Shown here: piece after piece, positions 1-64,000 of the stretch
Numbering within the stretch: the first letter of the stretch is position 1
Layout: each line of letters begins with the position of its first letter
DNA from: Chloroflexota bacterium
GTDB lineage: Bacteria > Chloroflexota > Dehalococcoidia > DSGV01
Assembly (NCBI GenBank): GCA_021787985.1
Contig: JAJYLG010000001.1
Span: forward strand, 50,163 to 114,162
Length of the DNA: 64,000 nucleotides
Reading direction: 5' to 3'
Notes under the pieces: model-generated
Told to the model about the DNA's origin: nothing
The model's input: the letters and a program-made list of their open reading frames with translations, nothing else
Databases searched by the model: none
Translations under genes and position numbers: made by a program

Positions 1-369
1 CGTCACCACGATGCCGCGCCCGGGACGGTTCGTGGGTCGCGCCTCGGTCGGCTCGACCTCGACGCGAACGGTGTCGCCGACGTACACGGGCTTGAGGATG
101 GTGATCTCGGCGCCGAGGAAGGCGATTCCGCGCTCGTTCAGCACGCCCGTCTGCAGCACCAGCCCTTCCGAGAGCGCGAAGGTGAGCGCTCCTGGCACCA
201 GCCGGCCGGTGAACGACGTCTCGCGGCGGAGGTACTCCTGGTCGACGAACAGCGGCTCGTACATTCCCGACAGACCGATGAAGTTGACCAGGTCCGTCTC
301 AGTGACGGTGCGCGCCAGGGTTGAGAAGCGGGCGCCGACCTTGTAGTCCTCGAAGTACCAGGGTTCCAT
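1..369 (-). CDS. MaoC-like (R)-specific enoyl-CoA hydratase/dehydratase (hotdog fold). C-terminal part runs off the window start.
   Basis: Absent from the ORF track because it has no stop inside the window. Reverse-strand translation from the ATG (complement of 367-369) gives MEPWYFEDYKVGARFSTLARTVTETDLVNFIGLSGMYEPLFVDQEYLRRETSFTGRLVPGALTF..., which is typical MaoC N-terminus. A GGAGA RBS lies ~8 nt upstream. Confidence 0.6.
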   Translation of the reverse strand, partial: MEPWYFEDYKVGARFSTLARTVTETDLVNFIGLSGMYEPLFVDQEYLRRETSFTGRLVPGALTFALSEGLVLQTGVLNERGIAFLGAEITILKPVYVGDTVRVEVEPTEARPTNRPGRGIVVT

Positions 370-474
370 CGTCGCTTGTCTCCTTACTTCCGATAGGTCT
401 TGTGCATGCTCCGGATGATCCGCCATACGCGCGTGGCGCGGCCGGAGCGAGCCGGCACGCACGCAGCGCCTCGC

Positions 475-1674
475 TCACGCGCCCGGTTGAAACGTGACGC
501 CCTGGTCCAACAGCGCATCGATCTCGTGCTCGCCATACCCGACCTCCCGAAGCACCTCGCGACTGTCCTGGCCGAGTCGCGGCGCGAGCCGGCCAATGCT
601 CCCGGGGCTGCGCGAAAACGTGATCGGGTTCCGAATCGTGCGCACGCGGCCCTCGCTGGGATGGTCGACCATGGGGAAGAACTCGATGGACTGAAGGTGC
701 GGGTCGCTGAGCAGGCTGTCGGGCGAGTTCAAGGGGACGGCCGGGATGTCTGCCTGCTCGAGGGCTGCCAGCCATTCGGCCGTGGTGCGCTGCTTCAGGA
801 CGTCGGCAACCATGGCGTAGAGCTCGTCGATGTGTTGGGTTCGTGCCGAGACGTCGCGGAAGCGTTCATCGCTGGCGAGCTCGGGGCGACCGGCCAGCCC
901 GAAGAAGCGCTGCCAGTGGCGGTCCGTATAGATCACGGCGCAGACGTAGCCGTCGGCGGTGCGGTAGGGCTTGCGGTGGACGGACGTGGTCCGTGGGTAG
1001 ACGGCGGAGCCCAGCGGGGGGTCAAACGACTTCCCGTACATGTGCTCCAGCATCAGCCCGAACACGATCGTCTCGAACATGGGCACCTCGATGGCCTGTC
1101 CTTGGCCGGTACGTTCGCGGTGGTAGAGCGCCATGAGGATGGCGCTGAGCGTGACCAGCCCGGCGGTCCGATCCGCAACCGCTGAGGCGACGTACTGTGG
1201 CTCGCCGGCGACGTAGGCCTGTACGGCTGCCAGGCCAGACACGCCCTGGATCATGTCGTCGTACGCTGGCTTTCCGCGATACGGCCCCTGTTCCGAGAAA
1301 CCGTACGCCCCGCAGTACACGATTCGCTCGTTGACTGTCCGGACCTCGTCGTAGGTGAGGCCCAGATCTGCCATGGCCTGAGGACGCATATTGTGGACCA
1401 GGAGGTCGCAGGTCTGTGCGAGCCGGAGCACCGCCTCTCGTCCCGCGGGGAGCTTCAGATCGAGGACGATGCTGCGCTTGTTGCGGTTGAGATTCAGGAA
1501 GTTCGCCGCCATGCCGGGGTGGCGCGCCGGGCCGACATAGCGCGTTATGTCCCCCGCGGGGCTCTCGACCTTGATCACCTCCGCACCCATGTCGCCGAGC
1601 AGCAAGGTGCAGTAGGGGCCAAGCAGAACGGACGTCAGGTCCAACACCCGTAGCCCAGACAACGGACCCGTCAT
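475..1674 (-). CDS. Family III CoA-transferase (CaiB/BaiF family), paralog 1
   Basis: ORF 475..2058 trimmed to the internal ATG at 1672-1674. The protein begins MTGPLSGLRVLDLTSVLLGPYCTLLLGDMGAEVIKVE and has a ...RTGQGQ... motif, both typical of family III CoA-transferases. The upstream 128 codons are low-complexity. Confidence 0.8.
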   Translation of the reverse strand: MTGPLSGLRVLDLTSVLLGPYCTLLLGDMGAEVIKVESPAGDITRYVGPARHPGMAANFLNLNRNKRSIVLDLKLPAGREAVLRLAQTCDLLVHNMRPQAMADLGLTYDEVRTVNERIVYCGAYGFSEQGPYRGKPAYDDMIQGVSGLAAVQAYVAGEPQYVASAVADRTAGLVTLSAILMALYHRERTGQGQAIEVPMFETIVFGLMLEHMYGKSFDPPLGSAVYPRTTSVHRKPYRTADGYVCAVIYTDRHWQRFFGLAGRPELASDERFRDVSARTQHIDELYAMVADVLKQRTTAEWLAALEQADIPAVPLNSPDSLLSDPHLQSIEFFPMVDHPSEGRVRTIRNPITFSRSPGSIGRLAPRLGQDSREVLREVGYGEHEIDALLDQGVTFQPGA

Positions 1675-1892
1675 TTCAGAGCGCCTCCCGCAGCGATCAG
1701 TCGACCTTTGCTTGCGCACGCCCGCCCGGACGCGAACGGGGTCCGGCAGCCGCTCGGCCGACGCACGGGCAGGCCGATGACCGGCGGCTCCGTGTGCCCT
1801 GTCCGGCGCCCATCCACGAGCCTGGGCGAGTTCAACCGGTCGAGCCTCCTCATGGTGGCCTTGGCGATGGCATGTCCGTCCATGCTGGTCCC

Positions 1893-3056
1893 CTAGTTGC
1901 GGGGCAGACCCAGGCCCCGCGTCGCGATCACGTTGCGCTGGATCTCGGACGTGCCGCCGCCGATGGTCGCCGCGACCGCGCCCAGGTACATCCGCTCGAG
2001 CCGGCCCATGAGCGGCGCGTGCGGCGTACCGGGCGCGAGCTGGCCGTGCATCCCGCACACCTTCATGCCGGCACCGGCCACACGTTGCTGTAGCTCGCTG
2101 CTGAAGACCTTGAGCAGCGACGCCTCCTTCGACGGCATCAGTCCTCTGTCCTGCATGGATGCGACCGCGTAGGCCATCACCGTCCCGGTCTCGGTGGCCG
2201 TGCGCAGGTCGATCAGCATGTGGCGGACGGAGACCGGCGGGCGTGTCGGAAGCGCGCGGGCCAGCTCGATGATCTCCTCCAGCGTTCGGCGCACCCCCGC
2301 GAAGGAGGCGATGCTCGACCGCTCGAAGTCGAGCGTGGTGGCCGTCTGGTACCAGCCACGGTGAAGCTCGCCAACGAGATTCTCGCGTGGCACGCGCAGG
2401 TTATCGAAAAACACCTGGTTAAAGAAGTGGCCGTCGGCCATGTTCGTCAACGGCTGAACGGTGACGCCCGCGCTGTGCATGTCGACGATGAAGTTGCTGA
2501 TGCCGCGGTGCTTGGGTGCGTCGGGGTCCGTCCGCGCGGCCAGCCAGCAGAAGTCGGCGCGGTGGGCGTCGGAGGTCCAGATCTTCTGCCCGTTGATAAC
2601 GAAGTCGTCGCCGTCCTGGACGGCGCGCGTCTGGAGGGACGCCAGGTCGCTGCCGGCGCCTGGCTCCGAGAACCCCTGACAGAAGAACGCCCCGCCGGCG
2701 GTGATCTGCCTGAGAAAGACCCGCCGCTGCTCCTCGGTCCCGTAGCGAATCAAGATCGGGCCGACGTAGAAGACGCCGCGGCGATGGGCGGCGGCCGGAG
2801 CGCGGTGGTAGGCGATCTCCTCGTTGAAGATCGCCTGCTCGATGTGCGCAAGGCCCAGGCCGCCGTACTCCTTCGGCCACGGCAGCGCGATCCAGCCGCG
2901 CTCCGCCAGGCGCTTCGAGAACCACGGCGACCAGCCGCCGATGCCGAGCCCCTCTTCGCCGAGATCGTCTTCGGGAACGTGGGGCAGCGTTTCCCGGAGG
3001 AACGCTCGCACCTCATCGCGGAATGCCGCCTGCTGCGGTGTCAATCGGAAATCCAT
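1893..3056 (-). CDS. Acyl-CoA dehydrogenase
   Basis: The protein begins MDFRLTPQQAAFRDEVRAFL and ends ...GGTSEIQRNVIATRGLGLPRN, which is ACAD family. A strong RBS AAGAAGGTGGTGGC sits immediately before the ATG at 3054-3056. It is a paralog of the ACAD at 11686..12831. Confidence 0.85.
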   Translation of the reverse strand: MDFRLTPQQAAFRDEVRAFLRETLPHVPEDDLGEEGLGIGGWSPWFSKRLAERGWIALPWPKEYGGLGLAHIEQAIFNEEIAYHRAPAAAHRRGVFYVGPILIRYGTEEQRRVFLRQITAGGAFFCQGFSEPGAGSDLASLQTRAVQDGDDFVINGQKIWTSDAHRADFCWLAARTDPDAPKHRGISNFIVDMHSAGVTVQPLTNMADGHFFNQVFFDNLRVPRENLVGELHRGWYQTATTLDFERSSIASFAGVRRTLEEIIELARALPTRPPVSVRHMLIDLRTATETGTVMAYAVASMQDRGLMPSKEASLLKVFSSELQQRVAGAGMKVCGMHGQLAPGTPHAPLMGRLERMYLGAVAATIGGGTSEIQRNVIATRGLGLPRN

Positions 3057-3110
3057 GCCACCACCTTCTTGCGCACCTGTCACCCACTCCGTGCCTATTT
3101 CGGCTTCAGG

Positions 3111-4328
3111 TCATGTCCGCTCGCCGTTCACACTGCCGAACGCGCCCGCCGCGCGCAGGCGCGCGATCTCTTCGGGGGAGAACGCGGCCTCGCGCAGCAC
3201 CGCGTCCGTGTCGGCGCCAGCCGCGTGTGCCGTGTGGCGGACGGCGCCCGGGGTCTCGGAGAGCTTCACGGCGATGCCAACCTGGCGAACCGGGCCAACT
3301 TCGGGGTCGAGCAGATCGACGAACATGCCTCGCGCCCGGAGCTGTGGGTCGCTGGCCGCTTCGTCGAGCGTGTAGACGGGGCTCGCGGCCACGTCGTGGT
3401 CACGCAGCGCGTCGAACCACTCGTCGCGCGGCCGGGCACGAAACGCCTCGGCAAAGAACCGCCGGATCTCCTCGGCACGCTCTCCAGCCGCCCACTGGTC
3501 GTCGAGATACCGCTCACCACCGAGGGCACGGCACAGGTTCTCGTAGAACCACGGCTCGTTGCAGCCGACGGCGATGTAGCGGTCGTCGGCGCAGCGATAG
3601 GCGCCGTAGTAGGGAGCGGCGCCCGTCAGCCGGTGCGTGCCCCGCATGGGGATGCTGCCGCGCGCGAAGTACTCCGAGAAGAAGTACGTGAGGAGCATGG
3701 CGACGCCGTCGGTCATGGCGATGTCGACGTACTGGCCGGCTCCCGTCCGCTCACGGGCGACGACCGCCGCGAGGATACCGAAGGCCGCGAGCAGTCCACC
3801 GCCCGCGAAGTCGCCGAGCAGATTGCCGGGGGTGGCCGGTGGGCCGTCGCGCTCTCCGATGAGGCTCAGCGCGCCGGCCAGCGCGATGTAGTTGATGTCG
3901 TGGCCGACGACTCCCGCGTAGGGGCCGTCCTGGCCGTAGCCGGAGATGGAGCAGTACACCAGCCTGGGGTTGAGGTCCCGCAGGCGCTCGTAGTCCACGC
4001 CCAGCCGCCTGACCACGCCGGGGCGGAAGCCCTCGACGACGACATCGGCCGTTCGCGCCAGGCGTCGGAAGACCTCCACCCCGTCCGGCGACTTCAGGTC
4101 GAGCGTGATGCTCCGCTTGTTGCGGTCAAACGCGCTGTGGGCGCGGCGCCGCGCCTCCTCCTCGGGAGGGGGCCGTCGCGCCTGACGTTCGAGGCGGGCA
4201 CGTCGTCCGCCACCCAGCTCCTCGATCTTGATGACGTCGGCGCCGAGGTCGGCCAGCAGCATGGTGCAGAACGGCCCGGGCGCCAGCCGGGAGAGGTCGA
4301 GGATCCGGATGTGGTCCAAAGGCAACAC
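3111..4328 (-). CDS. Family III CoA-transferase, paralog 2
   Basis: Contains ...LPLDHIRILDLSRLAPGPFCTMLLADLGADVIKIE... and ...RERTGAGQYVD.... I place the start at the GTG at 4326-4328, 8 nt after an AAGGAGAG RBS. The ORF-track start at 4400 adds an Arg-rich tail. Confidence 0.75.
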   Translation of the reverse strand: MLPLDHIRILDLSRLAPGPFCTMLLADLGADVIKIEELGGGRRARLERQARRPPPEEEARRRAHSAFDRNKRSITLDLKSPDGVEVFRRLARTADVVVEGFRPGVVRRLGVDYERLRDLNPRLVYCSISGYGQDGPYAGVVGHDINYIALAGALSLIGERDGPPATPGNLLGDFAGGGLLAAFGILAAVVARERTGAGQYVDIAMTDGVAMLLTYFFSEYFARGSIPMRGTHRLTGAAPYYGAYRCADDRYIAVGCNEPWFYENLCRALGGERYLDDQWAAGERAEEIRRFFAEAFRARPRDEWFDALRDHDVAASPVYTLDEAASDPQLRARGMFVDLLDPEVGPVRQVGIAVKLSETPGAVRHTAHAAGADTDAVLREAAFSPEEIARLRAAGAFGSVNGERT

Positions 4329-4516
4329 GTCACTCGCTCTCCTTCTGCACCCGCGGCCCGCTCGCTCTGGCCGCGCGTTGTCGGGCGCGACCGGCTGCAC
4401 GAGCGTCCTCCTGCAGCCGGTCGCGCCGCCTGCGGTTCCGGCTCGGGCTCCCGCCCGCCGAAGTCCCCTCCCTCACCGTCCGTGGGGACCAGACAGGCAA
4501 TGTTCCGCCCGCCGCG

Positions 4517-5737
4517 TCAGTACTGGGGCACCGCGGCAGGCTGAGTCACCGGCACGAACTTGTTATCCTGCGCAGCCACGACCACTTCCTTGAGCGAGCC
4601 GATGTGCCGCGAAGACGTGTAGGTGACGCTGTAGACGAGGCTTCCGGTCCAGTCGCTGAGGGTGTTCAGCGCGGCCTCGAGGTCCTTCCAGGTGGGCTTC
4701 TGGCCGTTGGCCGTCGCCTTCTTGAACGCCTCGCCGAAGATCTCGCCGGCAGCGAAGCCTTGCTGGCTCAGGAGACCGGGCTGGGCATTCGGGAAGTACT
4801 TCGCCAGCGCCGCGCGGTAATCCGACGCCGCGGGCGTGCTCGCATCCGGACCGACCATGTAGCTGTCGAAGAAGGTCGTGCCGTTCGCGAGGCCGTTGCT
4901 CAGCTTGAACAGGCTCGGGTCGGCGTTGTAGAACCCTGCCGCCCACAGTGGATGGTATCCGCTCCCTGCGGCGTCCTTCTCCGCCGTCGAGAGCTGGGGA
5001 ATGCTCGCCCCCCACCAGACGATGCCGTCCACGCCCGCGTCTTTCATCCTGCTCACGTACGAGCTCATGTCGACCGCGGTCGGGTCCACCGCCAGCTCGG
5101 GGCCCACGGACAGGTTCTCGTGCTGCGCGTACGCTTCGAAGCCCGCCTTCGCCACGGTCCCGACGTCGTTGTTCTCGTACAGCAGTCCGAGCTTCGCCAC
5201 GCTCTTCTGCTTGGTGAGGAATTGCGCCAGGAACTCGGTGGCGTACCGGTAGACGGGGTTAGCCGGGAAGTAGTTGGCGATGCCGGGCTCCTTGACGAAC
5301 GGGTCGCTGGAGAAGCCCGGCGCGATGTCCGGGATGCCGGTCTGCTTGATGAACGGCATTACGGCGTTGTTCGGGATCGTTCCGACATCGCCCACCACGG
5401 CGAAGACATGGTCCTGGTTGACCAGCTTTTTCATCACGGTCAATGACCGCGAGGGATCGTAGGCGTTGTCGGCCGTGTCGTAATTGAACGTATAGCCGTT
5501 GATGCCACCGTGGTCATTGACCCACTTGACCCAGGCCTGCACGCCATACGTGAACGGCAGCAGGAAGTTGAACGGGCCAGTTACAACCTCACCGCCGCCG
5601 ATCGTGACCGTCTTTCCCGACACGCCGGGAGCGCTGGAGCTTGACTTGGAGCTGCTGCACGCGGCAAGCAGGGCCACTGCAGCGACCAATGCGAGCAGGA
5701 GCGTCGATTTGCTCTTGACCCGAGCCCACGAGTTCAT
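4517..5737 (-). CDS. ABC transporter substrate-binding lipoprotein (branched-chain amino acid / Liv-type binding protein family)
   Basis: Starts at the ATG at 5735-5737 after a GGGAGGAAACC RBS. It has a signal peptide with a lipobox (...LLLALVAAVALLAACSS...) and a periplasmic binding protein type I fold signature. The longer ORF-track N-terminus is low-complexity. Confidence 0.8.
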   Translation of the reverse strand: MNSWARVKSKSTLLLALVAAVALLAACSSSKSSSSAPGVSGKTVTIGGGEVVTGPFNFLLPFTYGVQAWVKWVNDHGGINGYTFNYDTADNAYDPSRSLTVMKKLVNQDHVFAVVGDVGTIPNNAVMPFIKQTGIPDIAPGFSSDPFVKEPGIANYFPANPVYRYATEFLAQFLTKQKSVAKLGLLYENNDVGTVAKAGFEAYAQHENLSVGPELAVDPTAVDMSSYVSRMKDAGVDGIVWWGASIPQLSTAEKDAAGSGYHPLWAAGFYNADPSLFKLSNGLANGTTFFDSYMVGPDASTPAASDYRAALAKYFPNAQPGLLSQQGFAAGEIFGEAFKKATANGQKPTWKDLEAALNTLSDWTGSLVYSVTYTSSRHIGSLKEVVVAAQDNKFVPVTQPAAVPQY

Positions 5738-6003
5738 GGTTTCCTCCCTTTTCCGTTCGTCCTTCGACCTCGCTCGATAGTTGCCAGGGTTCGCATTCGG
5801 CGGTTGGTGCGCCGGTCCAGCGCCCGTCCAGGCACGGCGCTCCCGCCCGAGCTGCCTCGGCGGAGGCGCGTGCGCGCGGCACCCCCGCCCGCCTCGCAGG
5901 GGGTTGTCCTGCGGCGAGCTGACGATGGTCGCTTGGTCCCGGCGGACCTCCTTTCCGGCGGCGGCCGCCACGGCAGTTCCTCTTCCCGGTTGCTCCAGGT
6001 CAT

Positions 6004-6714
6004 TCACAGGAGCTGATAGGCTCCTTTCACGGCGGGATCCGCGCGCAGGACAGATGTCGCGCCCTCCATCACGACCTGCCCGGACTGCAAGATATAGCCG
6101 TAGTCGGCGAGGGCCAGCGCGAGGGTGACGTTCTGCTCGACCAGGAGCAGGGCTACTCCCGTGCGGTTGATCTCTCGCAGGATCTCGAATATCTGCTGCA
6201 CGATGGCGGGCGCCAGACCGAGCGATGGCTCGTCGAGGAGCAGAACGCGTGCGTGCGCTACCAACGCCCGCCCTACCGCCAGCATCTGCTGCTCGCCTCC
6301 CGAGAGCGTGCCCGCGGGCTGGCGGAGCCGTGACCGGAGCGCGGGGAAGTACGTGAGGACCTGATCGAGATCGGCCCGCCTCGTCTTCTGGTGGTCACGG
6401 ACGGCCATGCTTCCGCAGAGCAAGTTCTCCTCTACCGTGAGGTCGGGGAAGACCTGTCGGCCCTCTGGGACCTGCACCACGCCGCCGCGGGCGATGCGAT
6501 GGACCGGCCAGCGATCGATCCGAGTCCCATCGAGCCGCACGGTGCCGGACATGATGCGCAGCTCACCGGAGATCGCCCGGACGAGCGAGGTCTTCCCTGC
6601 GCCGTTGGGACCCAGGACCGTGACGATCCCGGACTCGGGGATACGCACGCACACCTCATGGAGCACGGTCTTGGGGCCGTACCCGGCGACGAGCGATTCC
6701 ACCTCAAGGAGCAC
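6004..6714 (-). CDS. ABC transporter ATP-binding protein (LivF-like)
   Basis: Walker A GPNGAGKTS, a signature LSGGEQQML and Walker B LLLDEPS are all present. The start overlaps the upstream ATPase stop by 11 nt. Confidence 0.85.
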   Translation of the reverse strand: MLLEVESLVAGYGPKTVLHEVCVRIPESGIVTVLGPNGAGKTSLVRAISGELRIMSGTVRLDGTRIDRWPVHRIARGGVVQVPEGRQVFPDLTVEENLLCGSMAVRDHQKTRRADLDQVLTYFPALRSRLRQPAGTLSGGEQQMLAVGRALVAHARVLLLDEPSLGLAPAIVQQIFEILREINRTGVALLLVEQNVTLALALADYGYILQSGQVVMEGATSVLRADPAVKGAYQLL

Positions 6715-7486
6715 CGGCGCCCTCCCCCAGGTAGCTCGTTACCACCGGCGGCGCGCTCAGGACTTCGGCTGGCCGTCCTGCCGCGATCACCGTCCCGAAG
6801 TTCATGGCGTACATTCGGTTGCTCAGTCGCTCGATGAACCGCACGTCGTGGTCGATCACCAGGACGGCCAGCCGGTACGACGCCCGAATGTCGTCGATCT
6901 TCTGCCGTAGCATGTCCTTCTCGTGCGTGTTCAGCCCCGCCGCGGGCTCGTCGAGGAGCAGCAGTCGCGGCCGGCTGGCTATCGCTCGCGCCAGCTCCAC
7001 CAGCTTCTGGATGCCATACGGCAGGAGCTCGACTCGCTCGTCGCGCCACTCCCGCAGGCCGACCTCGTCCAGGACCTCGTCGGCGCGAGCGCGCATCGCC
7101 CGCTCGTCGCGCCGGGCTGATGGCGCGTTGACAAGGGCGGACATGACGCCGGTCCGGTGCTGCGAATGCAGCCCAACCATCACGTTCTCGACGACCGTCA
7201 TCCCTTCGAAGAGCTCGAGGTTCTGGAAGGTCCGCGCGATGCCCGCTCGAATGATGCTGTGCGGCGCACGGCCCAGCAGCGGTGCACCGGCGAACGAGGC
7301 GCGCCCGCCGTTGGGCCGGGCGAAGCCGGTGATCGCGTTGATAAGCGTCGTCTTGCCGGCGCCGTTCGGCCCGATGATGCCGACCGACTCACCCTCGTCG
7401 ACGGTCAGCGATACGCCGTCAACGGCGCGGACACCGCCGAACCGCACCTGGAGACCCTCGATCGCAAGCAGCGCGCTCACACGCAT
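6704..7486 (-). CDS. ABC transporter ATP-binding protein (LivG-like)
   Basis: Has GPNGAGKTT, a branched-chain-type insertion, and LLLLDEPAAGLN. Confidence 0.85.
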   Translation of the reverse strand: MRVSALLAIEGLQVRFGGVRAVDGVSLTVDEGESVGIIGPNGAGKTTLINAITGFARPNGGRASFAGAPLLGRAPHSIIRAGIARTFQNLELFEGMTVVENVMVGLHSQHRTGVMSALVNAPSARRDERAMRARADEVLDEVGLREWRDERVELLPYGIQKLVELARAIASRPRLLLLDEPAAGLNTHEKDMLRQKIDDIRASYRLAVLVIDHDVRFIERLSNRMYAMNFGTVIAAGRPAEVLSAPPVVTSYLGEGAGAP

Positions 7487-7495
7487 CCGGCCTTC

Positions 7496-9424
7496 CTAGC
7501 TGCTCTTCGCCGGGTCGCCGAGCGGCTCCGCAGTGGTGAGCTGTTGCCGCCTCCCGGTCCGGATGAAAAGGTTGGCCAACTGATCGGGAACACCGACAAT
7601 CCCGCGTGGTGCAAAGCGGATGACAACGAGCAATGCTCCGCCGTAGATCACGTACTGCCAGTTCCCGACCCCCGCGACGAGCTGCGGGATCATCACCAGG
7701 AAGAGCGCCCCGACGATCGCGCCGGGCAGCGACTCCATCCCTCCTACCACCACGGCCGCGAGGTAGAAGATCGAGTTCCAGAACGTAAAGGTCTGAGGCG
7801 AGATGAAGTTGACGGTGTGCGTGTACAGACTGCCCGCCACACCGGCGAGCATGGCGCTGACGACGAACGCCAGCAGCTTGTAGACCGTGATGTTCACGCC
7901 CATCGCCTTTGCGGCCGGCTCGCTCGAGCGGAGAGCGAGCCAAGCACGACCGATGCGCGAGCGGCGCAGATTGGCGACGGCCGCGATGCATACCGCCAGT
8001 ACCACCAGGGCAAGCCAGTACTTGGCCCGGCCGCCGGTGAGCATCAGGCCGAACAGGCTCGGCTCAGGCCCTGCCATCCCGTTGAATCCGCCGGTCAGGC
8101 GGTTGAGGTTCGCGATGGCGGTGGGCAGGCCCCACCCGAACCCCCACGTGGCTACCGCCAGGTATGGCCCGCTCAGCCGCAGGCAGGGAACCCCGAGCGC
8201 CAGCCCGAACAGGCCCGCGACGACCGCCGCGGCCACCAGTCCGCCGAGGAACGGGAAGCCAAGATCCGTCGTGACGATGGCGGAGCAGTACGCGCCGAGC
8301 CCCATGAACCCCGCCTGCGCCAGGGAGACCTGCCCCGTGAAGCCGAACAGCACGGTGAGTCCCAGGATGGCGATCGCGGCGATCCAAACCTGCGTCAGTT
8401 GGTCCGTTCTGATGGAACCGACGAGAAACGGCAGCACCACGCCAATGATGACGAGGAGTGACGTCGCAGATGTCTTCCGCCTCCCGCTCCCGAGGAACCG
8501 CTGCAGCGGCGAGCCGCCCTGCGGTCGCGCGAATAGCCCGTGGGTGGCGGAGATCAGCGACCTTCTTCCGAACAGCCCCTGCGGCCACAGCACCAGCGTC
8601 AGCAAGATAATGAGAACGAGTATCGGGCTCGTCCACTGCGTCGAGACATAGAGGTCGAGGACGTTCGTGACCACGCTCAGCAGCACGGTGCCGGCAACCG
8701 CCCCGAGAAAGCTGGTCAAGCCGCCGAGGACCACTCCCGCGAACGCTATCAGCAGCAACTGGTCCATGATGCCGATGTCGAGGTAGTAGATCGGCGTGAT
8801 GATCGCGGCTGCCAGGGCGCCGAGCGCCCCACTCAACACCCAGGACAGGCTGAACACGCTCTCGACGTTGATCCCCAACAGCCCGGCCACGCGCGCGCTC
8901 TGGCTCGTCGCTCGCATGGCGAGGCCGATGCGCGTGCGCTGCATCAACAGCGTCAAGAGCAGGATGACGACGGCCACGACTCCCAAGGCAAGAAGCGAGC
9001 TGTAGCCCAGCGAGATCGAACCGACCCGCACCCCACCCGTGCCCACCGGCGAGGGCACCGCGAACTCGTACGGTCCCCAGACGAACAGGGCCACACCACT
9101 CAAGATCATCGAGATGGCCAGAGTGGCGATGACCGACGACATGAGCGGTTGACCGCGGAGTGGACGCAAGATCAGTCGGTCCATGACCAGCCCGAGCGCG
9201 CCGCCGAGCAGCACCGCGAGCAGGACCGCGAGCGCATAGGGCAGGTGCACGTGTGTCAGCAGGACGTACAGGAGGAAGCCACAGAGCATCGAGGCATCGC
9301 CCTGGGCGAAGTTCAATACATTGGTAGAACGAAAGACAACGATCACTCCGAGCGCCAGCAGGCCAAGGGCGCCGCCCATAACGACTCCGCTGACTATGCC
9401 CTGAGCCAGGCTCCCGAAATGCAT
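7496..9424 (-). CDS. Fused LivH-LivM type ABC permease (single 642-aa polypeptide)
   Basis: Starts at ATG 9422-9424 (MHFGSLAQGIVSGVV...). The LivH-like half is followed without a stop by a LivM-like half (...LTQVWIAAIAILGLTVLFGFTGQVSLAQAGFMGLGAY...). The ORF-track N-terminal 100 aa are low-complexity. Confidence 0.75.
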   Translation of the reverse strand: MHFGSLAQGIVSGVVMGGALGLLALGVIVVFRSTNVLNFAQGDASMLCGFLLYVLLTHVHLPYALAVLLAVLLGGALGLVMDRLILRPLRGQPLMSSVIATLAISMILSGVALFVWGPYEFAVPSPVGTGGVRVGSISLGYSSLLALGVVAVVILLLTLLMQRTRIGLAMRATSQSARVAGLLGINVESVFSLSWVLSGALGALAAAIITPIYYLDIGIMDQLLLIAFAGVVLGGLTSFLGAVAGTVLLSVVTNVLDLYVSTQWTSPILVLIILLTLVLWPQGLFGRRSLISATHGLFARPQGGSPLQRFLGSGRRKTSATSLLVIIGVVLPFLVGSIRTDQLTQVWIAAIAILGLTVLFGFTGQVSLAQAGFMGLGAYCSAIVTTDLGFPFLGGLVAAAVVAGLFGLALGVPCLRLSGPYLAVATWGFGWGLPTAIANLNRLTGGFNGMAGPEPSLFGLMLTGGRAKYWLALVVLAVCIAAVANLRRSRIGRAWLALRSSEPAAKAMGVNITVYKLLAFVVSAMLAGVAGSLYTHTVNFISPQTFTFWNSIFYLAAVVVGGMESLPGAIVGALFLVMIPQLVAGVGNWQYVIYGGALLVVIRFAPRGIVGVPDQLANLFIRTGRRQQLTTAEPLGDPAKSS

Positions 9425-9470
9425 TGTCCCCCCACCCGTCCCTCGGATCCGCGTAAGGATGGCGTTTCCG

Positions 9471-10643
9471 CTAGGCGGGCACGTTCCCCGACAGAAGGTC
9501 TCGGGCGATGACCATGCGATGGACCTCGGAAGGCCCTTCACCGACCAGCCACACCCGCAGCGCGCGAAGCCACCCCTCCAGGGGCATCTCGCGCGTGAGC
9601 CCGACTCCGCCGTGCACCTGGATGGACCGGTCGACAACCCGATAGGAAGCCTCGGTAGCCAGGAGCTTGGCCATGGAAGCGTGGTAGCGGGCCTCCCGGC
9701 CCTCGACGTCGCGCCAGGCCGCATCCCAGGTCAGCCAGCGGCTCGCCCTCAGCTCGACCGCGGAGTCGGCGAGCATCCACTGCACCGCCTGGCGTGTCGC
9801 GAGCGGCGCGCCGAATGTCTCGCGCTGCTTCGCGTATTCGGTCGCCATCGCGAGTGCCTTGCTGGCGACGCCGATGGACTGCGCCGCGATGGAGACACGG
9901 CCGTGCACCAGCCATTTCTGTGCCAGCGCGAATCCCTGTCCCGGCGCGCCCAGCATCTGCTCCGCGGGTACGCGGCAGTCGTCGAAGGTGATCTCCGTGG
10001 TCCAGCGATCACGGATCACGTGGACGGGACGCACCTCCATCCCCGGCGTGCCGGAGTCGATGATGAACGCGCTGATCCCCTCACGTCCCTTGCCGACGTC
10101 GGTCCGCGCGTAGACGATTCCGTGCTGAGCGCGGTCCGCCCCGGTGGAGAAGAGCTTGCGTCCATTCAGGACCCAGTCGTCCCCATCGCGGACCGCCCGT
10201 GTCTGGATGGCCCGCGCCGGGTCAGAGCCGCCCGACGGCTCGGTAATCGCCACGAACCAGCGACGCGCCTCCGCAACGGAGGGGATGACGTATCGCCGGA
10301 CCTGCTCCTGAGCGCCGGCCAGGAGAACGTTCGGCGGGGTGCGGCCGAATGCCCCACCGGCCGCCTCGAAGAGCCCGGTGCGGTGTTGCACCGCCTCCTC
10401 GAGCACGACCGAGTGCTCGAATGTGTTCAGGCCGCCGCCGCCGTACTCCTGCGGCACCTCGAAGCACCACAGCCCGGCAGCCCTCGCCTTGCCCTGAAGC
10501 TCTCGCACCTGCTCCTCGCGCAGCGTCACCTCATCCCAGCGCAGACTTCGTTCAGCAGCGACGACTTCGCGCTGCACGAACGCCCGTACCGTGTCGCGCA
10601 GGAGGGTCAGCTCGTCGGGCAGCTCGAAACCCTGAAACGGCAT
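9471..10643 (-). CDS. Acyl-CoA dehydrogenase
   Basis: Begins MPFQGFELPDELTLLRDTVRAFVQREVV... and contains ...GGVGLTREMPLEGWLRALRVWLVGEGPSEVHRMVIARDLL, which is ACAD family. The ATG is preceded by an AAGGGAG RBS. Confidence 0.85.
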   Translation of the reverse strand: MPFQGFELPDELTLLRDTVRAFVQREVVAAERSLRWDEVTLREEQVRELQGKARAAGLWCFEVPQEYGGGGLNTFEHSVVLEEAVQHRTGLFEAAGGAFGRTPPNVLLAGAQEQVRRYVIPSVAEARRWFVAITEPSGGSDPARAIQTRAVRDGDDWVLNGRKLFSTGADRAQHGIVYARTDVGKGREGISAFIIDSGTPGMEVRPVHVIRDRWTTEITFDDCRVPAEQMLGAPGQGFALAQKWLVHGRVSIAAQSIGVASKALAMATEYAKQRETFGAPLATRQAVQWMLADSAVELRASRWLTWDAAWRDVEGREARYHASMAKLLATEASYRVVDRSIQVHGGVGLTREMPLEGWLRALRVWLVGEGPSEVHRMVIARDLLSGNVPA

Positions 10644-10788
10644 GATCACTCCCTTGCCAGTGTTGGGATGCCCGCTCGCGCCTGGTCAGGCGAGATGCCG
10701 GGCCGGATGCGGCCGCACCTGGCGGAGAGACGCGACAGCCGGGCAACATCCGCGCGCAGCCTGGCTGCAGCCGTTGCCGGCGCCTGAG

Positions 10789-11520
10789 TCATCCGTCCGC
10801 TCGCGCGTCTGGCGTCCGCACGCGGCGGCGCCGGGATATCGCACCGTCTGGGGCGCGGGTGACGCCGCCAGGCGGTTCCGCCGTCGCCTGCTCCAGACGC
10901 CGGATGGTCCGCTCCCGGTGGCCTCGCTGCAGCGCGAGCACCTCTTCCACCGCGCCGCGGCGGCACGCGTCCACCATCGCGCGGTGATCGGCTTCGGTCG
11001 CTTCGAGGTGTGCTCCCGTCGCGAAGAGCGCTCGATACGGGGCCGAAGCGCCCCACAAGATCCGGAGCACCTGGTATGCCCAGGCGATACCGGCCGCGTC
11101 CAGCATGACGAAGTGGAACTCATGGTTGACCCGGTTGAACCGGCCCGGATCGTGCGCCTGCAGTGCGTCATCCATCTCGGCGACGAGCTGGTCCAAACGG
11201 TCAATGTGCTCAGCACTAAGCTTGGGGATCGCCGCCCTGAGGACGAGCTCCTCGACAACCGCGCGGACCTGGTAGATCTGGCGGAGGTCGTCGATGGTGA
11301 ACTTCGCCACCCGTACCCCGCGTCGAGGTAGCAGGATAACCAGCCCATCGGACTGGAGCTGGCCAAACGCCTCGCGCACCGAGCTCTGGCTGACATTGAG
11401 GCGCGTCGCCACCTCGACCTGCCGGATGTGCTCGCCGGCGGTCATTCGGCCTTCGAGGATCTCGTTGCGAAGCACCTGGGCGACCCAGGTGCTGACGGAA
11501 CTGGCGCCCATCGCGACCAT
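10789..11520 (-). CDS. GntR-family transcriptional regulator (FadR/FCD subfamily)
   Basis: An N-terminal winged HTH (...IRQVEVATRLNVSQSSVREAFGQLQSDGLVILLPRRGVRV) is followed by an FCD-like helical domain. It has no SD. A -10-like GATAAT sits 6 nt upstream of the ATG, which suggests a leaderless mRNA. Confidence 0.8.
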   Translation of the reverse strand: MVAMGASSVSTWVAQVLRNEILEGRMTAGEHIRQVEVATRLNVSQSSVREAFGQLQSDGLVILLPRRGVRVAKFTIDDLRQIYQVRAVVEELVLRAAIPKLSAEHIDRLDQLVAEMDDALQAHDPGRFNRVNHEFHFVMLDAAGIAWAYQVLRILWGASAPYRALFATGAHLEATEADHRAMVDACRRGAVEEVLALQRGHRERTIRRLEQATAEPPGGVTRAPDGAISRRRRVRTPDARADG

Positions 11521-11526
11521 GGCGGG

Positions 11527-11555
11527 ATTATCGACTATCGGTCATACTGGGTCAA
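11527..11555 (-). promoter_or_regulatory. Sigma-70-like promoter (TTGACC-N17-GATAAT) carrying the conserved 14-mer CGATAGTCGATAAT, directly upstream of the GntR start
   Basis: In gene orientation the -35 TTGACC is at 11550-11555 and the -10 GATAAT at 11527-11532. The predicted TSS falls at the A of the GntR ATG. The same 14-mer and ~50 nt of flanking similarity recur at 15661-15700. Confidence 0.55.
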
Positions 11556-11685
11556 GACGGCCGCCGCTCCCCCCGCCGGGCCCGCGCCGCCCCACTCGTC
11601 CGCGGGCTCGCTGCGCCTGGGATGCCGCTCGCCGGTTGCGTCGGGGCCCGCCAACCGCCCCGTCACCGAAGGGAGTGCTCGTTCG

Positions 11686-12831
11686 ATGGATTTCCGCTTC
11701 ACCCCCGAGCAAGAGCGGTTCCGGGCCGACGTCCGCGACTTCATCGCGCACCACTGGCCCGCGGGTCGGACTCCGGGGGACGCCGAGGCGCTGGACGCGC
11801 GACGGGTGCGCACGTTCCGGCGGGCGCTGGCAGAGCGCGGCTGGCTGACGCTCGCCTGGCCCACTGAGCACGGCGGGCTGGGGCTGGGTCCGCTCTGGCA
11901 GGCCATCTATATCGAGGAGATGGCCTCGGCGGGCGCGCCGTACCGCGATCAGGGTGTCGATCGCATTGGGCCCACCCTCATGCTCCATGGCACCGAGGAC
12001 CAGCGACGCCGTCATCTGCCGCCCATCGCCCGCGCCGAGTCCTGGTGGTGCCAGGGGTTCTCCGAGCCGGGCGCCGGCAGTGACCTGGCCTCCCTGCAGA
12101 CCCGCTCGGTCCTCGACGGCGACGAGTTCATCGTCAGTGGCCAGAAGATCTGGACCAGCTACGCTCATCAGGCCGACTGGATGGTCCTGCTGGTTCGCAC
12201 CGACCCGGACGCGCCCAAGCACCGCGGCATCTCCTTCCTGCTCGTCGACGTGAAGACCCCGGGCATCACGGTGCGCCCGCTTGTCAGCCTGCCCGGCCAT
12301 CACTCGTTCAACGAGGTCTTCTTCGAGGATGTGCGCGTGCCACGGGAGAACCTCGTCGGCGAGCTGAACCGCGGCTGGTACGTCGCCACTACCACGCTGG
12401 ACTTCGAGCGCAGCGGCATCGACCGCGTGGTCGTGGCGCGCCGACTGCTCGAGACGCTCCTGGCCCACGCCCGCGAGCGCGGCGTGCCGCGGACGATGGC
12501 GATGGAGCTGAGCGAGCTCCGCACCGGCTTCGAGGTAGCCCGCATGATCGCGTATCGCGTGGCCTGGTTGCAGCAGCAGGGCCTCGTGCCGAACCGCGAG
12601 GCGTCGCAGAGCAAGCTCCTCGGAACCGAGGTCCACCAGCGTCTCGCCAACCTGGCGCTGCGCATGCTGGGGCCGGTGGGGCTGCTACGTGCCGGCGATC
12701 CCCTCGCGCCGTTGGCGGGCCTGGCGGCCGAGGAGTACCTGGGCTCCGTGGCGGTCACCGTCCAGGCGGGGACCAGCGAGATCCAGCGCAACATCATCGC
12801 GACGCGAGGTCTCGGCCTACCACGTTCCTAA
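11686..12831 (+). CDS. Acyl-CoA dehydrogenase (divergent from the GntR gene)
   Basis: Begins MDFRFTPEQERFRADVRDFIAHHW and ends ...GTSEIQRNIIATRGLGLPRS. A GAAGGGAG RBS lies ~10 nt upstream of the ATG at 11686. It is a paralog of 1893..3056. Confidence 0.85.
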   Translation: MDFRFTPEQERFRADVRDFIAHHWPAGRTPGDAEALDARRVRTFRRALAERGWLTLAWPTEHGGLGLGPLWQAIYIEEMASAGAPYRDQGVDRIGPTLMLHGTEDQRRRHLPPIARAESWWCQGFSEPGAGSDLASLQTRSVLDGDEFIVSGQKIWTSYAHQADWMVLLVRTDPDAPKHRGISFLLVDVKTPGITVRPLVSLPGHHSFNEVFFEDVRVPRENLVGELNRGWYVATTTLDFERSGIDRVVVARRLLETLLAHARERGVPRTMAMELSELRTGFEVARMIAYRVAWLQQQGLVPNREASQSKLLGTEVHQRLANLALRMLGPVGLLRAGDPLAPLAGLAAEEYLGSVAVTVQAGTSEIQRNIIATRGLGLPRS

Positions 12832-12860
12832 GCCTCGCGCTCGTGGGGCTGACGTCAGGT

Positions 12861-14096
12861 CTATTCAAAGATCCCCGCGGCCTCGTAGGCTGCCATCTCG
12901 TCGTCCGAAAGGCCGAGGATCTCGCGGCAGACCCAGTCCCGCGCTTCCCCCAGCAACGGCGCCGCTCGGCGCGGCTGCGCGACCAGGTCGGAGAAACGGA
13001 ACGGGCTGCCGTGGCATCGATACCTGCCCATCTCCGGGTGGTCCAGCACCGCAAACGTGCCGCGGAAGCGGAACTGTGGGTCCGCGAAGAGATCTTCCCC
13101 TTTCGCCACTGCGGCCGCGGGCACGCCCACCGCCTGCAGCCGACGCACGAGGTCGTTCGCCTCGAACCCGGCGGTCCAGGCGGCGAGCGTCGCCTCGAGC
13201 GCGTCCTCGTGCCGTTTCCGCTCCAGGAAGGTCGCGAAGCCCTCGTTCTGGCACAGATCTTCCCGCCCCATCTCGGTGCAGAGCGCCGACCACTGCGCGT
13301 CCGTCCGCACCGCGATGGCGACCCAGCGGTCTTCACCCCGGCAGGGGAAGACCCCGTGGGGAGCGGCGTACGGGTCTCGGTTGCCTCGGCGCACCGCGGC
13401 GGCGCCGCGAGTGGCGGGAAGCTGCTCACCCAGCAGGCCCGGAAGCGCGAACTGGCAGGCGACCTCGTACTGCGAGAGATCAACGTACTGTCCCCGACCC
13501 GTCCGCCGCCGGTACTCCAGCGCGACGAGCACAGCCACGGAGACGTAGTGCAGCGCGATGAAATCCGCGTACGCGGAGTACGGCCCGGTGGGTGGCCGGT
13601 CCGGCCAGCCGGTGACCTCGTACCAGCCGGTGAGGGCGGATGCCTGCTGGCCGTAGCCGCGGTGCGTGGCGTGAGGGCCGGTTTGCCCCTGCAGGCATTC
13701 GCTGACCATGATCAGGTCCGGACGAACCCTCCGCAGATCTTCGTACGCAAGCCCCCAGCGTGCCATCACTCCGGGCACGAACGTCTCGACGACCGCGTCC
13801 GCCCAGGGAAGCAGGCGCTTGAAGAACTCGCGCGCGGCTGGCTTCTGCATGTTGAGCGCCAGGGAACGCTTGTCCGAGTTGTAGACGGCGAAGTAGCCGC
13901 TGCGGTTCAGTCCTCGTACGTCGCCCGCATACGGTGAACCGAGTCGCGTGGTATCCGGGTGCACGCTCGATTCGACGCGCAGCACCGTCGCGCCCCACAT
14001 GGCCAGCAGCTTCGTGGCGGCCGGCCCGGCCACGGTCGTGCCGAAGTCCAGGATGTGGACGCCTTCCAGGGGCAGTGTGGGTCGTTCGCCGGCCAT
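12861..14096 (-). CDS. Family III CoA-transferase, paralog 3
   Basis: Contains ...VHILDFGTTVAGPAATKLLAMWGATVLRVES... and ...RRTGRGQYVDLSQYE..., the CaiB/BaiF fold signature. Confidence 0.8.
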   Translation of the reverse strand: MAGERPTLPLEGVHILDFGTTVAGPAATKLLAMWGATVLRVESSVHPDTTRLGSPYAGDVRGLNRSGYFAVYNSDKRSLALNMQKPAAREFFKRLLPWADAVVETFVPGVMARWGLAYEDLRRVRPDLIMVSECLQGQTGPHATHRGYGQQASALTGWYEVTGWPDRPPTGPYSAYADFIALHYVSVAVLVALEYRRRTGRGQYVDLSQYEVACQFALPGLLGEQLPATRGAAAVRRGNRDPYAAPHGVFPCRGEDRWVAIAVRTDAQWSALCTEMGREDLCQNEGFATFLERKRHEDALEATLAAWTAGFEANDLVRRLQAVGVPAAAVAKGEDLFADPQFRFRGTFAVLDHPEMGRYRCHGSPFRFSDLVAQPRRAAPLLGEARDWVCREILGLSDDEMAAYEAAGIFE

Positions 14097-14097
14097 C

Positions 14098-15357
14098 TCA
14101 GACCACCCCCAGGGCGAACAGCAGCTCGAGCTCTTGCGAGCTCAAGCCGAGCTCATCCACGAGCACGGCACGGTTGTGCTGCCCGAGTCGGGGTGCCGGA
14201 CCTCGGACGACCCAGGGTGCGCCCGTGGTATGAACCGGCACCCCGGGATACCGCAGCACGATCGCTCGTGCCGTGTCCGCGACCTCTCGCCAGGAAGCGC
14301 GCGCCGCAAGCTGGGGGTCGGCGAGCACGTCCGCCAGCGTGTTGACCGGGCTGAACATGTGTCCGTCGCGGACGGCTGCTTCCAGGAGCTCCGCCTTCGT
14401 CTTGGTGCGCAGGAAAGCGGTGAAGGGCTCGAGGAACCGGTCGACCTCATCGGGGGGTAGGCCCGCGGGATCGAAGGTGGCCCAGTCGGTCTGCTTGAGC
14501 CATTCCGGTGCCGCGCCTTCGGAATCCATCCACTCCATGAGCTTGCGGGCGGTCCGTGCGCCGCCGTAGAAGGTCATGAACATCCAGACCACCCAGCCAT
14601 CCTTGCATTGATAGAGGGTGCGCGAGCGGCGTCCGGGGCCGAGGTCGCGCCACATTCCTTGTCGCTGGAGATTGACGCCGCTGAGATCGGCGAACGCGTA
14701 GGTGTGCGTCAGCATGGACAGCGGCACCTCCTGCGCCGCCACGTCGACGTGTTCGCCGTGGCCGGTTGCGAGGCGGCGAAAGTGGGCCGCGAGGGCGCCG
14801 ACCACGCCGGCCATCGCCAGGTGCAGGCTTGCCTGCGGCGGGAGCCCCACCCGCAGCGGCGCCCGGTCGGGATCCCCGACCATGTGCATGTACCCGCCGA
14901 GCGCCCAGGTGAGCAGGTCGTCCCCCGCGTACGAGCGATACGGCCCTTCCTGCCCGTACGGCGTGAGCGACACCAGGACGACGCGTTCGTTCTGCGCCCT
15001 CAAGTCTTCGTAGGCGAGTCCGCGCGCCGCCAGATAGCCGGGCGGAAACCCTTCGACGACGAAATCCGCCCCCGAGACGAGCTTCCGGAACAGCGCCTGG
15101 CCGTCGCGAGTGTCGAGGTTTAGCGTGACGCTCTGCTTGCCGGCGCCGTATCCCAACCAGAACAGCCCGCGCTCGAGGCCCGGCTCGCCGTCGGCGAACG
15201 GGCCGAGGCGGCGAGCCGGGCTGCCCCCCGGCGGCTCAACCGCGATGACCCGCGCCCCCAGGTCGGCGAAAGTGCGGCCGAAGAGCGCCGTCTCCGTCGT
15301 CGCCAGCTCCAGCACGACATAGGGCGCGAGCAGGTCCTCGTGTGTCTCGTTGGCCAT
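14098..15357 (-). CDS. Family III CoA-transferase, paralog 4
   Basis: Starts at the ATG at 15355-15357 (MANETHEDLLAPYVVLELATTETALFGRTFADLGARVIAVEPP...) with a GGAGGA RBS 13 nt upstream. The in-frame upstream extension to 15660/15708 is low-complexity. Confidence 0.75.
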   Translation of the reverse strand: MANETHEDLLAPYVVLELATTETALFGRTFADLGARVIAVEPPGGSPARRLGPFADGEPGLERGLFWLGYGAGKQSVTLNLDTRDGQALFRKLVSGADFVVEGFPPGYLAARGLAYEDLRAQNERVVLVSLTPYGQEGPYRSYAGDDLLTWALGGYMHMVGDPDRAPLRVGLPPQASLHLAMAGVVGALAAHFRRLATGHGEHVDVAAQEVPLSMLTHTYAFADLSGVNLQRQGMWRDLGPGRRSRTLYQCKDGWVVWMFMTFYGGARTARKLMEWMDSEGAAPEWLKQTDWATFDPAGLPPDEVDRFLEPFTAFLRTKTKAELLEAAVRDGHMFSPVNTLADVLADPQLAARASWREVADTARAIVLRYPGVPVHTTGAPWVVRGPAPRLGQHNRAVLVDELGLSSQELELLFALGVV

Positions 15358-15660
15358 TTCGCTGCTCGTTTCCTCCAAGCCTGCCTCCTCGGCGAACGAT
15401 GAGGTCGGATTGTCCACGGGGGCTCCCTGCTCGCCTCGGTGGCCCGTAACTTCCCTCGCCGCCGGCAGCAGGGGCCGACGCGCGGCGGCGCAGGAGGGAG
15501 CGTGGACGGGCCTTGCCGATGCTTCGCCGGCGCGGCGAGCCGCGGTCGCAGGCGAGGCCGGCAGTTCCTCCGCAAGCAGCCCATGCTGCCGAACGAGGGT
15601 GGGCCAGCGGCGGAAGGAGCGCGGCTGGCGCGGGCAACAGAGAGCGGCCCACCGGGCCAT

Positions 15661-15689
15661 ATTATCGACTATCGACCAAAATGGATCAA
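15661..15689 (-). promoter_or_regulatory. Second copy of the promoter/operator element (TTGATC-N17-GATAAT with CGATAGTCGATAAT)
   Basis: This is the same architecture as the 11527-11555 element. It lies ~300 nt upstream of the CoA-transferase 3/4 gene pair. Confidence 0.5.
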
Positions 15690-15770
15690 CGCCGCCCCCG
15701 CTCCCCACGCTTCACTGCGCCCGCCACCTCGCACTCGGCGGCTTCCGATGATTCGGGCAGGCATCCGCGC

Positions 15771-17336
15771 TCACGTGAGGCCGGCCGGCCCCACACGCAC
15801 TCGCACGCGCGCATATCCTGTGGCGCCGTTCGGCAACGGCTCGCTCTCGGTGGCCGTCTGCGCCCTTCCGCCACCGTCTGCGGCCCGCGCGACGATCTCG
15901 AGGACCTGCGGGGCCTGACTCGCCCTTACGTCCCACTCGTAGGACCACAGCACCCACGCGGCGGGACCAAGAGGCGGAACCAGCCTCGCCTCGCGCCAGG
16001 TCTGGCCACCGTCGGTGGAAAGCTCCACCCGGCTGATGCCTCGGTCGCCCGCGAAAGCTACGCCCTGTACACGCACGGTGCCCTCGCCCAGCTCCACGCC
16101 GTCGGCGGGGACGTCGATGCGGCAGAAGGTGTGCACGTGGGCCTCCTGGCTCCAGCCGCGCTGCTCCCAGTAGCCGAAGTACTCCTTTTCAGTGAACAGG
16201 ATCTGGGTGATCCACTTGGGGTTCTTCATGCCGTAGCGGCCGGGCACGAGCAGGCGCAGAGGAAAGCCATGTTCCACCGGCAGGGTCTCGCCGTTCATGC
16301 GATACGCCAGCATGACATCGTCGCGGAGCGCTACCTCCAACGGCAGGCTGTCAGAGTAGCCGTCCTGGGAACGAAAGACGACCGACCGCGCGGGCGGCAA
16401 CGGCTGAAGCTCGCCGAGCAACGGAGCCAGCGGCAGGCCCGTCCATGCGGCGTTACTGATGAGGCCGCCCTGCAGTCGGTTGCTGATGCATTCAAGGGTC
16501 AGAAACACGGTCTTTGATGGTCGTGCCAGGATGTCATCGTAGGTGAGAACAAGCGTCCGCCCGGAGCTGCCATCCACCCGCAGGCGCCAGGTATCCGGGT
16601 CGACCCGAGGCGGGGAGAAGTCCTTTGATACAACATAGAACTGCGCGGTCGGCGTGACCGCGGGCGTCGGCCTCCCGGCCCGTGTGGCGCGGGTTGCTCG
16701 CACGAAAAGATCCAGCACCTGCTTGCCGGTGAAACCCAGCGCCAGCACGCCCAGCACCCAGGCAACGGAGGTGGTCACGAACTGACGGCGGGTAGCGCCG
16801 GCTTGGGCCGCGGGGCCATCCCTCAGGACTCGCGCGGGGCCGGCCGGCACGCCACGAACCGCCGTCGTCACGGCGGCGAACGTCAAAGACGCGAGCAGGG
16901 ACACCAGAGCGTATCCCTGCCATTGCTTCTCAGCGGTGATCCGGCCCGGGTAGAGCGCGCCGGGAAGCAGCCCCAGCACGATGAGGAGAAACGACGGCAA
17001 GGCCGCGCGGAGCAGGAAGGCCTGCAGGGCTTCGCCGAGTCGCCCGCCGGACCGCCGAATCCAGCGGCGGAGCACATCGCCGTCCATGAGCATCGAGATG
17101 ACGGCGTAGAGCGCTATCTGTGCGACGACAACGCCGGCGAAGACCAGCGGCTTGGCGTAGCCTTCCAGACGCGTCAGGAGGAAAGCGAAGGCGCCGAACC
17201 CCAGCGAGAAGGGGGCGGAATCGACCGCCACGTCTGCCAGCACGGGTGTGCCATACGCCCGGCGGAAGACAAGCGAGACGGCAACCGCCGCGAAAGCGCC
17301 GGGCAGCGACCGGCAGAGGGACCCGCGGGCGCTCAA
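15771..17336 (-). CDS. Molybdopterin-dependent oxidoreductase of the sulfite oxidase/MsrP (YedY) family, with an N-terminal membrane domain
   Basis: A hydrophobic N-terminal ~200 aa is followed by ...LTLECISNRLQGGLISNAAWTGLPL... and ...HGFPLRLLVPGRYGMKNPKWITQI..., the Moco-binding and dimerisation motifs. The start codon (TTG in the ORF track) is uncertain. Confidence 0.65.
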   Translation of the reverse strand: MSARGSLCRSLPGAFAAVAVSLVFRRAYGTPVLADVAVDSAPFSLGFGAFAFLLTRLEGYAKPLVFAGVVVAQIALYAVISMLMDGDVLRRWIRRSGGRLGEALQAFLLRAALPSFLLIVLGLLPGALYPGRITAEKQWQGYALVSLLASLTFAAVTTAVRGVPAGPARVLRDGPAAQAGATRRQFVTTSVAWVLGVLALGFTGKQVLDLFVRATRATRAGRPTPAVTPTAQFYVVSKDFSPPRVDPDTWRLRVDGSSGRTLVLTYDDILARPSKTVFLTLECISNRLQGGLISNAAWTGLPLAPLLGELQPLPPARSVVFRSQDGYSDSLPLEVALRDDVMLAYRMNGETLPVEHGFPLRLLVPGRYGMKNPKWITQILFTEKEYFGYWEQRGWSQEAHVHTFCRIDVPADGVELGEGTVRVQGVAFAGDRGISRVELSTDGGQTWREARLVPPLGPAAWVLWSYEWDVRASQAPQVLEIVARAADGGGRAQTATESEPLPNGATGYARVRVRVGPAGLT

Positions 17337-17733
17337 CTGGCGACCGCGGCCCTACGTTCGCCTGCGGTGATTGCGGGACATCGGAACGCCCTCCCCCCGG
17401 TCGTCGTCGCGTCGACGGTGCTCACCCGTGCTCCGAGATGATTATGACAATGGCCACGGCGCGTAGTCAATCGCGGTGGCCGTCCGATCAATGTGACATG
17501 CCGGCCAGGCCTGCCAAGCAACGGTTCGTGCGCACCGCGTTGCACCACGGCGCGATCGCGCCAAGTGAGGCCCGACACATGCCGTCCCTGGAATTCGCGC
17601 CCGGTGTTGGCGATGACATACGTTGCGCCAGAGTGCTATGCTTTCTCCGACGCCGCTCGATGGCCGCAAGATTGAGATCGTACCGATCGGCGGATTCTCA
17701 CCGGATCACGCGCGTTGGAGCGAGGACACATTA

Positions 17734-18660
17734 ATGGTTCGAGACATCGTCATTGTCGGAGCAGGGGTCGCCGGTCTGAGCGCCGGGTTGATCGCAGCGC
17801 AGAGCGGGTTTGACACGGTGGTGGTTGATCCGCTGGGCGGCGGCGGCCAATTGGTCAACATCGACCGAGTGCTGAACTACCCGGGGCTCGATGAGATCCA
17901 CGGCTTCGATCTGGGTCCCCGGATCGCCACCCAGGCGATGGACCAGGGAGTGTCGTTTGTCCTCGGAACCGTCGACGGTCTGCGAGCGGAGGCCGACGAG
18001 CTCGACGTCGTCCTGGACTCGGGCGACGTGATCACGGGGAAGTCCGTCATCCTGGCGATGGGTTCCAGCATCCGCCGAGCCGGGATTGAAAACGAAGAGG
18101 CGTTCGAGGGACGGGGCATCTCGTACTGTGGCGTGTGCGATGGTCCGTTCTTTGCCGGGCGCGAGATCGCCGTCGTCGGCGGTGGGGACTCGGCCGCCGA
18201 CGAAGCGCTGTACCTGGCGACCCTCGCCAAGCGCGTGCACCTTGTCTTCCCGGCCGGCGAGATGCACGCCATGGCTGCGGCCCAGAAGCGGCTCCGCGAG
18301 CTGAATAATGTTGTGTTGATGCCAAACTACAGAGTGGCCCAAGCGGCCGGCGACGGCAGCGGCTTGAAGCGACTCCAGTTGGTGGACGTCCGCGACAGCT
18401 CCACCGCCGACCTCGAGGTGGAAGGAGCATTCTTGTACACCGGGCTGGCTTCCAGCACGGCGTTTCTGAAGGGGTTGATGGAGCTCGATGAGGGCGGGCA
18501 CGTGGTCACCGATGCCTGTCTGCGGACGAACGTGCCCGGAATCTTCGCCGCGGGCGACATCCGCCAGTTCTCGGTGAAGCTGCTCGCGGCCGCGGCCGGG
18601 GACGGCGCCAGCGCGGCGGTCTGGGCCGGCCGCTACCTGCGCGGGCAGCGCAGTTCGTAG
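17734..18660 (+). CDS. FAD/NAD(P)-dependent pyridine nucleotide-disulfide oxidoreductase, thioredoxin-reductase-like
   Basis: Begins MVRDIVIVGAGVAGLSAG and has a redox-active CGVC plus a second GGGDSA dinucleotide motif. A GAGGA RBS lies 8 nt upstream of the ATG at 17734. Confidence 0.8.
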   Translation: MVRDIVIVGAGVAGLSAGLIAAQSGFDTVVVDPLGGGGQLVNIDRVLNYPGLDEIHGFDLGPRIATQAMDQGVSFVLGTVDGLRAEADELDVVLDSGDVITGKSVILAMGSSIRRAGIENEEAFEGRGISYCGVCDGPFFAGREIAVVGGGDSAADEALYLATLAKRVHLVFPAGEMHAMAAAQKRLRELNNVVLMPNYRVAQAAGDGSGLKRLQLVDVRDSSTADLEVEGAFLYTGLASSTAFLKGLMELDEGGHVVTDACLRTNVPGIFAAGDIRQFSVKLLAAAAGDGASAAVWAGRYLRGQRSS

Positions 18661-18715
18661 CAAGCGCACCATGACCCGGGACAACCCGCAGGGAGTGGCC
18701 CCGCCACGCCCGCCG

Positions 18716-19342
18716 CTACGTTGCCAGCAGCCAGTCGACGACGCGCCGGTACTGCGCAAGCGGCACCTCGCCGACAACGCGAACGGCGCCGGCCGCGTCG
18801 GCGAGCAGCACCGTCGGCACCGCGGTGATGCCGCGTGTCTGAGCCTCGATGAAGTCGGCGAGCACCGCTGCCCGCTGTGTGCCCTCGTCGAGGTCGCGCT
18901 GGAAGCCCGCCACGTCCAGCCCCGCGCTGTCGGCCACCTGGATGAGCACGTCTCGCTGTGAGATGTCCCGGTTGAGCTCGAAGTAGGCGCGCAGCAGCGC
19001 CTCGTGGTAGCGAGCGAATGCTTCTGCACCCTGCCGCTCGGCGCACTTTCCGGCCTCCAGGGCCGGCAGGCTGTGTGAGGGCATGTCGCGGTCGTCGGGC
19101 CACGGGTGGAAGGTGACGCCATCCGGCGCGCCCATCTCTGCGGCCATTCGCCAGGACTCGCGCGTGTGGTCGTCGGGGCGACGGCCCTCGGCCTCAGGCT
19201 CAGGTCGCAGCGGGTAGGCTTTCCACGTGACGTTCACGCTTCCCGCGTACGTGTGCGTGATCTTGCGCAGACGAACCGCCGCGTTGTAGCACCACGGTCA
19301 GAGGTAATCCGAGTACGCGGTGACGATGACTGGCCCAGCCAT
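18716..19342 (-). CDS. DsbA/FrnE-like thiol-disulfide oxidoreductase with in-frame TGA (predicted selenocysteine, UPWC motif)
   Basis: Translation from ATG 19340-19342 reads MAGPVIVTAYSDYL-TGA(19298-19300)-PWCYNAAVRLRKI.... The TGA sits where DsbA/FrnE proteins have the first Cys of CPWC. The downstream ORF 18716..19237 is in the same frame and continues a DsbA fold (...GITAVPTVLL...). A GAGG RBS is present. A hairpin lies 14 nt after the TGA. Confidence 0.7.
19266..19283 (-). other. SECIS-like stem-loop downstream of the DsbA-like TGA
   Basis: The mRNA forms CGCGG-CGGUUCGU-CUGCG (5 bp stem including a G-U pair, loop with GGUU), starting 14 nt after the UGA. Confidence 0.35.
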
Positions 19343-19432
19343 CCTCGATTCCCCCGTTGCGTGACTTGCCCAGGACCACAGACGATCGGTTCATCGAGGC
19401 TGAAGCCTGGGCTCCTTTCCGGGGCTCGGCGC

Positions 19433-21751
19433 TTACGCCCGCTGCCCCGGTTCTGTACGTTCCCTCGAAGACGAGCGCCGGACACGGGCGGCACGCGGCG
19501 CCCTGGTCTTGGTGGGAGACCGTGTGGCCGCGGCGGACAGGTCCGGCGCCGCCGATGGCTCGGGATCCGCAGCGCCGGTGCCCCCGAGCCCGTGGAGGTC
19601 GGGTGGTCGCCGTGCTTCGCCGATCGCCTTCCTGAAATGGCGGGCCGCAAGCGCCAAGCGCTCGGGCTCAGGCTCCTGACCCCGTTCGATCTGCTCCCGG
19701 ACGGCGAGCATGGTCGCCCGGCGACAGACGAAGCCGATGCGCCCGCCGGTCCAGCCGTCCGTGAGGTCGGCGAGCGTCTCCACTTCCACGTCATCCGCGA
19801 GAGGCTTGCCGTTCAGGTGTAGCTGGAAGATCTCCAGCCTCGCGGCCTTGGCCGGGAGCGGAAGCTCGATTACCAGCTCGAACCGACCGGGAGTCAACAG
19901 CGCGGCGTCGATGGCCTCCGGCCGATTCGCTGCCGCCATCACGACGATGCCGTCCGTCTCGGCCAGCTCATCCATCTCGGTGAGAAGCTGGCTAACGATG
20001 CGATCAGTGACTTGCGTGTCGGACGCGGCGTCCCGTGCGGGCGCCAACGCGGCGAGATCATCAAAGAAGAGGATGCACGGGGCGGTAGTCCGGGCGCGGC
20101 GGAACGCTTCCCGCACTCCCTTCTCGGTCTCGCCGAGCCACTTCGAGAGCAGCTCCGCGCCTCGGACAGGAATCAACGTGCTCTTGCTTTCGCCCGCGAC
20201 GGCTCTGGCCAGGAGGGTCTTCCCAGCTCCTGAAGGTCCGTACAGCAGCACGCCTTTCGGCGGTCGCGCTTGCGCCCGCTGGAAGAGCGCTGGATACTTC
20301 GTCGGCCAGACGATGGCCTCGTCGAGCGCCTGCTTCGCCTCTTCCAGCCCCGCCACGTCGCTCCAGCCGGCCCGAGGTGTTTCGCTGGACAGGCCGCGCA
20401 TCGCGGCCGGCTTCAGACCTGCCAGCGCTTCGAAGAAGTCGGCGCCGCTGACGATCAGGCTCTCCAGTGAGCTGGGCGACCAGTCGCCGGCGTTGCCGCC
20501 GGACGGCGCCATCTCCTTCCTCAGGCGCACCATTGCCGCCTCGCGGCACAAGTTGGCCAGGTCGGCGCCGACGAAGCCATGGGTCAGGTCGGCGATGCTG
20601 GCCAGATCGACGTCCGCGGCGAGCGGCATGGGGTGAGTGTGGATGGCCAAAATCTCGAGCCGCCCGGAGGTACCCGGCACCGGCACGTGGATCTCACGGT
20701 CGAACCTGCCAGGCCGGCGCAGGGCGGGATCGAGCATGTCGGGAGCGTTTGTGGCAGCGATGACGATCACCTGCTCCCGTGACTCGAGGCCGTCCATGAG
20801 CGCCATCAACTGCGCCACGACTCGCTTCTCCACGTCTCCGTAGACGTCCTCGCGCTTGAGCGCGACGGCGTCGATCTCGTCGAAGAAGATGACCGAGGGC
20901 GCATTCTCGCGGGCCTCGCGGAACACCTCGCGCAGGCGCGACTCCGACTCGCCATAGAATTTGTGGAAGATCTCCGGACCGCTGACGTGGATGAAGTGGG
21001 CCGAGGTCTCGCCCGCGACTGCCCGGGCGACCAACGTTTTCCCCGTGCCAGGCGGACCGTACAGGAGCACCCCTTTCGGCGGCTCGATCCCCAGCCGTTC
21101 GAAGACCTCTGGATGGAGGAGAGGCAGCTCTACCACCTCGCGCACCCGCTGCAGTTGCAGCGTCAGGCCACCGACATCGGCATAGGTCGTCCGGGGTCCG
21201 GACTCCGACGCACCCACCTGCAGGGCTGTCTCCTCGCAGATCTCAGCCGGGCCCGCCGGCTCCGTCGATTTCACGATGAACTCCGCGGGCCGTAGCTGGT
21301 CATCGTCGATACAAAGGTAGTCGCCCGGCTGCACGACCATGCTCTGAAACCGTGAGCTCAGCTCCTTCGTTCTGTGTCCATCACGATCCGGGAAACCGCC
21401 CAGTGGCACGAGGAGCACTCGCTCTGCGGCCGGGCAGGCGGCGACCTGCACGATCGACGCCGGCTCTCCGAGGTTCACCCGAGCGTTGCGCCGCACCAGC
21501 GCGTCGGCCTGCACGATGCCCTTCCCGCGGTCCGCGGTCCGCGTAGGGTACACCCGCGCGTGGGCAGCTCGCTTGCCGTGAACACGGACGACCTCACCAA
21601 CATGGGCGCCGATGCGCTCCATGTCCGCCGGATCGATGCGGACGATGCCCCTCGCCGCGTCCTCGGTCGGGGCTTCGGCGACCCGGCGCTCGATGCCTAC
21701 TCCGCCGTCCATCCGGTCCCCACCGCGGGCAACGCGGCCATCCTCCGTCAC
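19433..21751 (-). CDS. Cdc48/VCP-like double AAA+ ATPase (Cpa/VAT-like unfoldase)
   Basis: It has an N-terminal double-psi-barrel-like domain and two AAA modules, each with Walker A GPPGTGKT / GPSGAGKT and a second-region-of-homology. The GTG start at 21751 overlaps the upstream stop (GTGA). An alternative ATG start lies at 21712. Confidence 0.85.
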   Translation of the reverse strand: MTEDGRVARGGDRMDGGVGIERRVAEAPTEDAARGIVRIDPADMERIGAHVGEVVRVHGKRAAHARVYPTRTADRGKGIVQADALVRRNARVNLGEPASIVQVAACPAAERVLLVPLGGFPDRDGHRTKELSSRFQSMVVQPGDYLCIDDDQLRPAEFIVKSTEPAGPAEICEETALQVGASESGPRTTYADVGGLTLQLQRVREVVELPLLHPEVFERLGIEPPKGVLLYGPPGTGKTLVARAVAGETSAHFIHVSGPEIFHKFYGESESRLREVFREARENAPSVIFFDEIDAVALKREDVYGDVEKRVVAQLMALMDGLESREQVIVIAATNAPDMLDPALRRPGRFDREIHVPVPGTSGRLEILAIHTHPMPLAADVDLASIADLTHGFVGADLANLCREAAMVRLRKEMAPSGGNAGDWSPSSLESLIVSGADFFEALAGLKPAAMRGLSSETPRAGWSDVAGLEEAKQALDEAIVWPTKYPALFQRAQARPPKGVLLYGPSGAGKTLLARAVAGESKSTLIPVRGAELLSKWLGETEKGVREAFRRARTTAPCILFFDDLAALAPARDAASDTQVTDRIVSQLLTEMDELAETDGIVVMAAANRPEAIDAALLTPGRFELVIELPLPAKAARLEIFQLHLNGKPLADDVEVETLADLTDGWTGGRIGFVCRRATMLAVREQIERGQEPEPERLALAARHFRKAIGEARRPPDLHGLGGTGAADPEPSAAPDLSAAATRSPTKTRAPRAARVRRSSSRERTEPGQRA

Positions 21752-22695
21752 AGCGGTCGGCCGTGCAGGGCCCCGCCCCGCCCTGGGTCGCGGGCATCCG
21801 TCGCTGCCAACGCTGCGTCGAACAGCGCGGACCCGCCAGCCGTGCCACCAGCGGCTGTCCGTTGCAAGTCCAGCTCCCCCAGACGTTCGAGCACCTGCCT
21901 CGTCGTGCTCGTCATGACGGCGTCGATGCCGAGCCCGGTCATCGTCGCGAGCGAGTCGCCCATCTCCTTGGCACGCCGTGCCAGGTGCTGGGCCCCCTGC
22001 ACGATGAAGTAGTCGGCAGCCGTGTCGAAGGTGTTGCCCGAACCGAGCCGCAACGGCCAGACGATGTCACCGAAGCGCTCCAAGTCTATGCCGGCCCTGC
22101 GGGCGGCCATGCCAACCTCCCACAGGAGCGCCGAGTAGCCCTTGGTCCCGACCGAACGGATCATCTTCAGCACCGAGGCCGTGCCGATCCGCTCGTCGAC
22201 GACGACGGCCGCAAGGTTGTATGGCGCCATGCGCTCGGCGAACGACGCGGCGGCCGGCCCGGAGACGTAGAGCGGCTGCCGATGGCCACCGTACACGACG
22301 GCTCCCATCAGCGCCGCGTCGATGAACTGCGCCCCGGCCTGCAGCACTGGGGCCGCGGCCGCGGCCTTCCTGTCGGGCGCGCACGAGTTCAGGTCCACGT
22401 ACATCTGCGGCGCAGACAGAAACGGGGCCGCTCGTTGCGCGGCTTCCACGGCGCTGTCCGTCGTCACCGCCGAAAACACGATATCCGACTCGGCGGAGAG
22501 GGCGGCGATCGTGTCCACGAGCCGGGCGCCCGCTTGGGCGGCGTGGCGGCGGAACGAAGCGGCGTAGGGAGGACGATGGCGCGGCCCATCGACGAAAGCA
22601 ACGATGTTGCGGATCCCGTCCTGCGACAATCCCCTCGCGTGGTGGTAGCCGACCTCGCCGAAGCCGATGTAGCCGATGCGCGGAGGTGTAGCCAT
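21748..22695 (-). CDS. NAD(P)-binding oxidoreductase (6-phosphogluconate/3-hydroxyisobutyrate dehydrogenase-like NAD-binding domain)
   Basis: Starts at ATG 22693-22695 (MATPPRIGYIGFGEVGYHHARGL...), which is a Rossmann GxGxxG motif. The ORF-track N-terminus is Arg-rich. Confidence 0.7.
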   Translation of the reverse strand: MATPPRIGYIGFGEVGYHHARGLSQDGIRNIVAFVDGPRHRPPYAASFRRHAAQAGARLVDTIAALSAESDIVFSAVTTDSAVEAAQRAAPFLSAPQMYVDLNSCAPDRKAAAAAPVLQAGAQFIDAALMGAVVYGGHRQPLYVSGPAAASFAERMAPYNLAAVVVDERIGTASVLKMIRSVGTKGYSALLWEVGMAARRAGIDLERFGDIVWPLRLGSGNTFDTAADYFIVQGAQHLARRAKEMGDSLATMTGLGIDAVMTSTTRQVLERLGELDLQRTAAGGTAGGSALFDAALAATDARDPGRGGALHGRPL

Positions 22696-22711
22696 GTGCG
22701 CGTGTGCCCGT

Positions 22712-23590
22712 CTATCCACGTCCCGCTCCGCCGTCCGGCGGCGACGCCAGTCCGAGCAACTGGCGCGGATTGTCGCGCGCCATGCGGCCGAGGTCGCCCT
22801 CGGAGAGGCCACCATGGAGGAGCTGCGCGATGAACGTGCGGAAGCCCTCCGGCGGCGACGGATTGATCGCCTGCCCCAGGTCCGTTGAGAGGACGCACTG
22901 GTCCGCGCCTACCGCGCGGATGGCCGTCGCCAGCGACTCCACCGTGTGCGTGCCGACGTGATAGGTGCACACCACGTACGCGTGCTCGATGAAAGCCCCG
23001 CGCCGAGCGAGCTCTTGCTGCCAATCGATCGGGATCCACATGTCGGCGTGCGTCACCACCGTGGGGATCCCGCGACGGCACGACTCGCCGACCAGCGCGT
23101 CCTGCTCCTCCACGGAGAGGTGACCCGTTCCCAGGACGAGGCTCCGGTGCTGAATGATGTCGAGGATGTCGAGAACGGCCGGGCGGAGCTTCCCGGTCTC
23201 ATTCAGTACGGTGATTCCCGGGCGACCGTAGCGTTCCCGACTCCAGTGGTCGGCCGTGAACGTCGGCATCCACACCTTTCGGGCGCCGACACCGGCGGCG
23301 ACCTCGACCGCCCGCGGATTGAGGCCGCCAACTGACTCGTTGAGCGTCACGCTGCCGAACACCTCAATCCCGGGGACCATGCGGTTCACGACGTACGCCA
23401 CCGGCGACGTGGGGTACTCGTGGCTCTTGAAGATGAAGCCGCCCATCCCCAGGTCGCGCGCGGCCGACGCCAGGTCGACGATGTCGTGCCTCCGCGGGGA
23501 ACCCGCATCCGGTGCCGCGTGCACATGGATATCGATCGCGCCTCTCAGGATGGCGTCAACCGTGGCGGTGAACTCTCCGTCCGCAACCAC
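22712..23590 (-). CDS. Amidohydrolase-2-type TIM-barrel metal-dependent hydrolase
   Basis: ...AIDIHVHAAPD... gives the HxH metal ligands, and ...GTGHLSVEE... and ...VVTHADMW... follow. At 292 aa it is typical of PF04909-like hydrolases. Confidence 0.6.
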   Translation of the reverse strand: MVADGEFTATVDAILRGAIDIHVHAAPDAGSPRRHDIVDLASAARDLGMGGFIFKSHEYPTSPVAYVVNRMVPGIEVFGSVTLNESVGGLNPRAVEVAAGVGARKVWMPTFTADHWSRERYGRPGITVLNETGKLRPAVLDILDIIQHRSLVLGTGHLSVEEQDALVGESCRRGIPTVVTHADMWIPIDWQQELARRGAFIEHAYVVCTYHVGTHTVESLATAIRAVGADQCVLSTDLGQAINPSPPEGFRTFIAQLLHGGLSEGDLGRMARDNPRQLLGLASPPDGGAGRG

Positions 23591-23599
23591 ATTCCGCTC

Positions 23600-24688
23600 C
23601 TACTCGCGCAAGTCCGCGACGCGCGCGACCGGCGTTCCGTCCCGTCGGCACAGCGCCCGCGTCACCGGACGCGTCTGGTCCCCGAACGTGGGTTGCCAGC
23701 TACTGTGCTTGCCGGCGCCTCCTACCACGATGACGGAGATCGCCTCCGGCGCATCTGCGATGGGCACCATCGTGTCATCTCGGTCTGGGAGCCCATTGCG
23801 GTGCGCCAGGAAGGCCCGGTACTCGGGGCCGAGGCGTCCCAACGGGAACCGTGCCTGCTCGAACAGGAACTGCTTCACCGTGCGCTTCGAGAACCCGTCC
23901 CGGGCAAGCGTGGCGGCGTGCTCTGGCCCCAGGCTCAGCAGCGGCCAGCCACGGCCGAGGAGATTGTTGCTTCCGGCCTCGCCCATGGCGCCCGCGATCA
24001 GGTGGAGGATGCCGATCCCGGTGGTGCTGTAATGGTCCTGAATGTTGTGCGGGCCCTCGCAGCCGAAGACGGTCACCGTGCTGGTGTCTGGCGCGAACCC
24101 GCGCTCGACGTGCAGCGGCTCCCAGGGATTTTGCTCTTCGTTTTCGGCCACGCAGTAGGCGATCTTTGCCGGGTTCCCTTGAGTGGCGCGATCGCCGCGA
24201 CCGGGCAGCCCTCCGCCGATGTTCATCAGGATGAGGCGCATGGCTCTGCCGATCGTTGCGTTCGCGCGAAAGCCCTGGCCGAACGCGTTGTAACCGGCAT
24301 TGATGCTGAGCTCGCGCGCGACTGGCCCGTTGACGACGACCAATGGCGCGACCGGGTGGGTTGTCGCCTGGATCGAGTCGATGTTGAACGCCGGGTCGGC
24401 GATCGCCTCCACTGCCGCGATCACGACCGGTAGGAATTCCGGCCGGCAGCCCGCCATGGCCGCGTTGATCGCGATCCTTTCCACCGTGGCCTCGCCCTGC
24501 CTCGGAGGCAGCACCGCGACGACCTCCTGGCGATCCCGGTCTGTCCAGCCGAGGAGCTCCTCGACGAGGTCCTCGGTGGGCGGCACGATCGGCAGGCCGT
24601 CGGTCCAGCCGCGTTCTTGGTAGAGCTCGTTGATCGCTCGATACGAGTCCTCGACGCGCAGCGTCCGGGCCGCCGCTCCGTCAGCCAC
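23600..24688 (-). CDS. Uncharacterised conserved protein, UGSC-associated partner A (paralog of 31116..32156)
   Basis: It shares N-terminal ...GWTDGLPIVPPTE... and a central ...GQGFRANATIGRAMRLILMNIGGGLPG... block with the paralog. The GTG start (second GTG, 24686-24688) lies 6 nt after a GGGAGGGA RBS and overlaps the UGSC-A stop by 8 nt. Confidence 0.65.
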   Translation of the reverse strand: MADGAAARTLRVEDSYRAINELYQERGWTDGLPIVPPTEDLVEELLGWTDRDRQEVVAVLPPRQGEATVERIAINAAMAGCRPEFLPVVIAAVEAIADPAFNIDSIQATTHPVAPLVVVNGPVARELSINAGYNAFGQGFRANATIGRAMRLILMNIGGGLPGRGDRATQGNPAKIAYCVAENEEQNPWEPLHVERGFAPDTSTVTVFGCEGPHNIQDHYSTTGIGILHLIAGAMGEAGSNNLLGRGWPLLSLGPEHAATLARDGFSKRTVKQFLFEQARFPLGRLGPEYRAFLAHRNGLPDRDDTMVPIADAPEAISVIVVGGAGKHSSWQPTFGDQTRPVTRALCRRDGTPVARVADLRE

Positions 24689-25256
24689 GCTCACTCCCTC
24701 CCTGAACGCCCGGAGCTGGCAGCGGCACGGCGGCGCTCACCGCTGTTGCCACCGCATCGGCGAGGTCCTTCGCCTTCGCCACCACCTCCTCCTCGGGGAT
24801 GCCCCCCAGCGGGTGCTGCGTGAGCGCGATCGGAAGCTCGGGCAGGCCGCGGTTCCGCGCCTCGAGCCGTGCGAGGGCCTGGAACTCGTCCGTACCGACC
24901 ACTACGGTAGGAACTCCCTGCTTCTCGAGCAGGATGGCGCCGTGGATACTCCACGACGTGCACGACCCTCAGTCCGCGCTGCCCACGATGACGAAGTCGC
25001 ACGTCATCAGGTCAGCCAGCACGTCCGGGGGAGGCGGTCCGGCGATGGGCTTCTCCCGCTTCAACACTTCGCGTATGCCGTGAAGCTCCTGCAGCCGCTT
25101 GGCGACCGACAGCATGAGGATGTCCGCGTTCGGCTTGCCGTTGTCCAGGATCCCGACGCGCGCGCCGGCGAGGCTGTCCAGTCGCGGCGCCAGCCTGACG
25201 GAGGCCACCTTGGGTTCGGCCGTCGGGTCATAAACTCTCGTCCAACGCTCGGTCAT
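24681..25256 (-). CDS. UGSC-motif small selenoprotein A (in-frame TGA at 24969-24971)
   Basis: Starts at ATG 25254-25256 with an AAGGGAG RBS. The ORFs 24969..25295 and 24681..24902 are in one frame and joined by a TGA: ...DFVIVGSAD-U-GSCTSWSIHGAILLEKQGVPTVVVGTDEF.... The paralog 32176..32718 has a TGA at the same aligned position. Confidence 0.7.
24939..24957 (-). other. SECIS-like stem-loop downstream of the UGSC-A TGA
   Basis: The mRNA forms GUCGUGG-AGUAU-CCACGGC (7 bp stem, 5-nt loop with GU), starting 11 nt after the UGA. Confidence 0.45.
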
Positions 25257-25366
25257 TGGCGTGCTCCCTTCGCCCTGCTGCTCTTCCTTCGCCACAGTCT
25301 ATGGGAACCCCCGTGCAGGAGGGCGAGACGCGCGCGAAGCTCGCCCTCCTGCATCAAGGTCGGCGG

Positions 25367-26848
25367 TTACTGGCCCTTCCAGGGGCAGGTGTCCGCGGCA
25401 CACGGATAGCCAGGAATGTTGCCGCGGATGCCGTGACCCTTGCTGGTCTCCATGTCGATCGGCGTCATCCCAGGGACCGGGACGAACCCCTTCGCGCTGG
25501 AATCCCAGTGCACCATCTGCACGGTCTCGATCGCCCAGTGGTCCTGGGCGCCGAACACGATTGGGCCGACGCAGAGGCTGCACTTCCAGCTTGACTGCAC
25601 GCTGAAGCCGGTTTGCATCGCATCGACCAGACCTTGCCGGGTCAGGTCCGGGCCGGCCAGCTCGAGGGAGTGGACCAGCATCTGCGTCCAGGCGATCCCG
25701 TCGAGGACGTAGGTGTTGAAGGCCAGCCCGTTCTGCTGCGCCCACGTCTTCGCCGCGGCCACCGCGGCCTCGTCCAGTTGATGGGTGGTGTAGATCCCGA
25801 GGTCAGCGGTCACGTTGTTGAAGTTCTGCGTTCCCGCGGCGACCGCGTTGCTGCTGCTCGCGCTCGACTGAGCGATCACCACCGGGCCGGTGTAGCCGGC
25901 CGTCTCGCGCAGGGCTTTGATGAACGGCACGATCGCGGTGCCCAGGAACGCCACGTAGTCCGGATGGGTGCTCGCGGCCTCCTGGGCTTGCGAGCTCAGG
26001 TCCGACGCGTTGGCGATGTTGTAGGTGATCGTCTTCGCGATCGTTGCGCTGGAGCTCGCCTGCGCCAATCCGACTTTGAAGCCCGCGAGCAGCGGCTGGC
26101 CGTAGGCGTCGTCCTGATAGACGACCGACACCTTCCCGCCGGGCTTCTGCTTGCCGACGTACGTGCCCAGCGCCAGCCCGTCTTCGAGCGCGGCCTGGCC
26201 GCCGCCGAACATCGTGGTGATCGTCGGCTCGGCCACCCAGGGCCCGTTCGCGAACAGGAAGATGTCGGGCACGCCCTTCGAGGCGTAGTACTTGTAGGTC
26301 GCCAGCTCACAGGCGACGCACAGGTTGCCGAACGTGGCGAACACTTTGTCCTGCTCCACGAGCTGCTTGGCGACGTCCGTGCCCCGCGCCGGAGTCCCGG
26401 CATTGTCCAGGTCGATCAGCTTGATCTTCCGGCCGAAGACGCCGCCGGCCTGGTTGACCGCGTCCACCACCTTCTGCATGGTCTGGGCGGTCGGGAGCCA
26501 CTGCGCCATGCCGCCGGTGTGGGGCGAGGAACGGCCGATTACGATGGTGTCCTTCGTTACGCCCGTGCGGTCGTCGCCTGCCGGCCGCGTCTTCGAGAGG
26601 GCAATGCAGTCGTTGATGGTGAACAGTCCGGCGACGCTCCGCGGGTCGCTTGCGATACCGGCCGGGCCGCATTTCCCGTTCCACGTGACGCCCGACGACG
26701 CCGTCGCCGTGTTGGAGGCGGCAGTGCCGGTGCTCCCCGGCTGAGTCGCCTTGGACGACTTGCTGCTGCACGCGGCCAGCGCCATGGCGACGACGGCCAC
26801 CAGCACCAACACGGTCAGCCGGACTCTCGACCTGGTGTAATCTCTCAT
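25367..26848 (-). CDS. ABC transporter substrate-binding lipoprotein (Liv-type periplasmic binding protein family)
   Basis: It has a signal peptide with a lipobox (...VLVLVAVVAMALAACSSKSS) and a type I PBP fold. Confidence 0.8.
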   Translation of the reverse strand: MRDYTRSRVRLTVLVLVAVVAMALAACSSKSSKATQPGSTGTAASNTATASSGVTWNGKCGPAGIASDPRSVAGLFTINDCIALSKTRPAGDDRTGVTKDTIVIGRSSPHTGGMAQWLPTAQTMQKVVDAVNQAGGVFGRKIKLIDLDNAGTPARGTDVAKQLVEQDKVFATFGNLCVACELATYKYYASKGVPDIFLFANGPWVAEPTITTMFGGGQAALEDGLALGTYVGKQKPGGKVSVVYQDDAYGQPLLAGFKVGLAQASSSATIAKTITYNIANASDLSSQAQEAASTHPDYVAFLGTAIVPFIKALRETAGYTGPVVIAQSSASSSNAVAAGTQNFNNVTADLGIYTTHQLDEAAVAAAKTWAQQNGLAFNTYVLDGIAWTQMLVHSLELAGPDLTRQGLVDAMQTGFSVQSSWKCSLCVGPIVFGAQDHWAIETVQMVHWDSSAKGFVPVPGMTPIDMETSKGHGIRGNIPGYPCAADTCPWKGQ

Positions 26849-26939
26849 CCTTTCCTCCCTGCACGAACTCCGAAGCGATGGTCATCGCTAATGACTTCAC
26901 GCGCTTCGCTACGGTGCCTGTTTGTCTGTTCGCACTCCT

Positions 26940-28442
26940 TCATCCGCTGCTTACCCGTTCTCTTTCCCGTGAGACCCCCCGCGTCTGTTCGTCCGCTCCG
27001 ACTCCTCCAGGAACGATCCGCCCGTGCAGCCACTCGCCTACCTCGGCCCAGGAAAGTGCATCGAGGTCGCGAGTGAAGCCGGCGAGACCGCCCGGCATCG
27101 CCAGCACCACGAGCAAGACCGCCGCGCCCGCGAAGGCGGGCTGCAGCGCCACGACGTTGAGAAACGTCGAGGTGATGAAGCGCAGCCCCGCGAGCACGCC
27201 GACGGCGATGACCGCGGCCACCACCACAGCTCCGGTCACGAGACCGGCACGGGTCACGGGGCTGGCAGGCCTCGCCATGAAAGAGCGCGTAGTACGCGGC
27301 AGCACCGACCTCCGCGAGAACCAGAGCAAGACGAGGACCGTGATCAGCGCCACGACCAGCACATCCGCCCAGTTTCGCGAGCCGCTCTGAAACGCGCTGG
27401 AGAAGGCCTGTACGCCTTGTTGGTAGATGTAGACGAGAAAGAAGCCGCCCAGGATGGACCCGAGGATCGACGCCCTGCCGCCGATCACCATCGCCAGCAG
27501 GAACTCGATCGACTGGGTAAGCGTGAACCCGTCCGGCGCCACGCTGCGGTTGTTCAACAGGAACCACAGCCCGCCGGCCACGCCGGCGAGCGCCGCGCTG
27601 ACCACGAAGGCCGAGATCTTGACCAGCGCGATGTCGACGCCCATCGCCGTTGCGGCGTTCTCGTCGTCGCGCGTGGCGGTCAGAGCGCGCCCCGCCGCCG
27701 AACGGACGAGATTGCTGACCAGCCAGATCGCCACCAGCAGCACCAGCAGCCCAACGAAGTAGTGCCACCGCTCCGAGGTCAGCCAGTGCCACGAAACCGG
27801 CGGGCCGAATGCGCGGCTGAACTCGCTCAGCCCGTTGAAGCTGCCGGTGTACTTCTCGAGCTCGTGCACCTGCAGGACCTCCGGGAAGGCGACCGTGATC
27901 GCCAGCGTGACCAGGCCGAGGTAGTGGCCACGCAAGCGGAGGGCGGGCACCCCGATCAGCAGGCCGACAGCGGCGGTAGCGGCCGCGCCGATGGCGACCG
28001 CCAGCACGATGCTGAGGTGCCCCTGTCCCGTGGCGATCGCCGCCGCGTACGCCCCGATCCCCAGCAGCGCCGCGTGACCGATCGAGATCTGGCCGGTGTA
28101 GCCCGTCACCAGGTTGAGGCTGAGGACGATGAGCGACACGACCAGCGCGCGGTCCATCAGGCTGACCGCGAAGGTGCTCTTGGCAACTCCAGGTAGGACC
28201 ACCGCGAACAGCGCCGCGCCGATCGCCCATCCGAGACGTGCGGAGGAAACCCCGCGGCCCGCCTGCGCTCCGCGCCGAGTCCGACGCCACGAGGCGAGCA
28301 TCACCGCGGCGCCGACGGCGCCGACCGCAAGCCCCGCGCGCGGGCCGGCCACGTAGACCGCGAACCACAGCCCCACGATGAGCGCCAGGAGCTCGACCGG
28401 CGTCGGTATGACGGACGCCGTGGCCCAGGCGGCCCGTTTCAT
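26940..28442 (-). CDS. ABC permease, LivM-like
   Basis: It is polytopic, with a LivM-type core ...GYTGQISIGHAALLGIGAYAAAIATG.... The stop overlaps the upstream LivH-like gene start by 4 nt. Confidence 0.8.
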   Translation of the reverse strand: MKRAAWATASVIPTPVELLALIVGLWFAVYVAGPRAGLAVGAVGAAVMLASWRRTRRGAQAGRGVSSARLGWAIGAALFAVVLPGVAKSTFAVSLMDRALVVSLIVLSLNLVTGYTGQISIGHAALLGIGAYAAAIATGQGHLSIVLAVAIGAAATAAVGLLIGVPALRLRGHYLGLVTLAITVAFPEVLQVHELEKYTGSFNGLSEFSRAFGPPVSWHWLTSERWHYFVGLLVLLVAIWLVSNLVRSAAGRALTATRDDENAATAMGVDIALVKISAFVVSAALAGVAGGLWFLLNNRSVAPDGFTLTQSIEFLLAMVIGGRASILGSILGGFFLVYIYQQGVQAFSSAFQSGSRNWADVLVVALITVLVLLWFSRRSVLPRTTRSFMARPASPVTRAGLVTGAVVVAAVIAVGVLAGLRFITSTFLNVVALQPAFAGAAVLLVVLAMPGGLAGFTRDLDALSWAEVGEWLHGRIVPGGVGADEQTRGVSRERERVSSG

Positions 28443-29359
28443 AGCTTGACCACCCGTTTCCGGCCGAATAGTCCCTGGGGCCGGACGATAAGCAGCACCA
28501 CGATGACCACCAGCGCGATCAGGTCACGGTACTGCTGCGGCTGGGCGATGTTGAACGGGAGGTGCAGCCATCGCACCACGTTGCCGAGGTAGACTCCGGT
28601 CAAGCTCTGCAGCACGCCGAGAAGAACGCCACCGACCAGTGTGCCGACCATGCTGTCCAGCCCGCCCACGACCGCCGCGGCGAACGCGAACACCAGGACG
28701 ACGTCCATCATGTTGGGCGTCAGGCTCAGCAACTGCGCCAGAAGCATCCCGGCGACGCCCGCGCACGCGATCCCCAGACCCCAGGCGAGCATCATCATGC
28801 GGTCCGTTGGAACGCCGGCCAGCTCGGCGGCCGTGCGGTTTGCCGCCGTGGCTCGCAGCACCAGACCAAGGCGGGTGTGCCGGAAGAGAAGGTACAGGGC
28901 GAGGACGAGCGCCAGCGAAACGCCGAAGAGGTACAGCGACGCTCGCCCGATGTGCACACCATGCAGGTCGATCGGCGGCCCCGCGAACGGCTGCGGAAAC
29001 GGATGAGGCTGACCACCGTAGATGCCAACGGTCAGCCCGTAGAACACGAACAGCAGTCCCAGCGTGACGATCAGCGGATTGAGCCCGGTGCGCTCCTTCT
29101 CCGGGACCATTCGGATCACCAGGCGCTCCACCAGCGCACCCACCACGAAGGCGACGATCGTGCCGAGCAGGAAGCCGGCCGGGTAGGGCAGCCGGAGCAA
29201 CAACGACCAGGCGATGAACGTCACGAACGTGCCCATCGCTGCCTGTCCGAAGTTGATGATCTCCGTCGCCTGGGCGATGACGACCAGTCCAAGCCCCACG
29301 ACCGCGTAGACGCTGCCTGTCAGTGCACCCGTGATCGTCTGCTGGAGGAGCTGGGTCAT
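28439..29359 (-). CDS. ABC permease, LivH-like
   Basis: Contains MTQLLQQTITGALTGSVYAVVGLGLVVI... and ...INFGQAAMGTFVTFIA.... Four-nt overlaps on both sides. Confidence 0.85.
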   Translation of the reverse strand: MTQLLQQTITGALTGSVYAVVGLGLVVIAQATEIINFGQAAMGTFVTFIAWSLLLRLPYPAGFLLGTIVAFVVGALVERLVIRMVPEKERTGLNPLIVTLGLLFVFYGLTVGIYGGQPHPFPQPFAGPPIDLHGVHIGRASLYLFGVSLALVLALYLLFRHTRLGLVLRATAANRTAAELAGVPTDRMMMLAWGLGIACAGVAGMLLAQLLSLTPNMMDVVLVFAFAAAVVGGLDSMVGTLVGGVLLGVLQSLTGVYLGNVVRWLHLPFNIAQPQQYRDLIALVVIVVLLIVRPQGLFGRKRVVKL

Positions 29360-30168
29360 GTGGAAGCGGCCCCCTGCCCGAGATAGCTTCGTCGTACTTG
29401 TTCGCTGCCGCGCAGCTCCGCCGCCGAGCCGACGGACATGACCGTCCCGGTCTCGATGACGTATCCCAAGTCGGCGATACTCAGGGCGATCCCCACGTTC
29501 GGCTCCGCCATGAGCACCGCGACGCCTTGCTCGCGGTTGATGCGCGTGATGATCCGATAGATGTCCCGGACCACAAGCGGCGCCAGGCCCAGCGATGGCT
29601 CGTCCAGCAGCAGCAGCCGAGGACTGGCCATCAGCGCGCGAGCGATCACCAGCATCTGCTGTTCGCCGCCCGACAGCGTGGCCGCGCGCTGCCTGCTGCG
29701 CTCTTTCAGGATCGGGAAATACTCGAACGCCCGCTCCAGCGCGGTGGCGATCGCGGACCGGCCTCGCGTGGAGTACGCGCCGACCATGAGGTTCTCTTCA
29801 ACCGTTAAGTCCGCGAACAGCGGTCGTCGCTCGGGCACATGGACGAGACCGCGGTGCACCAGTGAGCTCGGCCGCTGTCCCACGATCGACTCGTCCTCGA
29901 ATTCGATCGACCCGGCGTCTGGTCGTGCCAGGCCCGAGATGGCGCGCAGCAGCGTGGACTTGCCGGCCCCGTTTGCGCCCAGCAGGGCCACCACGCCATG
30001 GCGCTTCACTTCGAGGTTGACGCCGTGCAGGACCCGGAGCTTGCCGTACGAGACCCACAGGTCGCGCACCCGCAGCATGGGATGCGCGCCATCTGCCGAC
30101 GCGGTCGCCCGGTCCTCCCCGCGTGAGCAAACACTCGTACCGGCTTCTCCGCCGGCCTTCTCACTCAT
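29356..30168 (-). CDS. ABC ATP-binding protein, LivF-like
   Basis: Has GANGAGKST and LSGGEQQML. The ATG at 30166-30168 overlaps the upstream stop (ATGA). A shorter start at 30078 (MLRVRDLWVSYG) is possible. The ORF-track start at 30297 is an artefact. Confidence 0.75.
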   Translation of the reverse strand: MSEKAGGEAGTSVCSRGEDRATASADGAHPMLRVRDLWVSYGKLRVLHGVNLEVKRHGVVALLGANGAGKSTLLRAISGLARPDAGSIEFEDESIVGQRPSSLVHRGLVHVPERRPLFADLTVEENLMVGAYSTRGRSAIATALERAFEYFPILKERSRQRAATLSGGEQQMLVIARALMASPRLLLLDEPSLGLAPLVVRDIYRIITRINREQGVAVLMAEPNVGIALSIADLGYVIETGTVMSVGSAAELRGSEQVRRSYLGQGAAST

Positions 30169-30965
30169 CAGCCGCCCGATACCGCCGTTTCTGCCACCGA
30201 GTCGAGCTCGCCGAGGTATGCCAGCACCACCGCGGGATCGCGCTGGACCGCGTCCGGCGGGCCATCCGCGATCTTCTGCCCGAAGTTGAGCACGCATACC
30301 CTGCTCGAGATGCTCATGACGAGACCCATGTGATGTTCGACGAGCACGATGGTGACGCCGGCCTCGCGCCTCACGCCGAGGATGACGTCCGCCAGCTCCG
30401 CCACCTCCTCGTGGTTCAAGCCGGCTGCCGGCTCATCGAGCAGCAGCAGCTTGGGAGCCGACATGAGCGCGCGCGCCAGCTCGACGCGCTTGCCCGTCTG
30501 CACGGAAACCTCGCTTGCCTTGCGATAGGCGACAGCGGCCAGCCCGAGCTGCTCGATCAGCTCGCCCGCCCGACGGCGAAGCGCCTGCTCGGATGCCCGC
30601 AGCCGCGCCCACGGAACCATCGAGACGAAGGGGTTGGTCACGGCTCCGGAATGGCCGCCGACGAGGATGTTCTCCAGCACCGACATCGACGGGAAGAGCG
30701 CCACATTCTGGATGGTGCGGGCAATGCCCAGGGCCGCAACCTGCTTCGGCCGAACCGGCCGCAGATCCTTCCCGTCGAACTGTATGGCTCCCGCATCCCA
30801 GTCGTAGAACCGCGAGACGCAGTTGAGCAGCGTGGTCTTGCCGGCCCCGTTCGGGCCGACCACCGCGCAGATCTCTCCGGCCGCGACGTCCAGACTCACG
30901 TCCTGGAGCGCCTGCACACCGCCGAAGCTCAGCGACACGCCACGCACCGAGAGCACCGAGGTCAT
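30168..30965 (-). CDS. ABC ATP-binding protein, LivG-like
   Basis: Contains MTSVLSVRGVSLSFGGVQAL... then GPNGAGKTT... then LLLLDEPAAGLN. Confidence 0.85.
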   Translation of the reverse strand: MTSVLSVRGVSLSFGGVQALQDVSLDVAAGEICAVVGPNGAGKTTLLNCVSRFYDWDAGAIQFDGKDLRPVRPKQVAALGIARTIQNVALFPSMSVLENILVGGHSGAVTNPFVSMVPWARLRASEQALRRRAGELIEQLGLAAVAYRKASEVSVQTGKRVELARALMSAPKLLLLDEPAAGLNHEEVAELADVILGVRREAGVTIVLVEHHMGLVMSISSRVCVLNFGQKIADGPPDAVQRDPAVVLAYLGELDSVAETAVSGG

Positions 30966-31115
30966 GTCTTACCGTCGCGTGCTCGCTGTCGGCGGCGCCG
31001 GACAGTCCTCAACTCCACCATCGACCCAACCGACTCTCCACGGTCCGGCTGATCTCCTGTCTCCAACGCGTATTCGCCGCGGCAGCGGCGGGCCGGGCGG
31101 CCGGCTCCGCGGCCA

Positions 31116-32156
31116 TCACGGCGCCACCGCCAGGTCACGCACGACGGCCGAGGTCATTTGTGTGTCTCCAAAGTTCGAGCAGACCGTGACGTGATACGGC
31201 TCGTCCCCGCCCGCCACGACCAGCACGATGTCTTCCGGCTGGGCGGCGACGGCATGCTCTTCCGAGATGGCGCGGCGCTCGGGGCGGCCGCCCAGGGCCT
31301 GGATCTCGTCCGGGAAGCGCGACCGCGGCACCTTCGCGTGCTCGTACAGCCATTCCTTGGTGCGCTGCTTGTCGTAGCCCTGGCTCTGGAGCAGATTGGC
31401 GTGGCCGTAGCTCATGATCACCAGCGGATTCCCGTGCTGGAACTCGACGTTGTTGGCGCCCACCTGCCCGAGCGTGTCCGCCACCGCCAGCAGCACGCTC
31501 TCCGCCTTCTTGTAGATGGCGAGGACGTTGGCCGTCCCGATCGCCCCGACGCAGGTAACGACACTCTCGTTCGCAGCGAAACCTCGTTCGACGTGCAGCG
31601 GGGGCCACGGGCTGCGCTCCTCGTCCTCGCCGAAGCAGAACGTGTACTTCCCCGGCATCCCGTGCAGCGCCTGGTCCACGGTGCCGGGAGCGGCGCCACC
31701 GATGTGCAGCATGCAGAGGCGGACCGCCCGCCCGATCGTGGCGTTCGCGCGCCAGCCGGGGCCGAGCAGCCCGCGCTGGCAGTTGATGCCGATCGTGCGT
31801 CGTATCGGCCCGTTGACGATGATGGCGGGTCCAACGGGATTGGTCGTGGTCTGGATGCCGTGGAGGTTGAAATCGGGGATCGCCAGCGCCTCGACCGCGG
31901 CGATAACCGTCGACATGTACTCCGGCAGGCAGCCCGCCATCACCGCGTTGGCCGCGATCGTCTCGATGGTGGCCGCGCCCCCCGCCGGGTCGAGGTAGGC
32001 GATGAGCTCGTCCGGCGGGCGTGCGGTCGCCGCCACCATGGCCGCGACCCGCTCCTCCGTCGGGGGTATCAGGGGCAGTCCGTCTCCCCAGCCCTGGGCC
32101 TGGGCGTAGTCCAACCACCCATCGAGTGAGTCCGGGACCTCTCGAACGGTAGCCAC
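31116..32156 (-). CDS. Uncharacterised conserved protein, UGSC-associated partner B (paralog of 23600..24688)
   Basis: Contains ...GWGDGLPLIPPTEE... and ...GPGWRANATIGRAVRLCMLHIGGAAPG.... It has a GTG start 20 nt after the UGSC-B stop. Confidence 0.65.
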   Translation of the reverse strand: MATVREVPDSLDGWLDYAQAQGWGDGLPLIPPTEERVAAMVAATARPPDELIAYLDPAGGAATIETIAANAVMAGCLPEYMSTVIAAVEALAIPDFNLHGIQTTTNPVGPAIIVNGPIRRTIGINCQRGLLGPGWRANATIGRAVRLCMLHIGGAAPGTVDQALHGMPGKYTFCFGEDEERSPWPPLHVERGFAANESVVTCVGAIGTANVLAIYKKAESVLLAVADTLGQVGANNVEFQHGNPLVIMSYGHANLLQSQGYDKQRTKEWLYEHAKVPRSRFPDEIQALGGRPERRAISEEHAVAAQPEDIVLVVAGGDEPYHVTVCSNFGDTQMTSAVVRDLAVAP

Positions 32157-32175
32157 AATGCCGCAGACGACCTCC

Positions 32176-32718
32176 TTACGCTTCCAGCGGGCGCGGCGCC
32201 GCCACTTTGGCGACCACGTCGTCGATCGCGTTCCTGATCACGCCGCGCGAGCTCTCGGTGTCGCCGAACTCGGTTACCTCGGTTGGCGGAAGCACCACCA
32301 TCGGGGAGCTGCTCGCCCCCTTACCCTTGAACGTGACCGTGGCGAGGTTGACGAACCGCTCGGTCACCAGTACCACGGACGGGATGCCCCGTCGAATCAG
32401 CTCGATCGTGTCGTGGACACTCCACGCGGTGCAGGACCCTCAGTTGGCGAGCCCCACGATGGCGATGTCGGCGTTCTCCGTCGCCTGTTGGAGCACGGCC
32501 TCCGACGCGGCGGCGGCGATGGGCACCTCGAACTCGAGGACCTGCGCGACGCCGAACTCATTGACCAGCGTGCCGCGCATCTCGTCGACCAGCTTGTTCA
32601 TGCTCTGCCAGCCGTTGTTGAGAAAGACGACGGACTTGCCCCGCAGGTCTTGCGGGGCGAACTCCGCGGTCACTCGGGTCGCACGAAACGCACCAGCCGT
32701 CGGTTCTACGATCCGCAT
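32176..32718 (-). CDS. UGSC-motif small selenoprotein B (in-frame TGA at ~32440-32442)
   Basis: Starts at ATG 32716-32718 with a GGGAGAAACAC RBS. ORFs 32440..32718 and 32176..32376 are in the same frame: ...DIAIVGLAN-U-GSCTAWSVHDTIELIRRGIPSVVLVTERF.... This is the same architecture as UGSC-A. Confidence 0.7.
32411..32425 (-). other. SECIS-like stem-loop downstream of the UGSC-B TGA
   Basis: The mRNA forms CGUGG-AGUGU-CCACG, 14 nt after the UGA. It is near-identical in shape to the UGSC-A hairpin (loop AGUGU versus AGUAU). Confidence 0.4.
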
Positions 32719-32737
32719 GTGTTTCTCCCACCAGGCG

Positions 32738-32751
32738 ATTATCGATTATCG
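32738..32751 (-). promoter_or_regulatory. Third copy of the AT-rich motif (perfect tandem GATAATCGATAAT in gene orientation), 20 nt upstream of the UGSC-B start
   Basis: ATTATCGATTATCG on the plus strand. It is -10-like, but there is no obvious -35. Confidence 0.45.
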
Positions 32752-32840
32752 GCCCTTCCCGCTCGTACCCGCCGAGAATAGCCACCCGCCCGCGCAGCGT
32801 CAAGCTCCCCACGTCGGACGTCGTTCGCAGCCGCGGCAGG

Positions 32841-32946
32841 CTGGATTCCCGCCCCCCGCCTCCGTGGGGGCAGGCTTCGCGGGAATGGCGAAGAGCGCGG
32901 GAATGATCGACGGCGTGGGAACGACGAAGCGCGGGGATGGCGCGCG
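32841..32946. repeat. Structured intergenic repeat, copy A: ~47-nt imperfect palindrome followed by 3 degenerate ~18-nt direct units beginning GCGGGAAT/GCGGGGAT
   Basis: The core is CTGGATTCCCGCCCCCCGCCTCCGTGGGGGCAGGCTTCGCGGGAATG, with ATTCCCGC...GCGGGAAT arms and an inner CCCCC...GGGGG. It recurs in inverted orientation at 42430-42556 with one mismatch in the core. Confidence 0.6.
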
Positions 32947-33065
32947 ACTCGCGGTCGATGAGGCGAAGCGGAGCGACGGGGCAATCGCTTTCCCCGGACG
33001 CAGAGGGGAGAAGACGCCGAGGGCCGCTTCCTTGCGAGGGTCCCTCGGCATGAGGTTCGTGTGGC

Positions 33066-33141
<76 letters not shown>

Positions 33142-33492
33142 GGGCAAGCGGTAGCCTATCACAGGCCGACCACGCGCTCAATTGCTTGTGGCGCTCCAAG
33201 ACCGGCGGAACAGAGGGAGGGCGAAGGGGTCACGCGGTCTGGTTGGCCTCTCGATGCGGAGTGCACGCAGCTTCCTGCCGGCGGAGCTCGCGGAGTCGGG
33301 CTCCCGACCACGGGGTGCCGGTGGGGAGATCCTCTGGCCGCGACGCCGCGGTCTCACTCCGTTGGCGGACCGACGAACCGAGCCGCAGAACAGCGGGAGA
33401 GCGGAGCCGACCGGCTCCGCTTTCCTGCCACGCGGTGAGCCACGCAGCGGACCCTGCGTTTTTCCCCCGTTGCTCCTCCAACGACCGGGCTC

Positions 33493-34227
33493 CTAGCGCT
33501 TGCGCAGCGCCAGCAGGCCACTCGCGCCGGCCAGCCCGGCCAGGGCCAGGGCGCTCAAGATGAGCGCGGCTTGCGGCCAGCCCTGTGAGGCTTGACCGGA
33601 GCCGGTGTTCGGCGGCACCACCGTACCCGGCAGCGTCGGCGTAGTGCCACCGGGCGTCGCCGATGCGCACGGCGATCCCGTGGCGTCTACGCATGGCGTT
33701 GCTGTCTCCGCCGGGGTAGACGTCGCGCAGGGCGCCGTCGGCGGGCACGGCGTCGCAGTCGTCGGCGGCGGAGTGGATGTCCCGCAGGGCGCCGTCGGCG
33801 GGCAGGGCGTCGCGGTGGTGCCGGGCGTCGCCGTTGGGCACGGCAATCCCGCCGCGTTCACGCATGGCGTGGCTGTCTCTGTTGGAGTGGACGTCGCGCA
33901 GGGTGCTCCGGTCGGTGCGCATGGCGTGGACGTCGGCGTGCACACCGCTCCTGCGGGACACGTTGGCGTCGACGTCGCGGTAGGCGTCGCGCAGGGCACC
34001 CCCGGCACGCACGTGGTAGGGGCCGCCTGTGCCAGCGCAACCTTCGTCCGCAGCGGCCCACCACCCACCGTCGCTCCGGCCAGGCCTGCCAGTGCAAGCG
34101 CGACCAGCGCCAGAGCGAGCACGGCTGTCGCCCGCCGGCCGACATGAGAACGCGTGCGCTCCATCGCCTCGCGCTCGGCCGTTTGCCGTCCGCTTTCCTT
34201 GCCCGATGTCACGGGGTCGTTGTTCAT
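33493..34227 (-). CDS. Thr/Pro/Cys-rich repetitive secreted/surface protein with C-terminal TM segment plus basic tail (sorting-signal-like)
   Basis: Starts at ATG 34225-34227 after a GGAGGAG RBS. It has an N-terminal hydrophobic segment (AVLALALVALALAGLAG), ~14 copies of a TPC/TPCPPTAPC-type repeat, and a C-terminus ...LPGTVVPPNTGSGQASQGWPQAALILSALALAGLAGASGLLALRKR. The DNA shows tandem repeats. Confidence 0.55.
   Translation of the reverse strand: MNNDPVTSGKESGRQTAEREAMERTRSHVGRRATAVLALALVALALAGLAGATVGGGPLRTKVALAQAAPTTCVPGVPCATPTATSTPTCPAGAVCTPTSTPCAPTGAPCATSTPTETATPCVNAAGLPCPTATPGTTATPCPPTAPCGTSTPPPTTATPCPPTAPCATSTPAETATPCVDATGSPCASATPGGTTPTLPGTVVPPNTGSGQASQGWPQAALILSALALAGLAGASGLLALRKR
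33600..34010. repeat. Imperfect tandem DNA repeats inside the Thr/Pro/Cys-rich gene
   Basis: GTGGACGTCGCGCAGGGCG-type units of ~30-45 nt recur. Confidence 0.5.
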
Positions 34228-34637
34228 GTTGCTTTCTCCTCCCGGTGAGAAACCGTGCGGTGTTCGCCCTTACTTGCTCGCGGACCAGCGTCCCCTCGTG
34301 GCACAGGTCCGAAACCTGTGCCACAGGAGACCCGCGGTGCGCACTTCATTCCTCGTGTCCCCGCCCCTCGCCGGACGCCCGATCCTGTCGCTCCGGGCTC
34401 GGGGCGCTGGCGAGCCGGAGTGTGATGAAGTCGGTCAGGTCGGCGAGGGAGGAGAAGTACAGCCGCTGCCCCGAGGGCACGTGCTCGACCGAGCCGGGCC
34501 ATTGGCCGGGCCCCGCGCGGCCCGGCTCGTGCCAGATGCGCACGATGAACAGATGCTGCGGCCGTCGCGCGGGCTCGGCCAATTTCGCCTCCTTACGGTA
34601 TCCGTGACACTGCGGGCTCAGGTGGGTCACCCGACGG

Positions 34638-35381
34638 CTAGAGTCGCGCCGCGAGCTTCTTGGCCAAGGCGATCAGGGCGTCCTTCCTGCCGGCGGCCTC
34701 GGACTCGGACCCTTTGTACGAGAGGGTGACAAGCGTACCGCCCTTCAAGAAGACCAGCACCGCCTCGCTTCCGCCGTTGGCGATGCCCAGCTTCGCCTCG
34801 TCACCGATGCCGGGAACGGGCGTGCCCTCAGTGCTGCTATCTTCGAATTGGCTCTTGGCCAGGTCGGCGTAACCGGCTGGGACCTTCATGACGTCGAGCA
34901 GCAGGTGCTCGCCTGGGCCGAGCATGCTCGCGGCGGCGGCGGCGTCCGAGCCCCATGCGCACACCGAGACGCTGAGCGTTGGGGCACCCGCGCGTCCGCT
35001 GGTGCTGTGTGGGGGAAACCGCTTCACCACCGTGAGCGTCGGCGAGATTGAGGCCGCCTCGGCCGGACTGACCAGGCTGCAGGCGTCCGCGCTCGTGGTG
35101 GTGCCCTTCGCGGTCGTGGACCCGCCCGGTGTGGCGGGCGGGGTTGTCGATGTGGTGGTGGCCTGGGCTGCCGTGGTCGTCGCGGTTTGTGAGCTGGCCT
35201 GCGAGCGGCTCGGCCCCTTCGCCCCGCAGGCGGCCAGTGCCAGCGTGAGCACGGCCAAGCTCGCGAGTGCAGTCGCTCGAGCTCGTCGCATGGCCCGCCG
35301 GGGGCCGCCTGCGGGGCGCCCCCCGCCGGCCGCGGTCGTTGGTGCCGAGAGCGCCTGTCGACGATACATCAAGATGTGCAT
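34638..35381 (-). CDS. Hypothetical lipoprotein with Thr-rich low-complexity linker
   Basis: The ATG at 35379-35381 is preceded by a strong RBS GGGAGGAGAAAAGGAGG. A lipobox LTLALAACG lies ~50 aa in. The true start could be the ATG at 35291. Confidence 0.45.
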   Translation of the reverse strand: MHILMYRRQALSAPTTAAGGGRPAGGPRRAMRRARATALASLAVLTLALAACGAKGPSRSQASSQTATTTAAQATTTSTTPPATPGGSTTAKGTTTSADACSLVSPAEAASISPTLTVVKRFPPHSTSGRAGAPTLSVSVCAWGSDAAAAASMLGPGEHLLLDVMKVPAGYADLAKSQFEDSSTEGTPVPGIGDEAKLGIANGGSEAVLVFLKGGTLVTLSYKGSESEAAGRKDALIALAKKLAARL

Positions 35382-35602
35382 GACCTCCTTTTCTCCTCCC
35401 CTGGCGGCCGGGTGCTCGCAGACCCAGCGCACCGCTAGTGTTCACGGCTCGTTGTAAACGGCCTGCCGTCCAGAAACCGTCCAAGGGGGGTCCGACCGGC
35501 AGTTGAAGCTACCCGTGGCTCGGCCGTCGGAGGCTCCCACGGCTGGAGCAGGTGGTGGCACAGGCTTGAAGCCTGTGCCACGTCTCGCTCTTACTCGCCG
35601 GC

Positions 35603-36238
35603 TCAGGCCAGCGTGCCGGGGCCCGCGACGTTGACCAGCAGCACGTCGCCCGGGAACACGCCAGTCATCGTGTGGCTCGTGCCGCCGGGGAACACATACT
35701 CCCAGGCGACGCTGGTGCCGCTGGCCACCAGCTCGTAGGCCGTGGTCCAGCTCGTCCCGGCGACGTGGGCCGTCAGGTAGCCCTGGATGGTGGCGGTGCT
35801 GCTCTCCATCGGTCCCTTCCACACCACCACGTTGAAGCCGGCCGCGAAGGATTCGGACGCCGGTGGAGGCGTGGGCGTCGGTGAAGGAGTCGGGCTCGGC
35901 GAAGGTGTCGGCGTCGGCATGGCGATCACGAGCTTGCCGACCTTGTTGGTGCCGGATTCGGTGAACCACATGGCGCCGTCGGGGCCGGTGACGATGCCCT
36001 CGGGGAAGCTGCTGGCAGTTGGGATGGCGTACTCGGTGATGGTCGCGCCGGCTGTCAGTGTCGCCGGCCTGCTAGCGCCAGCCGCCCGACTCGCGGGCAG
36101 CCACCAGCTCCGCGTTGAAGGGGAGCCGCAGGAAGGTGACGCGGGACTCCGCGTCCGGGATGGCCGCGGCCTTGGCCTGCAAGGTAGCGTGGGCTTCATC
36201 GAACAGCTCGTGCGCCCGGCGTCCCTCTCCCAGCGCAC
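35603..36238 (-). CDS. Hypothetical protein with a single Vgb-lyase-like beta-propeller repeat and a Pro/Thr linker
   Basis: The ORF overlaps the 3' end of the SARP regulator gene, and there is no ATG after the regulator stop at 36072. The repeat is ...ITEYAIPTASSFPEGIVTGPDGAMWFTESGTNKVGKL.... Possibly a gene remnant. Confidence 0.3.
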   Translation of the reverse strand: MRWERDAGRTSCSMKPTLPCRPRPRPSRTRSPASPSCGSPSTRSWWLPASRAAGASRPATLTAGATITEYAIPTASSFPEGIVTGPDGAMWFTESGTNKVGKLVIAMPTPTPSPSPTPSPTPTPPPASESFAAGFNVVVWKGPMESSTATIQGYLTAHVAGTSWTTAYELVASGTSVAWEYVFPGGTSHTMTGVFPGDVLLVNVAGPGTLA

Positions 36239-39200
36239 GGTAGGTCTGCGCCCCCGCCCAGAGGATGTACTGGGGGTGTATCATCGCGTCGGCCGTGCAG
36301 CCAAGAAGGTCGAGCAGTTCATCCGCGCACGCCCGCGCCTTAGCCAGGTTGCCGGCGCGCAGGTAGGCTACGGTGAGGTCGCACAGGTCGGCGCCCAGGT
36401 CAGCCGGGCGGTCAAGTCGGCGGCGGATGGCAAGGCCGGCCTCCATGTGCTCGACGGCCTGGGCCAGACGGCCGAGCTCCCGCTCGGCGGCTCCCAGGTT
36501 GCCGAGGGCCGTGCCTTCCAGGACCGGGTTGCGGATCGCGCGCGCGAGCTCCAGCCCGCGGCGCGCGGCGGCCTCGGCGGCCGGATGGTCGCCCTGGAAG
36601 AACGCCGCCATCCCGGCGTTCAGTGCGCATGCCGCCTGCCCGCGCAGATCGTCGAGGGAGCGGAACAGCTCCTCGGCCTTGTGGAACGAATCCACGCTTT
36701 CCGTGTACTGGCCAAGGCCGCCCGCAAGCATGCCAGCGTTGACCAGGACGGCGGCCTCGCCCTGCCGCTTGCCCAACGCGTGATATAGGCTTGCGGCGCG
36801 CTCGTAGTGCTGACGGGCCTCCTGGATGCGGAACAGCCGCGCCGCCACCATGCCGAGAGATGCGTGGGCGCCCGCCTCGCCCTCGCGGTCGCCGATTGTG
36901 CGGCACAAGTCGAGCATCTGCTGGCCCAGCGCACCGGCGGAGTCGAAACGCTGCTGTGCGAACAGCGCTCCTACGGCCGACCCCAGCGTCTGTACCATCA
37001 GCGACTGGTTCATCTGCCACCCGCGAAACGCGAGGGCAGTCCGGATCAGGTCTTCCGCCTCCTCGAACCGGCCCTGCTGAACGGCGACGTCGGCCAGTAG
37101 GCAGCAGCACTCCGCCTGACCGCCCGCGTCGTCGCGTGCCTGACGCAGCCCAAGAACTCGCTGTAGCGCGACCCAGGCCGCGTCGTATCGATTGAGCAGC
37201 AATTGATGGACGGCTTCGGCTTGCAGCGCCTCGACCTGCCAGCGGGGCCGCTCGGCAGCCGCCGCGTGCAGCGCCTCAATAAGGGCGGCTTCGGCCTGGC
37301 GCTCGCCGAGCGCTCGGTGAAAGAGAACCTGGCGGTGAAGCAGCTCACACAGCAGGTCGCCGTCGCCCAGGCTGCGCGCCAGCCCGCCCAACTCCGCCAG
37401 GTCGGCCCGCTGTGCTTCTCGGTCACCGCGGCGGCTGTGGACGCGCTCGCGCAAGAGTAGCGCGTCACACCGGGGCCGCGGGGCAGACGTCAGCTCAAGG
37501 CAGCGGGACAGATGGGCCAGTGCCTCCTCGCCGGCGTGGAGCGCCAGGGCGTGGCGAGCCGCGCGCAGGGAGTAATGGGCAGCGCGATCGGGGTCACCGC
37601 CCCGGTCGAAGTGCAAGGCCAGCTCAGCGGTCAGGTCGTCGAGCCGCTGGGAGTACAGCTCCTCCATAACGCGCGCAACGCGGCGGTGCCGGCGCCTGCG
37701 TGCCGGCGCCGGGATCCCGGCGTAGACCGCGGCCTGGATCAGGTGGTGGGTGAAGGCGTAGTCGAAGCGGCTGCCACCGCCTACCTCGCGCACCAGGTGG
37801 TGGTCGTGCAGCTCGCCCAGCGCATCGAGGACGCGGTCCTCCTCCCAGCCGCTCACCTCACGCGCCAGCTCGACGTCGAACGCCGTGCCGGCGACCGCAG
37901 CGACCTCGGCCAGCGCGCGAGCCGTCGGCGACAGCCGCGCCAGGCGATCGGCGACGGTCGCACGCAGACCGCCGGAGAGCGACGACGGGCGTGGCCCCAG
38001 CTCCGGCAGCGCCGCGGCCCCCGACTCCAGCAGCTCGTGGACCAGCTCGTTCAAGAAGAGCGGATTGCCCTCGCTGGCCGAATGCAGGCGCCGCGCCAAC
38101 TCGGGTAGCGGCATACGCTCCGACCCCGCCCTGGTGCTCAGACCCGGCGCCCGTTCCACCATGCGCTCCACCGCGGAGACCGGCAGCCGTTCCAGGGCGA
38201 GGTGAGTGATCAGGTTCTCCCGCTGCAATCGCCGGCGTAGGTCTCGCAACGGGTGGGCGCGTCCCGTCTCTTCCTCCCGATAGGTCACCAGCACGAGCAA
38301 CGGATGACGTGGAGCGCGACGAGCCAGGACCTCCAGCAGGGTGACCATTGCGGCGCCGCCCCAGTGCAAGTCCTCCAGGATGACGAGCAGCGGACGCGGC
38401 TGCGCCAGCCCCTCGAGGACGCGCGCCAGAGCTTCGAACAAGCGCGCCTGCTCGCGCTCTGGGTCGAGCGGTGGGAGCGCGACCGGCTTGCCAGCGCGGG
38501 CACGCAGCTCAGGGAGCAATGGACCGGCGGCAGCGAACCACAGCGGGTCCAGGTCCAGCGCAGCCAGCAGCGGCAGGGCGGAGCGCAACGCCTCGACGAG
38601 GGCGTGGTATGGCATTGGCTCGGCCGGCCGCGCCGTCCCGGCCAGCACGCGCGCCGCTTCAGCCCGGACCACGAGCGCGAGCTCGGCGGCCAGACGGGAC
38701 TTTCCTATCCCGGCCTCCCCGCCGACCAGGACGACCCCGCCGCGACCACGGGCCGCCCGCGTCCAGCAGGCGCGGAGCTGTTCCGGCTCGGCCTCGCGCC
38801 CGACGAACGGCAGGGGCGCCGAGCGCTTCTCCTCCTCGTTGGCGGCGGCTGTCTCCCTCGCCGGCTGCACGCCCGGGATCTGCTGACCCCGGACGACCGC
38901 CTCGTACAAGGCGGTCGTCTCCGGCATCGGCAGGGCCGCTAGCTCCTCCTGAAGGCGGCGCACGAAGCGCCTGTATTCCAGGACCGCGCCGGCGCGGTCG
39001 CCAGGCTCGTAGCGCAAGGCGATCAGGCGCTGCGCCACGTCCTCGCGCAGCGGATCCTTCGCCAGGAGCTGCTGGCAGTAGGCGATGGCCCGACGGTGGT
39101 CACGGTGCGTCCAGCTCTCGCTGATGAGCCGGTCCAGGTGTGCCACGTACAGGTTGCGAAGGCGCTCGCGCTCGGCGAACAGCCAATCCTCGTAGACGTT

Positions 39201-39590
39201 CTCCAGCAGGTCGGCAGTGTAGAGCGCCACCGCGCTGGCCAGGTCGTCGACGGTGGAGCCCGCTTGCTCGAACTGGGATACATCGAGCCAGTAGTCCGCG
39301 GCAGGGTTCCAACGGACCGTCTTGGCGTCGCTCAGCAGCCAGGGGTGGCGCGGCGGGGCGGCGGGCAGGGCGCGTTGCAGGTGGTGGAGATGCCGGCGCA
39401 GGTTGGCGCGGGCATTCGCTTCCGATTCGTCGGGCCAGAGAGCGAACGCGAGGGTATCCCGCCCGATGGGTTGCGAGGCGTGGAGCAGCAGATACGCCCA
39501 GAGCGGCAGCGTCTTGGGCGGAGCCGCCAGCCGAAACGGCTGCCCATCGGCGAGGAAGCGTGGCTGGCCGAAGAGGTGTATGCGCAGCAT
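36072..39590 (-). CDS. SARP/AfsR-family regulator: OmpR-type winged helix plus BTAD, NB-ARC-type ATPase and C-terminal TPR region (~1170 aa)
   Basis: From ATG 39588-39590 the protein reads MLRIHLFGQPRFLADGQPFRLAAPPKTLPLWAYLLLHASQPIGRDTLAFALWPDE..., then a Walker A VLVGGEAGIGKSRLAAEL, then a long helical repeat region. Confidence 0.8.
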   Translation of the reverse strand: MLRIHLFGQPRFLADGQPFRLAAPPKTLPLWAYLLLHASQPIGRDTLAFALWPDESEANARANLRRHLHHLQRALPAAPPRHPWLLSDAKTVRWNPAADYWLDVSQFEQAGSTVDDLASAVALYTADLLENVYEDWLFAERERLRNLYVAHLDRLISESWTHRDHRRAIAYCQQLLAKDPLREDVAQRLIALRYEPGDRAGAVLEYRRFVRRLQEELAALPMPETTALYEAVVRGQQIPGVQPARETAAANEEEKRSAPLPFVGREAEPEQLRACWTRAARGRGGVVLVGGEAGIGKSRLAAELALVVRAEAARVLAGTARPAEPMPYHALVEALRSALPLLAALDLDPLWFAAAGPLLPELRARAGKPVALPPLDPEREQARLFEALARVLEGLAQPRPLLVILEDLHWGGAAMVTLLEVLARRAPRHPLLVLVTYREEETGRAHPLRDLRRRLQRENLITHLALERLPVSAVERMVERAPGLSTRAGSERMPLPELARRLHSASEGNPLFLNELVHELLESGAAALPELGPRPSSLSGGLRATVADRLARLSPTARALAEVAAVAGTAFDVELAREVSGWEEDRVLDALGELHDHHLVREVGGGSRFDYAFTHHLIQAAVYAGIPAPARRRRHRRVARVMEELYSQRLDDLTAELALHFDRGGDPDRAAHYSLRAARHALALHAGEEALAHLSRCLELTSAPRPRCDALLLRERVHSRRGDREAQRADLAELGGLARSLGDGDLLCELLHRQVLFHRALGERQAEAALIEALHAAAAERPRWQVEALQAEAVHQLLLNRYDAAWVALQRVLGLRQARDDAGGQAECCCLLADVAVQQGRFEEAEDLIRTALAFRGWQMNQSLMVQTLGSAVGALFAQQRFDSAGALGQQMLDLCRTIGDREGEAGAHASLGMVAARLFRIQEARQHYERAASLYHALGKRQGEAAVLVNAGMLAGGLGQYTESVDSFHKAEELFRSLDDLRGQAACALNAGMAAFFQGDHPAAEAAARRGLELARAIRNPVLEGTALGNLGAAERELGRLAQAVEHMEAGLAIRRRLDRPADLGADLCDLTVAYLRAGNLAKARACADELLDLLGCTADAMIHPQYILWAGAQTYRALGEGRRAHELFDEAHATLQAKAAAIPDAESRVTFLRLPFNAELVAARESGGWR

Positions 39591-39899
39591 GGGAGCATCT
39601 ACCGTCCCGCAGTAGCGCCCGCCGGGCAACGTGGCCCGTCGAGACGAGGAGCGGTTGAACCGCTCTTGCCTTACGTTCTCCTCTAGCAGCGAGAATACCC
39701 CATTCCGGCCGTGACGCCGCGCTCTCGGTGGTGACAGCGAGAACCCCGCGGCCCGCCTTGCGCGGAAGGACGCCCCGCATCCGTCCTACGCCCGGGAGCC
39801 CGGCTGCTCAGGAACCAGAAAGGCAAGCGGTGTCCGGTGGGTGCCGACCGAGTACAACCCGTTGCGGCCGTTGGCGGCCGCACCCTACACTTGCTGCGC

Positions 39900-39976
39900 G
39901 GGCGGTTAGCTCAGTTGGTTAGAGCGCCACGTTGACATCGTGGAGGTCACTGGTTCGAGTCCAGTATCGCCCACCA
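39900..39976 (+). tRNA. tRNA-Val (anticodon GAC)
   Basis: Acceptor GGGCGGT/ATCGCCC with a G-U pair, D-arm GCTC-AGTTGGTTA-GAGC, anticodon loop TTGACAT, T-arm ACTGG-TTCGAGT-CCAGT, and an encoded CCA. Confidence 0.9.
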
Positions 39977-40282
39977 CTCCGCAGCGTTTCTCGGCTCGCC
40001 GCTGGCGGGCCGCTTTCTTCAACCGTCGGCTATACTGCGGGTACAGGCGTCGAAGCGGACACGCGGCGTCCCAGCGAGCGCGCAGAGACGGGGCCCTCCG
40101 GCTGCAAGGCCCCCCGCAGCGCAGACGCACGCACCACCGCGGAGCCGGGCGAAATCAATCGCCTCCGGACGGCCCCGTTACCGGCCAGGAACAAGGCCCG
40201 CCTGCGGCGGGTGAACCAGGGTGGAACCACGGAGCGCGCCTCCCGTCCCTCGGACGCGGAGGCGCGTTTGCTTGGAGCGACG

Positions 40283-40549
40283 ATGAGCAAGAAGAAGCGC
40301 GCCAAGACGGCGGCCCCAACGGGATCGCGCGGCTGGAAGGCGTTCTCCGGCGTCTTCACCGTCATCTACGCGGTCGGCGCCGGGGTGAGCGTCGTGGCCG
40401 GGGTGGCCTTCGCTACCTATGGGGACTGGGTCGGGGCGGCGCTGATGCTTGGGAGCGCCGCGGTCCTTGGCCTGGGCGTCGTCCAGCACCTGGGCTATTT
40501 CCGTCGCGGCAGGCCGATCACGCGGCGCGGGAAGGATGGTGAGCGATGA
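40283..40549 (+). CDS. Small two-helix membrane protein (88 aa)
   Basis: Reads MSKKKRAKTAAPTGSRGWKAFSGVFTVIYAVGAGVSVVAGVAFATYGDWVGAALMLGSAAVLGLGVVQHLGYFRRG.... A GGAG RBS lies 7 nt upstream. Its stop overlaps the thrS ATG (ATGA). Confidence 0.45.
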   Translation: MSKKKRAKTAAPTGSRGWKAFSGVFTVIYAVGAGVSVVAGVAFATYGDWVGAALMLGSAAVLGLGVVQHLGYFRRGRPITRRGKDGER

Positions 40550-42309
40550 GCGCGAAGCTGGAGGCGATGTCCAAGGGGGAGCGGCTGCTCCGCATGCGGC
40601 ACTCGGCCTCGCACGTGATGGCGCAGGCGGTCCTCGAGATCTTCCCGATGGCGAAGTGGGCCATCGGCCCTGCCATCGACACCGGCTTCTACTACGACTT
40701 CGACCTCCCGCGCCCGCTCACGCCGGAGGACCTGGAAGATGTCGCGCGCAGGATGCAGGAAACGGTCCGCCGCGGCGACGCGTTCGCGCAGCGCTTCGTC
40801 GACAAGGAGGAAGCGCGCCGCATCTTCGCCGGCCAGCCGTACAAGATCGAGCTGATCGACGGCATCGCCGATGAGCGGGTCTCGCTCTACCAGCAGGGCC
40901 CGTTCCTCGACCTCTGCGAAGGGCCGCACGTCGAGCGGACAGACCAGATCGGCGCGTTCAAGCTGATGAGCGTGGCCGGGGCGTATTGGCGGGGAGACGA
41001 GCGCCGGCCGATGCTGCAACGCATCTACGGCGCTCTGTTCGAGACGCAGCAGGACCTGGACCAGCACCTCCACCAGCTCGAGGAGGCGCGCAGGCGCGAT
41101 CACCGGCGCCTTGGTCGCGAGCTGGGCCTGTTCACCTCGGCGGAGGAGGTCGGCGCGGGGCTGCCGCTGTGGCTGCCCAAGGGCGCCGCCGTCCGGCGCA
41201 TTCTCGAGACCTACATCGTGGAGGAGGAGCGGAGGCGCGGCTACCAGCACGTCTACACGCCCCATCTGGCGAAGGTGGAGCTGTACCAGCGGTCCGGCCA
41301 TTGGGATCACTATCGCGACTCGATGTTCCCGCCCATGGTGCTGGAGAACGAGCAGCTTGTGCTGCGGCCGATGAACTGCCCGCACCACATCACGATCTAC
41401 GGCGCCGGCCAGCACTCCTACCGTGAGCTGCCGGTCCGGCTGGCCGAGCTGGGCACGATGTACCGCTATGAGAAGTCGGGCGAGCTGGCCGGCCTGTCGC
41501 GCGTGCGCGCCATGACGCTCAACGATGCCCACATCTTCTGCCGGCTCGACCAGCTCAAGGACGAGTTCCTGGGGGTGCTCGACCTGATCCGCGAGGCGTA
41601 CCGCGTGCTGGGCTTCCGCGACCACTGGTACCGGCTTTCGCTGCGCGACCCCGCCGACACGGAGAAGTACGTCCAGAACGACGCCATGTGGGACGAGGCC
41701 GAACGCCTGCTGCACGAGGCGATGGACGAGACCGATCTTGAGTACGTCGACGCGCCGGGCGAGGCTTCCTTCTACGGGCCGAAGCTCGACGTGCAGGTGC
41801 GCAACGCCACCGGCCGGGACGAGACCGTCTCGACCATCCAGATCGACTTCCACCTGCCGGAGCGGTTCGGGCTCGAGTACATCGGCGCGGACGGTCAGCC
41901 GCACCGGCCGGTGATCATCCATCGCGGGGTGATCTCGACGATGGAGCGGCTGATGGCTTTTCTGATCGAGACCTACGCCGGCGTCTTCCCGGTGTGGCTG
42001 GCGCCGGTCCAGGCTACCTTCATCCCGATCGCCGACCGGCATCTGGATTACGCGCGGGCGGCGGCACGGCGCTTTATCGAAGCCGGGCTGCGGGTGGAGG
42101 TGGACGACGGCCAAGAGCGGATGAGCGCCAAGATCCGCAACGCCCAGCTCCAGAAAGTGCCGTACATGCTGGTGTGCGGCGACCGGGAGGTCGGCGGGGG
42201 GGCGCTGGCCGTGCGGACGCGCGGTGGGCAGGACCTCGGCCCGATGCCGGCCGAGGCGGTGCTGCGGCGGCTGCTCGAGGAGTCGAAGCCCGGGGCGGAG
42301 TCGACGTGA
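40546..42309 (+). CDS. thrS: Threonine--tRNA ligase (short form without N-terminal TGS domain)
   Basis: Contains ...RMRHSASHVMAQAV... (the editing-domain HxxxH), ...DHRRLGRELGLF... and class II motifs 2 and 3, and at 587 aa is consistent with a short-form ThrRS. Confidence 0.9.
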   Translation: MSAKLEAMSKGERLLRMRHSASHVMAQAVLEIFPMAKWAIGPAIDTGFYYDFDLPRPLTPEDLEDVARRMQETVRRGDAFAQRFVDKEEARRIFAGQPYKIELIDGIADERVSLYQQGPFLDLCEGPHVERTDQIGAFKLMSVAGAYWRGDERRPMLQRIYGALFETQQDLDQHLHQLEEARRRDHRRLGRELGLFTSAEEVGAGLPLWLPKGAAVRRILETYIVEEERRRGYQHVYTPHLAKVELYQRSGHWDHYRDSMFPPMVLENEQLVLRPMNCPHHITIYGAGQHSYRELPVRLAELGTMYRYEKSGELAGLSRVRAMTLNDAHIFCRLDQLKDEFLGVLDLIREAYRVLGFRDHWYRLSLRDPADTEKYVQNDAMWDEAERLLHEAMDETDLEYVDAPGEASFYGPKLDVQVRNATGRDETVSTIQIDFHLPERFGLEYIGADGQPHRPVIIHRGVISTMERLMAFLIETYAGVFPVWLAPVQATFIPIADRHLDYARAAARRFIEAGLRVEVDDGQERMSAKIRNAQLQKVPYMLVCGDREVGGGALAVRTRGGQDLGPMPAEAVLRRLLEESKPGAEST

Positions 42310-42429
42310 AGGCGGCCGTGACACGCGCTTGACGTGACACGACGAGCTTCGGCTGGAGTGCCGGCGCAAGCACACCAACGCGGACGGCGCGCGAACGCTC
42401 GCAGCCACGAGCCCCGGTGCGCCTCGGCG

Positions 42430-42556
42430 GAGCGCGCGCGCCCACGCCCACCGTCACTCCCGCGCGCCCGCCGTCATTCCCGCGAAGCCTGCCCCCGCGG
42501 AGGCGGGGGGCGGGAATCCAGCATCGAGCGGCCTTCTCCCCGCCCTGGATTCCGGC
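42430..42556. repeat. Structured intergenic repeat, copy B (inverted relative to copy A), plus an adjacent GGAATCCAG/CTGGATTCC hairpin
   Basis: Tandem CCCACCGTCACTCCCGCG / CCCGCCGTCATTCCCGCG units are followed by CATTCCCGCGAAGCCTGCCCCCGCGGAGGCGGGGGGCGGGAATCCAG. Confidence 0.6.
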
Positions 42557-42570
42557 TCGCGCTCGCGTCC

Positions 42571-42645
42571 GCTCGCCAGGATGCTGGGCTACGACGAGGC
42601 GGACGTGGACTGGCTGCCGTCCGCCGAGGCGGAGTCCTTGGCGAC
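42571..42645 (+). pseudogene. ~75-nt fragment duplicating an internal segment of the ArsM-like methyltransferase gene (45012-45086)
   Basis: ~90% nucleotide identity. It translates to LARMLGYDEADVDWLPSAEAESLA versus LARMLGYDEADLDRLPSAVAESFA in the full gene. Confidence 0.5.
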
Positions 42646-42945
42646 CGCGGATGCGGCGCCCGGGAGAATGAAAGATTTCTCCCTATGGTCTGTCGGGCTT
42701 GACAGCATTATGAACGTTTCGTATGATTCTCTCTGTCCGAGCGCGTGCCAGACGGCGCTGCTCGGAGGGGACGTCGGATGCGCCCTGCGTCGCGCTGTCG
42801 GCTTTGCGCTACACCGTTCGAAGGTCCAGGCGGTTGGGTCAACCGAGTGTTCCGTCGCGTGACGCGCTTCCGTAAGAATCCCAACATCTGCACAACGTGA
42901 AACGAACTTACGCCCCTGGGTCAGGGGCAGCGGCGCACAGTCAGC

Positions 42946-43485
42946 GTGCTCTTCGCTGACTGCCGCGGCTTTTCCGCCCTCGTCGAGAGCTACCCGGCTG
43001 AAGAAGTGGTCCGGGTGCTCAACCGCTTTTTCCAAGCCGCCACCGACGTATTGCTGGCCCACGATGCCTGTATCGACAAGCTCATGGGAGACCAGCTCAT
43101 GGCCGTGTTCGGTGCCCCGATTGTGCGGCCGGACCACGCAGACCAGGCCGTCGAGGCCGCGGTCGAGATACAGACGGCGATGACGGAGTTGTTTCCCCGC
43201 GGGGGAGAGCCGCGCCTCCGGATCGGCATCGCCATCAACAGCGGCGTGGCTCTGGTGGGCAACCTGGGCTCTCGCGAGTTCAAGGACTTCACGGCCATCG
43301 GCGACGTGGTCAATCTGGGCGCCCACCTTCAGGAGCAGGCAGGACCTGGCGAGGTGCTCGTTACCGAGGCAACCACAGGGATGCTGGCGAAGCAGCCGGA
43401 CCACGCCGCGGGGCGAGTCGTGGCCGTCAAGGGTCGAGCTGAGCCAGTGCGGGTAACGGCCCTCGTGTTTCCGGAAGGCACTTGA
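42946..43485 (+). CDS. Class III adenylate/guanylate cyclase catalytic (CHD) domain protein
   Basis: Contains ...RRTVSVLFADCRGFSALVESY... and ...IGIAINSGVALVGNLGSREFKDFTAIGDVVNLGAHL.... It has a GTG start at 42946 (a CTG further upstream is also possible). No other domains. Confidence 0.6.
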   Translation: MLFADCRGFSALVESYPAEEVVRVLNRFFQAATDVLLAHDACIDKLMGDQLMAVFGAPIVRPDHADQAVEAAVEIQTAMTELFPRGGEPRLRIGIAINSGVALVGNLGSREFKDFTAIGDVVNLGAHLQEQAGPGEVLVTEATTGMLAKQPDHAAGRVVAVKGRAEPVRVTALVFPEGT

Positions 43486-44177
43486 TGGCCCCGGTCACGC
43501 CGCTGCTGCGGGTCCCCCTGTTCGCGGGGCTGCGTCCGCCCGAGCTGGAGGAGATCGCGCGGCGGCTGGTCCCGCGCCTCTATCGGCGGGGCCAGGTGGT
43601 CTTTCACCAGGGAGACCCCGGCGGCTGCCTCTACATCATTGAGCGCGGAAGCGTGAAGGTCTCCCTTCTGTCGGAGACGGGAGAGGAAGCGCTGCTCGCA
43701 ATCATGGGCGCCGGCGACTTCTTCGGCGAGCTGGCGTTGATCGACGGTCAACCCAGATCGGCCACCGTGATCGCCCTGGCAGACACGCGTGCCTGCACGC
43801 TTGACCACCAGAGCTTCCTCGCCTTCTTCGGGGCCTCGCCCGAGGCTGCCGTCGCGGTCTGCGGCGCCTTGGCGGCTCGGCTGCGCCAGATGAACCAGCG
43901 TTTCGCCGAGGTCATCTCCCTTGATCTGCCCGGACGACTGGCCAAGTGCCTGCTCGAGCTGGCGGAGCGGAACGGCGAGGCGGTGGCCGAGGGAGTGGCG
44001 TTCGAGCTGCCGCTCAGCCAGAGGGAGATAGGGGAGCTGGTGGGGGCGTCGCGCCAAAGCGTCAATCGCGCGCTCGCCCAGTGGGAACACCTGGGACTCT
44101 TACGACGACGCCACCGCCGCATCGTCCTCGTCCGTCCGGACGCCCTGCAACGGCGCATCGTGCCACGGCTGTCGTAA
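43485..44177 (+). CDS. Crp/Fnr-family transcriptional regulator
   Basis: Has a cNMP-binding domain (...FFGELALIDGQPRSATVIA...) and a C-terminal HTH (...SQREIGELVGASRQSVNRAL...). The ATG overlaps the upstream stop (TGATG). Confidence 0.8.
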   Translation: MAPVTPLLRVPLFAGLRPPELEEIARRLVPRLYRRGQVVFHQGDPGGCLYIIERGSVKVSLLSETGEEALLAIMGAGDFFGELALIDGQPRSATVIALADTRACTLDHQSFLAFFGASPEAAVAVCGALAARLRQMNQRFAEVISLDLPGRLAKCLLELAERNGEAVAEGVAFELPLSQREIGELVGASRQSVNRALAQWEHLGLLRRRHRRIVLVRPDALQRRIVPRLS

Positions 44178-44280
44178 AGATGACACCTCAAGTGTCTCGC
44201 CGACGCTACTCGCGCGGTCGGGCGGCGAGGCGTAATGAAGACGCTTGATCATAAGCACTCGCGCAACGGGGAGGACAGCG

Positions 44281-44838
44281 ATGACGACAACCATCAACCG
44301 CAACGGCATCAACATCGATCAGCTCATGCAGACGATTGAGGCCATCCGCCAGGACCCGGAGCTGGCGCGGTTCCAGTTCCGGGCACACAGCGAGTGGCAA
44401 GGCGGCGCACGCTCCGCTACCAGGATTCAGGGTTTCTATGGCGCCGGCCAAGAGGACAGCTCGCGTTCGCGGCCGTTCGAGGTCGGTGGGGACGAGCCGC
44501 CGCTGCTCCTGGGCACGGACACGGCTCCCAACGCGGTGGAGACGGTGCTGGCGGCCCTCGCCTCCTGCCTGACAGTGGGCTACGTCTACAACGCCGCGGC
44601 GCAGGGCGTCAAGATCGAGTCGCTGGACTTCGACCTGGAGGGCGATGCGGACCTGCGGGGCTTCCTGGGCCTGTCGGAGACGGTCCGGCCGGGGTTCGGC
44701 GGGATCCGGCTCACCTACCGCGTGAAGGCAGATGCACCTCGCGAGAAGCTCGAAGAGCTATGCGAGTACGTTCAACGCACCTCACCGGTGCTGGATATCA
44801 TCCGCAATCCTGTGCCGGTGTCGATCGAACTGCGGTAG
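44281..44838 (+). CDS. OsmC/Ohr-family protein
   Basis: Contains ...FRAHSEWQGGARSATRIQGFYGAGQ... and ...LAALASCLTVGYVYNAAAQGVKIESL.... A GGGGAGGA RBS precedes it. Confidence 0.75.
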   Translation: MTTTINRNGINIDQLMQTIEAIRQDPELARFQFRAHSEWQGGARSATRIQGFYGAGQEDSSRSRPFEVGGDEPPLLLGTDTAPNAVETVLAALASCLTVGYVYNAAAQGVKIESLDFDLEGDADLRGFLGLSETVRPGFGGIRLTYRVKADAPREKLEELCEYVQRTSPVLDIIRNPVPVSIELR

Positions 44839-44885
44839 GCCGGCGCGGGCCAGGGCAGGACGTCGAGAATCGGGAGGCGAGCGGG

Positions 44886-45857
44886 ATGAGAGGACGACTC
44901 CAGGCGGCGCTGGTCGACCGCGACGCGCTTCGGTCTCAGATCCGGGACAAGTACACGGTGGTGGCCCTCGAACCGCAGACGGGCTTCCATTTCCACACGG
45001 GCCGGCCGCTCGCCAGGATGCTCGGCTACGACGAGGCGGACCTGGACCGGCTGCCGTCCGCCGTGGCGGAGTCCTTCGCCGGCACGGGCAACCCGTTCGC
45101 CTTCGGACGGCTGGCGGAAGGCGAGGTGGTCGTCGACATCGGGTGCGGCGCCGGGTTCGACACCTTGTTGGCGGCTGGGCAGGTCGGGCCACGGGGCCGA
45201 GTCATTGCCGTGGACATGACCCCCGCCATGCTCGACAAGGCCGCCGCGGGCGCCCTGGTCCTCAACCTCCGCAACGTCGAGGTACGCCACGGCGTTGCGG
45301 AGGAGCTGCCGGTGCCCAGTCAATCGGCCGACGTTGTCATCAGCAACGGCGTCATGAATCTGTGCCCGGACAAGCTCGCGGCCATGCGCGAGGTCCGCCG
45401 TGTGCTGCGGCCAGGCGGGCGTTTCCAGATCGGCGACCTGGTCGTGCACCAGGAGGTGCCACAGGACGCGAAGGACGACATCGACCTGTGGTCCGGCTGA
45501 ATCGCCGGGGCTCTGCTGGAAGCAGAGTGGGACTGGGTCCTCAAGCACGCCGGGTTCATCGACGTGCGCTGGGGCCGCCAGGTGGATGTCTTCGCGGGCT
45601 CCAAGCACGAGTCCGACGCTCAGGAATTCGGTGCGCGTGGCGTCACGTTCGCTGGTAGGAGACCCATGCGGGCGGCCGACCCCGCGCCCGTGTGGGCGGA
45701 GCGCGACTCTGATGGCGGCCGCCGGTGCGCGGTCCCGGTCGCGTCGGCTGGCCAGCAGCCAGGCCCTTCGTGTGGTAAGATGCAGTCACGGGGACGAAAG
45801 GGCTCGACAGGGGCCGGCGTGCTCGGGTTGCAGGCCGAGGTGCCATCAACCTCGTAA
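44886..45857 (+). CDS. ArsM-like SAM-dependent methyltransferase with in-frame TGA (45498-45500) at the conserved catalytic Cys position. Predicted selenoprotein; 3' end uncertain.
   Basis: Contains a GCGAG SAM motif (VVDIGCGAGFDTLL) and ...VVISNGVMNLCPDK.... Around the TGA it reads DIDLWSG-TGA-IAGALLEAEWDWVLKHAGFIDVRW..., and typical ArsM sequence continues in frame after it. The nominal stop at 45855-45857 overlaps the tmRNA 5' end by ~68 nt. Confidence 0.55.
45511..45527 (+). other. SECIS-like stem-loop 10 nt downstream of the ArsM-like TGA
   Basis: CUCUGC-UGGAA-GCAGAG: a 6-bp stem with a 5-nt loop. Confidence 0.4.
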
Positions 45858-46143
45858 ATCAGGTGGCAAACAAGTAACTGGCGAACCACAACTCGCCCTC
45901 GCTGCCTAAGAGCTAGGCAGCCGTCCGCCACCGCCTCGTCCCGGTGGGTGGTGAACGGGCGACGCAATGCCGGGATGCCGCGCAGCGCTCGCTGACGACG
46001 CGCGCGAAAGATCAGTCAGCCCGCCCCGAAGGGACGCCGGCGGTAGCGGCCCGAGGGGCTCAAACAAAGTGCCGCAGAAGCCTGTGGATGCCCGGGGCGT
46101 ACGCTCACTGGACCGGGGGTTCAATTCCCCCGCGTCTCCACCA
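45790..46143 (+). ncRNA. ssrA: tmRNA (ssrA), tag peptide GEPQLALAA
   Basis: The 5' GGGGACG pairs with the 3' CGUCUCC-A-CCA. The T-arm is GGGGG-UUCAAUU-CCCCC. The tag ORF GGC GAA CCA CAA CTC GCC CTC GCT GCC TAA runs 45880-45909. It is followed by the hairpin CTGCCTAAGAGCTAGGCAG. Confidence 0.85.
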
Positions 46144-46310
46144 TCTCGATCAGACCGCCCGTCCGTCAGGACGGGCGTTCGTTTCCCGCGCGCCGCCTGC
46201 GCTCCCGCCGCCAGCGGCCGGGCAGCCCGCCTGATCTGCTCCCAAAGCCGTCCCGCGTTCGCCTGACAGGCGGGCGTGCCGCCACGTGACTGCCGGGCTA
46301 TGCTGCCGCC

Positions 46311-47198
46311 ATGGCACGGCGAAGACTCCACGTGCTCTGCGTGCACGGCATCGGCGGCGCACGGCCCGGCTTCTCCGATGGCCTGCGCGTGCGCGTCCGC
46401 CGACTCCTGGCGCGCGACCCGCGCGCTCGCGAGTGGGGGGCGCGACATCCGGATGTGGACTTGCTCGACTGGAGCGAGTACGTCTGGAGCGCGATCGGAG
46501 AGGAGCGAGAGCTTGGGCTGCTCCAAGCGCTCTATCCGGATCTGGCTGAGGACCGCCCGCCGCGACTGCTGCTCTGGGAGCTCATCGAGGGGATCCTGGG
46601 TGTCGGCCGCATGGGTGAGACGCGGCGGTCTCTCATCAAGCAGCTCGGCGACATCCTCGTGTATCTCTCTCCGACCGACGGGGAGCGCATCCGCGCCGGT
46701 CTGGCCAGCGCGATCACCGCGATCCGCGACCGCTGTGACCGCGAGGAGCCGGGTGTGGCGAGTTATGTCACGCTCATCGCCTACTCGCTCGGCGCCGTGA
46801 TCGCGTTCGACGTCGCCTACCGCTTCGCGCAGACCGGTGAGATGCGTGAGCACAGCGAGGGCCTCGAGCTCGGCAGCCTGGTCACGCTCGGCGCGCCGAT
46901 CGCCCTTTTCTCGCTCCTGCGCGGGCCCGCGTACGACCACTACCGTGACCGCCCCGTGCGGACGCGACCGGGCGGCCGCTGGGTCAACTGCCTCGACCCG
47001 CAGGACCTCGTCGCCTGGCCGATCCGGCCCCTTTACCCCGAGCTGCCCGGGCTCGAGGATCGTCCCGTTCGCACCGGCAACCTGGTGTCGGCCCACTCCG
47101 GCTACTGGCATAGCCGGGATGTGGCGCGCATCGTCGCGGGCTGCCTCAGCGCCGATCCGGGTATGAGCGCGGGAGCGGCCCCAGAGAGCGCCACATGA
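46311..47198 (+). CDS. Alpha/beta-hydrolase-like protein (DUF-type, lipase-like AYSLG nucleophile elbow)
   Basis: Reads MARRRLHVLCVHGIGG... then ...VTLIAYSLGAVIAFD.... The longer minus-strand ORF over it is antisense noise. Confidence 0.55.
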   Translation: MARRRLHVLCVHGIGGARPGFSDGLRVRVRRLLARDPRAREWGARHPDVDLLDWSEYVWSAIGEERELGLLQALYPDLAEDRPPRLLLWELIEGILGVGRMGETRRSLIKQLGDILVYLSPTDGERIRAGLASAITAIRDRCDREEPGVASYVTLIAYSLGAVIAFDVAYRFAQTGEMREHSEGLELGSLVTLGAPIALFSLLRGPAYDHYRDRPVRTRPGGRWVNCLDPQDLVAWPIRPLYPELPGLEDRPVRTGNLVSAHSGYWHSRDVARIVAGCLSADPGMSAGAAPESAT

Positions 47199-47234
47199 TA
47201 CCCTCGACCGTGGACTCCGAGGAGGAACGAACGG

Positions 47235-48680
47235 TTGTTCTCAGATACTGAGCCTCACCCACTCGAGCCCATCTTCCATCCGCGTTCCGTGGCCGTGGTC
47301 GGCGTGTCTGAGAAGAGCGGCGGGATGGGTGGCGGCGCGTTCGTCGATTCGCTGCTGGGCATGGGCTTCCCGCGTGAGCGTCTCTATCCGGTGCATCCGC
47401 GTGGCGGGGAGTTCCGCGGACTGACCGTCTATGCCTCGCTGCGCGAGATCCCGGGGCCGGTGGACTATGTCATCTCCAGCATCCCGGCGGCGGCCGTGCC
47501 GATGCTCGTCGATGAGGCCATCGCCAAGGACGTGAAGGCCATCCATTTCTTCACGGCCGGCTTCAGCGAGACCGGCGAGGAGGAACGCGAGGAGCTGGAA
47601 CGTGAGGTGCTGGAGAAGCTGACCGCGGCCGGGATCCGGGTGATCGGTCCGAACTGCATGGGCCTGTACGTTCCGCAATCGGGGCTTTCGTTCATGCGAG
47701 ACCTGCCGACCGAGCCCGGGCACGTGGCGATGGTCAGTCAGAGCGGAGCCAATGCGGGCGGGTTCGTGCGCTACGCCGGAGCGCGTGGCGTCCGCTTCTC
47801 CAAGGTGATCTCATACGGCAACGGTGCTCAGCTCACCGAGTCCGACTTCTTCGAGTACCTGGCGACGGACGCCGACACTCGGGCCGTCTTCGCCTACATC
47901 GAGGGTGTGCGGGACGGGCGGCGGTTCCTGCGTGCCGTACGGGCCTGCGCCGAGCGGGTGCCCGTCGTCATCCTCAAGGGTGGTCGCGGCGAAGCCGGCG
48001 CCCGCGCCGCGCGATCGCATACCGGCAGCCTCGCCGGCTCGTTGCAGGTCTTCGACGCGGCCTGCCGCCAGGCAGGCGCGCTGCGGGTCGAGGAGCTGGA
48101 CGAGTTGGTGGACCTCGCGGTGGCCGTGCAATTCGAAGCGCGGCCTGCCGGGCGGGGGGTCGCCGTGGTCGGTATGGGGGGAGGCACCTCGGTGCTCGCG
48201 GCCGACGAGGTCGACGCAGCCGGCCTCGATCTGCCCGTCATGCCGCAGGAGATCCAGGACGAGCTCCATACCTTCACCCCCCTCGCGGGGACATCCGTGC
48301 GCAACCCGATCGACAGCACGGCGCTGTTCCAAGCCGACGGTTTCCTGCGCACCTTCGAGCTGGCTGCTCGGCCCGAATCGGTGCACACGATCCTCTTCCA
48401 CGTCTCCTTCGGATGGGGACCGGCGATCCGGCCGGAAGACTATGTCCAGCGGATCGCGGACACCGCCGCCAATCTCCGCGACGCGCGCTCACGCGTCGGC
48501 GGCAAGCCGATTCTGGTGGCGGTCGACTCCCCAGTTACGGCCGAGGGCGCGGCGCACACCATCGATGCCATCCAGCGCGTCTCGGCCGACGGGTTCCCTA
48601 CCTTTGTCGGCATTCCGCGGGCGGCCCGCACGATCGCCGAGCTGGCGCGCCTCCAGGCGCTGCGTCGGCGCCAGGACTAG
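47235..48680 (+). CDS. Acetate--CoA ligase (ADP-forming) family protein, alpha-type CoA-binding plus ligase-CoA domains
   Basis: Contains ...RSVAVVGVSEKSGGMGG... then ...ITAGFSETGEEEREELEREVLEKLTAAGIRVIGPNCMGLY.... A TTG start at 47235 lies 9 nt after a GGAGGA RBS. Confidence 0.7.
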   Translation: MFSDTEPHPLEPIFHPRSVAVVGVSEKSGGMGGGAFVDSLLGMGFPRERLYPVHPRGGEFRGLTVYASLREIPGPVDYVISSIPAAAVPMLVDEAIAKDVKAIHFFTAGFSETGEEEREELEREVLEKLTAAGIRVIGPNCMGLYVPQSGLSFMRDLPTEPGHVAMVSQSGANAGGFVRYAGARGVRFSKVISYGNGAQLTESDFFEYLATDADTRAVFAYIEGVRDGRRFLRAVRACAERVPVVILKGGRGEAGARAARSHTGSLAGSLQVFDAACRQAGALRVEELDELVDLAVAVQFEARPAGRGVAVVGMGGGTSVLAADEVDAAGLDLPVMPQEIQDELHTFTPLAGTSVRNPIDSTALFQADGFLRTFELAARPESVHTILFHVSFGWGPAIRPEDYVQRIADTAANLRDARSRVGGKPILVAVDSPVTAEGAAHTIDAIQRVSADGFPTFVGIPRAARTIAELARLQALRRRQD

Positions 48681-50470
48681 CGGCGGCGGAACTCACGCTC
48701 CAGCGCGGTCGCCGGCACATGGACGACGGTCGGTCGCCCGTGCGGGCAGGTGCGCGGCTGCCGGCACGACTCCAGCGCCAGCACGATCTCGCGCATCTCG
48801 TCAAGCGAGAGCGACATGCCCGCCCGCACTGATGCGTGACAGGCGGCGGTCATCAGCGAGCGGTCGCGCCTGCGTGGCAGGTCGGGCTCCTCGGCCGCCA
48901 GCGCCCCCAGCTCGCTGAGGAGCTGCGACAGGTCTCGCTTGACCAGCGGCGCGGGCACCGCCCGCACCAACCAGGCGCCGCCGTCGAGGGGGTCGGCCTG
49001 TACGCCGACAGTCTCCAGCACACGCCTATCGGCAACCAGCGCGGCCGACGCGCCGGGCGAGAGCTGGCAAACCTGCGGCACCAGTAACGGCTGCAGATCC
49101 TCTCCCTCCGGCCTGGCGCAGAAGCGCTCGTACAGCACCCGCTCGTGGGCGGCGTGCTGGTCGATGAGGAACATCCCTTCCGGGCCCTCGGCGACGATGT
49201 AGGTGGCGCCAACCTGGCCGACGATGCGCAGCGGCGGCAGGGCCGGACCGGCGACTGGCGCGTCGCCGGCGCCGTTGGCGGACCGTGCCGGCGGCGGCCC
49301 CGCGGAGGCGGGGGGCGCGGCTGCCTCCCCCGGTGACCGGGCGTCCGCCGGAAGCTGGGGGACCGCCGGCTCTTCGAGCGGCAGTCGCGGCGCCCACGGA
49401 GGAGAAACGAGCCGCAGCGGCGCCGCATCGTCGCCCTCGAAGGTCTGCGCTCCGCCCGAGAGAAGGGCGCCGGCCGCCGGCACCGGGGCGGATCTGCTGA
49501 TGGCGGAGTGCGCTGCCGCCGTCAGGGCGGACAGCACGACGCGCTCGTCGCGGAAGCGCACGTCCGTCTTCGCGGGGTGCACGTTGACGTCCACTTCCTC
49601 GGGTGCGAGGCGCACGTCGAGCACGGCCAGCGGGTGCTGCCCCGTGGGTAGCCCGTCCTGGTATGCGCGCTCGATCGCGAAGAGTGGCGCGCGGCTGCTG
49701 ACCCAGCGGCCGTTGACAAAGACGGTCATGGCGCCGCGGGAGCCGCGCCAGGTGCCCGGCGGCGACACCAGCCCGGTCACGCGCACGCCGGGGGCTTCGA
49801 ACTCCACCGGCAGCAGGTGGTCGGCGGCCGAGCCGTAGAGCGCGCGACAGACGTCGCGCAGCTCGCCGCTGCCGTCCGTGCGCAACAGCAGGCGGCCATC
49901 GGACGTCAGCGTGAAGCGCACGTCCGGGCGGGACAGCGCCAGCCGGGTGACCACGCCCGCGACCGCGGCCGCCTCGGCCCCGGCCGAGCGCAGGAACTTG
50001 CGGCGCGCCGGCTGCGCGTGGAAGAGGCGCGTCATTCCGATATCGGTGCCGTGTGGCTTGCCCTCGCGCCCTCGGCCGAGCAGCTCGCCGCCAGCTATCC
50101 GGATCCACGCCGCTGCGAGCTGCTCGGCTGGCCGGGAGGAGCAGCGCACCTCGGCGGCGGCGGCGATGGCGGCGAGCGCCTCGCCGCGGAAGCCGAGCGT
50201 GGCGACGCGCGCCAGGTCCTCGATCGTGGATAATTTGCTGGTCGCGTGGCGGGCGAACGCGAGCTCCAGCTCGCCCTCGGGGATGCCGCAGCCGTCATCG
50301 ACGACGCGCAATCGTTCCGCACCGCCGCGCTGCATCTCGACGGTGACGCGCCGAGCCCCCGCGTCGAGCGAGTTCTCGACGAGCTCTTTCGCCACCGAAG
50401 CAGGCCGCTCGACGACTTCCCCGGCGGCGATCTGGCGGGAGACCTCGGGCGGCAGGCGCTGAATGGGCAT
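48677..50470 (-). CDS. mutL: DNA mismatch repair protein MutL
   Basis: From ATG 50468-50470 it reads MPIQRLPPEVSRQIAAGEVVERPASVAKELVENSLDAG..., the GHKL ATPase N-terminus. The stop overlaps the convergent upstream gene by 4 nt. Confidence 0.9.
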   Translation of the reverse strand: MPIQRLPPEVSRQIAAGEVVERPASVAKELVENSLDAGARRVTVEMQRGGAERLRVVDDGCGIPEGELELAFARHATSKLSTIEDLARVATLGFRGEALAAIAAAAEVRCSSRPAEQLAAAWIRIAGGELLGRGREGKPHGTDIGMTRLFHAQPARRKFLRSAGAEAAAVAGVVTRLALSRPDVRFTLTSDGRLLLRTDGSGELRDVCRALYGSAADHLLPVEFEAPGVRVTGLVSPPGTWRGSRGAMTVFVNGRWVSSRAPLFAIERAYQDGLPTGQHPLAVLDVRLAPEEVDVNVHPAKTDVRFRDERVVLSALTAAAHSAISRSAPVPAAGALLSGGAQTFEGDDAAPLRLVSPPWAPRLPLEEPAVPQLPADARSPGEAAAPPASAGPPPARSANGAGDAPVAGPALPPLRIVGQVGATYIVAEGPEGMFLIDQHAAHERVLYERFCARPEGEDLQPLLVPQVCQLSPGASAALVADRRVLETVGVQADPLDGGAWLVRAVPAPLVKRDLSQLLSELGALAAEEPDLPRRRDRSLMTAACHASVRAGMSLSLDEMREIVLALESCRQPRTCPHGRPTVVHVPATALEREFRRR

Positions 50471-50655
50471 CGCGGTGATCCTGCGTGCGGTCTCCGCGAT
50501 TCTACACGACCTGCCGTTGCGGCCGGAACCGGCCACCTGCGACGTCACCGGCCGACGAGGCAGCCGCGCCGGCGGTGCTTCGACGACACGCCGCGCTTCC
50601 GCCCCCTCGCTCGTCCGAACGGGCTCAGAGGGGAAGGGCAAGAGGCGACGGACCG

Positions 50656-51456
50656 TCAATCGTAGAACTTTTCCTTGCGCAGCTCCGCGAACACGTCCGG
50701 GTCGTGTCCGAACACGAGGTGGGCGTCAGTGCGCTCAGCCATCGCCCGCACGAACTTCAGGCTGCCCCACCAGGCGCGGTGGTCGCGCAGCAGCCAGCCC
50801 TGCGGCCGCGACTGCTCGTAGTTCTCCTTCAACAGGATCAGGTCGCTGGTGAAGATGAACGTGCCCGCGTTCGGCAGGTCGACGCGCATCGTCATCAGGC
50901 CGGGGGTGTGACCCGGAGTGCGATAGAACGTGATACCGCTCCAGGGCTCGAGCTGGTCGCCGCTCACGCCCTGCCAGTTGAACGAGAAGTCGAGGTAGTG
51001 CGGCAGGTACGCTCCGAAGTCCTCCTTGGTGGCGACCGAGTAGAACGCGTTCTTTAGCTCTGCCTCGTGTACGTAGACGGGCACATCTCTGCCGCGGAAG
51101 AACTCGAGCCCCCCGGCGTGATCGAGGTGCATGTGGCCGATGATGACGGCCTTGATGTCCTTCAGCTCGTAGCCCGCCTCGCCGAGTGCCACCTCGAGCC
51201 GGTTCTCCCGCGCGTAGCCGGTGACCGCAAAGGCTTCGAAGACCGGCTCCGGCCACAGCTCTCGAGCGTTCGGCGCCCCGCCGACCTCGAAGAGGATCGG
51301 CCCCGCTCTTGGATGCTCGATGACGGCACCGATCATTTGCAGTTGCCGCCGGACGCGCGGCGGCGCCGGTTGCGAGTACGTGCTCGCCCCGCTTGCTTCC
51401 AGGAACCACCCTTCGTCGGCCGTGATCTGACCGAGGTCCAAGAGGTGCAGCTTCAT
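50656..51456 (-). CDS. MBL-fold metallo-hydrolase (N-acyl homoserine lactonase-like)
   Basis: The HMHLDHAGG motif is present, and the ~265-aa size matches AiiA-like enzymes. Confidence 0.75.
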   Translation of the reverse strand: MKLHLLDLGQITADEGWFLEASGASTYSQPAPPRVRRQLQMIGAVIEHPRAGPILFEVGGAPNARELWPEPVFEAFAVTGYARENRLEVALGEAGYELKDIKAVIIGHMHLDHAGGLEFFRGRDVPVYVHEAELKNAFYSVATKEDFGAYLPHYLDFSFNWQGVSGDQLEPWSGITFYRTPGHTPGLMTMRVDLPNAGTFIFTSDLILLKENYEQSRPQGWLLRDHRAWWGSLKFVRAMAERTDAHLVFGHDPDVFAELRKEKFYD

Positions 51457-51755
51457 GATGTCCCCGTCACAGCTCCTTTCGGAAGGATCGACGCGCGGGC
51501 CGCGGCCCCGATGTGGTGTGCGCCCGTACTATATGCGTGCCGCCGGCGTTTTACAATCTGCTATTACTGTTGTGGCAAGGGGTACGGCGGCGATCCGGCA
51601 ACGCGGGCGCGGAGCCCCATCCGTCGCGGTGTCCCCTGCATGCTTGGCCCGGCCAGCAGCCTCACGGCGCGAGCTGGGGACACGCGCCCAGGTCTTCTGC
51701 CCGGCCCCCGGAGCGGAGGCGGAGAGTGGCGCGAGAATCGTTTCTACGTCCCGCG

Positions 51756-52952
51756 TCAATAGAACATCGACCCGCCGTCAGCCACGAACTGCTCGCCCAC
51801 TTCCTGCTGAACCAGCTCGTTCGGCCCGATGTAAATCTGGACGATCTTGGCGTCGCGCATGTGCTTCTCCACACCGACCTCGCGGCTGTACCCCAGCGAG
51901 CCCATGAGCTGGACCGCCCGCGTCGTGACCTCCATCGCCACATCGCTCGCGTACACCTTGGCCATCGATGCCCAGTACAGGCTGTGCTGGCCCGGCTGAC
52001 TGTTGTGCCAGGCCGCACGCCAGGCCAGCAGCCTTGCCGCGTCCAGCTTGACGGCGGCATCGCCCAGCAGGTAACGGACTACCGGATGATCGCTCAGGAC
52101 CTCGGTCCCCACGGAACGCTCGCGCAGCCAGGCCACCGCTCGCTCCAGCGCGCCCCGCGCCATGCCGATGGAGATCGCCGCGGCGCCAACCCGGTTGTAG
52201 GCCAGCGTCCGCTGCAGTAGCCGCAACCCGTCGCCGACCTCGCCCAGCAGATGGTCGCGCGGCACCCTGACCATGTCGAAGATGATCTCGCCGTTTCGAT
52301 CGGCGTTCATGCCCATCTTGTGGACTGCCGGGCCGACGCTCAGCCCCAGCGACTCTCGCTCGACCACGACCAGGCACGAGCCTTTGGCGCCCGCCTGCGC
52401 GTCGGTGGTCGCCACCACCGTGTAGAGCGAGGCCACGTCGAAGTTCGATGGCCATAACTTGGTCCCGGTGATAACCAGCTCGTCACCGTCGGCCCGGACC
52501 CGCGTTTGGACGGTACGCATCGCCTGCTTCGGATCCTCGATCGCGCCGCCGCCTGCCGGTTCGGTCATCGCCATGCATACCAGATACGGCTCAGGCTCGG
52601 CGCAGCGTCGCAGCCACTCCTCCCGGCGCTCGCGCCGCGCCGCCATGAGGATCGGCGTCTGCCCGAACCACGAAGCACCGATCGCCGTGGCGATGCCGCC
52701 ATCGCCGGCCGCCAGCTCTTCCAGCACCACGGCGCAGTCGAGGTTGTTGCCCCCTGCTCCCCCGTACGCCTCGGGCACCGGCAGCGCCAGGATCCCGGCT
52801 CCGGCCGCCGCACGGATGATCTCGTGTGCAATCCGGCCTTCGCGGTAGTCGGCGTCGACTTCCTGCAGCCTCGGCGAGATCTCCTGCCGGACGAACTCCC
52901 GCACTCGTTCCCTCAATGCGAGCTGCTGCGCTGTCAGTCGGAAATCGGCCAT
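51756..52952 (-). CDS. Acyl-CoA dehydrogenase
   Basis: Starts at ATG 52950-52952 after an AAGGAGGTG RBS. Reads MADFRLTAQQLALRERVREFVRQE... and has ACAD motifs. Confidence 0.85.
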   Translation of the reverse strand: MADFRLTAQQLALRERVREFVRQEISPRLQEVDADYREGRIAHEIIRAAAGAGILALPVPEAYGGAGGNNLDCAVVLEELAAGDGGIATAIGASWFGQTPILMAARRERREEWLRRCAEPEPYLVCMAMTEPAGGGAIEDPKQAMRTVQTRVRADGDELVITGTKLWPSNFDVASLYTVVATTDAQAGAKGSCLVVVERESLGLSVGPAVHKMGMNADRNGEIIFDMVRVPRDHLLGEVGDGLRLLQRTLAYNRVGAAAISIGMARGALERAVAWLRERSVGTEVLSDHPVVRYLLGDAAVKLDAARLLAWRAAWHNSQPGQHSLYWASMAKVYASDVAMEVTTRAVQLMGSLGYSREVGVEKHMRDAKIVQIYIGPNELVQQEVGEQFVADGGSMFY

Positions 52953-53234
52953 CGTGTCACCTCCTTGGCCCACTGGGGCCTTCGACGGCGCTCGGGGGAT
53001 CGCGGCGCCTGCTCAACGGCGCTGTGCGGTTCGTGTGGGCGTGTCTGCGAGAAAACGCGCGATCTGCCGCCTGGTGCCAACCGTACCGCAACGGCCTCCA
53101 TCCACCAAGGGTGCGCGGCTGCGGCCACGCACCTTCGCCCTCACGCCGGCGCGGACCGCGTGGAACTCGCGAGCGGGGCGACACGTTTCATCCTTCGGGA
53201 ACCGTATGCGAGAATGGCACGGAGGCGGACCGGG

Positions 53235-54836
53235 ATGAGATCTGCATTGCGAGTCGTGCTGCTGGTGATCCTGCTGGCCGTGCCGCTCGCCCTCTCCAGT
53301 CGCCGTCCGACTGTCGCCGCTCCTCCGTCTCCCTCCTCGACCGCTGCATCTCCCGCCACGGCGGACGACGCCCCGACCGCCTTGCTGGTGCAGCTCGCGC
53401 CGGCAGCGGCCCACCGTCTGGCGGCGGCGATGACCGTCCAGGCAGTCGGCGGCGTGGTCGAGGCGCGCGAGCAGAGCATCGGGGTCGTGCGCTACCGTTT
53501 CGCCGACCCCGCTTCGGCCGCGGCCGCGCTCGATCTGCTGCGGCAGGACCCGGGCGTCGCCTCGGTCTCGCCGCTCTACGTGGCACACGCGCTGACCGTG
53601 CCACCGCCCGCGGTCCTCTTCTGGCAGCCGTACGAGAGCCTCTACATGGACGCGATCCATCTGCGGGACGCGTGGGCACAGGGGACGGGCTCGCCCAGCG
53701 TGGTGGTCGCCGTCGTCGACACGGGGGTTAACTACCGGCTGCCCTCGGTCGCGCAGCATGACTACAAGAACTACGTCGAGCTGGCGGGGGCGCTCGGGAA
53801 CGACAACGATGGCAGCGGCTGCGCGTACGATGTCGATGGCTGCAACTTCGTCCACCCTAGCACCGCGACCGGCGTCGGAGTCGGGTGCCCGGTCCAGGAC
53901 AGCTACTTCGGCCGCGTGGACCCGTACGCATCGACCCCGAACAACGACGTGTTCGATGACGACTACCGCAGCCCCAACCACGGGACGGCGATGGCCTCCG
54001 TCGTCGCCGCGGGACCACAGGACTGGCACCAGGGCGATCCGAGCTTTGTCGGGGTGGCGTGGCGTACCAGCGTGCTGGCGGTCAAGGTACTGGACTGCCA
54101 CGCCGAGGGGAACGTCGACGACATCGCCGCCGGCGTCCAGTACGCGATGGACCGGGGATCGCGGGTAATCAACCTGAGCCTCGGCTTCTGCCCGCCGGCG
54201 GGCTACGACGCGACCGCCGACCCGCTGCGCGCCGCGGTGGAACGCGCGCTGGCGCGCGGGATCGTCGTGGTCGCCTCCGCCGGCCAGTACACCACCGGTC
54301 TTCCGGACGGCGCCAGCAACTGCCCGACGACCATGCTCCCGGCAGCGTACCCGGGGGTGGTCTCCGTCGGTGCCGCCCGTGTCATGGAGGATGGGAGCAT
54401 CGTCCGCGGCGATTGGACGCGCCTGCAGCCGGACGGTCGCTCGGTCGAATGGAAGAGCCCCGCCGCGGGCCATATCGACATCGCCGCGCCGGGTGTGGGC
54501 GTGCTCGGCCAGTGGATGCAGTACGACCCCGCGACCGGCAAGCCGGTACTCTGTGCCTTGGTCGGGCCGTGCCCGACGCCCTTCCCCGGCCTTTACTTCG
54601 GCACGTCGCCCGCGGCGGCCGTCGTCTCCGGTGTCGTTGCCCTCATGCTGGCGCGCAACCCGACGCTGCGGCCGGCGGACGTGGTGCGCATCCTTCGCCA
54701 GACCGCGCAATCCTACGTCGCCGGGGACGCGCCGGGTTGGGCCGGAGCGGGCGTCATCGACGCAGCCGCGGCAGTGGTGGCGGTGCCGCCCGCTGCAGGG
54801 TTCGGGCAAGCAGGCGGCGTCGCGCACCAGCCCTAG
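53235..54836 (+). CDS. S8-family (subtilisin-like) serine peptidase, secreted
   Basis: Starts at ATG 53235 after a GGAGG RBS, with a signal peptide MRSALRVVLLVILLAVPLALS. The catalytic D (VAVVDTGV), H (HGTAMASV) and S (GTSPAAAVVSG) are present. Confidence 0.8.
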   Translation: MRSALRVVLLVILLAVPLALSSRRPTVAAPPSPSSTAASPATADDAPTALLVQLAPAAAHRLAAAMTVQAVGGVVEAREQSIGVVRYRFADPASAAAALDLLRQDPGVASVSPLYVAHALTVPPPAVLFWQPYESLYMDAIHLRDAWAQGTGSPSVVVAVVDTGVNYRLPSVAQHDYKNYVELAGALGNDNDGSGCAYDVDGCNFVHPSTATGVGVGCPVQDSYFGRVDPYASTPNNDVFDDDYRSPNHGTAMASVVAAGPQDWHQGDPSFVGVAWRTSVLAVKVLDCHAEGNVDDIAAGVQYAMDRGSRVINLSLGFCPPAGYDATADPLRAAVERALARGIVVVASAGQYTTGLPDGASNCPTTMLPAAYPGVVSVGAARVMEDGSIVRGDWTRLQPDGRSVEWKSPAAGHIDIAAPGVGVLGQWMQYDPATGKPVLCALVGPCPTPFPGLYFGTSPAAAVVSGVVALMLARNPTLRPADVVRILRQTAQSYVAGDAPGWAGAGVIDAAAAVVAVPPAAGFGQAGGVAHQP

Positions 54837-57355
54837 CTCGGACCGCCCTCCGCCCGGGCACGCGTCCGCAGCTCGTACAGCCGGGTGATCGCCTCCAGCG
54901 GAGTGATCGCGTCGACGTCGAGCTCGCGCAGCTCGCGCACCAGCGGGGAATCCGGCTCGAACAGCCGCATCTGTACCACGGGCTGGCGGCGGCGCGGCCC
55001 ACGTCCCTGCTCCTCCAGCACGCGCAGCACCTCCCGGGCGCGCTCTACCACCGGCCGTGGCAAGCCCGCCAGCTCCGCGACGTGGATACCGTAAGAGCGG
55101 TCAGCCGCGCCGGGGATGACCTGGCGCAGGAAGACGACGGCGCCGTCCTGCTCCGCCACGGCCATCGTCAGATTGGTGACCCGCGGAAGCTCGTCCGCCA
55201 GCCCGGCCAGCTCGTGATAGTGGGTGGCGAAGAGCGTACGCGCGGCGTGGCGCGAATGATTGTGCAGGTACTCCACCACGGCGCGCGCGATGCTGATGCC
55301 GTCGTAGGTGCTGGTCCCGCGTCCCACCTCGTCGAGGACGACCAACGACCGCGGGGTGGCGTCGCGCAGGATGGCGGCCGTCTCCAGCATCTCCACCATG
55401 AAGGTGCTCGCCCCGCCGACGAGGTCGTCCTGCGCGCCCACCCGGGTGAAGATGCGGTCGGCCACGCCGATAAGCGCCTCGGCGGCCGGCACGAAGCTGC
55501 CCGTCTGCGCCATCAGCACGATCAGGGCGCACTGCCGCAGGTAGGTGCTCTTGCCGGCCATATTCGGCCCGGTGACGACGGCGATCTGCGGTCCCTCGAT
55601 GTCGAGCAGACAGTCGTTTGGCACGAACGTTCCCTCGGGCAGCGCGCGTTCGACCAGCGGGTGGCGGCCGGCGACGATCCGCAGCCGGGCCGCATCGTCG
55701 ACCGCGGGTCGCCGGTAGTCGTAGCGCGCGGCGGCCTCGGCGAGGGCGGACAACACGTCGGCGATGGCGACCGACGTCGCCAGGGCGCGCAACCGTTCCT
55801 GCTGCCGCGCCACGCGACCGGCGAGCTCGCGCACGATCGCCTCGGCGAGCTCCTCGGATCGCGCCTGCGCCCCGAGAATCCGCTCCTCGATCTCCTTCAG
55901 CTCGGGCGTGACGTAGCGCTCCGCGTTCACCAGCGTCTGGCGGCGTGTCCAGGTCTCGGGCACGAGCGCCCGATTGGCGTGCGAGACCTCCAGGTAGTAG
56001 CCGAACACGCGGTTGTAGCCCAGCCGCAGCGAACGGATGCCGCTTTCGCTGCGGGCGCGGGCCTCGATCTCGGCCAGCACGGAGCGGGAATCTGCCGCCA
56101 GCCGCCGGACCTCGTCCAGCGCCGCCGAGTGTCCCGGGCGCACCACCTCGACCGCGTCCCCGCCTTTGGGCGGGTCGTCCACCAATGCGGAGTCGAGCGC
56201 GGCCAGCAGGTCGTCGATGGGCGGTGGCGGCTCCCACGCCGGCAGCCGGTCGGCGTGGGACGCCAAGGCCGTGAGGGCGTCCGCGGCCTGGTGGAGCGCG
56301 AGCCGCAGCGTCACGAGCTCGCGCGGCTGGGCGAGGCCGGCCGAGACACGCGTCGCGAGCCGCCCCAAGTCGCCCATGCGGGCCAGTCCCGCTCGCAGGG
56401 CTGAGCGCAGCGACCCATCCGTCGTCAGCGAACCGACGCTGTCGAGACGCCGGTTGATCGCTGGCGGTTCCGCGAGCGGCCGCGTCAGCCACTCGCGCAG
56501 CAGCCGGCCGCCCATCGGGGTCTGCGTCAGGTCCAGCACATCGAACAGGCTCGTCATCCCGCCCCGCGGCGCCCCCGGAGTGGGCAGCACGGCCAGATGG
56601 CGCAGCGCGGTGGCCGAGACGCGGCAGGTGCCGGCCATGCCCAGCGGCCGCGGCGGGCCGAGCGCGTTCGCTACCTGCGGGAGGCTCGCTGCGAGGTAGT
56701 CGCGCAGGGCCGCCAGGGCGCGACCGGCGACCTCGGGCAGCGCCTCGCCCTCCGCATCGCGCGCCTCTGGAAGCGCGCTGAAACGCGCGGCGGCCCAGGA
56801 CGTGATCCGCGTGCCCCGTGGCAGCGCCGGCGGCTCGGCGCCTTGCGCGACGAGCACCTCGGCCGGCTGCAGGCGGGCGATCTCGGCGGCGGCCTGCGCC
56901 TCTCCCAGCGCGCCGGCGAGGCACTCCCCCGTGGACACATCGGCCGCGGCGAGCCCGATGGTGTCCCCGTCGCGAGCGACCGCCAGCAGGAAGTTGTTCG
57001 CCTCGCTCGGCAGCAGGCGCTCCTCGACTAGCGTCCCCGCCGAAACGACACGGGTGACGCGGCGCTCCATCAGCCCGGCGGCGGCGTTCTCATCGACCTG
57101 CTCCACGATGGCGACGCGATGGCCGGCCGCGACCAGTCGCGCCAGGTGGCCCTCGGCGGCGTGGAACGGGATGCCGGCCATGGGCACGCGACCATCGCGC
57201 CCGAAGTTGCGCGTTGTGAGCGTGATCTGGAGGATCTCGGCACACACGCGGGCGTCGTCGTCGAACGTCTCGTAGAAATCGCCGAGGCGGAAGAAGACGA
57301 TGACGTCTGGATACTGGCGCTTGATCGCCAGGTACTGGCGGCGAATGGGTGTCAC
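54833..57355 (-). CDS. mutS: DNA mismatch repair protein MutS
   Basis: Reads MTPIRRQYLAIKRQYPDVIVFFRLGDFYETFDDDA... and has a Walker A GPNMAGKST. Confidence 0.9.
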   Translation of the reverse strand: MTPIRRQYLAIKRQYPDVIVFFRLGDFYETFDDDARVCAEILQITLTTRNFGRDGRVPMAGIPFHAAEGHLARLVAAGHRVAIVEQVDENAAAGLMERRVTRVVSAGTLVEERLLPSEANNFLLAVARDGDTIGLAAADVSTGECLAGALGEAQAAAEIARLQPAEVLVAQGAEPPALPRGTRITSWAAARFSALPEARDAEGEALPEVAGRALAALRDYLAASLPQVANALGPPRPLGMAGTCRVSATALRHLAVLPTPGAPRGGMTSLFDVLDLTQTPMGGRLLREWLTRPLAEPPAINRRLDSVGSLTTDGSLRSALRAGLARMGDLGRLATRVSAGLAQPRELVTLRLALHQAADALTALASHADRLPAWEPPPPIDDLLAALDSALVDDPPKGGDAVEVVRPGHSAALDEVRRLAADSRSVLAEIEARARSESGIRSLRLGYNRVFGYYLEVSHANRALVPETWTRRQTLVNAERYVTPELKEIEERILGAQARSEELAEAIVRELAGRVARQQERLRALATSVAIADVLSALAEAAARYDYRRPAVDDAARLRIVAGRHPLVERALPEGTFVPNDCLLDIEGPQIAVVTGPNMAGKSTYLRQCALIVLMAQTGSFVPAAEALIGVADRIFTRVGAQDDLVGGASTFMVEMLETAAILRDATPRSLVVLDEVGRGTSTYDGISIARAVVEYLHNHSRHAARTLFATHYHELAGLADELPRVTNLTMAVAEQDGAVVFLRQVIPGAADRSYGIHVAELAGLPRPVVERAREVLRVLEEQGRGPRRRQPVVQMRLFEPDSPLVRELRELDVDAITPLEAITRLYELRTRARAEGGPS

Positions 57356-57410
57356 GGGGTGATTATGCCGTGCCGCCCGGTCGGCGCTCGACCCGCGACT
57401 CGCCGCTGGG

Positions 57411-59330
57411 TCAGCGGCCGGCCGCGGCGGCGACCTGGCCGGGCGGGGTGGCCGCGGTGCCCGCCGGCAGAGTCTCGGGGAAGGCCGCCAACTTCCGCAC
57501 CCCCTCGTGGGCCACTTCGTGGCAGACGCCGCAGCGGATGCACGCCGCCTGGTCGATCCGCCAGCCTTGCTCGGACTGGCGGAAGGCGTCGACAGGGCAG
57601 GCCGCGGCGGCGCCCTCCACCTCCCGGTCTCGCGCGTGCGCCGGGCTGACCTCGAAGCGGATCAGGCCGCGGCAGACGCCGGCCTCGCAGCGCTTGCGCT
57701 GGATGTGGTCCAGTAGCTCCTCGCGGAAGTAACGGAGCGCGTTGCGGACGGCCGTGGGCGCGGCCTGGCCGTGGACGCAGTTCGACCAGCGCAGGGTGTC
57801 GGCCAGCAGCGGGATGCGTTCGAGGTCGCTCACACGCCCCTCGCCGGACTGGAAACGGCGCAGGATCTCGACCAGCCGCTGTGTGCCGATCCGGCACGTG
57901 GTGCAGCGCGAGCAGGACTCGTCCTCGGCGAACCATTCGACCCACTGGCACAGATCGACGATGCAGTTCGTGTCGTCGAGGGCGATCAGGCCGCCGGAGC
58001 CCATCAGCACGTCGCGTTCGCGGTACGGCTCCGGCTCGAGCGGGATGCTGATCTCGCTGGCGGGCAGCAGTCCGCCGAGTGGGCCGCCCGACTGCAACCC
58101 TTTGAACTGGTGGCCCGGGAGCGGGCCACCGCCGGCGACGTTCAGCAGCTCGAGCGTGTTGAAGCCGAAGGGGACCTCCACCACGCACACCCGCTGCAAC
58201 CGCCCGGACAGGCTGAACATCTTCGTCCCGGCGTTGCGCTGCGTCCCCTGCTCGCGGTACCAGGCGACGCCGTGCCGCAGGATCAACGGGACGTTGGCGT
58301 AGCTCTCGACGTTGTTGACGTTGGTCGGCTTGTGGAAGAGGCCGGACTGGGCCGGGAACGGCGGGCGGATGCGTGGCATGCCGCGCGAGTCCTGGATGGA
58401 GGAGATGAGCCCCGTCTCCTCGCCACACAGGTAGGAGCCGGCGCCGCGCACGACGACCAGGTCAAGGCTCGTGCCGCTGCCCAGGATGTTCTCGCCCAAC
58501 AGCCCACGCTCGCGCGCCTGCTCGACGGCACGCTCCATGCGATAGACGTCCAGGGGGTACTCGTCGCGGATATAGATGTAGCCGCGGATGGCACCGGTCG
58601 CCCGCGCGGCGATAATCATGCCCTCGATGATGCCGTGCGGGTCGCCCTCCATGAGCGTGCGGTTGACGAACGCGCCGGGGTCGCCCTCGTCGGCGTTGCA
58701 GACCAGGAACTTCGGCTCGCCGCGCGCCGTACGCAGGAAGTCCCACTTGCGACCGGTGGGGAACGCCGCTCCCCCGCGGCCCCACAGGCCGCTGTCGAGC
58801 GTCTCCTGGATGATCTCCTCGGCCTTCATGCCCAGAGCCCGCACCAGGCCCTCGTAGCCACCGGTCGCGAGGTAGTGATCGATGGACTCCGGGTCCTGCA
58901 GGCCGCAGCGCTCCATGAGGCGCCGGACCTGGATCTTCCAGATGTCGAGCGAATCGACCGGCTCGATCTCCGTGGTCGCGCCGGACAGGGCCGCGACGGC
59001 CAGCCGCTCGAGAGGCCGTCCCCCGCGGATGGCCTGCAGCAGGTCAGGCACGTTGGCTGGGCGGACCGGACCGTGGAGGACGGCTGTCCCATCGGGGAAG
59101 ACGACGGTGACGTTCGGCTCCGAGTAACAGAGGCCGAGGCAGGCGGTGCGGACGAGGTCCACGCCAGCGGCCTGTTCGACGATCGCTTCGTTGAGCGCGG
59201 CGTAGGTGTCCAGGGCGCCCGCCGCCTTGCCGCAGGTGGTCAGCCCGACGCGGAGCTGTGGCCGCGGCGGGTTCACCCATGCTGTCCACTGCTCGCGGGC
59301 CGCCGCCTGCAGCTCAGCGAAGCTCGCCAT
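57411..59330 (-). CDS. NuoF-like NADH dehydrogenase flavoprotein subunit with C-terminal 4Fe-4S ferredoxin domains
   Basis: Contains ...GRGGAAFPTGRKW... and ...CNADEGDPGAF... then C-terminal CxxCxxCxxxC clusters. The ATG at 59328-59330 lies 8 nt after a GAGAGGAG RBS. Confidence 0.8.
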   Translation of the reverse strand: MASFAELQAAAREQWTAWVNPPRPQLRVGLTTCGKAAGALDTYAALNEAIVEQAAGVDLVRTACLGLCYSEPNVTVVFPDGTAVLHGPVRPANVPDLLQAIRGGRPLERLAVAALSGATTEIEPVDSLDIWKIQVRRLMERCGLQDPESIDHYLATGGYEGLVRALGMKAEEIIQETLDSGLWGRGGAAFPTGRKWDFLRTARGEPKFLVCNADEGDPGAFVNRTLMEGDPHGIIEGMIIAARATGAIRGYIYIRDEYPLDVYRMERAVEQARERGLLGENILGSGTSLDLVVVRGAGSYLCGEETGLISSIQDSRGMPRIRPPFPAQSGLFHKPTNVNNVESYANVPLILRHGVAWYREQGTQRNAGTKMFSLSGRLQRVCVVEVPFGFNTLELLNVAGGGPLPGHQFKGLQSGGPLGGLLPASEISIPLEPEPYRERDVLMGSGGLIALDDTNCIVDLCQWVEWFAEDESCSRCTTCRIGTQRLVEILRRFQSGEGRVSDLERIPLLADTLRWSNCVHGQAAPTAVRNALRYFREELLDHIQRKRCEAGVCRGLIRFEVSPAHARDREVEGAAAACPVDAFRQSEQGWRIDQAACIRCGVCHEVAHEGVRKLAAFPETLPAGTAATPPGQVAAAAGR

Positions 59331-59829
59331 GACCCCACTCCTCTCGAACCTCGAAGGTGCCATCGCGCAACCCGCGCGCGATGCGCACGGCGTCGGCCAG
59401 CGTCAGCGGTCCGTGCACCCGCCCGTTAATCCAGACCATCGGCGCAGCGCAGCACGAGCCGTCGCACTGCGCCACGTGCAAGCCCACGCGCCCGTCCGGT
59501 GTCGCGCCCTCCATGGGCACGCCGAGTACCGCCTCGAAGATGCGGCGGATCTCGTCGCCGCCGGAGAGGCGGCACGCCGGACCCGAGCACCAGCTCACCT
59601 CCACCTTCGGCGGAGGCGTGGTCGGCAGCTCGCTGTAGAACGAGATGCAGCCGAAGACCGCCGCCGGCGTCAGGCCCAGCTTGCGCGCGACGACCGGGAC
59701 TGACTCGGGCGGGATGTAGCCGTATGCTTCCTTGACCAGGTGGAGCGCCTTGAGGAGGTGGCCGGAGTTCGGCTTTACGTCCCTCAGCAGCGTTTCGAGC
59801 GGCGGGTGGCTCGCGGCCACTTCCGACAT
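59314..59829 (-). CDS. NuoE-like thioredoxin-fold 2Fe-2S subunit
   Basis: Contains ...CISFYSELP... and ...CSGPACRLSGG... and ...CDGSCCAAPMVWING.... A GGAGG RBS lies 7 nt upstream of the ATG at 59827-59829. Confidence 0.8.
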   Translation of the reverse strand: MSEVAASHPPLETLLRDVKPNSGHLLKALHLVKEAYGYIPPESVPVVARKLGLTPAAVFGCISFYSELPTTPPPKVEVSWCSGPACRLSGGDEIRRIFEAVLGVPMEGATPDGRVGLHVAQCDGSCCAAPMVWINGRVHGPLTLADAVRIARGLRDGTFEVREEWGHGELR

Positions 59830-59932
59830 GCCAAACCTCCGTTTGTGCATCCCATCACACTATAGGCGCCGGCTTCCGACACGCTCAACGAGGGCGGGAC
59901 GCCGATGCCGCCAGGCGTGGAGGGACATCCGG

Positions 59933-61240
59933 TCACGGGCCGGCGGTGTCGATCAGCTTCGCGACCTGCTGGCCCATGCGGATGCTGTAGTTCTGCCCGC
60001 GGTCCTCGGGATAGATCTGGGTCGTGTTTGCCAGCCACAGCCCGGGCATCGGCGTGCGATGCGGCGGCACGCTGCGGCTGTAGAAGCGCCCGATCAGCGG
60101 CTGCCCGCCGGGGTCCTTGAACAGCCAGCGTTGCGTCACCCACGATGGCTGGAACGCGGGATTGAGCTTCTTCACGTAGGGAAGGTACGTCTCCCAGATC
60201 GCGTCCTCGTCCATCTGGATGTACGGCGACGAGTCCTCCACGTAGTTCGACAGGTAGACGAGGTGCTGGCCGCCGTAGCGCTCGGGCTCGATGAAGTTGG
60301 TGTGCTCCACGCAGGCGACGAAGGGGATGTCGCGGTCGCCGATGTTGCACCAGTACGTGTTCGTTAGCGGCCGGTCCAGCGCGAGGATGAGGCAGGTCGC
60401 CCACTGATAGCGGACCGAGCGCAGGATGGCGGAATACTCCTCCGGCAGCCCGGGGGCGAGCCGCAGCACGGCACTGTTGGGCACGGTGAGCAGCACGGCG
60501 TCGCCGCGCCGCAGCTCGCCGCCCACGCGCACGCCGACCGCGCGGCCGCCTTCCTGGGCGATGCCTTCGACCGGAGCGCCGCAGGTGATCTTGCCGCCGA
60601 GGTCGCGGATCCGGTCGGCCAGCGCCTCGATGTAGACGGCAAACGAGCCGAGGAGATAGCCGAGCAGCTCCTTCTGACTGACGCCACCCTTGCGGCTGGC
60701 GAAGCGGAGGTGCACCTTGCCCCAGTACCAGGCCATCCCGACCTCGTCGGCGTAGCGGCCGAACTTCCCACGCAGCAGCGGTCCCCACACGACGTCGTAC
60801 GCCTTGCCGCCGGCGTGGCGCCGGATCCACTCGCGCGCCGTGAGCTTCTCGTAGCGCCGCCAGTCGGACTGGTAGCGCAGATACAACCCGGCCAGGCCCA
60901 GCCGCACGCGGTCAGGCAGCGGGAGAGGGGTGAATCGCAGCAGGTCGCCTGGCGTGACGAAGGGATAGATGCGACCGCCGGAGAAGAAGCCGAGCTTGCT
61001 CTCGCGCCACGTCATGCGGCCGCCGAGACCAAGCTCCTCGACCAGCTCCACGATGTCGCGGTCGTTCGTGAACAGGTGGTGGTAGAAGGCCTCGATCCGG
61101 TCACCCGCCGTGGGGAAGGTGATGACCTGGCCGCCGACTTCCGGGCGCGCCTCCCATACTTCCACCTCGTGCCCCATCTGCAGCAGCCGATAGGCCGCCG
61201 ACAGCCCGGCGACGCCCGCGCCCACGATCTGGACTCTCAT
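59933..61240 (-). CDS. FAD-dependent oxidoreductase (amine oxidase / protoporphyrinogen oxidase-like)
   Basis: From ATG 61238-61240 it reads MRVQIVGAGVAGLSAAYRLLQMGHEVEVWEARPEVGGQ.... The ORF-track N-terminal 71 aa are Arg/Ala-rich noise. Confidence 0.7.
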   Translation of the reverse strand: MRVQIVGAGVAGLSAAYRLLQMGHEVEVWEARPEVGGQVITFPTAGDRIEAFYHHLFTNDRDIVELVEELGLGGRMTWRESKLGFFSGGRIYPFVTPGDLLRFTPLPLPDRVRLGLAGLYLRYQSDWRRYEKLTAREWIRRHAGGKAYDVVWGPLLRGKFGRYADEVGMAWYWGKVHLRFASRKGGVSQKELLGYLLGSFAVYIEALADRIRDLGGKITCGAPVEGIAQEGGRAVGVRVGGELRRGDAVLLTVPNSAVLRLAPGLPEEYSAILRSVRYQWATCLILALDRPLTNTYWCNIGDRDIPFVACVEHTNFIEPERYGGQHLVYLSNYVEDSSPYIQMDEDAIWETYLPYVKKLNPAFQPSWVTQRWLFKDPGGQPLIGRFYSRSVPPHRTPMPGLWLANTTQIYPEDRGQNYSIRMGQQVAKLIDTAGP

Positions 61241-61704
61241 CCTCCCACCTGCCCGATCAGCGCCTGGACCGCGGCCTGGGCGGCTGGCACCTCCAGCCGT
61301 TCGGCCGCCTCCGCCGGCGGGAGCCACAGCGTCTCCACGATGTCGTGGTCGGCGGGCCGCGGTGGTCGCAGCGGGGCGCGAGGTGTCGCGAAGAAGAAGA
61401 AGCCGAGCACGTGCCACAGCTCGTCGCTGGCCCACGGAGGCACGAACGGCCACTCGGCCACGTGCACCAGGCCGCCGACGGTCGCCTCGATCCCGGCCTC
61501 CTCGCGCACCTCACGTGCGACGGCGTCGGCCAGCGGCTCGCCGGGCTCCACGCCGCCGCCCGGCAGCACCAGTCGGCCGGTCATGCTCGACCGGCAGACG
61601 AGCAGCCGCTCCTCGCGCAGCAGCAGCGCGTAGGCCGACGGTCGGAAGTGCACACGGCCGGCAAGCGGGGCGACCAGGCGTGGGTGGAATCGGAATGCCG
61701 CCAT
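61237..61704 (-). CDS. NUDIX hydrolase
   Basis: Has the Nudix box GGGVEPGEPLADAVAREVREEAGIE. Four-nt overlap with the downstream gene. Confidence 0.8.
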   Translation of the reverse strand: MAAFRFHPRLVAPLAGRVHFRPSAYALLLREERLLVCRSSMTGRLVLPGGGVEPGEPLADAVAREVREEAGIEATVGGLVHVAEWPFVPPWASDELWHVLGFFFFATPRAPLRPPRPADHDIVETLWLPPAEAAERLEVPAAQAAVQALIGQVGG

Positions 61705-61717
61705 GCAAGGCGCCGGC

Positions 61718-62734
61718 TCAGCGGCCGGCGACCGCCTCCTCGGCGACCGGCTCCTTCTCGCGGCTGCGCTTCCAGAGCGAGCCGAGGGAGAGGTCGGTGG
61801 TCCAGAGGAAGAACAGCCCCAGGACGGTGGCGGGCCCCAGGATCACGAAGTGCGCGGCGAACGAATACGCGGTGGCGCTCGCCGCGCCGACGCCGCCGAA
61901 CGTGATCGCCGTACGCACGAAGAACTCGAACGGCCCGACGCCGCCCTGCGACGACGGGGCCGTGATGGCCAGGTTGCCGGCAGCGACGGCGAGCACGTAG
62001 TACGCGAACCCGAGATGGAAGCCGAACCCGTGGCCCATCAGCGCATACACGACTGCTTCAAGCAGCCAGGCGGTCCCGGAGGTCAGGACGACAGCCGCGA
62101 GGCCCCCTGACCCTCGCAGGGCGCCGAGCCCATCCAGGAACGAGTGCGCCAGCCGCTCTCCCTCGTCGTGGAAGCGATGCGGCAGGAGCCGGACGCCCAA
62201 CGAGGCGAACGTGCGGCTGCGCGTCGGCGACACGATGACGAACAGGAAGACGCAGAGCGCGACGGCGAAGATCGGCAGGGTGACCAGCAGCAGGTCGCGC
62301 AGGACGCCGTTGACGCCTACCACCAGCGCCGCGCCCAACAGCATCGCCAGCAGGGTGAGGCCGTCGAAGAGACGTTCGACGGCGATGGTGCCGAACCCCG
62401 CCATCTTGGAGACGTGGTACTTGTGGCCCAGCACGTAGGCCCGCACCACCTCACCGGCCCGCGCCGGCAGCACATTGTTGGCCATGTAGCCGATCATCAT
62501 CACCGGAAACAGACCGGCCGGGTGGATGTCGCGGATCGAGCGCAACAGGAAGCGCCAGCGCACCGCCCGGATGCCCACCGAGAGCAGGTAGACGGCCACC
62601 GCCGGGATCACCCAGGCGTAGTTCGCCTGCCGCAGCGAGCTCATCACTTCGCGGAAGGGCGTACGCCAGAGCAGCAGCGCGATGAAGAACGCGCTGACTC
62701 CTAGCCCGATCCAGTACCTGCGCGATTTGAGCAA
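61718..62734 (-). CDS. Flippase-like / lysylphosphatidylglycerol-synthase-type transmembrane domain protein (UPF0104 family)
   Basis: Polytopic membrane protein with ...LPARAGEVVRAYVL..., characteristic of this family. Confidence 0.65.
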   Translation of the reverse strand: MLKSRRYWIGLGVSAFFIALLLWRTPFREVMSSLRQANYAWVIPAVAVYLLSVGIRAVRWRFLLRSIRDIHPAGLFPVMMIGYMANNVLPARAGEVVRAYVLGHKYHVSKMAGFGTIAVERLFDGLTLLAMLLGAALVVGVNGVLRDLLLVTLPIFAVALCVFLFVIVSPTRSRTFASLGVRLLPHRFHDEGERLAHSFLDGLGALRGSGGLAAVVLTSGTAWLLEAVVYALMGHGFGFHLGFAYYVLAVAAGNLAITAPSSQGGVGPFEFFVRTAITFGGVGAASATAYSFAAHFVILGPATVLGLFFLWTTDLSLGSLWKRSREKEPVAEEAVAGR

Positions 62735-62761
62735 ATCAGCCTCGTCTCTTCGCTCGGCTGC

Positions 62762-64000
62762 CTAGTGAGGAAGCACGACGGCGCGTGCCCGCGCGGCGCC
62801 TGCCTCGGTCCACCACAGTCGCCCCCGGGCGTCGACCGCAACGCCGAGCGGCGTTTGCAAACCCGCCGCATCGCCCTCGAACTGATGCACCACTGTCTGC
62901 GGCTGGTCGCCTGTCAAGGGGAAACCACGCACCTCACCGGCGGTCGGGACTGTGAAGTAGCACCAGCCGTTGGCGATGGTGAGATACGGCTTGTTCTCCA
63001 CTCCGTGGTCGCTCGCCCATTCCGGGACTGGGACGCTTCCCAGCCACGCGCCCGACGGCGAAAGATGGGCGATGCGCCCGTTCCAAGTATCGGCGACCCA
63101 CAGGCTCCCATCAACGCCGACCGCGATTCCGACTGGCTCGTCGAACTGGCCGGGTCCGGAGCCCTTCGTCCCGAACGCGCCCAAAGGCTTGAGGTCGGCC
63201 GAAAGGTGGAGCACGCGCTCGTTGCCCGTGTCGGTCACCCAGATCGTCCCGTCCGGGGCGACCGCGATGCCGCGCGGGCCGTACAGGTGCGCATAGTCGG
63301 TGGGGGACTTCGCGTACCCGCCCGAGCCGAAGCTGGCCAGGTAGTTACCCGACGCGTCGAGCCTCTCGATGCGATGATTCCACGTGTCGGCCACGTAGAT
63401 GCTGCCGTCCCGCCCCACCGCCACACCCCACGGTTGCTGGAGCTGGCCGGCCAGCGCTCCGGTGCCCGCGCCGATGGTGCGCACCAGCTTGCCGGACGGC
63501 GAGAACTGGTACACGCGGCTGAGGCTGGAGTCGGCGATCAGCAGGTCGCCGTTGAGGGCCGTGGCCATGCCCACCGGGTGCGCGAACGCCGCCCCGGCCC
63601 CGCTGCCGATCTGGATGCCGCCGTCGGGGAAGGTCGTCGGGCCGGACGCCGCGCCGGTCTTCCCTTGCAGCAAGCCCTTCTGGAAGAAGGCGAACGCGTC
63701 CACCGAGCCGAGCGGGTACGGCTCCTTGCGGTCAATCCAGTAGTTCCACCAGCCCTCCCACGTCTTCGTGCTGCCGAGGTGCGCGAGGAACGAGTCGGCG
63801 GTGAGCCCGCGATACGTCTGCTCGGGGAACCACCAGCGATGATGATAGCGTTGGCCGCTGTCGTAGTAGCCGGGCACCTGGTTGACGATGGCCACATTGC
63901 TGGCGTTGACGAGCAAGACTGGCGTGGGCTGGAATCCGGTGACCTGGCCGGATACGTATGACGTCAGGTCCGGGTAGGACACGTTATGGTAGTTACGCAG
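62762..64000 (-). CDS. NHL-repeat beta-propeller protein; N-terminus may lie beyond the window end
   Basis: Repeated ...GVAVGRDGSIYVADTWNHRIERL... and ...GIAVAPDGTIWVTDTGNERVLHL... are NHL repeats. The first in-window start is a GTG at 63982, and the frame stays open to the window edge. Confidence 0.55.
   Translation of the reverse strand: MRNYHNVSYPDLTSYVSGQVTGFQPTPVLLVNASNVAIVNQVPGYYDSGQRYHHRWWFPEQTYRGLTADSFLAHLGSTKTWEGWWNYWIDRKEPYPLGSVDAFAFFQKGLLQGKTGAASGPTTFPDGGIQIGSGAGAAFAHPVGMATALNGDLLIADSSLSRVYQFSPSGKLVRTIGAGTGALAGQLQQPWGVAVGRDGSIYVADTWNHRIERLDASGNYLASFGSGGYAKSPTDYAHLYGPRGIAVAPDGTIWVTDTGNERVLHLSADLKPLGAFGTKGSGPGQFDEPVGIAVGVDGSLWVADTWNGRIAHLSPSGAWLGSVPVPEWASDHGVENKPYLTIANGWCYFTVPTAGEVRGFPLTGDQPQTVVHQFEGDAAGLQTPLGVAVDARGRLWWTEAGAARARAVVLPH

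Follow-up and report, generated by a model that had tools for sequence, protein, structure and literature searches.

The twelve genes between positions 19433 and 32718 of the window (the whole stretch of 64,000 nucleotides analysed here) raise the question of whether they form a single system, as the initial annotation proposed, and of what two small selenoproteins, each followed by a larger protein, may be doing within it. A re-read of the window placed all twelve genes on the minus strand exactly where that annotation had them (Table 1), and every family that it named was confirmed by Pfam and NCBIfam profile searches. The minus strand carries nearly every gene of the window from about 1.9 to 32.7 kb, so co-directionality is unremarkable here.

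Table 1. Features of the gene string and its flanks, in window coordinates; the gap is the distance in nt to the next gene of the string.
Feature	Position	Strand	Description	Gap
Sigma-70-like promoter candidate	32775-32803	-	TTGACG-17-TATTCT; downstream of tRNA-Lys 33066-33141	
Near-palindromic AT-rich operator-like motif	32736-32751	-	CGATAATCGATAATCG; 17 nt upstream of UGSC-B start codon	
UGSC-B selenoprotein gene	32176-32718	-	180 codons; TGA 32440-32442; motif N-U-G-S-C-T-A-W	+19
SECIS-like hairpin, UGSC-B	32410-32428	-	8-bp stem, G-U-N loop; begins 14 nt past UGA	
Partner-B	31116-32156	-	346 aa; family without annotation	+150
Liv-type (HAAT) ABC importer	26940-30965	-	LivG, LivF, LivH, LivM	
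LivG	30168-30965	-	ATPase: ABC_tran + BCA_ABC_TP_C (Pfam)	+89 (-1 if alternative start)
LivF	29356-30078	-	ATPase: ABC_tran + BCA_ABC_TP_C (Pfam)	-4
LivH	28439-29359	-	Permease: BPD_transp_2 (Pfam)	-4
LivM	26940-28442	-	Permease: BPD_transp_2 (Pfam)	+91
Substrate-binding lipoprotein Peripla_BP_6	25367-26848	-	142.9 bits vs PF13458; lipobox L-A-A-C	+110
GC-rich perfect hairpin	25309-25359	-	Directly past binding-protein stop codon	
UGSC-A selenoprotein gene	24681-25256	-	191 codons; TGA 24969-24971; motif D-U-G-S-C-T-S-W	-14 (-8 from second GTG)
SECIS-like hairpin, UGSC-A	24939-24957	-	3' of in-frame TGA	
Partner-A	23600-24694	-	364 aa, or 362 aa from second GTG at 24688; overlaps UGSC-A stop codon	+9
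DUF6282 amidohydrolase-like	22712-23590	-	201.9 bits vs PF19799; metal-dependent amidohydrolase superfamily; HxH...H...H...D pattern	+19
NAD_binding_2 + DUF1932 gene	21748-22692	-	NAD(P)-binding; beta-hydroxyacid-dehydrogenase/imine-reductase-like	-4
CDC48-family double AAA+ ATPase	19433-21751	-	CDC48_N, CDC48_2, two AAA domains	+90
DsbA-like selenoprotein gene	18716-19342	-	TGA 19298-19300; motif U-P-W-C; 86 bits vs PF01323	
Thioredoxin-reductase paralogue	17623-18660	+	Motif C-G-V-C-D-G; convergent with DsbA-like gene	

Both small proteins are members of the UGSC family (Zhang & Gladyshev 2007/2008; PF24696; NF041046). Against PF24696 (cut-off 25) UGSC-A reaches 171.8 bits and UGSC-B 115 bits; against NF041046, whose cut-off is 125, UGSC-A reaches 136.5 bits and UGSC-B, at 86.7 bits, falls short. 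As in the rest of the family they have the U-G-S-C motif with a SECIS hairpin directly past the UGA, and Sec is strongly preferred over Cys, the motif position in partner-anchored loci being TGA in 65 and Cys in 3. Across 36 homologues 87.8% of the cells of the SECIS-like hairpin are paired, against 22-48% in slid controls, with two-sided changes in five of the eight pairs and a covariation score that was reached by none of 500 shuffles; the G-U of its loop is almost invariant. The codon counts, the covarying hairpin and the conserved loop support Sec decoding of the UGSC genes.

The larger proteins gave no match in a profile-HMM search of Pfam and NCBIfam, in agreement with the initial view that they are an uncharacterised family, and 4,377 database proteins match partner-B at E<=1e-60. 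In partner-A numbering Asp32, Cys83, Asn145, Arg150, Cys181, Glu184 and His259 are invariant or near-invariant, although Cys181 is substituted in several homologues. The two-gene module is indeed present twice, but not by recent duplication: the partners share 42% identity and the UGSC proteins about 33%, and modules A and B are old paralogues.

The claim that the UGSC protein and its neighbour of about 350 aa are a genuine functional pair is upheld by gene adjacency and by natural fusions. Of 80 genome loci anchored on the partner, 74 have the UGSC gene directly beside it in the same orientation, and of the six that do not, three are at contig ends; the loci cover Methylomirabilota, Binatia, Beta-, Alpha- and Gammaproteobacteria, Dehalococcoidia, Acidimicrobiia, Bacillales, Thaumarchaeota and Halobacteria. 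Cys-type fusions of 528-570 aa exist with PF24696 at the N-terminus, in-frame Sec-containing fusions number 14 in the examined loci, and one fusion was modelled as a single rigid body (pLDDT 94, pTM 0.93). The neighbourhood-conservation test, which had been set beforehand, favoured the two-gene core and went against the whole string, which was found nowhere else; the conserved core of the string is the UGSC and partner unit, adjacent or, often, fused across many phyla. In some fusions (P0131, P0133, P0193 and P0264) the U/C-x-x-C motif has been lost and the partner cysteines are kept, so the partner may work, or do something else, without the UGSC redox chemistry.

The proposed linkage of a hydrolase and an NAD-oxidoreductase to the pair was also borne out, as DUF6282 and a DUF1932-type protein recur with it in distant phyla. 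The DUF6282 gene, with the His and Asp residues of its pattern invariant, recurs between or beside the UGSC and partner genes, and of 80 metagenome loci anchored on DUF6282, 21 have a partner gene no more than 1.5 kb away in the same orientation. DUF6282 and DUF1932 genes are found together also in loci L041 and L088; the solved proteins nearest to the NAD_binding_2/DUF1932 protein (4ezb, 3qsg and 1i36) are all uncharacterised. Six loci have a thioredoxin-reductase (TrxR) paralogue with a CxxCDG motif within 3.5 kb of the pair, and no locus has one farther off than 5 kb; complete TrxR-like–UGSC–DUF6282–partner operons are present in L027, L091, L092, L094, L151 and L160, and P0199 is a partner–Pyr_redox_2 fusion, while a TrxR-like gene accompanies a minority of pair loci only. 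The TrxR paralogue of the window (277.9 bits against TIGR01292, under the cut-off of 343) shares 34% identity with its TrxR-like counterpart at the head of UGSC operons elsewhere and lies about 700 bp past the string, on the opposite strand and beyond two other genes; it is a candidate electron donor.

The pair was also placed in settings of uptake and catabolism, where genes for transporters, CoA-transferase, acyl-CoA dehydrogenase and enoyl-CoA hydratase recur nearby. Transporters are modestly enriched beside it (27 loci near and 16 far), the recurring classes being Liv-type ABC, TRAP and TTT. A partner-B orthologue (70%) comes after GntR/FCD, MaoC, ACAD, LLM and two CoA-transferases in L083, and these same genes are present at 9.4-15.7 kb of the window, with the same operator-like motif as that before UGSC-B; in L084 a TRAP DctPQM transporter and a dienoyl-CoA-reductase-like protein come after the pair. 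Robertmurraya L041 offers a further catabolic setting, with the gene order PrpR-type activator, ECH, MmgE/PrpD, Sec fusion, TRAP DctM, DUF6282, DUF1932 dehydrogenase, Ldh_2, thioesterase, MaoC. The neighbouring catabolic families Bug/TctC, CaiB, LLM and ECH are, however, also very common in the host phyla in general.

We favour, with a little more than even confidence, the reading that the string is a patchwork of adjoining transcription units with a two-subunit selenoenzyme as its conserved core, the mechanism and catabolic role described here being included in that estimate, as is the notion of a multi-copy, substrate-diversified family set within uptake-plus-catabolism gene sets. The pair probably works as a reductase, drawing on NAD(P)H, in the catabolism of small organic acids. 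The UGSC subunit, a flavodoxin-like alpha/beta protein of about 180 aa bearing the U-G-S-C centre, would dock onto a partner of about 350 aa and of previously unannotated fold, the pocket of which would be lined by the conserved residues listed above. The partner would bind a small carboxylate substrate, the carboxylate probably being anchored by Arg150; the UGSC selenolate would then act as nucleophile or reductant and form a selenenyl-sulfide with the UGSC Cys, which would be re-reduced with NAD(P)H by the TrxR paralogue that some genomes carry beside the pair or fused to the partner. How the subunits dock, what Arg150, Cys83 and Glu184 do, which way electrons flow and what class the substrate belongs to are all inferred. 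Module B would head the Liv-type importer unit under an operator-like motif common to a GntR regulator gene and a CoA-transferase pair, and module A (UGSC-A, partner-A, DUF6282 and the NAD-binding dehydrogenase) may be a rearranged form of the widespread TrxR-like–UGSC–DUF6282–partner operon.

It is unlikely that the pair is instead a general thiol-disulfide or antioxidant/repair system, for example one reducing peroxides, sulfoxides or disulfides, that has no tie to the metabolism of its neighbours and makes up a small 'redox island' here together with the DsbA-like selenoprotein and the TrxR paralogue. The UxxC of UGSC does resemble CxxC redox centres, and UGSC was put among the thiol oxidoreductases by earlier bioinformatics (PMC2398784); TrxR paralogues adjoin the pair or fuse with it, both redox genes stand beside the string in the window (the DsbA-like gene on the same strand 90 nt past the CDC48 gene, as annotated) and the wider neighbourhoods of the pair are very variable.

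Distinctly less probable is a non-redox hydro-lyase or isomerase in which Sec and Cys of UGSC and Cys83 and Cys181 of the partner ligate an inter-subunit metal or iron-sulfur centre, remotely as in class I fumarate hydratase or cysteine desulfidase. The class I (Fe-S) fumarate hydratase/L-cysteine desulfidase CyuA fold, found in enzymes of small carboxylic acids, is weakly the best structural match of the partner, but with TM-scores of 0.23-0.28 and high rmsd, which is well under a homology-supporting level. Moreover this reading leaves the adjacency and fusion of TrxR paralogues unexplained, Cys181 is replaceable, and the partner cysteines persist where UGSC has lost its own.

As to the string itself, the gaps given initially as -8 to +150 nt hold at the upper end, whereas the lower end is -14, or -8 with the second GTG of partner-A; the 4-nt overlaps are real at LivF/LivH, LivH/LivM and NAD-binding gene/CDC48. 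Sites related to CGATAATCGATAATCG number three on the window minus strand (0.14 expected), the other two standing before a GntR/FCD regulator gene and before a CoA-transferase pair. The promoter candidate is the sole such site in 18-33.5 kb, which is weak evidence given a shuffle expectation of 0.8 and a consensus scan that is insensitive at the 69% GC of this genome. The intergenic region with the GC-rich hairpin folds at -53.5 kcal/mol (z = -2.4), no U-tract follows the hairpin, and, placed between importer and module A, it is likely to bound or stabilise a transcript. Since this hairpin is strong and the blocks stand 90-150 nt apart, several transcripts are likelier than one, and the layout suggests three or four transcription units.

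Neither the twelve genes as one conserved unit nor the Cdc48-like unfoldase as a component of the system withstood comparison, the full arrangement being found in 0 of 82 partner-anchored and 0 of 80 DUF6282-anchored loci. In the five loci with the closest orthologues of partner-A (71-76% identity; L001, L002, L004-L006), other, unrelated genes lie downstream. The CDC48 product (802.6 bits against TIGR01243, cut-off 802.65) has query matches in 3 of the 82 partner-anchored loci, none adjoining the pair, and the window's CDC48 arrangement is absent from all 82; the ATPase is probably a bystander neighbour outside the system. A single operon and pathway, with both modules, hydrolase and dehydrogenase processing the imported compound and the unfoldase integral to it, is thus highly improbable in spite of the co-directional genes, short gaps, overlaps, lone promoter-like site upstream of UGSC-B and the company of transporter, pair, DUF6282 and DUF1932 dehydrogenase in L041, the more so as the CDC48 overlap vanishes if its start is the possible ATG 13 codons downstream.

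Among known systems, the importer is a standard complete LIV-I/HAAT set of LivG/F/H/M and a Peripla_BP_6 lipoprotein, although the binding protein falls far short of the curated cut-offs set for the equivalogs, with 48 bits (cut-off 477) for branched-chain amino acids and 34 bits (cut-off 493) for urea. Glycine/sarcosine/betaine reductase and D-proline reductase (GrdA/GrdB/GrdE, PrdA/PrdB) resemble the pair in proposed working principle only: a small or medium Sec subunit with a U/C-x-x-C/U centre and a separate substrate-binding subunit, regeneration by a thioredoxin-reductase-type flavoprotein, small carboxylate substrates and transporters in the gene clusters. In sequence they are unrelated, no GRDB or Gly_reductase Pfam match being obtained at E<=0.01, and a pyruvoyl-forming proprotein is not evident here; most hosts of UGSC/partner, moreover, are aerobic or facultative lineages from soil, fresh water and the sea, not amino-acid-fermenting anaerobes. 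In the literature through 2026 the UGSC family is described as of unknown function with a 'likely Trx-like fold' (PMC2398784, PMC9312934, PMC13188914), in contrast to the flavodoxin-like fold predicted by our model. An earlier analysis of the marine metagenome from Global Ocean Sampling (GOS) recorded a 'UGSC/Unknown_1' domain fusion (PMC2398784), which probably corresponds to the partner treated here. What goes beyond the prior picture of the family is the near-obligate pairing with one unannotated protein and the recurrent TrxR paralogue and DUF6282, and the pair gives a testable way into a selenoprotein family that is among the most abundant of those without known function.

Both small UGSC proteins of the window belong to an established selenoprotein family without an assigned function (PMC1976440, PMC2398784, PMC9312934, PMC13188914), which is among the most abundant in aquatic metagenomes, with 255 sequences in the GOS data (PMC2398784). 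A 2026 review still places it among the prokaryotic selenoproteins with largely uncharacterised functions (PMC13188914). UGSC-A is assigned by both PF24696 and NF041046, and UGSC-B by PF24696, its NF041046 score lying under the equivalog cut-off (see the table). In both genes the in-frame TGA reads into G-S-C-T-(S/A)-W, and across the homologous loci this position is TGA in 65 and Cys in three. A SECIS-like hairpin starts 14 nt past the UGA; its stem has 8 bp and its loop reads G-U-N. The pairing is kept in 87.8% of cells among 36 homologues, versus 22-48% in controls with a slid 3' arm. Both sides have changed in five of the eight pairs, and the covariation score was reached by 0 of 500 shuffles. 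The selenocysteine decoding of the UGSC genes is real. The thioredoxin fold earlier proposed around the redox motif was not found, and the structural model of UGSC is predicted to be flavodoxin-like, not thioredoxin-like, which is new here.

Features of the window, with positions in nucleotides and supporting profiles or motifs
Feature	Position	Strand	Profile, motif or remark
Second Liv-type ABC importer	~4964-9724	-	ATPases 39% and 28% identical to LivG; fused/adjacent permease; binding protein
Acyl-CoA dehydrogenase	9471-10649	-	
GntR/FCD regulator	10789-11520		
Operator-like motif	11525-11540	-	precedes GntR/FCD gene
Acyl-CoA dehydrogenase	11680-12831	+	
Family-III CoA-transferase	12861-14096		
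Family-III CoA-transferase	14098-~15300		
Operator-like motif	15659-15674	-	precedes CoA-transferase pair
Molybdopterin oxidoreductase, sulfite-oxidase-like	15771-17336	-	Oxidored_molyb + Mo-co_dimer; N-terminal membrane region
TrxR paralogue	17623-18660	+	C-G-V-C-D-G; TIGR01292 277.9 bits (below cut-off)
DsbA-like selenoprotein	18716-19342	-	U-P-W-C; TGA 19298-19300
CDC48-like AAA+ ATPase	19433-21751	-	CDC48_N 73.9 bits, CDC48_2 25.4 bits, then two AAA stretches
NAD_binding_2/DUF1932 protein	21748-22692	-	
DUF6282 protein	22712-23590	-	PF19799 201.9 bits
Partner-A	23600-24694	-	
UGSC-A	24681-25256	-	D-U-G-S-C-T-S-W; PF24696 171.8 bits (cut-off 25); NF041046 136.5 bits (cut-off 125)
Binding lipoprotein	25367-26848	-	Peripla_BP_6
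LivG, LivF, LivH, LivM	26940-30965	-	two ATPases (one with BCA_ABC_TP_C tail), two BPD_transp_2 permeases
Partner-B	31116-32156	-	
UGSC-B	32176-32718	-	N-U-G-S-C-T-A-W; PF24696 115 bits; NF041046 86.7 bits
Operator-like motif	32736-32751	-	precedes UGSC-B
tRNA-Lys(CTT)	33066-33141	-	~350 nt upstream of UGSC-B
tRNA-Val(GAC)	39900-39976	+	
tmRNA	45790-46143	+	tag GEPQLALAA

UGSC is almost never alone. When GTDB was scanned for the ~350-aa partner protein, each species being represented by one genome, at least 599 loci were recovered, and in 74 of the 80 kept a UGSC gene lies within 1.6 kb of the partner on the same strand; three of the six loci without an adjacent UGSC are at contig ends. The usual order is UGSC followed by partner, with the opposite order in Dehalococcoidia. 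The pair is found in Bacteria (Methylomirabilota, Binatia, Alpha-, Beta- and Gammaproteobacteria, Dehalococcoidia, Acidimicrobiia, Acidobacteriota and, among Bacillales, Robertmurraya) and in Archaea (Halobacteria, namely Natrialba, and Thaumarchaeota). Moreover, many homologues are single polypeptides, either Cys-type fusions of 528-570 aa with PF24696 N-terminal or in-frame Sec-containing fusions (n=14 in the loci). A "UGSC/Unknown_1" fusion is already noted in the GOS study (PMC2398784), and Unknown_1 is very probably the same domain as the partner. What is new is the near-obligate pairing of UGSC with one specific, huge and structurally orphan family that has neither a Pfam or NCBIfam model nor a solved relative.

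The public annotation of both proteins is systematically wrong. UGSC records are mostly fragments of ~97-110 aa stopping at the TGA, and many "partner" entries of 410-460 aa start within the UGSC gene just past it, so that their N-terminal extension is a spurious fragment, the post-TGA half of UGSC. A database search with full-length UGSC-A returned mainly such TGA-ended fragments and brought up no new fusion that was informative.

In its behaviour the family resembles enzymes that have expanded and diversified in substrate. Loci L018, L019, L027, L028 and L043 contain two or three UGSC/partner modules each, and L019 carries three Sec-containing fusions in tandem (5530-11035). In Alphaproteobacteria partner paralogues stand side by side (loci L059, L062, L068 and L073), and among the database homologues P0155, P0224 and P0255 are tandem partner-partner fusions of ~715 aa, while in P0156 an unrelated N-terminal domain replaces UGSC before the partner domain. 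In the fusions P0131, P0133, P0193, P0264, P0228 and P0257 the U/C-x-x-C motif lacks one of its two residues or both, and partner Cys83 and Cys181 are retained. That some fusions lacking this motif keep the partner cysteines is a caution that the partner may have a chemistry of its own.

At E≤0.01 no model of Pfam or NCBIfam matches partner-A or partner-B, and the homologues, of which there are at least 8,000 close matches and at least 5,857 clusters or representatives at 50% identity, are "hypothetical" in every source naming them. Partner-A gives a model with pLDDT 95.7 and pTM 0.94. Foldseek returned nothing for it at E≤0.001, with TM-scores of at most 0.28, and a sequence-profile search of the PDB was empty. 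The conserved polar residues are D32, C83, T111/T112, N145, R150 (invariant), C181, E184 (invariant), E186 and H259 in partner-A numbering. The only recurring structural matches, all weak, are class I fumarate hydratase, CyuA (both Fe-S enzymes) and MmgE/PrpD proteins. One rival reading, of low probability, makes the pair a hydro-lyase with a metal or Fe-S centre between its subunits. A significantly scoring fold in common with class I fumarate hydratase or Fe-S hydro-lyases, together with three cluster-binding cysteines, was looked for in the partner and not found.

Unbiased clustering of neighbouring genes, with Pfam checks, gave two specific associates of the pair. The first is a paralogue of thioredoxin reductase (TrxR) with a CxxCDG motif, whose TIGR01292 scores of 156-325 bits stay under the cut-off of 343. 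Several loci carry it immediately upstream in the same orientation; six have it within 3.5 kb and none beyond 5 kb. It adjoins the pair in six of the 83 partner loci and in 11 of the 80 loci anchored on DUF6282, and there is also one partner fusion, P0199, in which the partner is joined to a TrxR-like domain. The TrxR paralogue of the window, on the strand opposite to the UGSC genes, is of the same kind as those heading UGSC operons elsewhere. It is convergent with the gene for the DsbA-like selenoprotein, in which a stem-loop directly follows the UGA (-19.6 kcal/mol, z = -1.4). No tRNA-Sec gene occurs within the 64-kb window.

The second associate is DUF6282, encoded between or beside the UGSC and partner genes. 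Its predicted metal ligands are H22, H24, H157 and D237, invariant in six orthologues, and H181, kept in the closest four. A single-sequence search of the PDB gave no match, and the family was unmentioned in the literature searched. In a reciprocal metagenome scan anchored on four DUF6282 sequences, 21 of 80 loci had a partner on the same strand no more than 1.5 kb away. The operon TrxR-like–UGSC(Sec)–DUF6282–partner occurs in L091, L092, L094, L151 and L160; the genome locus L027, where the TrxR-like gene spans 4286-5233, has it too, and the window's pairing of DUF6282 with a DUF1932 dehydrogenase is also present in L088 and in L041 of Robertmurraya. This recurrent operon with TrxR-like and DUF6282 genes is likewise new. 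A general antioxidant or thiol-repair system is a rival, less probable reading of the pair.

In the initial annotation the two modules were part of a single string running to a Cdc48-like unfoldase, and its content is borne out. ORF listing and translation give twelve consecutive minus-strand genes in the proposed order (19433-32718), with junctions of -14 or -8 up to +150 nt, as had been read; Pfam and NCBIfam profile searches recover all the families named, among them the four Liv components with their lipoprotein and the NAD_binding_2/DUF1932 protein, and the DsbA-like gene does start 90 nt beyond. The importer has the full composition of the HAAT (Liv) type and the amidohydrolase-like protein is specifically DUF6282, while the last protein is a borderline CDC48/VCP-type AAA+ ATPase (802.6 bits against the TIGR01243 cut-off of 802.65). 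The duplication of the module also stands, in that the two are paralogues, and it is ancient (partners 42%, UGSC proteins ~33% identical). The co-directionality is not special, as the region from 1.9 to 32.7 kb, in a window of ~69% G+C, is almost entirely on the minus strand.

As a pathway, however, the twelve genes are not a conserved entity. The five closest orthologues of partner-A (71-76% identity) have unrelated genes downstream, and within the string blocks are set apart by gaps of 90-150 nt; past the gene for the binding protein there is a perfectly paired, GC-rich hairpin (-53.5 kcal/mol, z = -2.4). A single twelve-gene pathway including Cdc48 is therefore unlikely, whatever the close spacing of its genes: no other locus ties CDC48 to the pair, and the unfoldase was rejected as a component, its association being without any conservation. 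Loci with a transporter of any class near the pair outnumber only modestly those with one farther away (27 versus 16), and ABC ATPases are not enriched (six loci near versus six far), and for this reason the pair was rejected as a specific accessory of the Liv transporter.

The metabolic surroundings of the pair are catabolic in several loci. The Sec-fusion operon of Robertmurraya encodes a PrpR-type sigma-54 activator, enoyl-CoA hydratase, MmgE/PrpD, a TRAP transporter, DUF6282, a DUF1932 dehydrogenase, Ldh_2, a thioesterase and MaoC. The partner-B orthologue of L083 (70%) is preceded by GntR/FCD, MaoC, acyl-CoA dehydrogenase, a luciferase-like monooxygenase and two family-III CoA-transferases, and another, in L084, has TRAP DctPQM and a flavoprotein resembling dienoyl-CoA reductase after it. 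In the window, acyl-CoA dehydrogenase genes adjoin the GntR and CoA-transferase genes. The near-palindromic motif CGATA(A/G)TCGATAAT has three sites there versus 0.14 expected, and at the two sites outside the string it overlaps a promoter-like TTGAYC-17-GATAAT. Its placement suggests, at the level of sequence, that module B and the importer would be co-regulated with CoA-dependent acid catabolism, and the motif may mark a GntR regulon. It is missing from the orthologous locus L083, so the regulon link is evidence local to this window. The second Liv-type importer lies by the acyl-CoA dehydrogenase genes, and the molybdopterin oxidoreductase gene lies between those for the CoA-transferases and the TrxR paralogue.

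On the best-supported reading, UGSC and partner make up a single enzyme, whether of two subunits or fused. Its Sec or Cys centre would act at a pocket in the partner, with a TrxR-type flavoprotein to recycle it, and diversification would have given the family many paralogues for the catabolism of small organic acids. The pairing itself is shown; the redox cycle, the roles of the pocket and the class of substrate are inferred. In its fullest form, which we hold tentatively and as somewhat short of probable, this would be an unrecognised class of Sec-dependent enzymes of aerobic bacteria and archaea from soil, freshwater and the sea: an obligate heterodimer or fusion whose active site is built where a flavodoxin-like Sec subunit meets a catalytic subunit with a novel fold. 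A dedicated TrxR paralogue would recharge it, and the step that it performs on organic acids would be reductive (or Sec-nucleophile-dependent).

The pairing or fusion with the partner, the recurrent TrxR paralogue and DUF6282 turn an orphan selenoprotein into a defined and testable system of several components. Also new is a set of cultured organisms in which it can be tested, namely Robertmurraya sp. 2P01SA, with a Sec fusion in a PrpR-regulated operon, and Vineibacter terrae, with the pair. In addition, natural Cys forms exist in Natrialba asiatica and in a Sphingomonas, and can be expressed without the Sec machinery.

To our knowledge, the only enzymes with chemistry of the kind proposed are as yet the glycine and proline reductases of anaerobes, which are unrelated. 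Pfam searches at E≤0.01 returned only UGSC for the small proteins and nothing for the partners, and hence no homology to GrdB/PrdB (PF07355) or GrdE/PrdA (PF09338). Although UGSC and partner are without homology to them, the glycine and D-proline reductases are by working principle the closest known systems.

Follow-up and report, generated by a model that had tools for sequence, protein, structure and literature searches.

A probable UGSC-family selenoprotein gene with an in-frame UGA and a bacterial SECIS hairpin, its second copy and its partner gene

The UGSC family and the gene studied

From the mid-2000s on (2005-2008), UGSC proteins appear in lists of selenoproteins, namely those of Hyphomonas neptunium, of an Olavius symbiont, of the GOS data and of the Sargasso Sea selenoproteome, and in the literature the family is still without a known function. 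In the GOS study, UGSC-containing proteins form a major selenoprotein family with 255 Sec versus 21 Cys forms, being among the most abundant families and enriched in non-marine samples (PMC2398784). The family model NF041046 is included in a 2026 review (PMC13188914). The same source gives constraints for bacterial SECIS (bSECIS) elements: an apical loop of 3-9 nt, a stem of 4-16 bp, a minimum free energy of -7.5 kcal/mol or lower, a UGA-to-loop distance of 16-37 nt and a loop with G at position 1 or 2, in most cases with G or U right after it (PMC13188914).

The gene considered here (copy 1) lies in a 64-kb window, i.e., the whole stretch of DNA that was analysed, and the positions of all features of the locus are collected in Table 1. 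Its reading frame runs from an ATG at 25256-25254 to a TGA stop at 24683-24681, with the TGA at 24971-24969 as the sole internal stop. The original prediction had joined two ORF pieces (24969..25295 and 24681..24902) across this codon, and the ORF listing confirms that they share one frame. The translation gives the predicted context VGSAD-U-GSCTSW, with CDFVIVGSAD before the TGA and GSCTSWSIHGAILLEK after it (in the longer translation, CDFVIVGSAD and, past the TGA, GSCTSWSIHGAILLEKQGVPTVVVGT). A ribosome-binding site at the upstream ATG and a tight coupling to the next gene had been claimed as well; an SD-like GGGAG run is indeed found 8-9 nt 5' of the ATG, and the GTG start of the next gene (24694 or 24688), which we call partner gene 1, overlaps the stop of copy 1. 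Since TGA is also the ordinary stop of many other genes in the window, the genome is one without a recoded genetic code. Our reading, to which we assign a probability of roughly 0.9, is that copy 1 is a genuine UGSC-family selenoprotein gene and that its internal UGA stands for Sec.

Table 1. Positions of the UGSC genes, the hairpin, the partner genes and neighbouring features in the window.
Feature	Position	Strand	Basis or remark
UGSC-family selenoprotein gene, copy 1 (probable)	24681..25256	minus	191 codons including Sec; reading frame and NF041046/PF24696 matches
In-frame UGA, probable Sec codon (residue 96, motif U-G-S-C)	24969..24971	minus	TGA column in relatives
Bacterial SECIS hairpin, copy 1	24938..24958	minus	9-bp stem, GUA loop; folding, conservation and covariation
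Partner gene 1, conserved, unnamed, ~362-364 aa	23600..24694	minus	start overlaps copy 1 stop
DUF6282 (amidohydrolase-like) protein	22712-23590	minus	PF19799, 201.9 bits
NAD-binding 6PGDH-like dehydrogenase	21748-22815	minus	PF03446, PF09130
HAAT-type ABC transporter genes, between the two UGSC/partner pairs	25367..30965	minus	ABC_tran, BCA_ABC_TP_C, BPD_transp_2, Peripla_BP_6
Partner gene 2, paralog of partner gene 1	31116..32156	minus	42% identity over 352 residues, E = 1e-85
Second, divergent UGSC-family gene, copy 2	32176..32718	minus	both halves match PF24696

When Cys is put in place of the stop, copy 1 reaches 136.5 bits with the NCBIfam model NF041046 'UGSC family (seleno)protein' (cut-off 125) and 171.8 bits with the Pfam model PF24696 'UGSC family' (cut-off 25, residues 8-173), and both matches span the TGA. 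The read-through product thus exceeds both curated cut-offs with a match crossing the codon, and the assignment to the UGSC type is borne out. Besides the UGSC models, only one sub-threshold NCBIfam match was obtained, to a caspase domain (18.3 bits, cut-off 140). The designation 'selenoprotein A' in the title of the original prediction holds for its UGSC part and has to be dropped where it would mean selenoprotein A of glycine reductase, as the GrdA, GRDB and Prd families gave no match for copy 1 in the Pfam and NCBIfam scans (E <= 0.01).

By a Pfam scan of the other coding-like ORFs of the window, a second UGSC-family gene (copy 2) was found, with 34% identity to copy 1 and an in-frame TGA at 32440-32442 in the context VGLAN-U-GSCTAW. 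Its NF041046 score is 86.7 bits, which is under the cut-off of 125. A sequencing error or a pseudogene is very hard to reconcile with two independent paralogs that both keep the TGA.

The Sec column and the hairpin

A search of 5.8 billion proteins gave 39 relatives of copy 1. Many database relatives stop exactly at ...VGSAD, since gene callers truncate them at TGA, and distant full-length homologs read D-C-GSCT there, with Cys at the Sec column (e.g., P0002, P0005, P0007 and P0018). In a genome scan with one genome per species, at least 587 relatives were found; the search patterns left out the Sec column, so that the scan was not biased towards TGA. Each of the best 80 loci of these relatives has TGA as the aligned codon (79 by motif scan and L022, with the motif GSCTTW, by inspection). 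The 80 loci span Rokubacteria/Methylomirabilota, Chloroflexota/Dehalococcoidia, Acidimicrobiia, Tectomicrobia/Entotheonella, Gammaproteobacteria and others. Alignment to UGSC members had been proposed as a check of the Sec codon, and its outcome, TGA in the near relatives and Cys in the distant ones, agrees with Sec. It had also been feared that the homologs might uniformly terminate at this position; instead, a conserved C-terminal half follows the TGA in frame in every one of the 80 loci.

The truncated database entries bear on the reading that the locus encodes two small proteins, i.e., a 95-aa N-terminal one ending at the TGA and a C-terminal one restarting at GTG 24902. A 73-aa ORF with a GTG start (24681..24902) does exist, and gene callers routinely split the homologs in this manner, leaving many entries that end in ...VGSAD. 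However, homologs of the Cys form run through as one uninterrupted protein, conservation within the family is highest in the residues that separate the TGA from GTG 24902 (GSCTSWSIHGAILLEKQGVPTV), and in the model of a homolog the motif lies in the core of a single domain, which makes two separate products very improbable compared with a single selenoprotein.

A few relatives depart from the TGA form. Two soil-metagenome sequences have no TGA and keep an intact SECIS hairpin, L081:1944-2474 with TCA (Ser) and L082:132-662 with TTA (Leu), and the protein P0003 has Arg at the Sec position. All of these variants are one base from TGA, and they are either real variants or errors.

Concerning the origin of the locus, the UGSC gene of copy 1 and its partner are nearest to Rokubacteria/Methylomirabilota (67-76%), and the nearest named relatives of the ThrRS gene in the window are Dehalococcoidia/Chloroflexota (65-70% identity). 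Both groups are rich in TGA-form UGSC genes.

The original prediction had placed a hairpin, GUCGUGG-AGUAU-CCACGGC, 11 nt past the UGA and had ascribed bacterial SECIS geometry to it. This stem-loop is present, and it extends to 9 bp closed by a GUA triloop (CGUCGUGGA-GUA-UCCACGGCG), starting 10-11 nt after the UGA. The geometry is likewise supported, because the hairpin covaries and lies within all of the published constraints given above, with its GUA loop, its 9-bp stem, a UGA-to-loop distance of 19 nt and an energy of -12.9 kcal/mol. As a 21-mer the hairpin has z = -5.3, and none of 200 shuffles was as stable; the 61-nt stretch that contains it (z = -0.48) is no more stable than its shuffles, the DNA having 69% GC. 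Taken by itself, the folding energy is thus a weak argument, as the 61-nt stretch is not unusually stable for GC-rich DNA, and it is conservation and covariation that convince. The corresponding hairpin of copy 2 (32412-32426) has 6 bp and a GUG loop in the same register, and its energy of -7.8 kcal/mol is no better than that of shuffles.

For the analysis of covariation, both copies of the window were aligned with all TGA-containing UGSC genes from the motif scan of the 80 loci (n = 87). The helix is paired in 95.3% of the cells of this alignment, and four of its nine pairs are changed on both sides. Compensatory changes of the stem are seen in the paralog type with the GSCSSG motif (G-C to C-G and U-A to G-U), and in L038 and L056 a G-C pair is replaced by A-U. 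None of 500 column shuffles came up to the alignment in the share of paired cells, in the count of cells changed on both sides or in the covariation score, and all controls with a slid register were far lower. Additionally, the Ser codon that provides the closing A and the G-U of the loop is AGU in 87 of 87 sequences; AGU makes up only 3.2% of the Ser codons in the genes of the window (~14,400 codons). An invariant codon that is otherwise rare means that selection acts here on the RNA and not on the protein.

These results weigh on the explanation that copy 1 is a pseudogene or the product of a sequencing error, in which a Cys codon (TGC or TGT) became TGA and the protein was truncated after VGSAD. 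TGA is just one base from TGC, and the one-base variants in the rare metagenomic relatives (TCA in L081 and TTA in L082) indicate that the position varies or is miscalled. Against this stand the TGA shared by all of the 80 best genomic relatives, a half downstream of the TGA that keeps its frame, a GC3 of 0.82 and its Pfam match, an RNA hairpin under selection, and the paralog in the same window with the same TGA. Such an explanation is effectively refuted, and we retain a functional selenoprotein gene.

A last alternative is that the UGA is indeed decoded, with Cys or some other residue being inserted, either by a Cys-charged SelC-like tRNA or through near-cognate read-through at low selenium. 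In some bacteria, tRNAs are known that bring about such a recoding from Sec to Cys. Nevertheless, the hairpin agrees with what the canonical SelB-type bSECIS model expects and the literature lists UGSC as a selenoprotein family, and insertion of another residue is thus quite unlikely next to Sec. By analogy with the established bacterial system, SelB with Sec-tRNA(Sec) would bind the hairpin inside the coding sequence and the UGA would be decoded as Sec, giving a protein of ~190 residues with a U-G-S-C motif. Genes for selA, selB, selD and tRNA-Sec were searched for, and none lies within the 64-kb window; tRNA-Sec was likewise absent from 60 related loci. We infer that the host has the capacity for Sec insertion. 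For a Methylomirabilota MAG, 63 predicted selenoprotein genes have been reported (PMC13188914).

Partner genes and gene context

Each UGSC gene of the window is followed by a partner ORF of ~360 aa. Neither of the two partner genes has a Pfam or NCBIfam match, and PDB profile searches with the UGSC and partner proteins gave no significant match, so that no close solved or named structural relative of the partner was found in them. The partner family is very large: there are at least 8000 matches in the 90% database, all of them 'hypothetical', and at 50% identity 5857 clusters (E <= 1e-3), 1598 of which have E <= 1e-30. A partner homolog adjoins UGSC in 75 of the 80 loci (the best 80 of at least 587), usually directly 3' of it and, in loci of the Acidimicrobiia type, 5' of it.

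Natural fusions of the two proteins also occur. In P0301, a Cys-form UGSC domain (DCGSCTSW) is followed by a partner domain, and many entries of 410-460 aa consist of the UGSC half after the TGA and then the partner. These are probably the 'UGSC/Unknown_1 fusion' that the GOS study names (PMC2398784). The U/CxxC redox motif is lost from the UGSC-like domain of two other fusions, P0290 and P0292, and because of these sequences the redox chemistry may be dispensable to the module. In P0314 the partner domain is duplicated in tandem. The invariant residues of the partner are D30-G31-L32-P33 (in a W-x-DGLP-x-x-PPT motif), N75, G80, T110, N143, G147, R148, D166, E182 and W189. A cysteine relay in the partner was considered too, and this idea is weakened by the distribution of the cysteines, with Cys81 in 67 and Cys179 in 70 of 78 sequences.

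On the minus strand, the order of genes is UGSC copy 2, partner gene 2, two ABC ATPases, two BPD_transp_2 permeases, a Peripla_BP_6 substrate-binding protein (SBP), UGSC copy 1, partner gene 1, the DUF6282 gene and the 6PGDH-like dehydrogenase, all closely spaced and co-directional, and we take both UGSC-partner pairs to belong to one operon. The two ATPases, the two permeases and the SBP (25367-26848) form a transporter of the HAAT (branched-chain-amino-acid) type. The sole sigma-70-like match of the region lies just 5' of copy 2, and one match is what is expected by chance. A conserved neighbourhood extending beyond the UGSC-partner pair was sought and not found in the 80 loci, in which SBP and the NAD-binding gene each occur in none and DUF6282 in three; the recurrent neighbour 'clusters' 1 and 3 turned out to be antisense shadow ORFs. 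The neighbours in other UGSC loci include SDRs, luciferase-like oxidoreductases, enolase-superfamily proteins, amidohydrolases and MFS transporters.

Several further observations concern the arrangement of genes here and elsewhere. Clusters of UGSC paralogs are present in several genomes and all carry TGA: the locus L062 has three UGSC copies (TGA at 4196, 6265 and 7959), and L042, L043, L049 and L077 have a second UGSC copy 3-6 kb downstream. Just past the SBP stop in the window there is a 13-bp GC-rich inverted repeat (GCAGGAGGGCGAG...CUCGCCCUCCUGC, 25315-25352, minus strand) without a U-tract, and the 110-nt spacer between SBP and copy 1 folds with -53.5 kcal/mol (z = -2.4); a hairpin formed by the repeat might stabilise the mRNA or act in attenuation. 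Another in-frame TGA junction of the window (46290-47198 / 47199-48680) was rejected as an ordinary gene boundary, which has its own RBS and a TTG start. A tmRNA gene is found at 45790-46143 on the plus strand, with the predicted tag GEPQLALAA (ARAGORN; Rfam RF00023, 120.5 bits). The region 1-15711 is a dense cluster with three family III CoA-transferases, three acyl-CoA dehydrogenases, a GntR/FCD regulator, a MaoC dehydratase and a second BCAA-type ABC transporter. At 36072-39629 (minus strand), beside a tRNA-Val, there is a gene for a regulator of ~1185 aa with BTAD-AAA_16-TPR domains, an architecture similar to that of SARP/LuxR.

The UGSC protein and the downstream ~360-aa partner most likely act as one functional unit, because they are translationally coupled, co-conserved and, in some organisms, fused. 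To hypothesize from the gene context, the pair would act, via a selenenylsulfide redox step, on a small solute brought in by the importer, either a nitrogenous compound or an organic acid; homology lends no support to this role in solute catabolism, which we infer. Going further, the pair could be a widespread two-subunit enzyme with a flavodoxin-like selenoprotein subunit, duplicated in the window around an amino-acid-type ABC importer, a tentative idea that we consider rather doubtful. If true, this arrangement would point to a new reaction that depends on selenium in the breakdown of a solute taken up by the cell.

Comparison with known selenoprotein systems

Copy 1 belongs to the already known UGSC family, and in this respect the finding confirms known biology. 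More notable are its by-products, i.e., the second copy, the near-obligate, sometimes fused and unnamed partner, and the flavodoxin-like model. For annotation, two genes are recovered whole where standard gene callers give fragments or truncated products, and the organism, which is probably a member of the Chloroflexota, would be marked as a user of selenocysteine. Starting points for finding the function of UGSC proteins are offered by the pairing with the partner, by the fusions and the operon context, and by the flavodoxin-like model.

Of the known selenoproteins with obligate partners, GrdB and PrdB (the B subunits of glycine and D-proline reductase) offer an analogy only: in them, too, a UxxC selenoprotein stands beside a partner in a context of amino-acid uptake. 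They differ in that copy 1 has no GRDB, GRDA or Prd match and its partner has no named family, and Grd/Prd accessory genes are absent from the 64-kb window. Regarding the thioredoxin-fold UxxC/CxxU selenoproteins (Trx-like, Prx-like and SelW-like), the UGSC protein has in common with them a Sec/Cys pair two residues apart. The structure of the natural Cys-form homolog P0002 was taken as the model of the fold. It is predicted as a single flavodoxin/Rossmann-like five-fold beta-alpha domain with the motif in the core, and not as a thioredoxin fold. In this model, the Sec position falls where strand 3 leads over to the N-terminus of helix 3, and this predicted location after a beta strand and at a helix N-terminus, which is also that of the thioredoxin-fold proteins, is where redox-active UxxC pairs are usually found.

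With the SECIS of the E. coli fdhF type (the bSECISearch consensus), copy 1 shares a stem-loop in the coding sequence 3' of the UGA and a loop that starts with G-U. The two sequences are unrelated, the loop of copy 1 being a 3-nt GUR triloop, and binding of SelB to it is a prediction. The closest system is the UGSC family itself, with which copy 1 shares U-G-S-C at the Sec/Cys column and a SECIS immediately 3' of it. There is no essential difference from the described members, apart from a C-terminal tail that is 15 residues longer in copy 1 and overlaps the next gene.

Follow-up and report, generated by a model that had tools for sequence, protein, structure and literature searches.

In aquatic metagenomes, few predicted selenoproteins are as abundant as the UGSC proteins. 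The family, described in PMC1976440, PMC2398784, and PMC13188914, was reported in 2007 as the "UGSC-containing protein," a predicted selenoprotein of unknown function (PMC1976440), and 33 of its genes have been counted in 26 sequenced bacteria (PMC5029168). Forms with selenocysteine (Sec) outnumber forms with cysteine, 255 to 21 in the published count (PMC2398784). The literature regards the family as probably thioredoxin-fold, and reviews of 2022 and 2026 still list it as uncharacterized. Nearly all such prokaryotic selenoproteins, UGSC included, have been identified by bioinformatics only, and their functions are largely uncharacterized (PMC13188914).

A bacterial RNA element that serves for comparison is the SECIS of Escherichia coli fdhF. 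Its minimal form is a 17-nt upper stem-loop that occupies nt 15 to 31 and has a conserved G23 and U24 in the loop; G23 is a SelB contact, and a bulged U17 is needed by E. coli SelB (PMC8659212).

Here, we analyze a 64-kb stretch of DNA, referred to below as the window, that encodes two UGSC proteins, copy A and copy B, and we focus on copy B. Like the known family (Zhang and Gladyshev 2007-2008; ABI76733.1, Hyphomonas neptunium), the genes have the Pfam domain and the U-G-S-C column, occur in more than one copy per genome, and belong to a set in which the Sec form is far commoner than the Cys form. Unlike the known family, copy B is diverged, such that it scores 86.7 bits where the NCBIfam model NF041046 ["UGSC family (seleno)protein"] sets an equivalog cutoff of 125 bits, and the structural model is flavodoxin-like where the literature has a thioredoxin fold. 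What is new here is the linkage of UGSC to a partner family of ~350 amino acids, together with the predicted flavodoxin-like fold and a third TGA gene in the window, which is DsbA-like.

RESULTS

Gene structure and family membership of copy B

Copy B is a frame of 180 codons in which the TGA at codon 93 is the sole internal stop (Table 1), and a Shine-Dalgarno-like GGGAG motif lies 6 nt 5' of its ATG. A mechanical list of open reading frames reports the gene as two ORFs, 32440..32718 (92 amino acids) and 32176..32376 (66 amino acids). The two share one frame, as the initial annotation had claimed when it ran the frame downstream of the TGA into the second ORF. With U read as C, the product scores 115 bits with the Pfam model PF24696 ("UGSC family"), whose cutoff is 25, and residues 3 to 145 correspond to positions 2 to 145 of the 172-position profile in a match that spans the TGA. 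We read the locus as one gene rather than two because the PF24696 match crosses the stop at codon 93 and because Cys homologs align on both sides of it. Moreover, third-position G+C (GC3) is high on either side of the TGA.

TABLE 1 Positions of the two UGSC genes, their hairpins and partner genes, and a DsbA-like gene in the window
Feature	Position	Strand	Description
UGSC-family gene, copy B (predicted selenoprotein)	32176..32718	minus	180 codons including Sec93; ATG 32718; TAA 32178..32176
In-frame TGA, copy B	32440..32442	minus	U93 of the U-G-S-C motif; context ADIAIVGLAN-*-GSCTAWSVHD
SECIS-like hairpin, copy B	32412..32426	minus	nt 17-31 counted from the U of UGA
Partner gene B	31116..32156	minus	346 aa; GTG start 32156; follows UGSC copy B
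UGSC-family gene, copy A (predicted selenoprotein)	24681..25256	minus	191 codons; TGA 24971..24969
SECIS-like hairpin, copy A	24955..24941	minus	same stem as copy B; loop GUA
Partner gene A	23600..24694	minus	364 aa; 14-nt overlap with the end of UGSC copy A
DsbA-like gene (likely selenoprotein)	18716..19342	minus	TGA 19298..19300; motif SDYL-U-PWC-YNA (UxxC)

The TGA sits in the context VGLAN-U-GSCTAWSVHD, and the sequence given earlier for this site, VGLAN-U-GSCTAW, is what we find there. It fits the family motif, U/C-G-S-C followed by T-[AS]-W-S, and the U/C column is invariant in the family alignment. Copy B belongs to a diverged branch, its closest relatives are sequences from Dehalococcoidia and Rokubacteria at 45 to 47% identity, and one homologous locus (L161) carries an ortholog of the same architecture with an identical TGA and an identical hairpin. 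By profile score, copy B is a UGSC member under Pfam that falls outside the narrower NCBIfam equivalog NF041046. Copy B thus has what marks a selenoprotein gene, a UGA aligned with Cys and coding sequence conserved on both sides, and on these comparisons we take it to be a genuine Sec-coding member of the already known UGSC family and not new in kind.

Conservation of the TGA

Copy A is the one UGSC gene besides copy B that a six-frame motif search found in the window. It passes both family models, with 171.8 bits for PF24696 and 136.5 bits for NF041046. The initial annotation described copy B as a UGSC-type selenoprotein paralogous to copy A, and this description stands, as both copies match the PF24696 and NF041046 models across the TGA. 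Pairwise alignment, which the annotation had proposed at both levels, gives 34% identity overall for the proteins and 51% for the nucleotides. Within 20 residues on either side of U, protein identity rises to 47.5%, near the ~45% first estimated. Copies A and B are best read as old paralogs and not as the outcome of a recent duplication.

The two TGAs fall in the same aligned column, also as first claimed, and that column, number 93 in copy B, is an invariant Cys in 13 full-length Cys-type homologs that align on both sides of the TGA. One scan of species-representative genomes, which gave 80 genome loci, and one scan of metagenome contigs supplied 160 loci in total. Together with the window, these 160 loci yielded 154 distinct Sec-type (TGA) and 7 distinct Cys-type (TGC) sequences, a proportion that matches the published 255 to 21. 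Among the genome loci, TGA occupies the column in 78 of 80, and the remaining two, both from actinomycetes, have TGC. The loci with TGA come from Dehalococcoidia and other Chloroflexota, Betaproteobacteria, Rokubacteria/Methylomirabilia, Nitrospinota, Binatia, and Paracoccus versutus. The earlier argument that a random nonsense mutation is an unlikely source of the TGA is therefore borne out by its retention in the paralog, in the L161 ortholog, and in 154 distinct Sec-type sequences.

Gene callers do not read such genes through. In five loci found from the partner side (L161 to L165), the UGSC gene is split into one ORF of 92 to 95 amino acids and another of 38 to 69 amino acids. Copy B likewise calls for Sec-aware annotation.

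The hairpin downstream of the TGA

The hairpin of copy B pairs C17-G-U-G-G-A22 with U26-C-C-A-C-G31 around a loop of G23-U24-G25 and is embedded in the codons Ala-Trp-Ser-Val-His-Asp. The initial annotation wrote it as CGUGG-AGUGU-CCACG, one loop base away from that of copy A. Both points agree with the sequence, the loops being GUG in copy B and GUA in copy A, and RNAfold closes an extra pair, A22-U26, to give 6 bp and a 3-nt loop. On its own, a 6-bp hairpin in DNA of 69% G+C is unremarkable. Against shuffled sequence, the 63 nt after the UGA had a z score of +1.08 in copy B, which is no better than shuffled, and of -2.01 in copy A, and a search of the window with Rfam at gathering thresholds returned only a tmRNA and two tRNAs, with no match to a bacterial SECIS. 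The significance of the hairpin and the TGA comes from comparison, namely, from a TGA in 154 sequences and from frozen synonymous sites, and not from the fold of a single sequence.

When 152 Sec-type sequences were analyzed with RNAalifold, the 6-bp helix at nt 17 to 31 was recovered and nothing else. Synonymous positions within it are nearly fixed. Nucleotide 18, the third position of an Ala or Ser codon, is G in 153 of 154 Sec forms, against a background in which GCG makes up 39 to 44% of Ala codons and TCG makes up 47% of TCN Ser codons. The Ser codon at nt 22 to 24 is AGT in all 154, and AGT accounts for only 2.7% of Ser codons in the window and 6.8% in the partner genes. Nucleotide 27, the third position of a Val or Ile codon, is C in 154 of 154 (background, GTC in 37 to 47% of Val codons and ATC in 72 to 90% of Ile codons). 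Finally, nucleotide 30, the third position of a His codon, is C in 148 and T in 6, where CAC makes up 70 to 77% of His codons in the background. Five of the six CAT codons leave a G-U pair, and in the sixth (L063) a change of G18 to A compensates and gives an A-U pair. Outside the helix, the Sec forms vary freely in their third positions (nt 6, 9, 15, 36, 39, and beyond).

The Cys forms are different. Six of the seven use AGC for this Ser (Fisher P = 3e-10), and position 18 in the Cys set is G, A, or C. The peptide motif A/S-W-S-V/I-H is conserved in Sec and Cys forms alike, so the extra constraint in the Sec forms is on the RNA. We conclude from these synonymous sites that the hairpin is under RNA-level selection in the Sec forms and that this selection is evidently relaxed in the seven Cys forms. 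The stem is nearly invariant, and classical covariation is minimal, being confined to the one compensatory change in L063; the near invariance across phyla reflects the second role of these bases, which is to encode the conserved peptide. We note that a Cys-type TGC gene in an actinomycete metagenome-assembled genome (MAG) (L016, position 6208) has retained AGT together with an intact hairpin, in contrast to the remaining six Cys forms, which is consistent with a recent Sec-to-Cys replacement.

The hairpin resembles the fdhF SECIS in that it lies within coding sequence, has the same spacing from the UGA, ends at nt 31, and presents G23 and U24 in its apical loop. It is the invariant AGU codon of the UGSC Sec forms that supplies both of these nucleotides. 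The hairpin differs from that of fdhF, however, in having only 6 bp, a 3-nt loop, and no conserved lower stem. Moreover, position 17 is a C paired with G31 in 154 of 154 sequences, and thus there is no bulged U17. In sum, the UGSC Sec forms have the elements by which a bacterial SECIS is recognized: a stem-loop downstream of the UGA, G and U in a loop of G23-U24-R25, and signs of selection on the RNA. A SECIS so small and so nearly invariant could be probed with one synonymous mutation.

Partner gene family

Each UGSC copy in the window is accompanied by a partner gene (Table 1), and the two partners are 42% identical. Partner A is 69 to 74% identical to partners in MAGs of Rokubacteria and Methylomirabilia (L053, L056, and L064). 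The partner family has no Pfam or NCBIfam match. It has more than 7,800 homologs, and none of the 120 that were listed bears a functional name. A model by AF2 reached a pLDDT of 87 and had no relative in the PDB, and a profile search of PDB sequences was empty. An alignment of 30 partner sequences shows no variation at Cys76, at Cys174, or at several Arg, Asn, and Glu residues.

In 74 of 80 genome loci, the partner adjoins UGSC and shares its strand. It is usually downstream, and it is upstream in one betaproteobacterial group. The linkage also appears when sampling starts from the partner, as in all five loci so obtained (L161 to L165) a UGSC gene that is split at its TGA and bears the same hairpin lies just upstream. 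In addition, the UGSC frame runs on for ~430 to 470 codons past the U/C codon in 37 of ~164 cases (~22%), one of which measures 212 codons and reaches the end of a short locus. Such joined frames occur in L016, L020, L021, L026, L028, L032, L033, L069, and others and include both Sec and Cys forms; in-frame continuity together with a partner match was checked by hand for L020 only. The joined frames point to natural in-frame fusions of UGSC and partner and are probably the "UGSC/Unknown_1 fusion" noted in 2008.

Separately, two loci from Dehalococcoidia/Chloroflexota MAGs (L054 and L057) contain a Sec-type UGSC gene with several kilobases of flanking sequence and no partner homolog in the locus, and they stand out against a pairing that is otherwise close to universal. 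In L164, a ParE-toxin gene lies between UGSC and the partner.

We consider it slightly better than an even bet that UGSC and its partner form an obligate two-component selenoenzyme, in which UGSC would be flavodoxin-like and the partner would be the catalytic subunit of a widespread, unrecognized redox reaction in organic-acid or amino acid catabolic clusters. If so, annotations have hidden the partnership, since the selenoprotein is cut at the TGA by gene callers. The linkage and the joined frames are starting points for experiment, and P. versutus DSM 582 (L008) is a culturable carrier of the UGSC-partner pair.

Predicted fold and comparison with other selenoproteins

The structural model was made from a Cys homolog 47% identical to the window protein, and not from the window protein itself. 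On this model, the UGSC fold is predicted to be flavodoxin-like alpha/beta and not thioredoxin-like. No thioredoxin-fold protein was among the fold-search matches listed, and both the matches and the order of secondary-structure elements are flavodoxin/Rossmann-like. The model places the pair in U93-G-S-C96 at the N terminus of helix 3, whereas the CxxC of a thioredoxin fold is found at the start of helix 1. A profile search of PDB sequences with the UGSC protein was empty.

UGSC thus shares with the thioredoxin-fold selenoproteins (DsbA-like, Prx-like, and Trx-like) a UxxC redox motif at a helix N terminus but differs from them in element order and in the folds that it matches. A UxxC motif in a selenoprotein is also found in GrdB and PrdB (PF07355), of glycine reductase and D-proline reductase, respectively. 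GrdB and PrdB work with a separately encoded partner subunit in amino acid or organic-acid metabolism. UGSC, however, has no detectable sequence similarity to them and is joined by another partner family, such that the likeness is one of analogy only. A Pfam search at E values of up to 10 linked UGSC neither to PF07355 nor to any other family, and genes of the PrdA/GrdE type were not seen near UGSC genes.

Probable selenocysteine decoding in the window

TGA is a regular stop codon in the window. The stops of the other predicted genes are TGA in 22, TAG in 20, and TAA in 5, and TGA is not reassigned, since 22 other genes end in it. No tRNA-Sec gene (selC) was found in the 64-kb window, and Pfam searches found no SelA, SelB, or SelD among predicted window genes of at least 330 amino acids. 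We infer nonetheless that the TGA of copy B almost certainly codes for Sec.

A further TGA indirectly supports the use of Sec by this organism. The DsbA-like gene (Table 1) rises from 46 to 86 bits against Pfam DSBA when its TGA is read through, and the match then reaches the start of the profile. It is likely the third selenoprotein gene of the window, one for which no clear SECIS hairpin was established. Together with copies A and B, it brings the TGA genes of selenoprotein families in these 64 kb to three, and use of Sec by the organism would seem to extend beyond copy B. A scan of the window for TGA read-through returned the two UGSC genes and two candidates that were dismissed; the DsbA-like gene, whose N-terminal part is too short for that scan, came to light through a truncated Pfam match instead. 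The dismissed candidates are at 26742 and 45498. We note that the DsbA-like gene adjoins a thioredoxin-reductase-like gene on the plus strand (17623..18660).

Proposed mechanism and alternatives

How copy B is expressed and what it does can be proposed from the features above. Very probably, 32718..32176 is one gene for a 180-residue UGSC selenoprotein that depends on SelB and the hairpin for Sec insertion and that serves as a redox subunit together with its partner. By the established bacterial pathway, SelB-GTP carrying Sec-tRNA(Sec) would bind the hairpin through G23 and U24 of its loop, and Sec would be delivered at the UGA instead of release factor 2 acting there. The location of U93-G-S-C96 at a helix N terminus is predicted to suit cycling between a selenol/thiol and a selenenylsulfide. 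Linkage, joined frames, and conservation suggest that UGSC would pair with the partner encoded just downstream and be the redox-active member of the two, and the invariant Cys76 and Cys174 of the partner are candidate redox partners of UGSC.

Copy B could instead be a relic in a lineage that has lost the Sec machinery, leaving a 92-residue fragment and, possibly, a second product of 66 residues that starts at the GTG at 32376. The failure to find sel genes or tRNA-Sec in the window is compatible with a relic, as is the cutting of homologous loci by gene callers into two short ORFs. A relic, however, should not be found beside other intact TGA genes of selenoprotein families, three in 64 kb in all, with no other disabling mutations. 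Nor should it keep perfectly, down to the rare AGT codon, a hairpin that Cys forms lose. Moreover, GC3 remains high past the TGA as well as before it, and a split would bisect a single predicted domain. We regard the relic as very improbable. An outright accident is the least probable of all and is effectively refuted. A pseudogene or an error of sequencing or assembly could have made a chance nonsense codon, and single-base errors do occur in metagenome assemblies, from one of which the window probably comes. Yet the TGA stands at the same codon in a paralog of 34% identity and in 154 distinct homologs across phyla, and it recurs together with an identical hairpin in the L161 ortholog.

Another alternative is that the UGA is recoded, to an amino acid other than Sec. 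SelB-dependent non-canonical tRNA(Cys) has been reported for a few bacteria, and such a tRNA could insert Cys, or near-cognate read-through could insert Trp. The amino acid inserted is indistinguishable from sequence, and the hairpin would serve SelB either way. A ratio of 154 TGA to 7 TGC is, however, what would be expected if Sec gave a catalytic advantage. In both the literature and NCBIfam, the family is taken to pair Sec with Cys forms, and UGA is otherwise an ordinary stop in this DNA. We thus give recoding to a non-Sec residue a chance slightly smaller still than that of the relic and retain Sec insertion, guided by the hairpin, as the explanation for copy B.

Gene neighborhood

The two diverged UGSC-partner cassettes, B and A, flank a Liv-type ABC transporter, and a DUF6282 protein and an NAD-binding dehydrogenase are also encoded nearby. 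Across homologous loci, we tallied 124 genes that flank the pair in 37 loci, and no third gene that might indicate a substrate was linked to it consistently. Most frequent among the neighbors were TctC, in 15 loci, and luciferase-like monooxygenases, amidohydrolases, and thiamine pyrophosphate (TPP) enzymes, in five to six loci each. In the clade nearest to copy B, a flavin reductase (PF01613) is encoded just upstream of UGSC, and a split TPP enzyme, a luciferase-like monooxygenase, and Amidohydro_2 are other recurring neighbors.

The window also contains a catabolic cluster at 1..17336 that includes a MaoC dehydratase, two acyl-CoA dehydrogenases, three family III CoA-transferases, a second Liv-type ABC transporter (4517..9724), and a sulfite-oxidase-like molybdoenzyme (15771..17336). 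A similar set (CoA-transferases, acyl-CoA dehydrogenase, MaoC, and a luciferase-like protein) is found directly upstream of the ortholog of copy B in L161. Elsewhere, a tRNA-Lys gene (CUU) at 33066..33141 on the minus strand lies ~350 nt upstream of copy B and on the same strand. The tmRNA gene at 45790..46143 on the plus strand encodes the tag peptide GEPQLALAA, and the ORF just upstream of it, which ends at the TGA at 45498, is, from its position, probably smpB with a normal stop. Finally, a NuoF-like gene (650 amino acids) and a NuoE-like gene (178 amino acids) lie at 57411..59850 on the minus strand next to a flavin amine oxidase. No further complex I genes are close by, and the two may encode the diaphorase portion of an NAD-linked oxidoreductase that is soluble.

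Follow-up and report, generated by a model that had tools for sequence, protein, structure and literature searches.

Two long-loop hairpin repeats of probable CGTC-1/NTS type in a Chloroflexota genome

Among the CGTC-tagged REP sequences described by Di Nocera et al. in 2013 (PMC3733652), CGTC-1 is a repeat with an 8-bp stem starting with AT, a 4-nt loop and a CCA tail. It is dispersed through host genomes in many copies, is known from five phyla and includes the RPE-6 repeat of Rickettsia, and no dedicated transposase or other enzyme was found for it. Loops measure 4-5 nt across the CGTC families, with variable loops noted for CGTC-1 in Bradyrhizobium, and the tag (CGTC, or TGTC/CCTC) is unpaired. 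Inverted dimers occur, tail-to-tail dimers being rare in these families (PMC3733652).

The second closely related system is that of the Ssn nucleases (Nat Commun 2025; PMC11893778), whose targets, the Neisseria dRS3/NTS and the broader SRM (Ssn-related motif), are the same repeat as CGTC-1. SsnA, a 94-aa GIY-YIG protein, binds its target, the NTS, solely as single-stranded DNA and solely on the forward strand; its cut lies upstream of the tag. The NTS was defined as CGTCATTCCCGCGMAVGCGGGAATCYRG, a 28-mer, and the SRM as a degenerate motif with a 0-5 nt loop. Binding and cutting were demonstrated for Neisseria and Wolbachia elements; the GTC preceding the palindrome matters for cutting and the C following it for binding. 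The Ssn family occurs mainly in Pseudomonadati, and ssn genes are typically flanked by such motifs (PMC11893778). Both the repeat family and its partner enzyme are thus already known, and the element reported here is an ordinary member of a very widespread family of hairpin repeats. What is new with respect to PMC3733652 and PMC11893778 is a subfamily with a nested loop, together with polar arrays of half-sites.

Two inverted copies and their match to the NTS

The window, i.e. the whole stretch of Chloroflexota DNA that was analysed, is 64,000 nt long (64 kb) and has a composition of ~69% G+C. A 42-nt core, ATTCCCGC-CCCCCGC-CTCC-GYGGGGG-CAGGCTTC-GCGGGAAT, occurs exactly twice in it, at 32845-32886 on the plus strand (copy A) and at 42476-42517 on the minus strand (copy B); none is expected by chance (100 shuffles). 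The two copies form an inverted repeat of 70 nt, 87% complementary, which ranks fifth in length among those returned by a repeat finder for the window. When the CTGG head and the following G are included, the resulting 47-nt cores are identical at 46 of 47 positions, the sole difference being a T at 32865 in copy A versus a C in copy B. An earlier sequence-only reading had proposed two inverted, structured, intergenic copies with 47-nt cores differing by one base, and both statements are borne out.

Adjoining the core, the half-site stretch 32888-32925 of copy A, which covers its first two extra half-sites, is identical to copy B at 26 of 38 positions (68%). Identity is at background beyond the unit (10/21 over 32926-32946) and before the core (17/41). 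As identity drops to background on both sides, the homologous unit is ~85 nt long (32841-32925 in copy A, 42441-42521 in copy B). The ranges first proposed for the copies correctly take in core and array, but that of copy A, ending at 32946, includes the background-level stretch 32926-32946, and that of copy B, ending at 42556, includes a separate third element (42545-42556). The parts are as follows.

32841..32925, NTS-forward strand minus: copy A, whole unit (hairpin and two extra half-sites), from homology to copy B
32841..32890, minus strand: copy A core, from pairwise comparison and reading of the sequence; in plus-strand coordinates, tail CTGG 32841-44, arm ATTCCCGC 32845-52, inner hairpin CCCCCGC/CTCC/GTGGGGG 32853-70, conserved box CAGGCTTC 32871-78, arm GCGGGAAT 32879-86, degenerate tag 32887-90 (CGCC on the forward strand, not CGTC)
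32897..32922, minus strand: extra half-sites of copy A on the tag side, GCGGGAATGATC at 32897-32908 (exact arm, GCGGGAATGA) and GTGGGAAC at 32915-32922, 18 nt apart, both aligning with copy B half-sites
32931..32946, minus strand: doubtful fourth half-site GCGGGGAT (2 mismatches) and GC-rich tail, without counterpart in copy B
42441..42521, NTS-forward strand plus: copy B, whole unit, from homology to copy A
42472..42521, plus strand: copy B core, with tag CGTC 42472-75, arm ATTCCCGC 42476-83, GAAGCCTG 42484-91, inner hairpin CCCCCGC/GGAG/GCGGGGG 42492-42509, arm GCGGGAAT 42510-17, tail CCAG 42518-21
42441..42463, plus strand: extra half-sites of copy B, 5' of the tag, CGTC-ACTCCCGC at 42452-42463 and a decayed CCCACGCC at 42441-42448; on the minus strand, the half-sites of copy B lie at 42474-42483, 42454-42463 (GCGGGAGTGA) and 42441-42448 (GGCGTGGG)
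42545-42556, plus strand: remnant of a third element, CTGGATTCCGGC (tail and arm, one change), tail-to-tail with copy B

The half-sites of copy A begin at positions 32879, 32897, 32915 and, with some doubt, 32931, giving spacings of 18, 18 and 16 nt. A palindrome followed by half-site units of ~18 nt, as proposed from the sequence, is present in both copies and recurs in unrelated genomes. Matches of the CTGGATTCCGGC type number 3 in the window versus 0.03 expected by chance, and the window carries 2 full copies and 1 remnant altogether. Judging from its sequence, copy B looks intact. Copy A looks partly decayed: its tag is CGCC, and the inner stem of its forward strand contains one C.A mismatch, which corresponds to a plus-strand G.T wobble.

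The plus-strand sequence of copy B reads CGTC-ATTCCCGCG...GCGGGAAT-CCAG. Once loop length is freed, it agrees with the published NTS (CGTCATTCCCGCG-loop-GCGGGAATCYRG) at 25 of the 25 fixed tag, arm and tail positions, whereas the published NTS 28-mer and the SRM motif, with its 0-5 nt loop, have 0 matches in the window on either strand. The CGTC tag of copy B (42472-42475) is found again in its second half-site (42452-42455), and is degenerate (CGCC) in copy A. Both copies have the exact 8-bp stem ATTCCCGC/GCGGGAAT, with A-T as first and second pairs, and a CCA-type tail (CCAG after the 3' arm on the forward strand). As to the directional determinants of the NTS, copy B has both GTC and C, while copy A has only the C, its GTC being replaced by GCC. 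The loop departs from the 4 nt of CGTC-1: 26 nt separate the arms, and they contain a nested 7-bp hairpin and a conserved 8-nt box. Given the 25 matching NTS positions together with a CGTC tag, a tail of the CCA type and a stem that begins in AT, we assign both loci to a CGTC-1/NTS-type Ssn target repeat, in a long-loop variant with a half-site array on the tag side, a reading to which we give a probability of roughly 0.7. The identity of arms, tag and tail with those of the Neisseria dRS3/NTS goes beyond what had been noticed from the sequence, as does the recognition of the asymmetric "imperfect palindrome" as a hairpin nested inside an NTS loop.

The earlier description of the repeat as REP/MITE-like holds for the REP part. 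A MITE was rejected, as the element is a single asymmetric hairpin with direct half-sites, has no terminal inverted repeats around a body and shows no target-site duplication; none is visible at either copy, and the flanks of A and B are unrelated.

Distribution and folding of the long-loop form

On the forward strand, the 26-nt loop consists of GAAGCCTG followed by the hairpin CCCCCGC-GGAG-GCGGGGG. A long-loop pattern, ATTCCCGC-N16-31-GCTTYGCGGGAAT, was scanned on a collection of species-representative genomes and retrieved at least 119 genome stretches from more than 10 phyla, all sharing the same arms, tag, tail and GAAGCYTG box. The matches listed come from Chloroflexota, Nitrospirota, Proteobacteria (several classes), Planctomycetota, Acidobacteriota, Cyanobacteria, Bacteroidota, Saccharibacteria and others, and three of these loci (L073, L108 and L127) differ from copy B in the inner loop alone. 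A scan of the metagenome collection for the exact variant was negative, and copy A had no blastn match among plasmids.

Covariation was evaluated on an alignment of 78 distinct long-loop sequences, all taken on the forward strand; the outer helix is invariant in this alignment, being fixed by the search pattern. In the inner helix, 95.8% of the cells are paired and 6 of the 7 pairs have changed on both sides. The covariation score is 0.216 versus 0.085 in shuffled alignments (0/500 reach the observed value), and sliding the partners as a control leaves at most 58% of the cells paired. Forward-strand pairing amounts to 98% in the family alignment. Among non-Watson-Crick cells, G.T falls 47 times on the NTS-forward strand and 14 times on the other strand, an asymmetry which points to selection on the strand read by Ssn and fits recognition of one strand.

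A chance resemblance or a purely local duplication, with neither family nor function, might be argued from the presence of two full copies within 64 kb, their exact variant being absent from the metagenome collection and from plasmids. We consider it extremely improbable, as arms, tag, tail and GAAGCYTG are shared by the many stretches retrieved across phyla, the inner stem covaries, no copy is expected by chance in the window, and the core is 98% identical between copies against 68% for the adjoining array.

Both copies fold as single-stranded DNA into the nested hairpin. The core of copy B has a predicted folding energy of -17.0 kcal/mol (z -2.1), and z reaches -2.9 in a 100-nt context. For the short cores, the high G+C content of the sequence keeps the z-scores modest (-0.65 to -2.5). 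Of the four core strands, three have their outer arms paired in the DNA fold. On the forward strand of copy A, the outer arm pairs in a 113-nt context only, and its partner there is the second half-site.

A hairpin may also act at the RNA level, in the 3'-UTR, by stabilising or terminating the tRNA-Lys and thrS transcripts, as has been proposed for classical REPs. Both forward strands correspond to the sense strand of the gene that immediately precedes the copy, and the excess of G.U-type wobbles on that strand would fit an RNA hairpin as well. However, no T-run follows either hairpin, a terminator scan was negative at both copies, and Rfam returned no match with E up to 10. Moreover, on the basis of crude gene calls, ~116 family members are oriented without preference with respect to adjacent ORFs (35:34 upstream, 32:29 downstream), and SsnA has no action on RNA (PMC11893778). 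We thus regard an RNA element as unlikely. The candidates of an intrinsic terminator and of a described Rfam family were dropped on the same T-run, terminator-scan and Rfam results.

Several loci carry the long-loop element in other arrangements. In a Dehalococcoidia MAG (L069, CBDCYT010000006.1, 2367-2788), seven complete long-loop elements follow each other head-to-tail with a 63-nt period; this array is made of whole elements, not of half-sites, and the inner hairpins differ slightly. Three loci (L072, L094 and L136) are perfect palindromes in which GTCATTCCCGCGAAGCTTG-stem is paired to its complete complement, leaving a GAC tag at either end; they may be head-to-head fusions of two elements. 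Finally, four Chloroflexota MAG loci (L071, L110, L143 and L182) share a GACGGAGGGGTTACGCAAAGGTC-like sequence of 25-30 nt after the long-loop element, weaker in L167, which suggests a larger composite repeat in Chloroflexota.

Half-site arrays on the tag side

About 7-14% of the long-loop elements have an extra half-site within 60 nt, versus a chance of roughly 0.02% for a 9-mer match in those 60 nt; arrays are a minority feature, with an overall frequency of only roughly 5-14%. The arrays are polar: according to a mirrored pair of patterns, an extra arm accompanies the hairpin on the tag side in 42 stretches, against 1 stretch with it on the tail side. The tag side is also the side on which Ssn cuts (PMC11893778), and the one bearing the half-sites in both window copies. 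Of 62 units, 51 are 18-21 nt long, and those of the window measure 18, 18, 20 and 18 nt. Tag-side arrays of half-sites are not described in PMC11893778, in the text of which the word "tandem" occurs 0 times.

Similar arrangements are found in viral contigs. A loose pattern of the outer arms, GGATTCCCGC-N15-45-GCGGGAATG, retrieved 67 viral stretches of 40-66% GC, where a hairpin is followed by GCGGGAATGAC half-sites. Their common architecture is cTGG-ATTCCCGC-loop-GCGGGAAT-GAC, then units made of a short spacer and GCGGGAATGAC, the spacers often being identical within an array; the repeat is that known as dRS3 in Neisseria. In the metagenome collection, the composite pattern of hairpin plus half-sites had a single match (L313), located in an unrelated AT-rich contig and showing the same composite of long-loop hairpin, CAGGCTTC, arm and half-site units of 19 nt. 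In arrays such as that of another locus (L083), the spacer AAGCTTC reproduces the box conserved in long-loop elements. The sequence-only reading had dismissed a CRISPR array, and rightly so: there are only 2-3 units of 16-20 nt, with 7-10 nt between arms and no regular unique spacers, and the spacers of the family arrays are identical within an array.

It had also viewed the units as iterated protein-binding sites. Recognition by a protein does apply to the characterised members of the family, which are bound by Ssn (PMC11893778), but the site is a single-stranded hairpin on one strand rather than a series of duplex sites. Duplex sites of the iteron kind, bound by a regulator, an initiator or a transposase, would combine an inverted site with direct repeats about two helical turns apart; the half-site spacing of 18-21 nt, in the window as in the family, suits such an arrangement, and copy A precedes the -35 box of the UGSC promoter-like site by 38 nt. 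However, the array occurs in a minority of long-loop elements and is thus not the conserved part, the conserved and covarying features being the hairpin stems. In addition, neighbour genes vary between loci, no gene with a recombinase or transposase domain is next to either copy, and DNA-binding genes in the vicinity are limited to a Crp-family ORF, at ~1 kb from copy B, and a BTAD/AAA/TPR regulator, at ~3 kb from copy A. Iteron-like sites are therefore very improbable.

Under the preferred reading, that of an Ssn target repeat, the forward strand (minus for copy A, plus for copy B) would become single-stranded during replication or repair or in incoming DNA, and the arms ATTCCCGC/GCGGGAAT would then pair. 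By analogy with SsnA, Ssn would bind the stem and the C that follows, and would cut the strand a few nt 5' of the CGTC tag. The family and the ssn genes, usually flanked by such hairpins, would spread jointly. In the long-loop subfamily, the NTS loop holds the nested covarying hairpin and GAAGCYTG, so that Ssn would have to tolerate a long loop. The extra tag-plus-arm half-sites would most likely stem from local duplication by the cut site, through slippage or template switching. This origin by duplication on the cut side is what we infer from polarity and unit size alone. The half-sites may then serve as alternative 5' arms for the single 3' arm. The minimum-energy structure predicted for copy A DNA pairs its single 3' arm with the second 5' half-site, so that the array offers alternative arms.

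A more speculative reading, which we hold to be possible but doubtful, is that the long loop and the strictly tag-side arrays of 18-21 nt units are footprints of Ssn-type nucleases creating or multiplying their own target repeats. Following a cut 5' of the tag, repair by fold-back or template switching would copy tag and arm again. The nested form, to judge from the order of its parts (arm, small hairpin, spacer AAGCTTC/AGGCTTC, arm), may be an old "hairpin plus one unit", i.e. the fossil of a hairpin with one array unit. If true, this would account mechanistically for how CGTC REPs spread, no transposase having been known for them since 2013. The nearly exclusive location of half-sites on the cut side (42:1) and their narrow unit size offer a testable clue to the origin of the repeats.

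Genomic neighbours, ssn genes and related systems

Copy A is located between the tRNA-Lys gene (33066-33141, minus) and the promoter-like site (32803-32775, minus) of UGSC-family ORFs (32176-32718, minus), as had been proposed. An in-frame TGA (32437-32439) divides the UGSC-family gene into two ORFs, with PF24696 profile positions 2-91 and 94-167 on either side. As the profile continues on either side of it, this TGA is probably a selenocysteine codon. On the other side of copy A, the tRNA-Lys gene adjoins a 364-aa ORF (33230-34324, minus) containing direct DNA repeats, 57 and 171 nt long, whose identity to the reference copies is 63-82%; this ORF has no Pfam match.

The placement of copy B after thrS and beside an arsM fragment is likewise confirmed. 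ThrS is encoded at 40546-42309 (plus), just downstream of tRNA-Val (39900-39976), and copy B lies 120-210 nt past it; its relatives in other genomes, the best of which is 70% identical, are labelled Dehalococcoidia or Chloroflexota, in keeping with a Chloroflexota host. Copy B adjoins a 77-nt N-terminal fragment of an arsM-like methyltransferase gene (42566-42645), the full gene being located 2.4 kb downstream, and the third-element remnant ends 9 nt short of this fragment. The fragment is ~92% identical to the 5' part of the methyltransferase gene at 45003-45079. From the sequence, the remnant and the displaced fragment look like the scar of a rearrangement at the repeat. Further downstream, a sigma-70-type promoter close to consensus (TTGACA-17-TATGAT, 11/12; 42699-42727, plus) lies in a local A+T-rich patch and is followed by ORFs for an adenylate/guanylate cyclase domain (42946-43485), a Crp-family regulator (43482-44177) and an OsmC-like protein (44245-44838). 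A tmRNA gene (45790-46143, plus; tag peptide GEPQLALAA) is found directly 3' of the methyltransferase gene.

These neighbours bear on the possibility that the copies are attachment or recombination sites of a site-specific recombinase and mark the boundary of an inversion or insertion. Indeed, dRS3 has been described as the target of the recombinase of a Neisseria filamentous prophage (PMC11893778), copy A adjoins tRNA-Lys, and the remnant and displaced arsM-like fragment beside copy B indicate a past rearrangement. Yet no integrase, IS110/Piv or other recombinase domain was detected among the ORFs scanned between and beside the copies, the 9.6-kb segment between them holds the housekeeping tRNA-Lys, tRNA-Val and thrS genes, and its composition is not distinctive. 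Such a recombinase site is quite improbable, and the related candidate of a mobile or invertible 9.6-kb segment bounded by the copies was dropped given the same genes, the same scan and the ordinary composition.

No homologue of ssn, the gene of a single-domain GIY-YIG protein (cd10448), was found in the 64-kb window, either by a GIY-YIG motif scan or by tblastn (best E 0.29). Similarly, no ssn gene was found in the Chloroflexota loci that were fetched, each of which spans only ~8 kb. These results count against the Ssn reading, as do a host in Chloroflexota rather than in Pseudomonadati and a loop longer than the SRM motif allows. The Ssn-like family comprises 7,975 proteins at E <= 1e-10, with PF01541 in 120 of the 120 matches listed. 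Genes of this kind (PF01541, ~97 aa) are located directly beside long-loop elements in three loci (L076, L103 and L086); in addition, an ssn gene stands beside a short-loop element (L034) and an ssn fragment beside a long-loop element (L177). A stricter GIY-YIG motif scan of the 67 viral loci gave no match, while a looser scan combined with tblastn revealed ssn genes in two of them (L025 and L034). One ssn gene (P0135) is flanked by a hairpin and a half-site array in three loci (L307-L309). In a fourth one (L306), at least six units of 23 nt run up to this gene without an upstream hairpin, and only the first has the exact arm. Other loop variants flank ssn in L311 and L312. Under the preferred reading, the DSGV01 host would have a cognate Ssn.

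The long-loop subfamily with its covarying inner hairpin is thus present in many phyla, including Chloroflexota. Since the 0-5 nt loop limit of the published motifs would exclude long-loop copies, counts of Ssn targets are likely to be underestimates. For genome annotation, such elements explain spurious ORFs of the "VIPAKAGIQ" type as well as local rearrangement scars, such as the arsM-like fragment by copy B.

Among known systems, the Neisseria dRS3/NTS and the SRM have the same CGTC tag, 8-bp arms ATTCCCGC/GCGGGAAT and CCAG tail as copy B, and like it they are directional hairpins of single-stranded DNA. They differ by their loop, which is 3-5 nt long, versus 26 nt with a nested covarying hairpin and GAAGCYTG in the window element. 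In the Ssn system, the ssn genes are typically flanked by the motifs, and they lie beside long-loop relatives in several loci, while the window element belongs to a Chloroflexota host and has no ssn gene within 64 kb. With CGTC-1 REPs, it shares the tag, the 8-bp stem starting with AT, the CCA-type tail, the intergenic location and the formation of inverted dimers, although the pair formed by copy B and the remnant is tail-to-tail, the rare kind.

The GTAG REPs and REPINs, with their RAYT proteins (tyrosine transposases of the IS200/IS605 type), also involve a short tagged hairpin read as single-stranded DNA and, as in the Ssn system, a small nuclease whose gene is flanked by repeats. They differ in the tag (GTAG) and in the fold of the enzyme (HUH/Y1 versus GIY-YIG). 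Moreover, REPINs are inverted doublets, whereas the window element is a hairpin with a direct array of half-sites. Finally, in the neisserial intergenic mosaic elements (NIME), dRS3-type hairpins are clustered with other short repeats between genes. There the hairpins alternate with RS repeats of 50-150 bp, in contrast to the units of the window, which are 18-20 nt copies of tag and arm.
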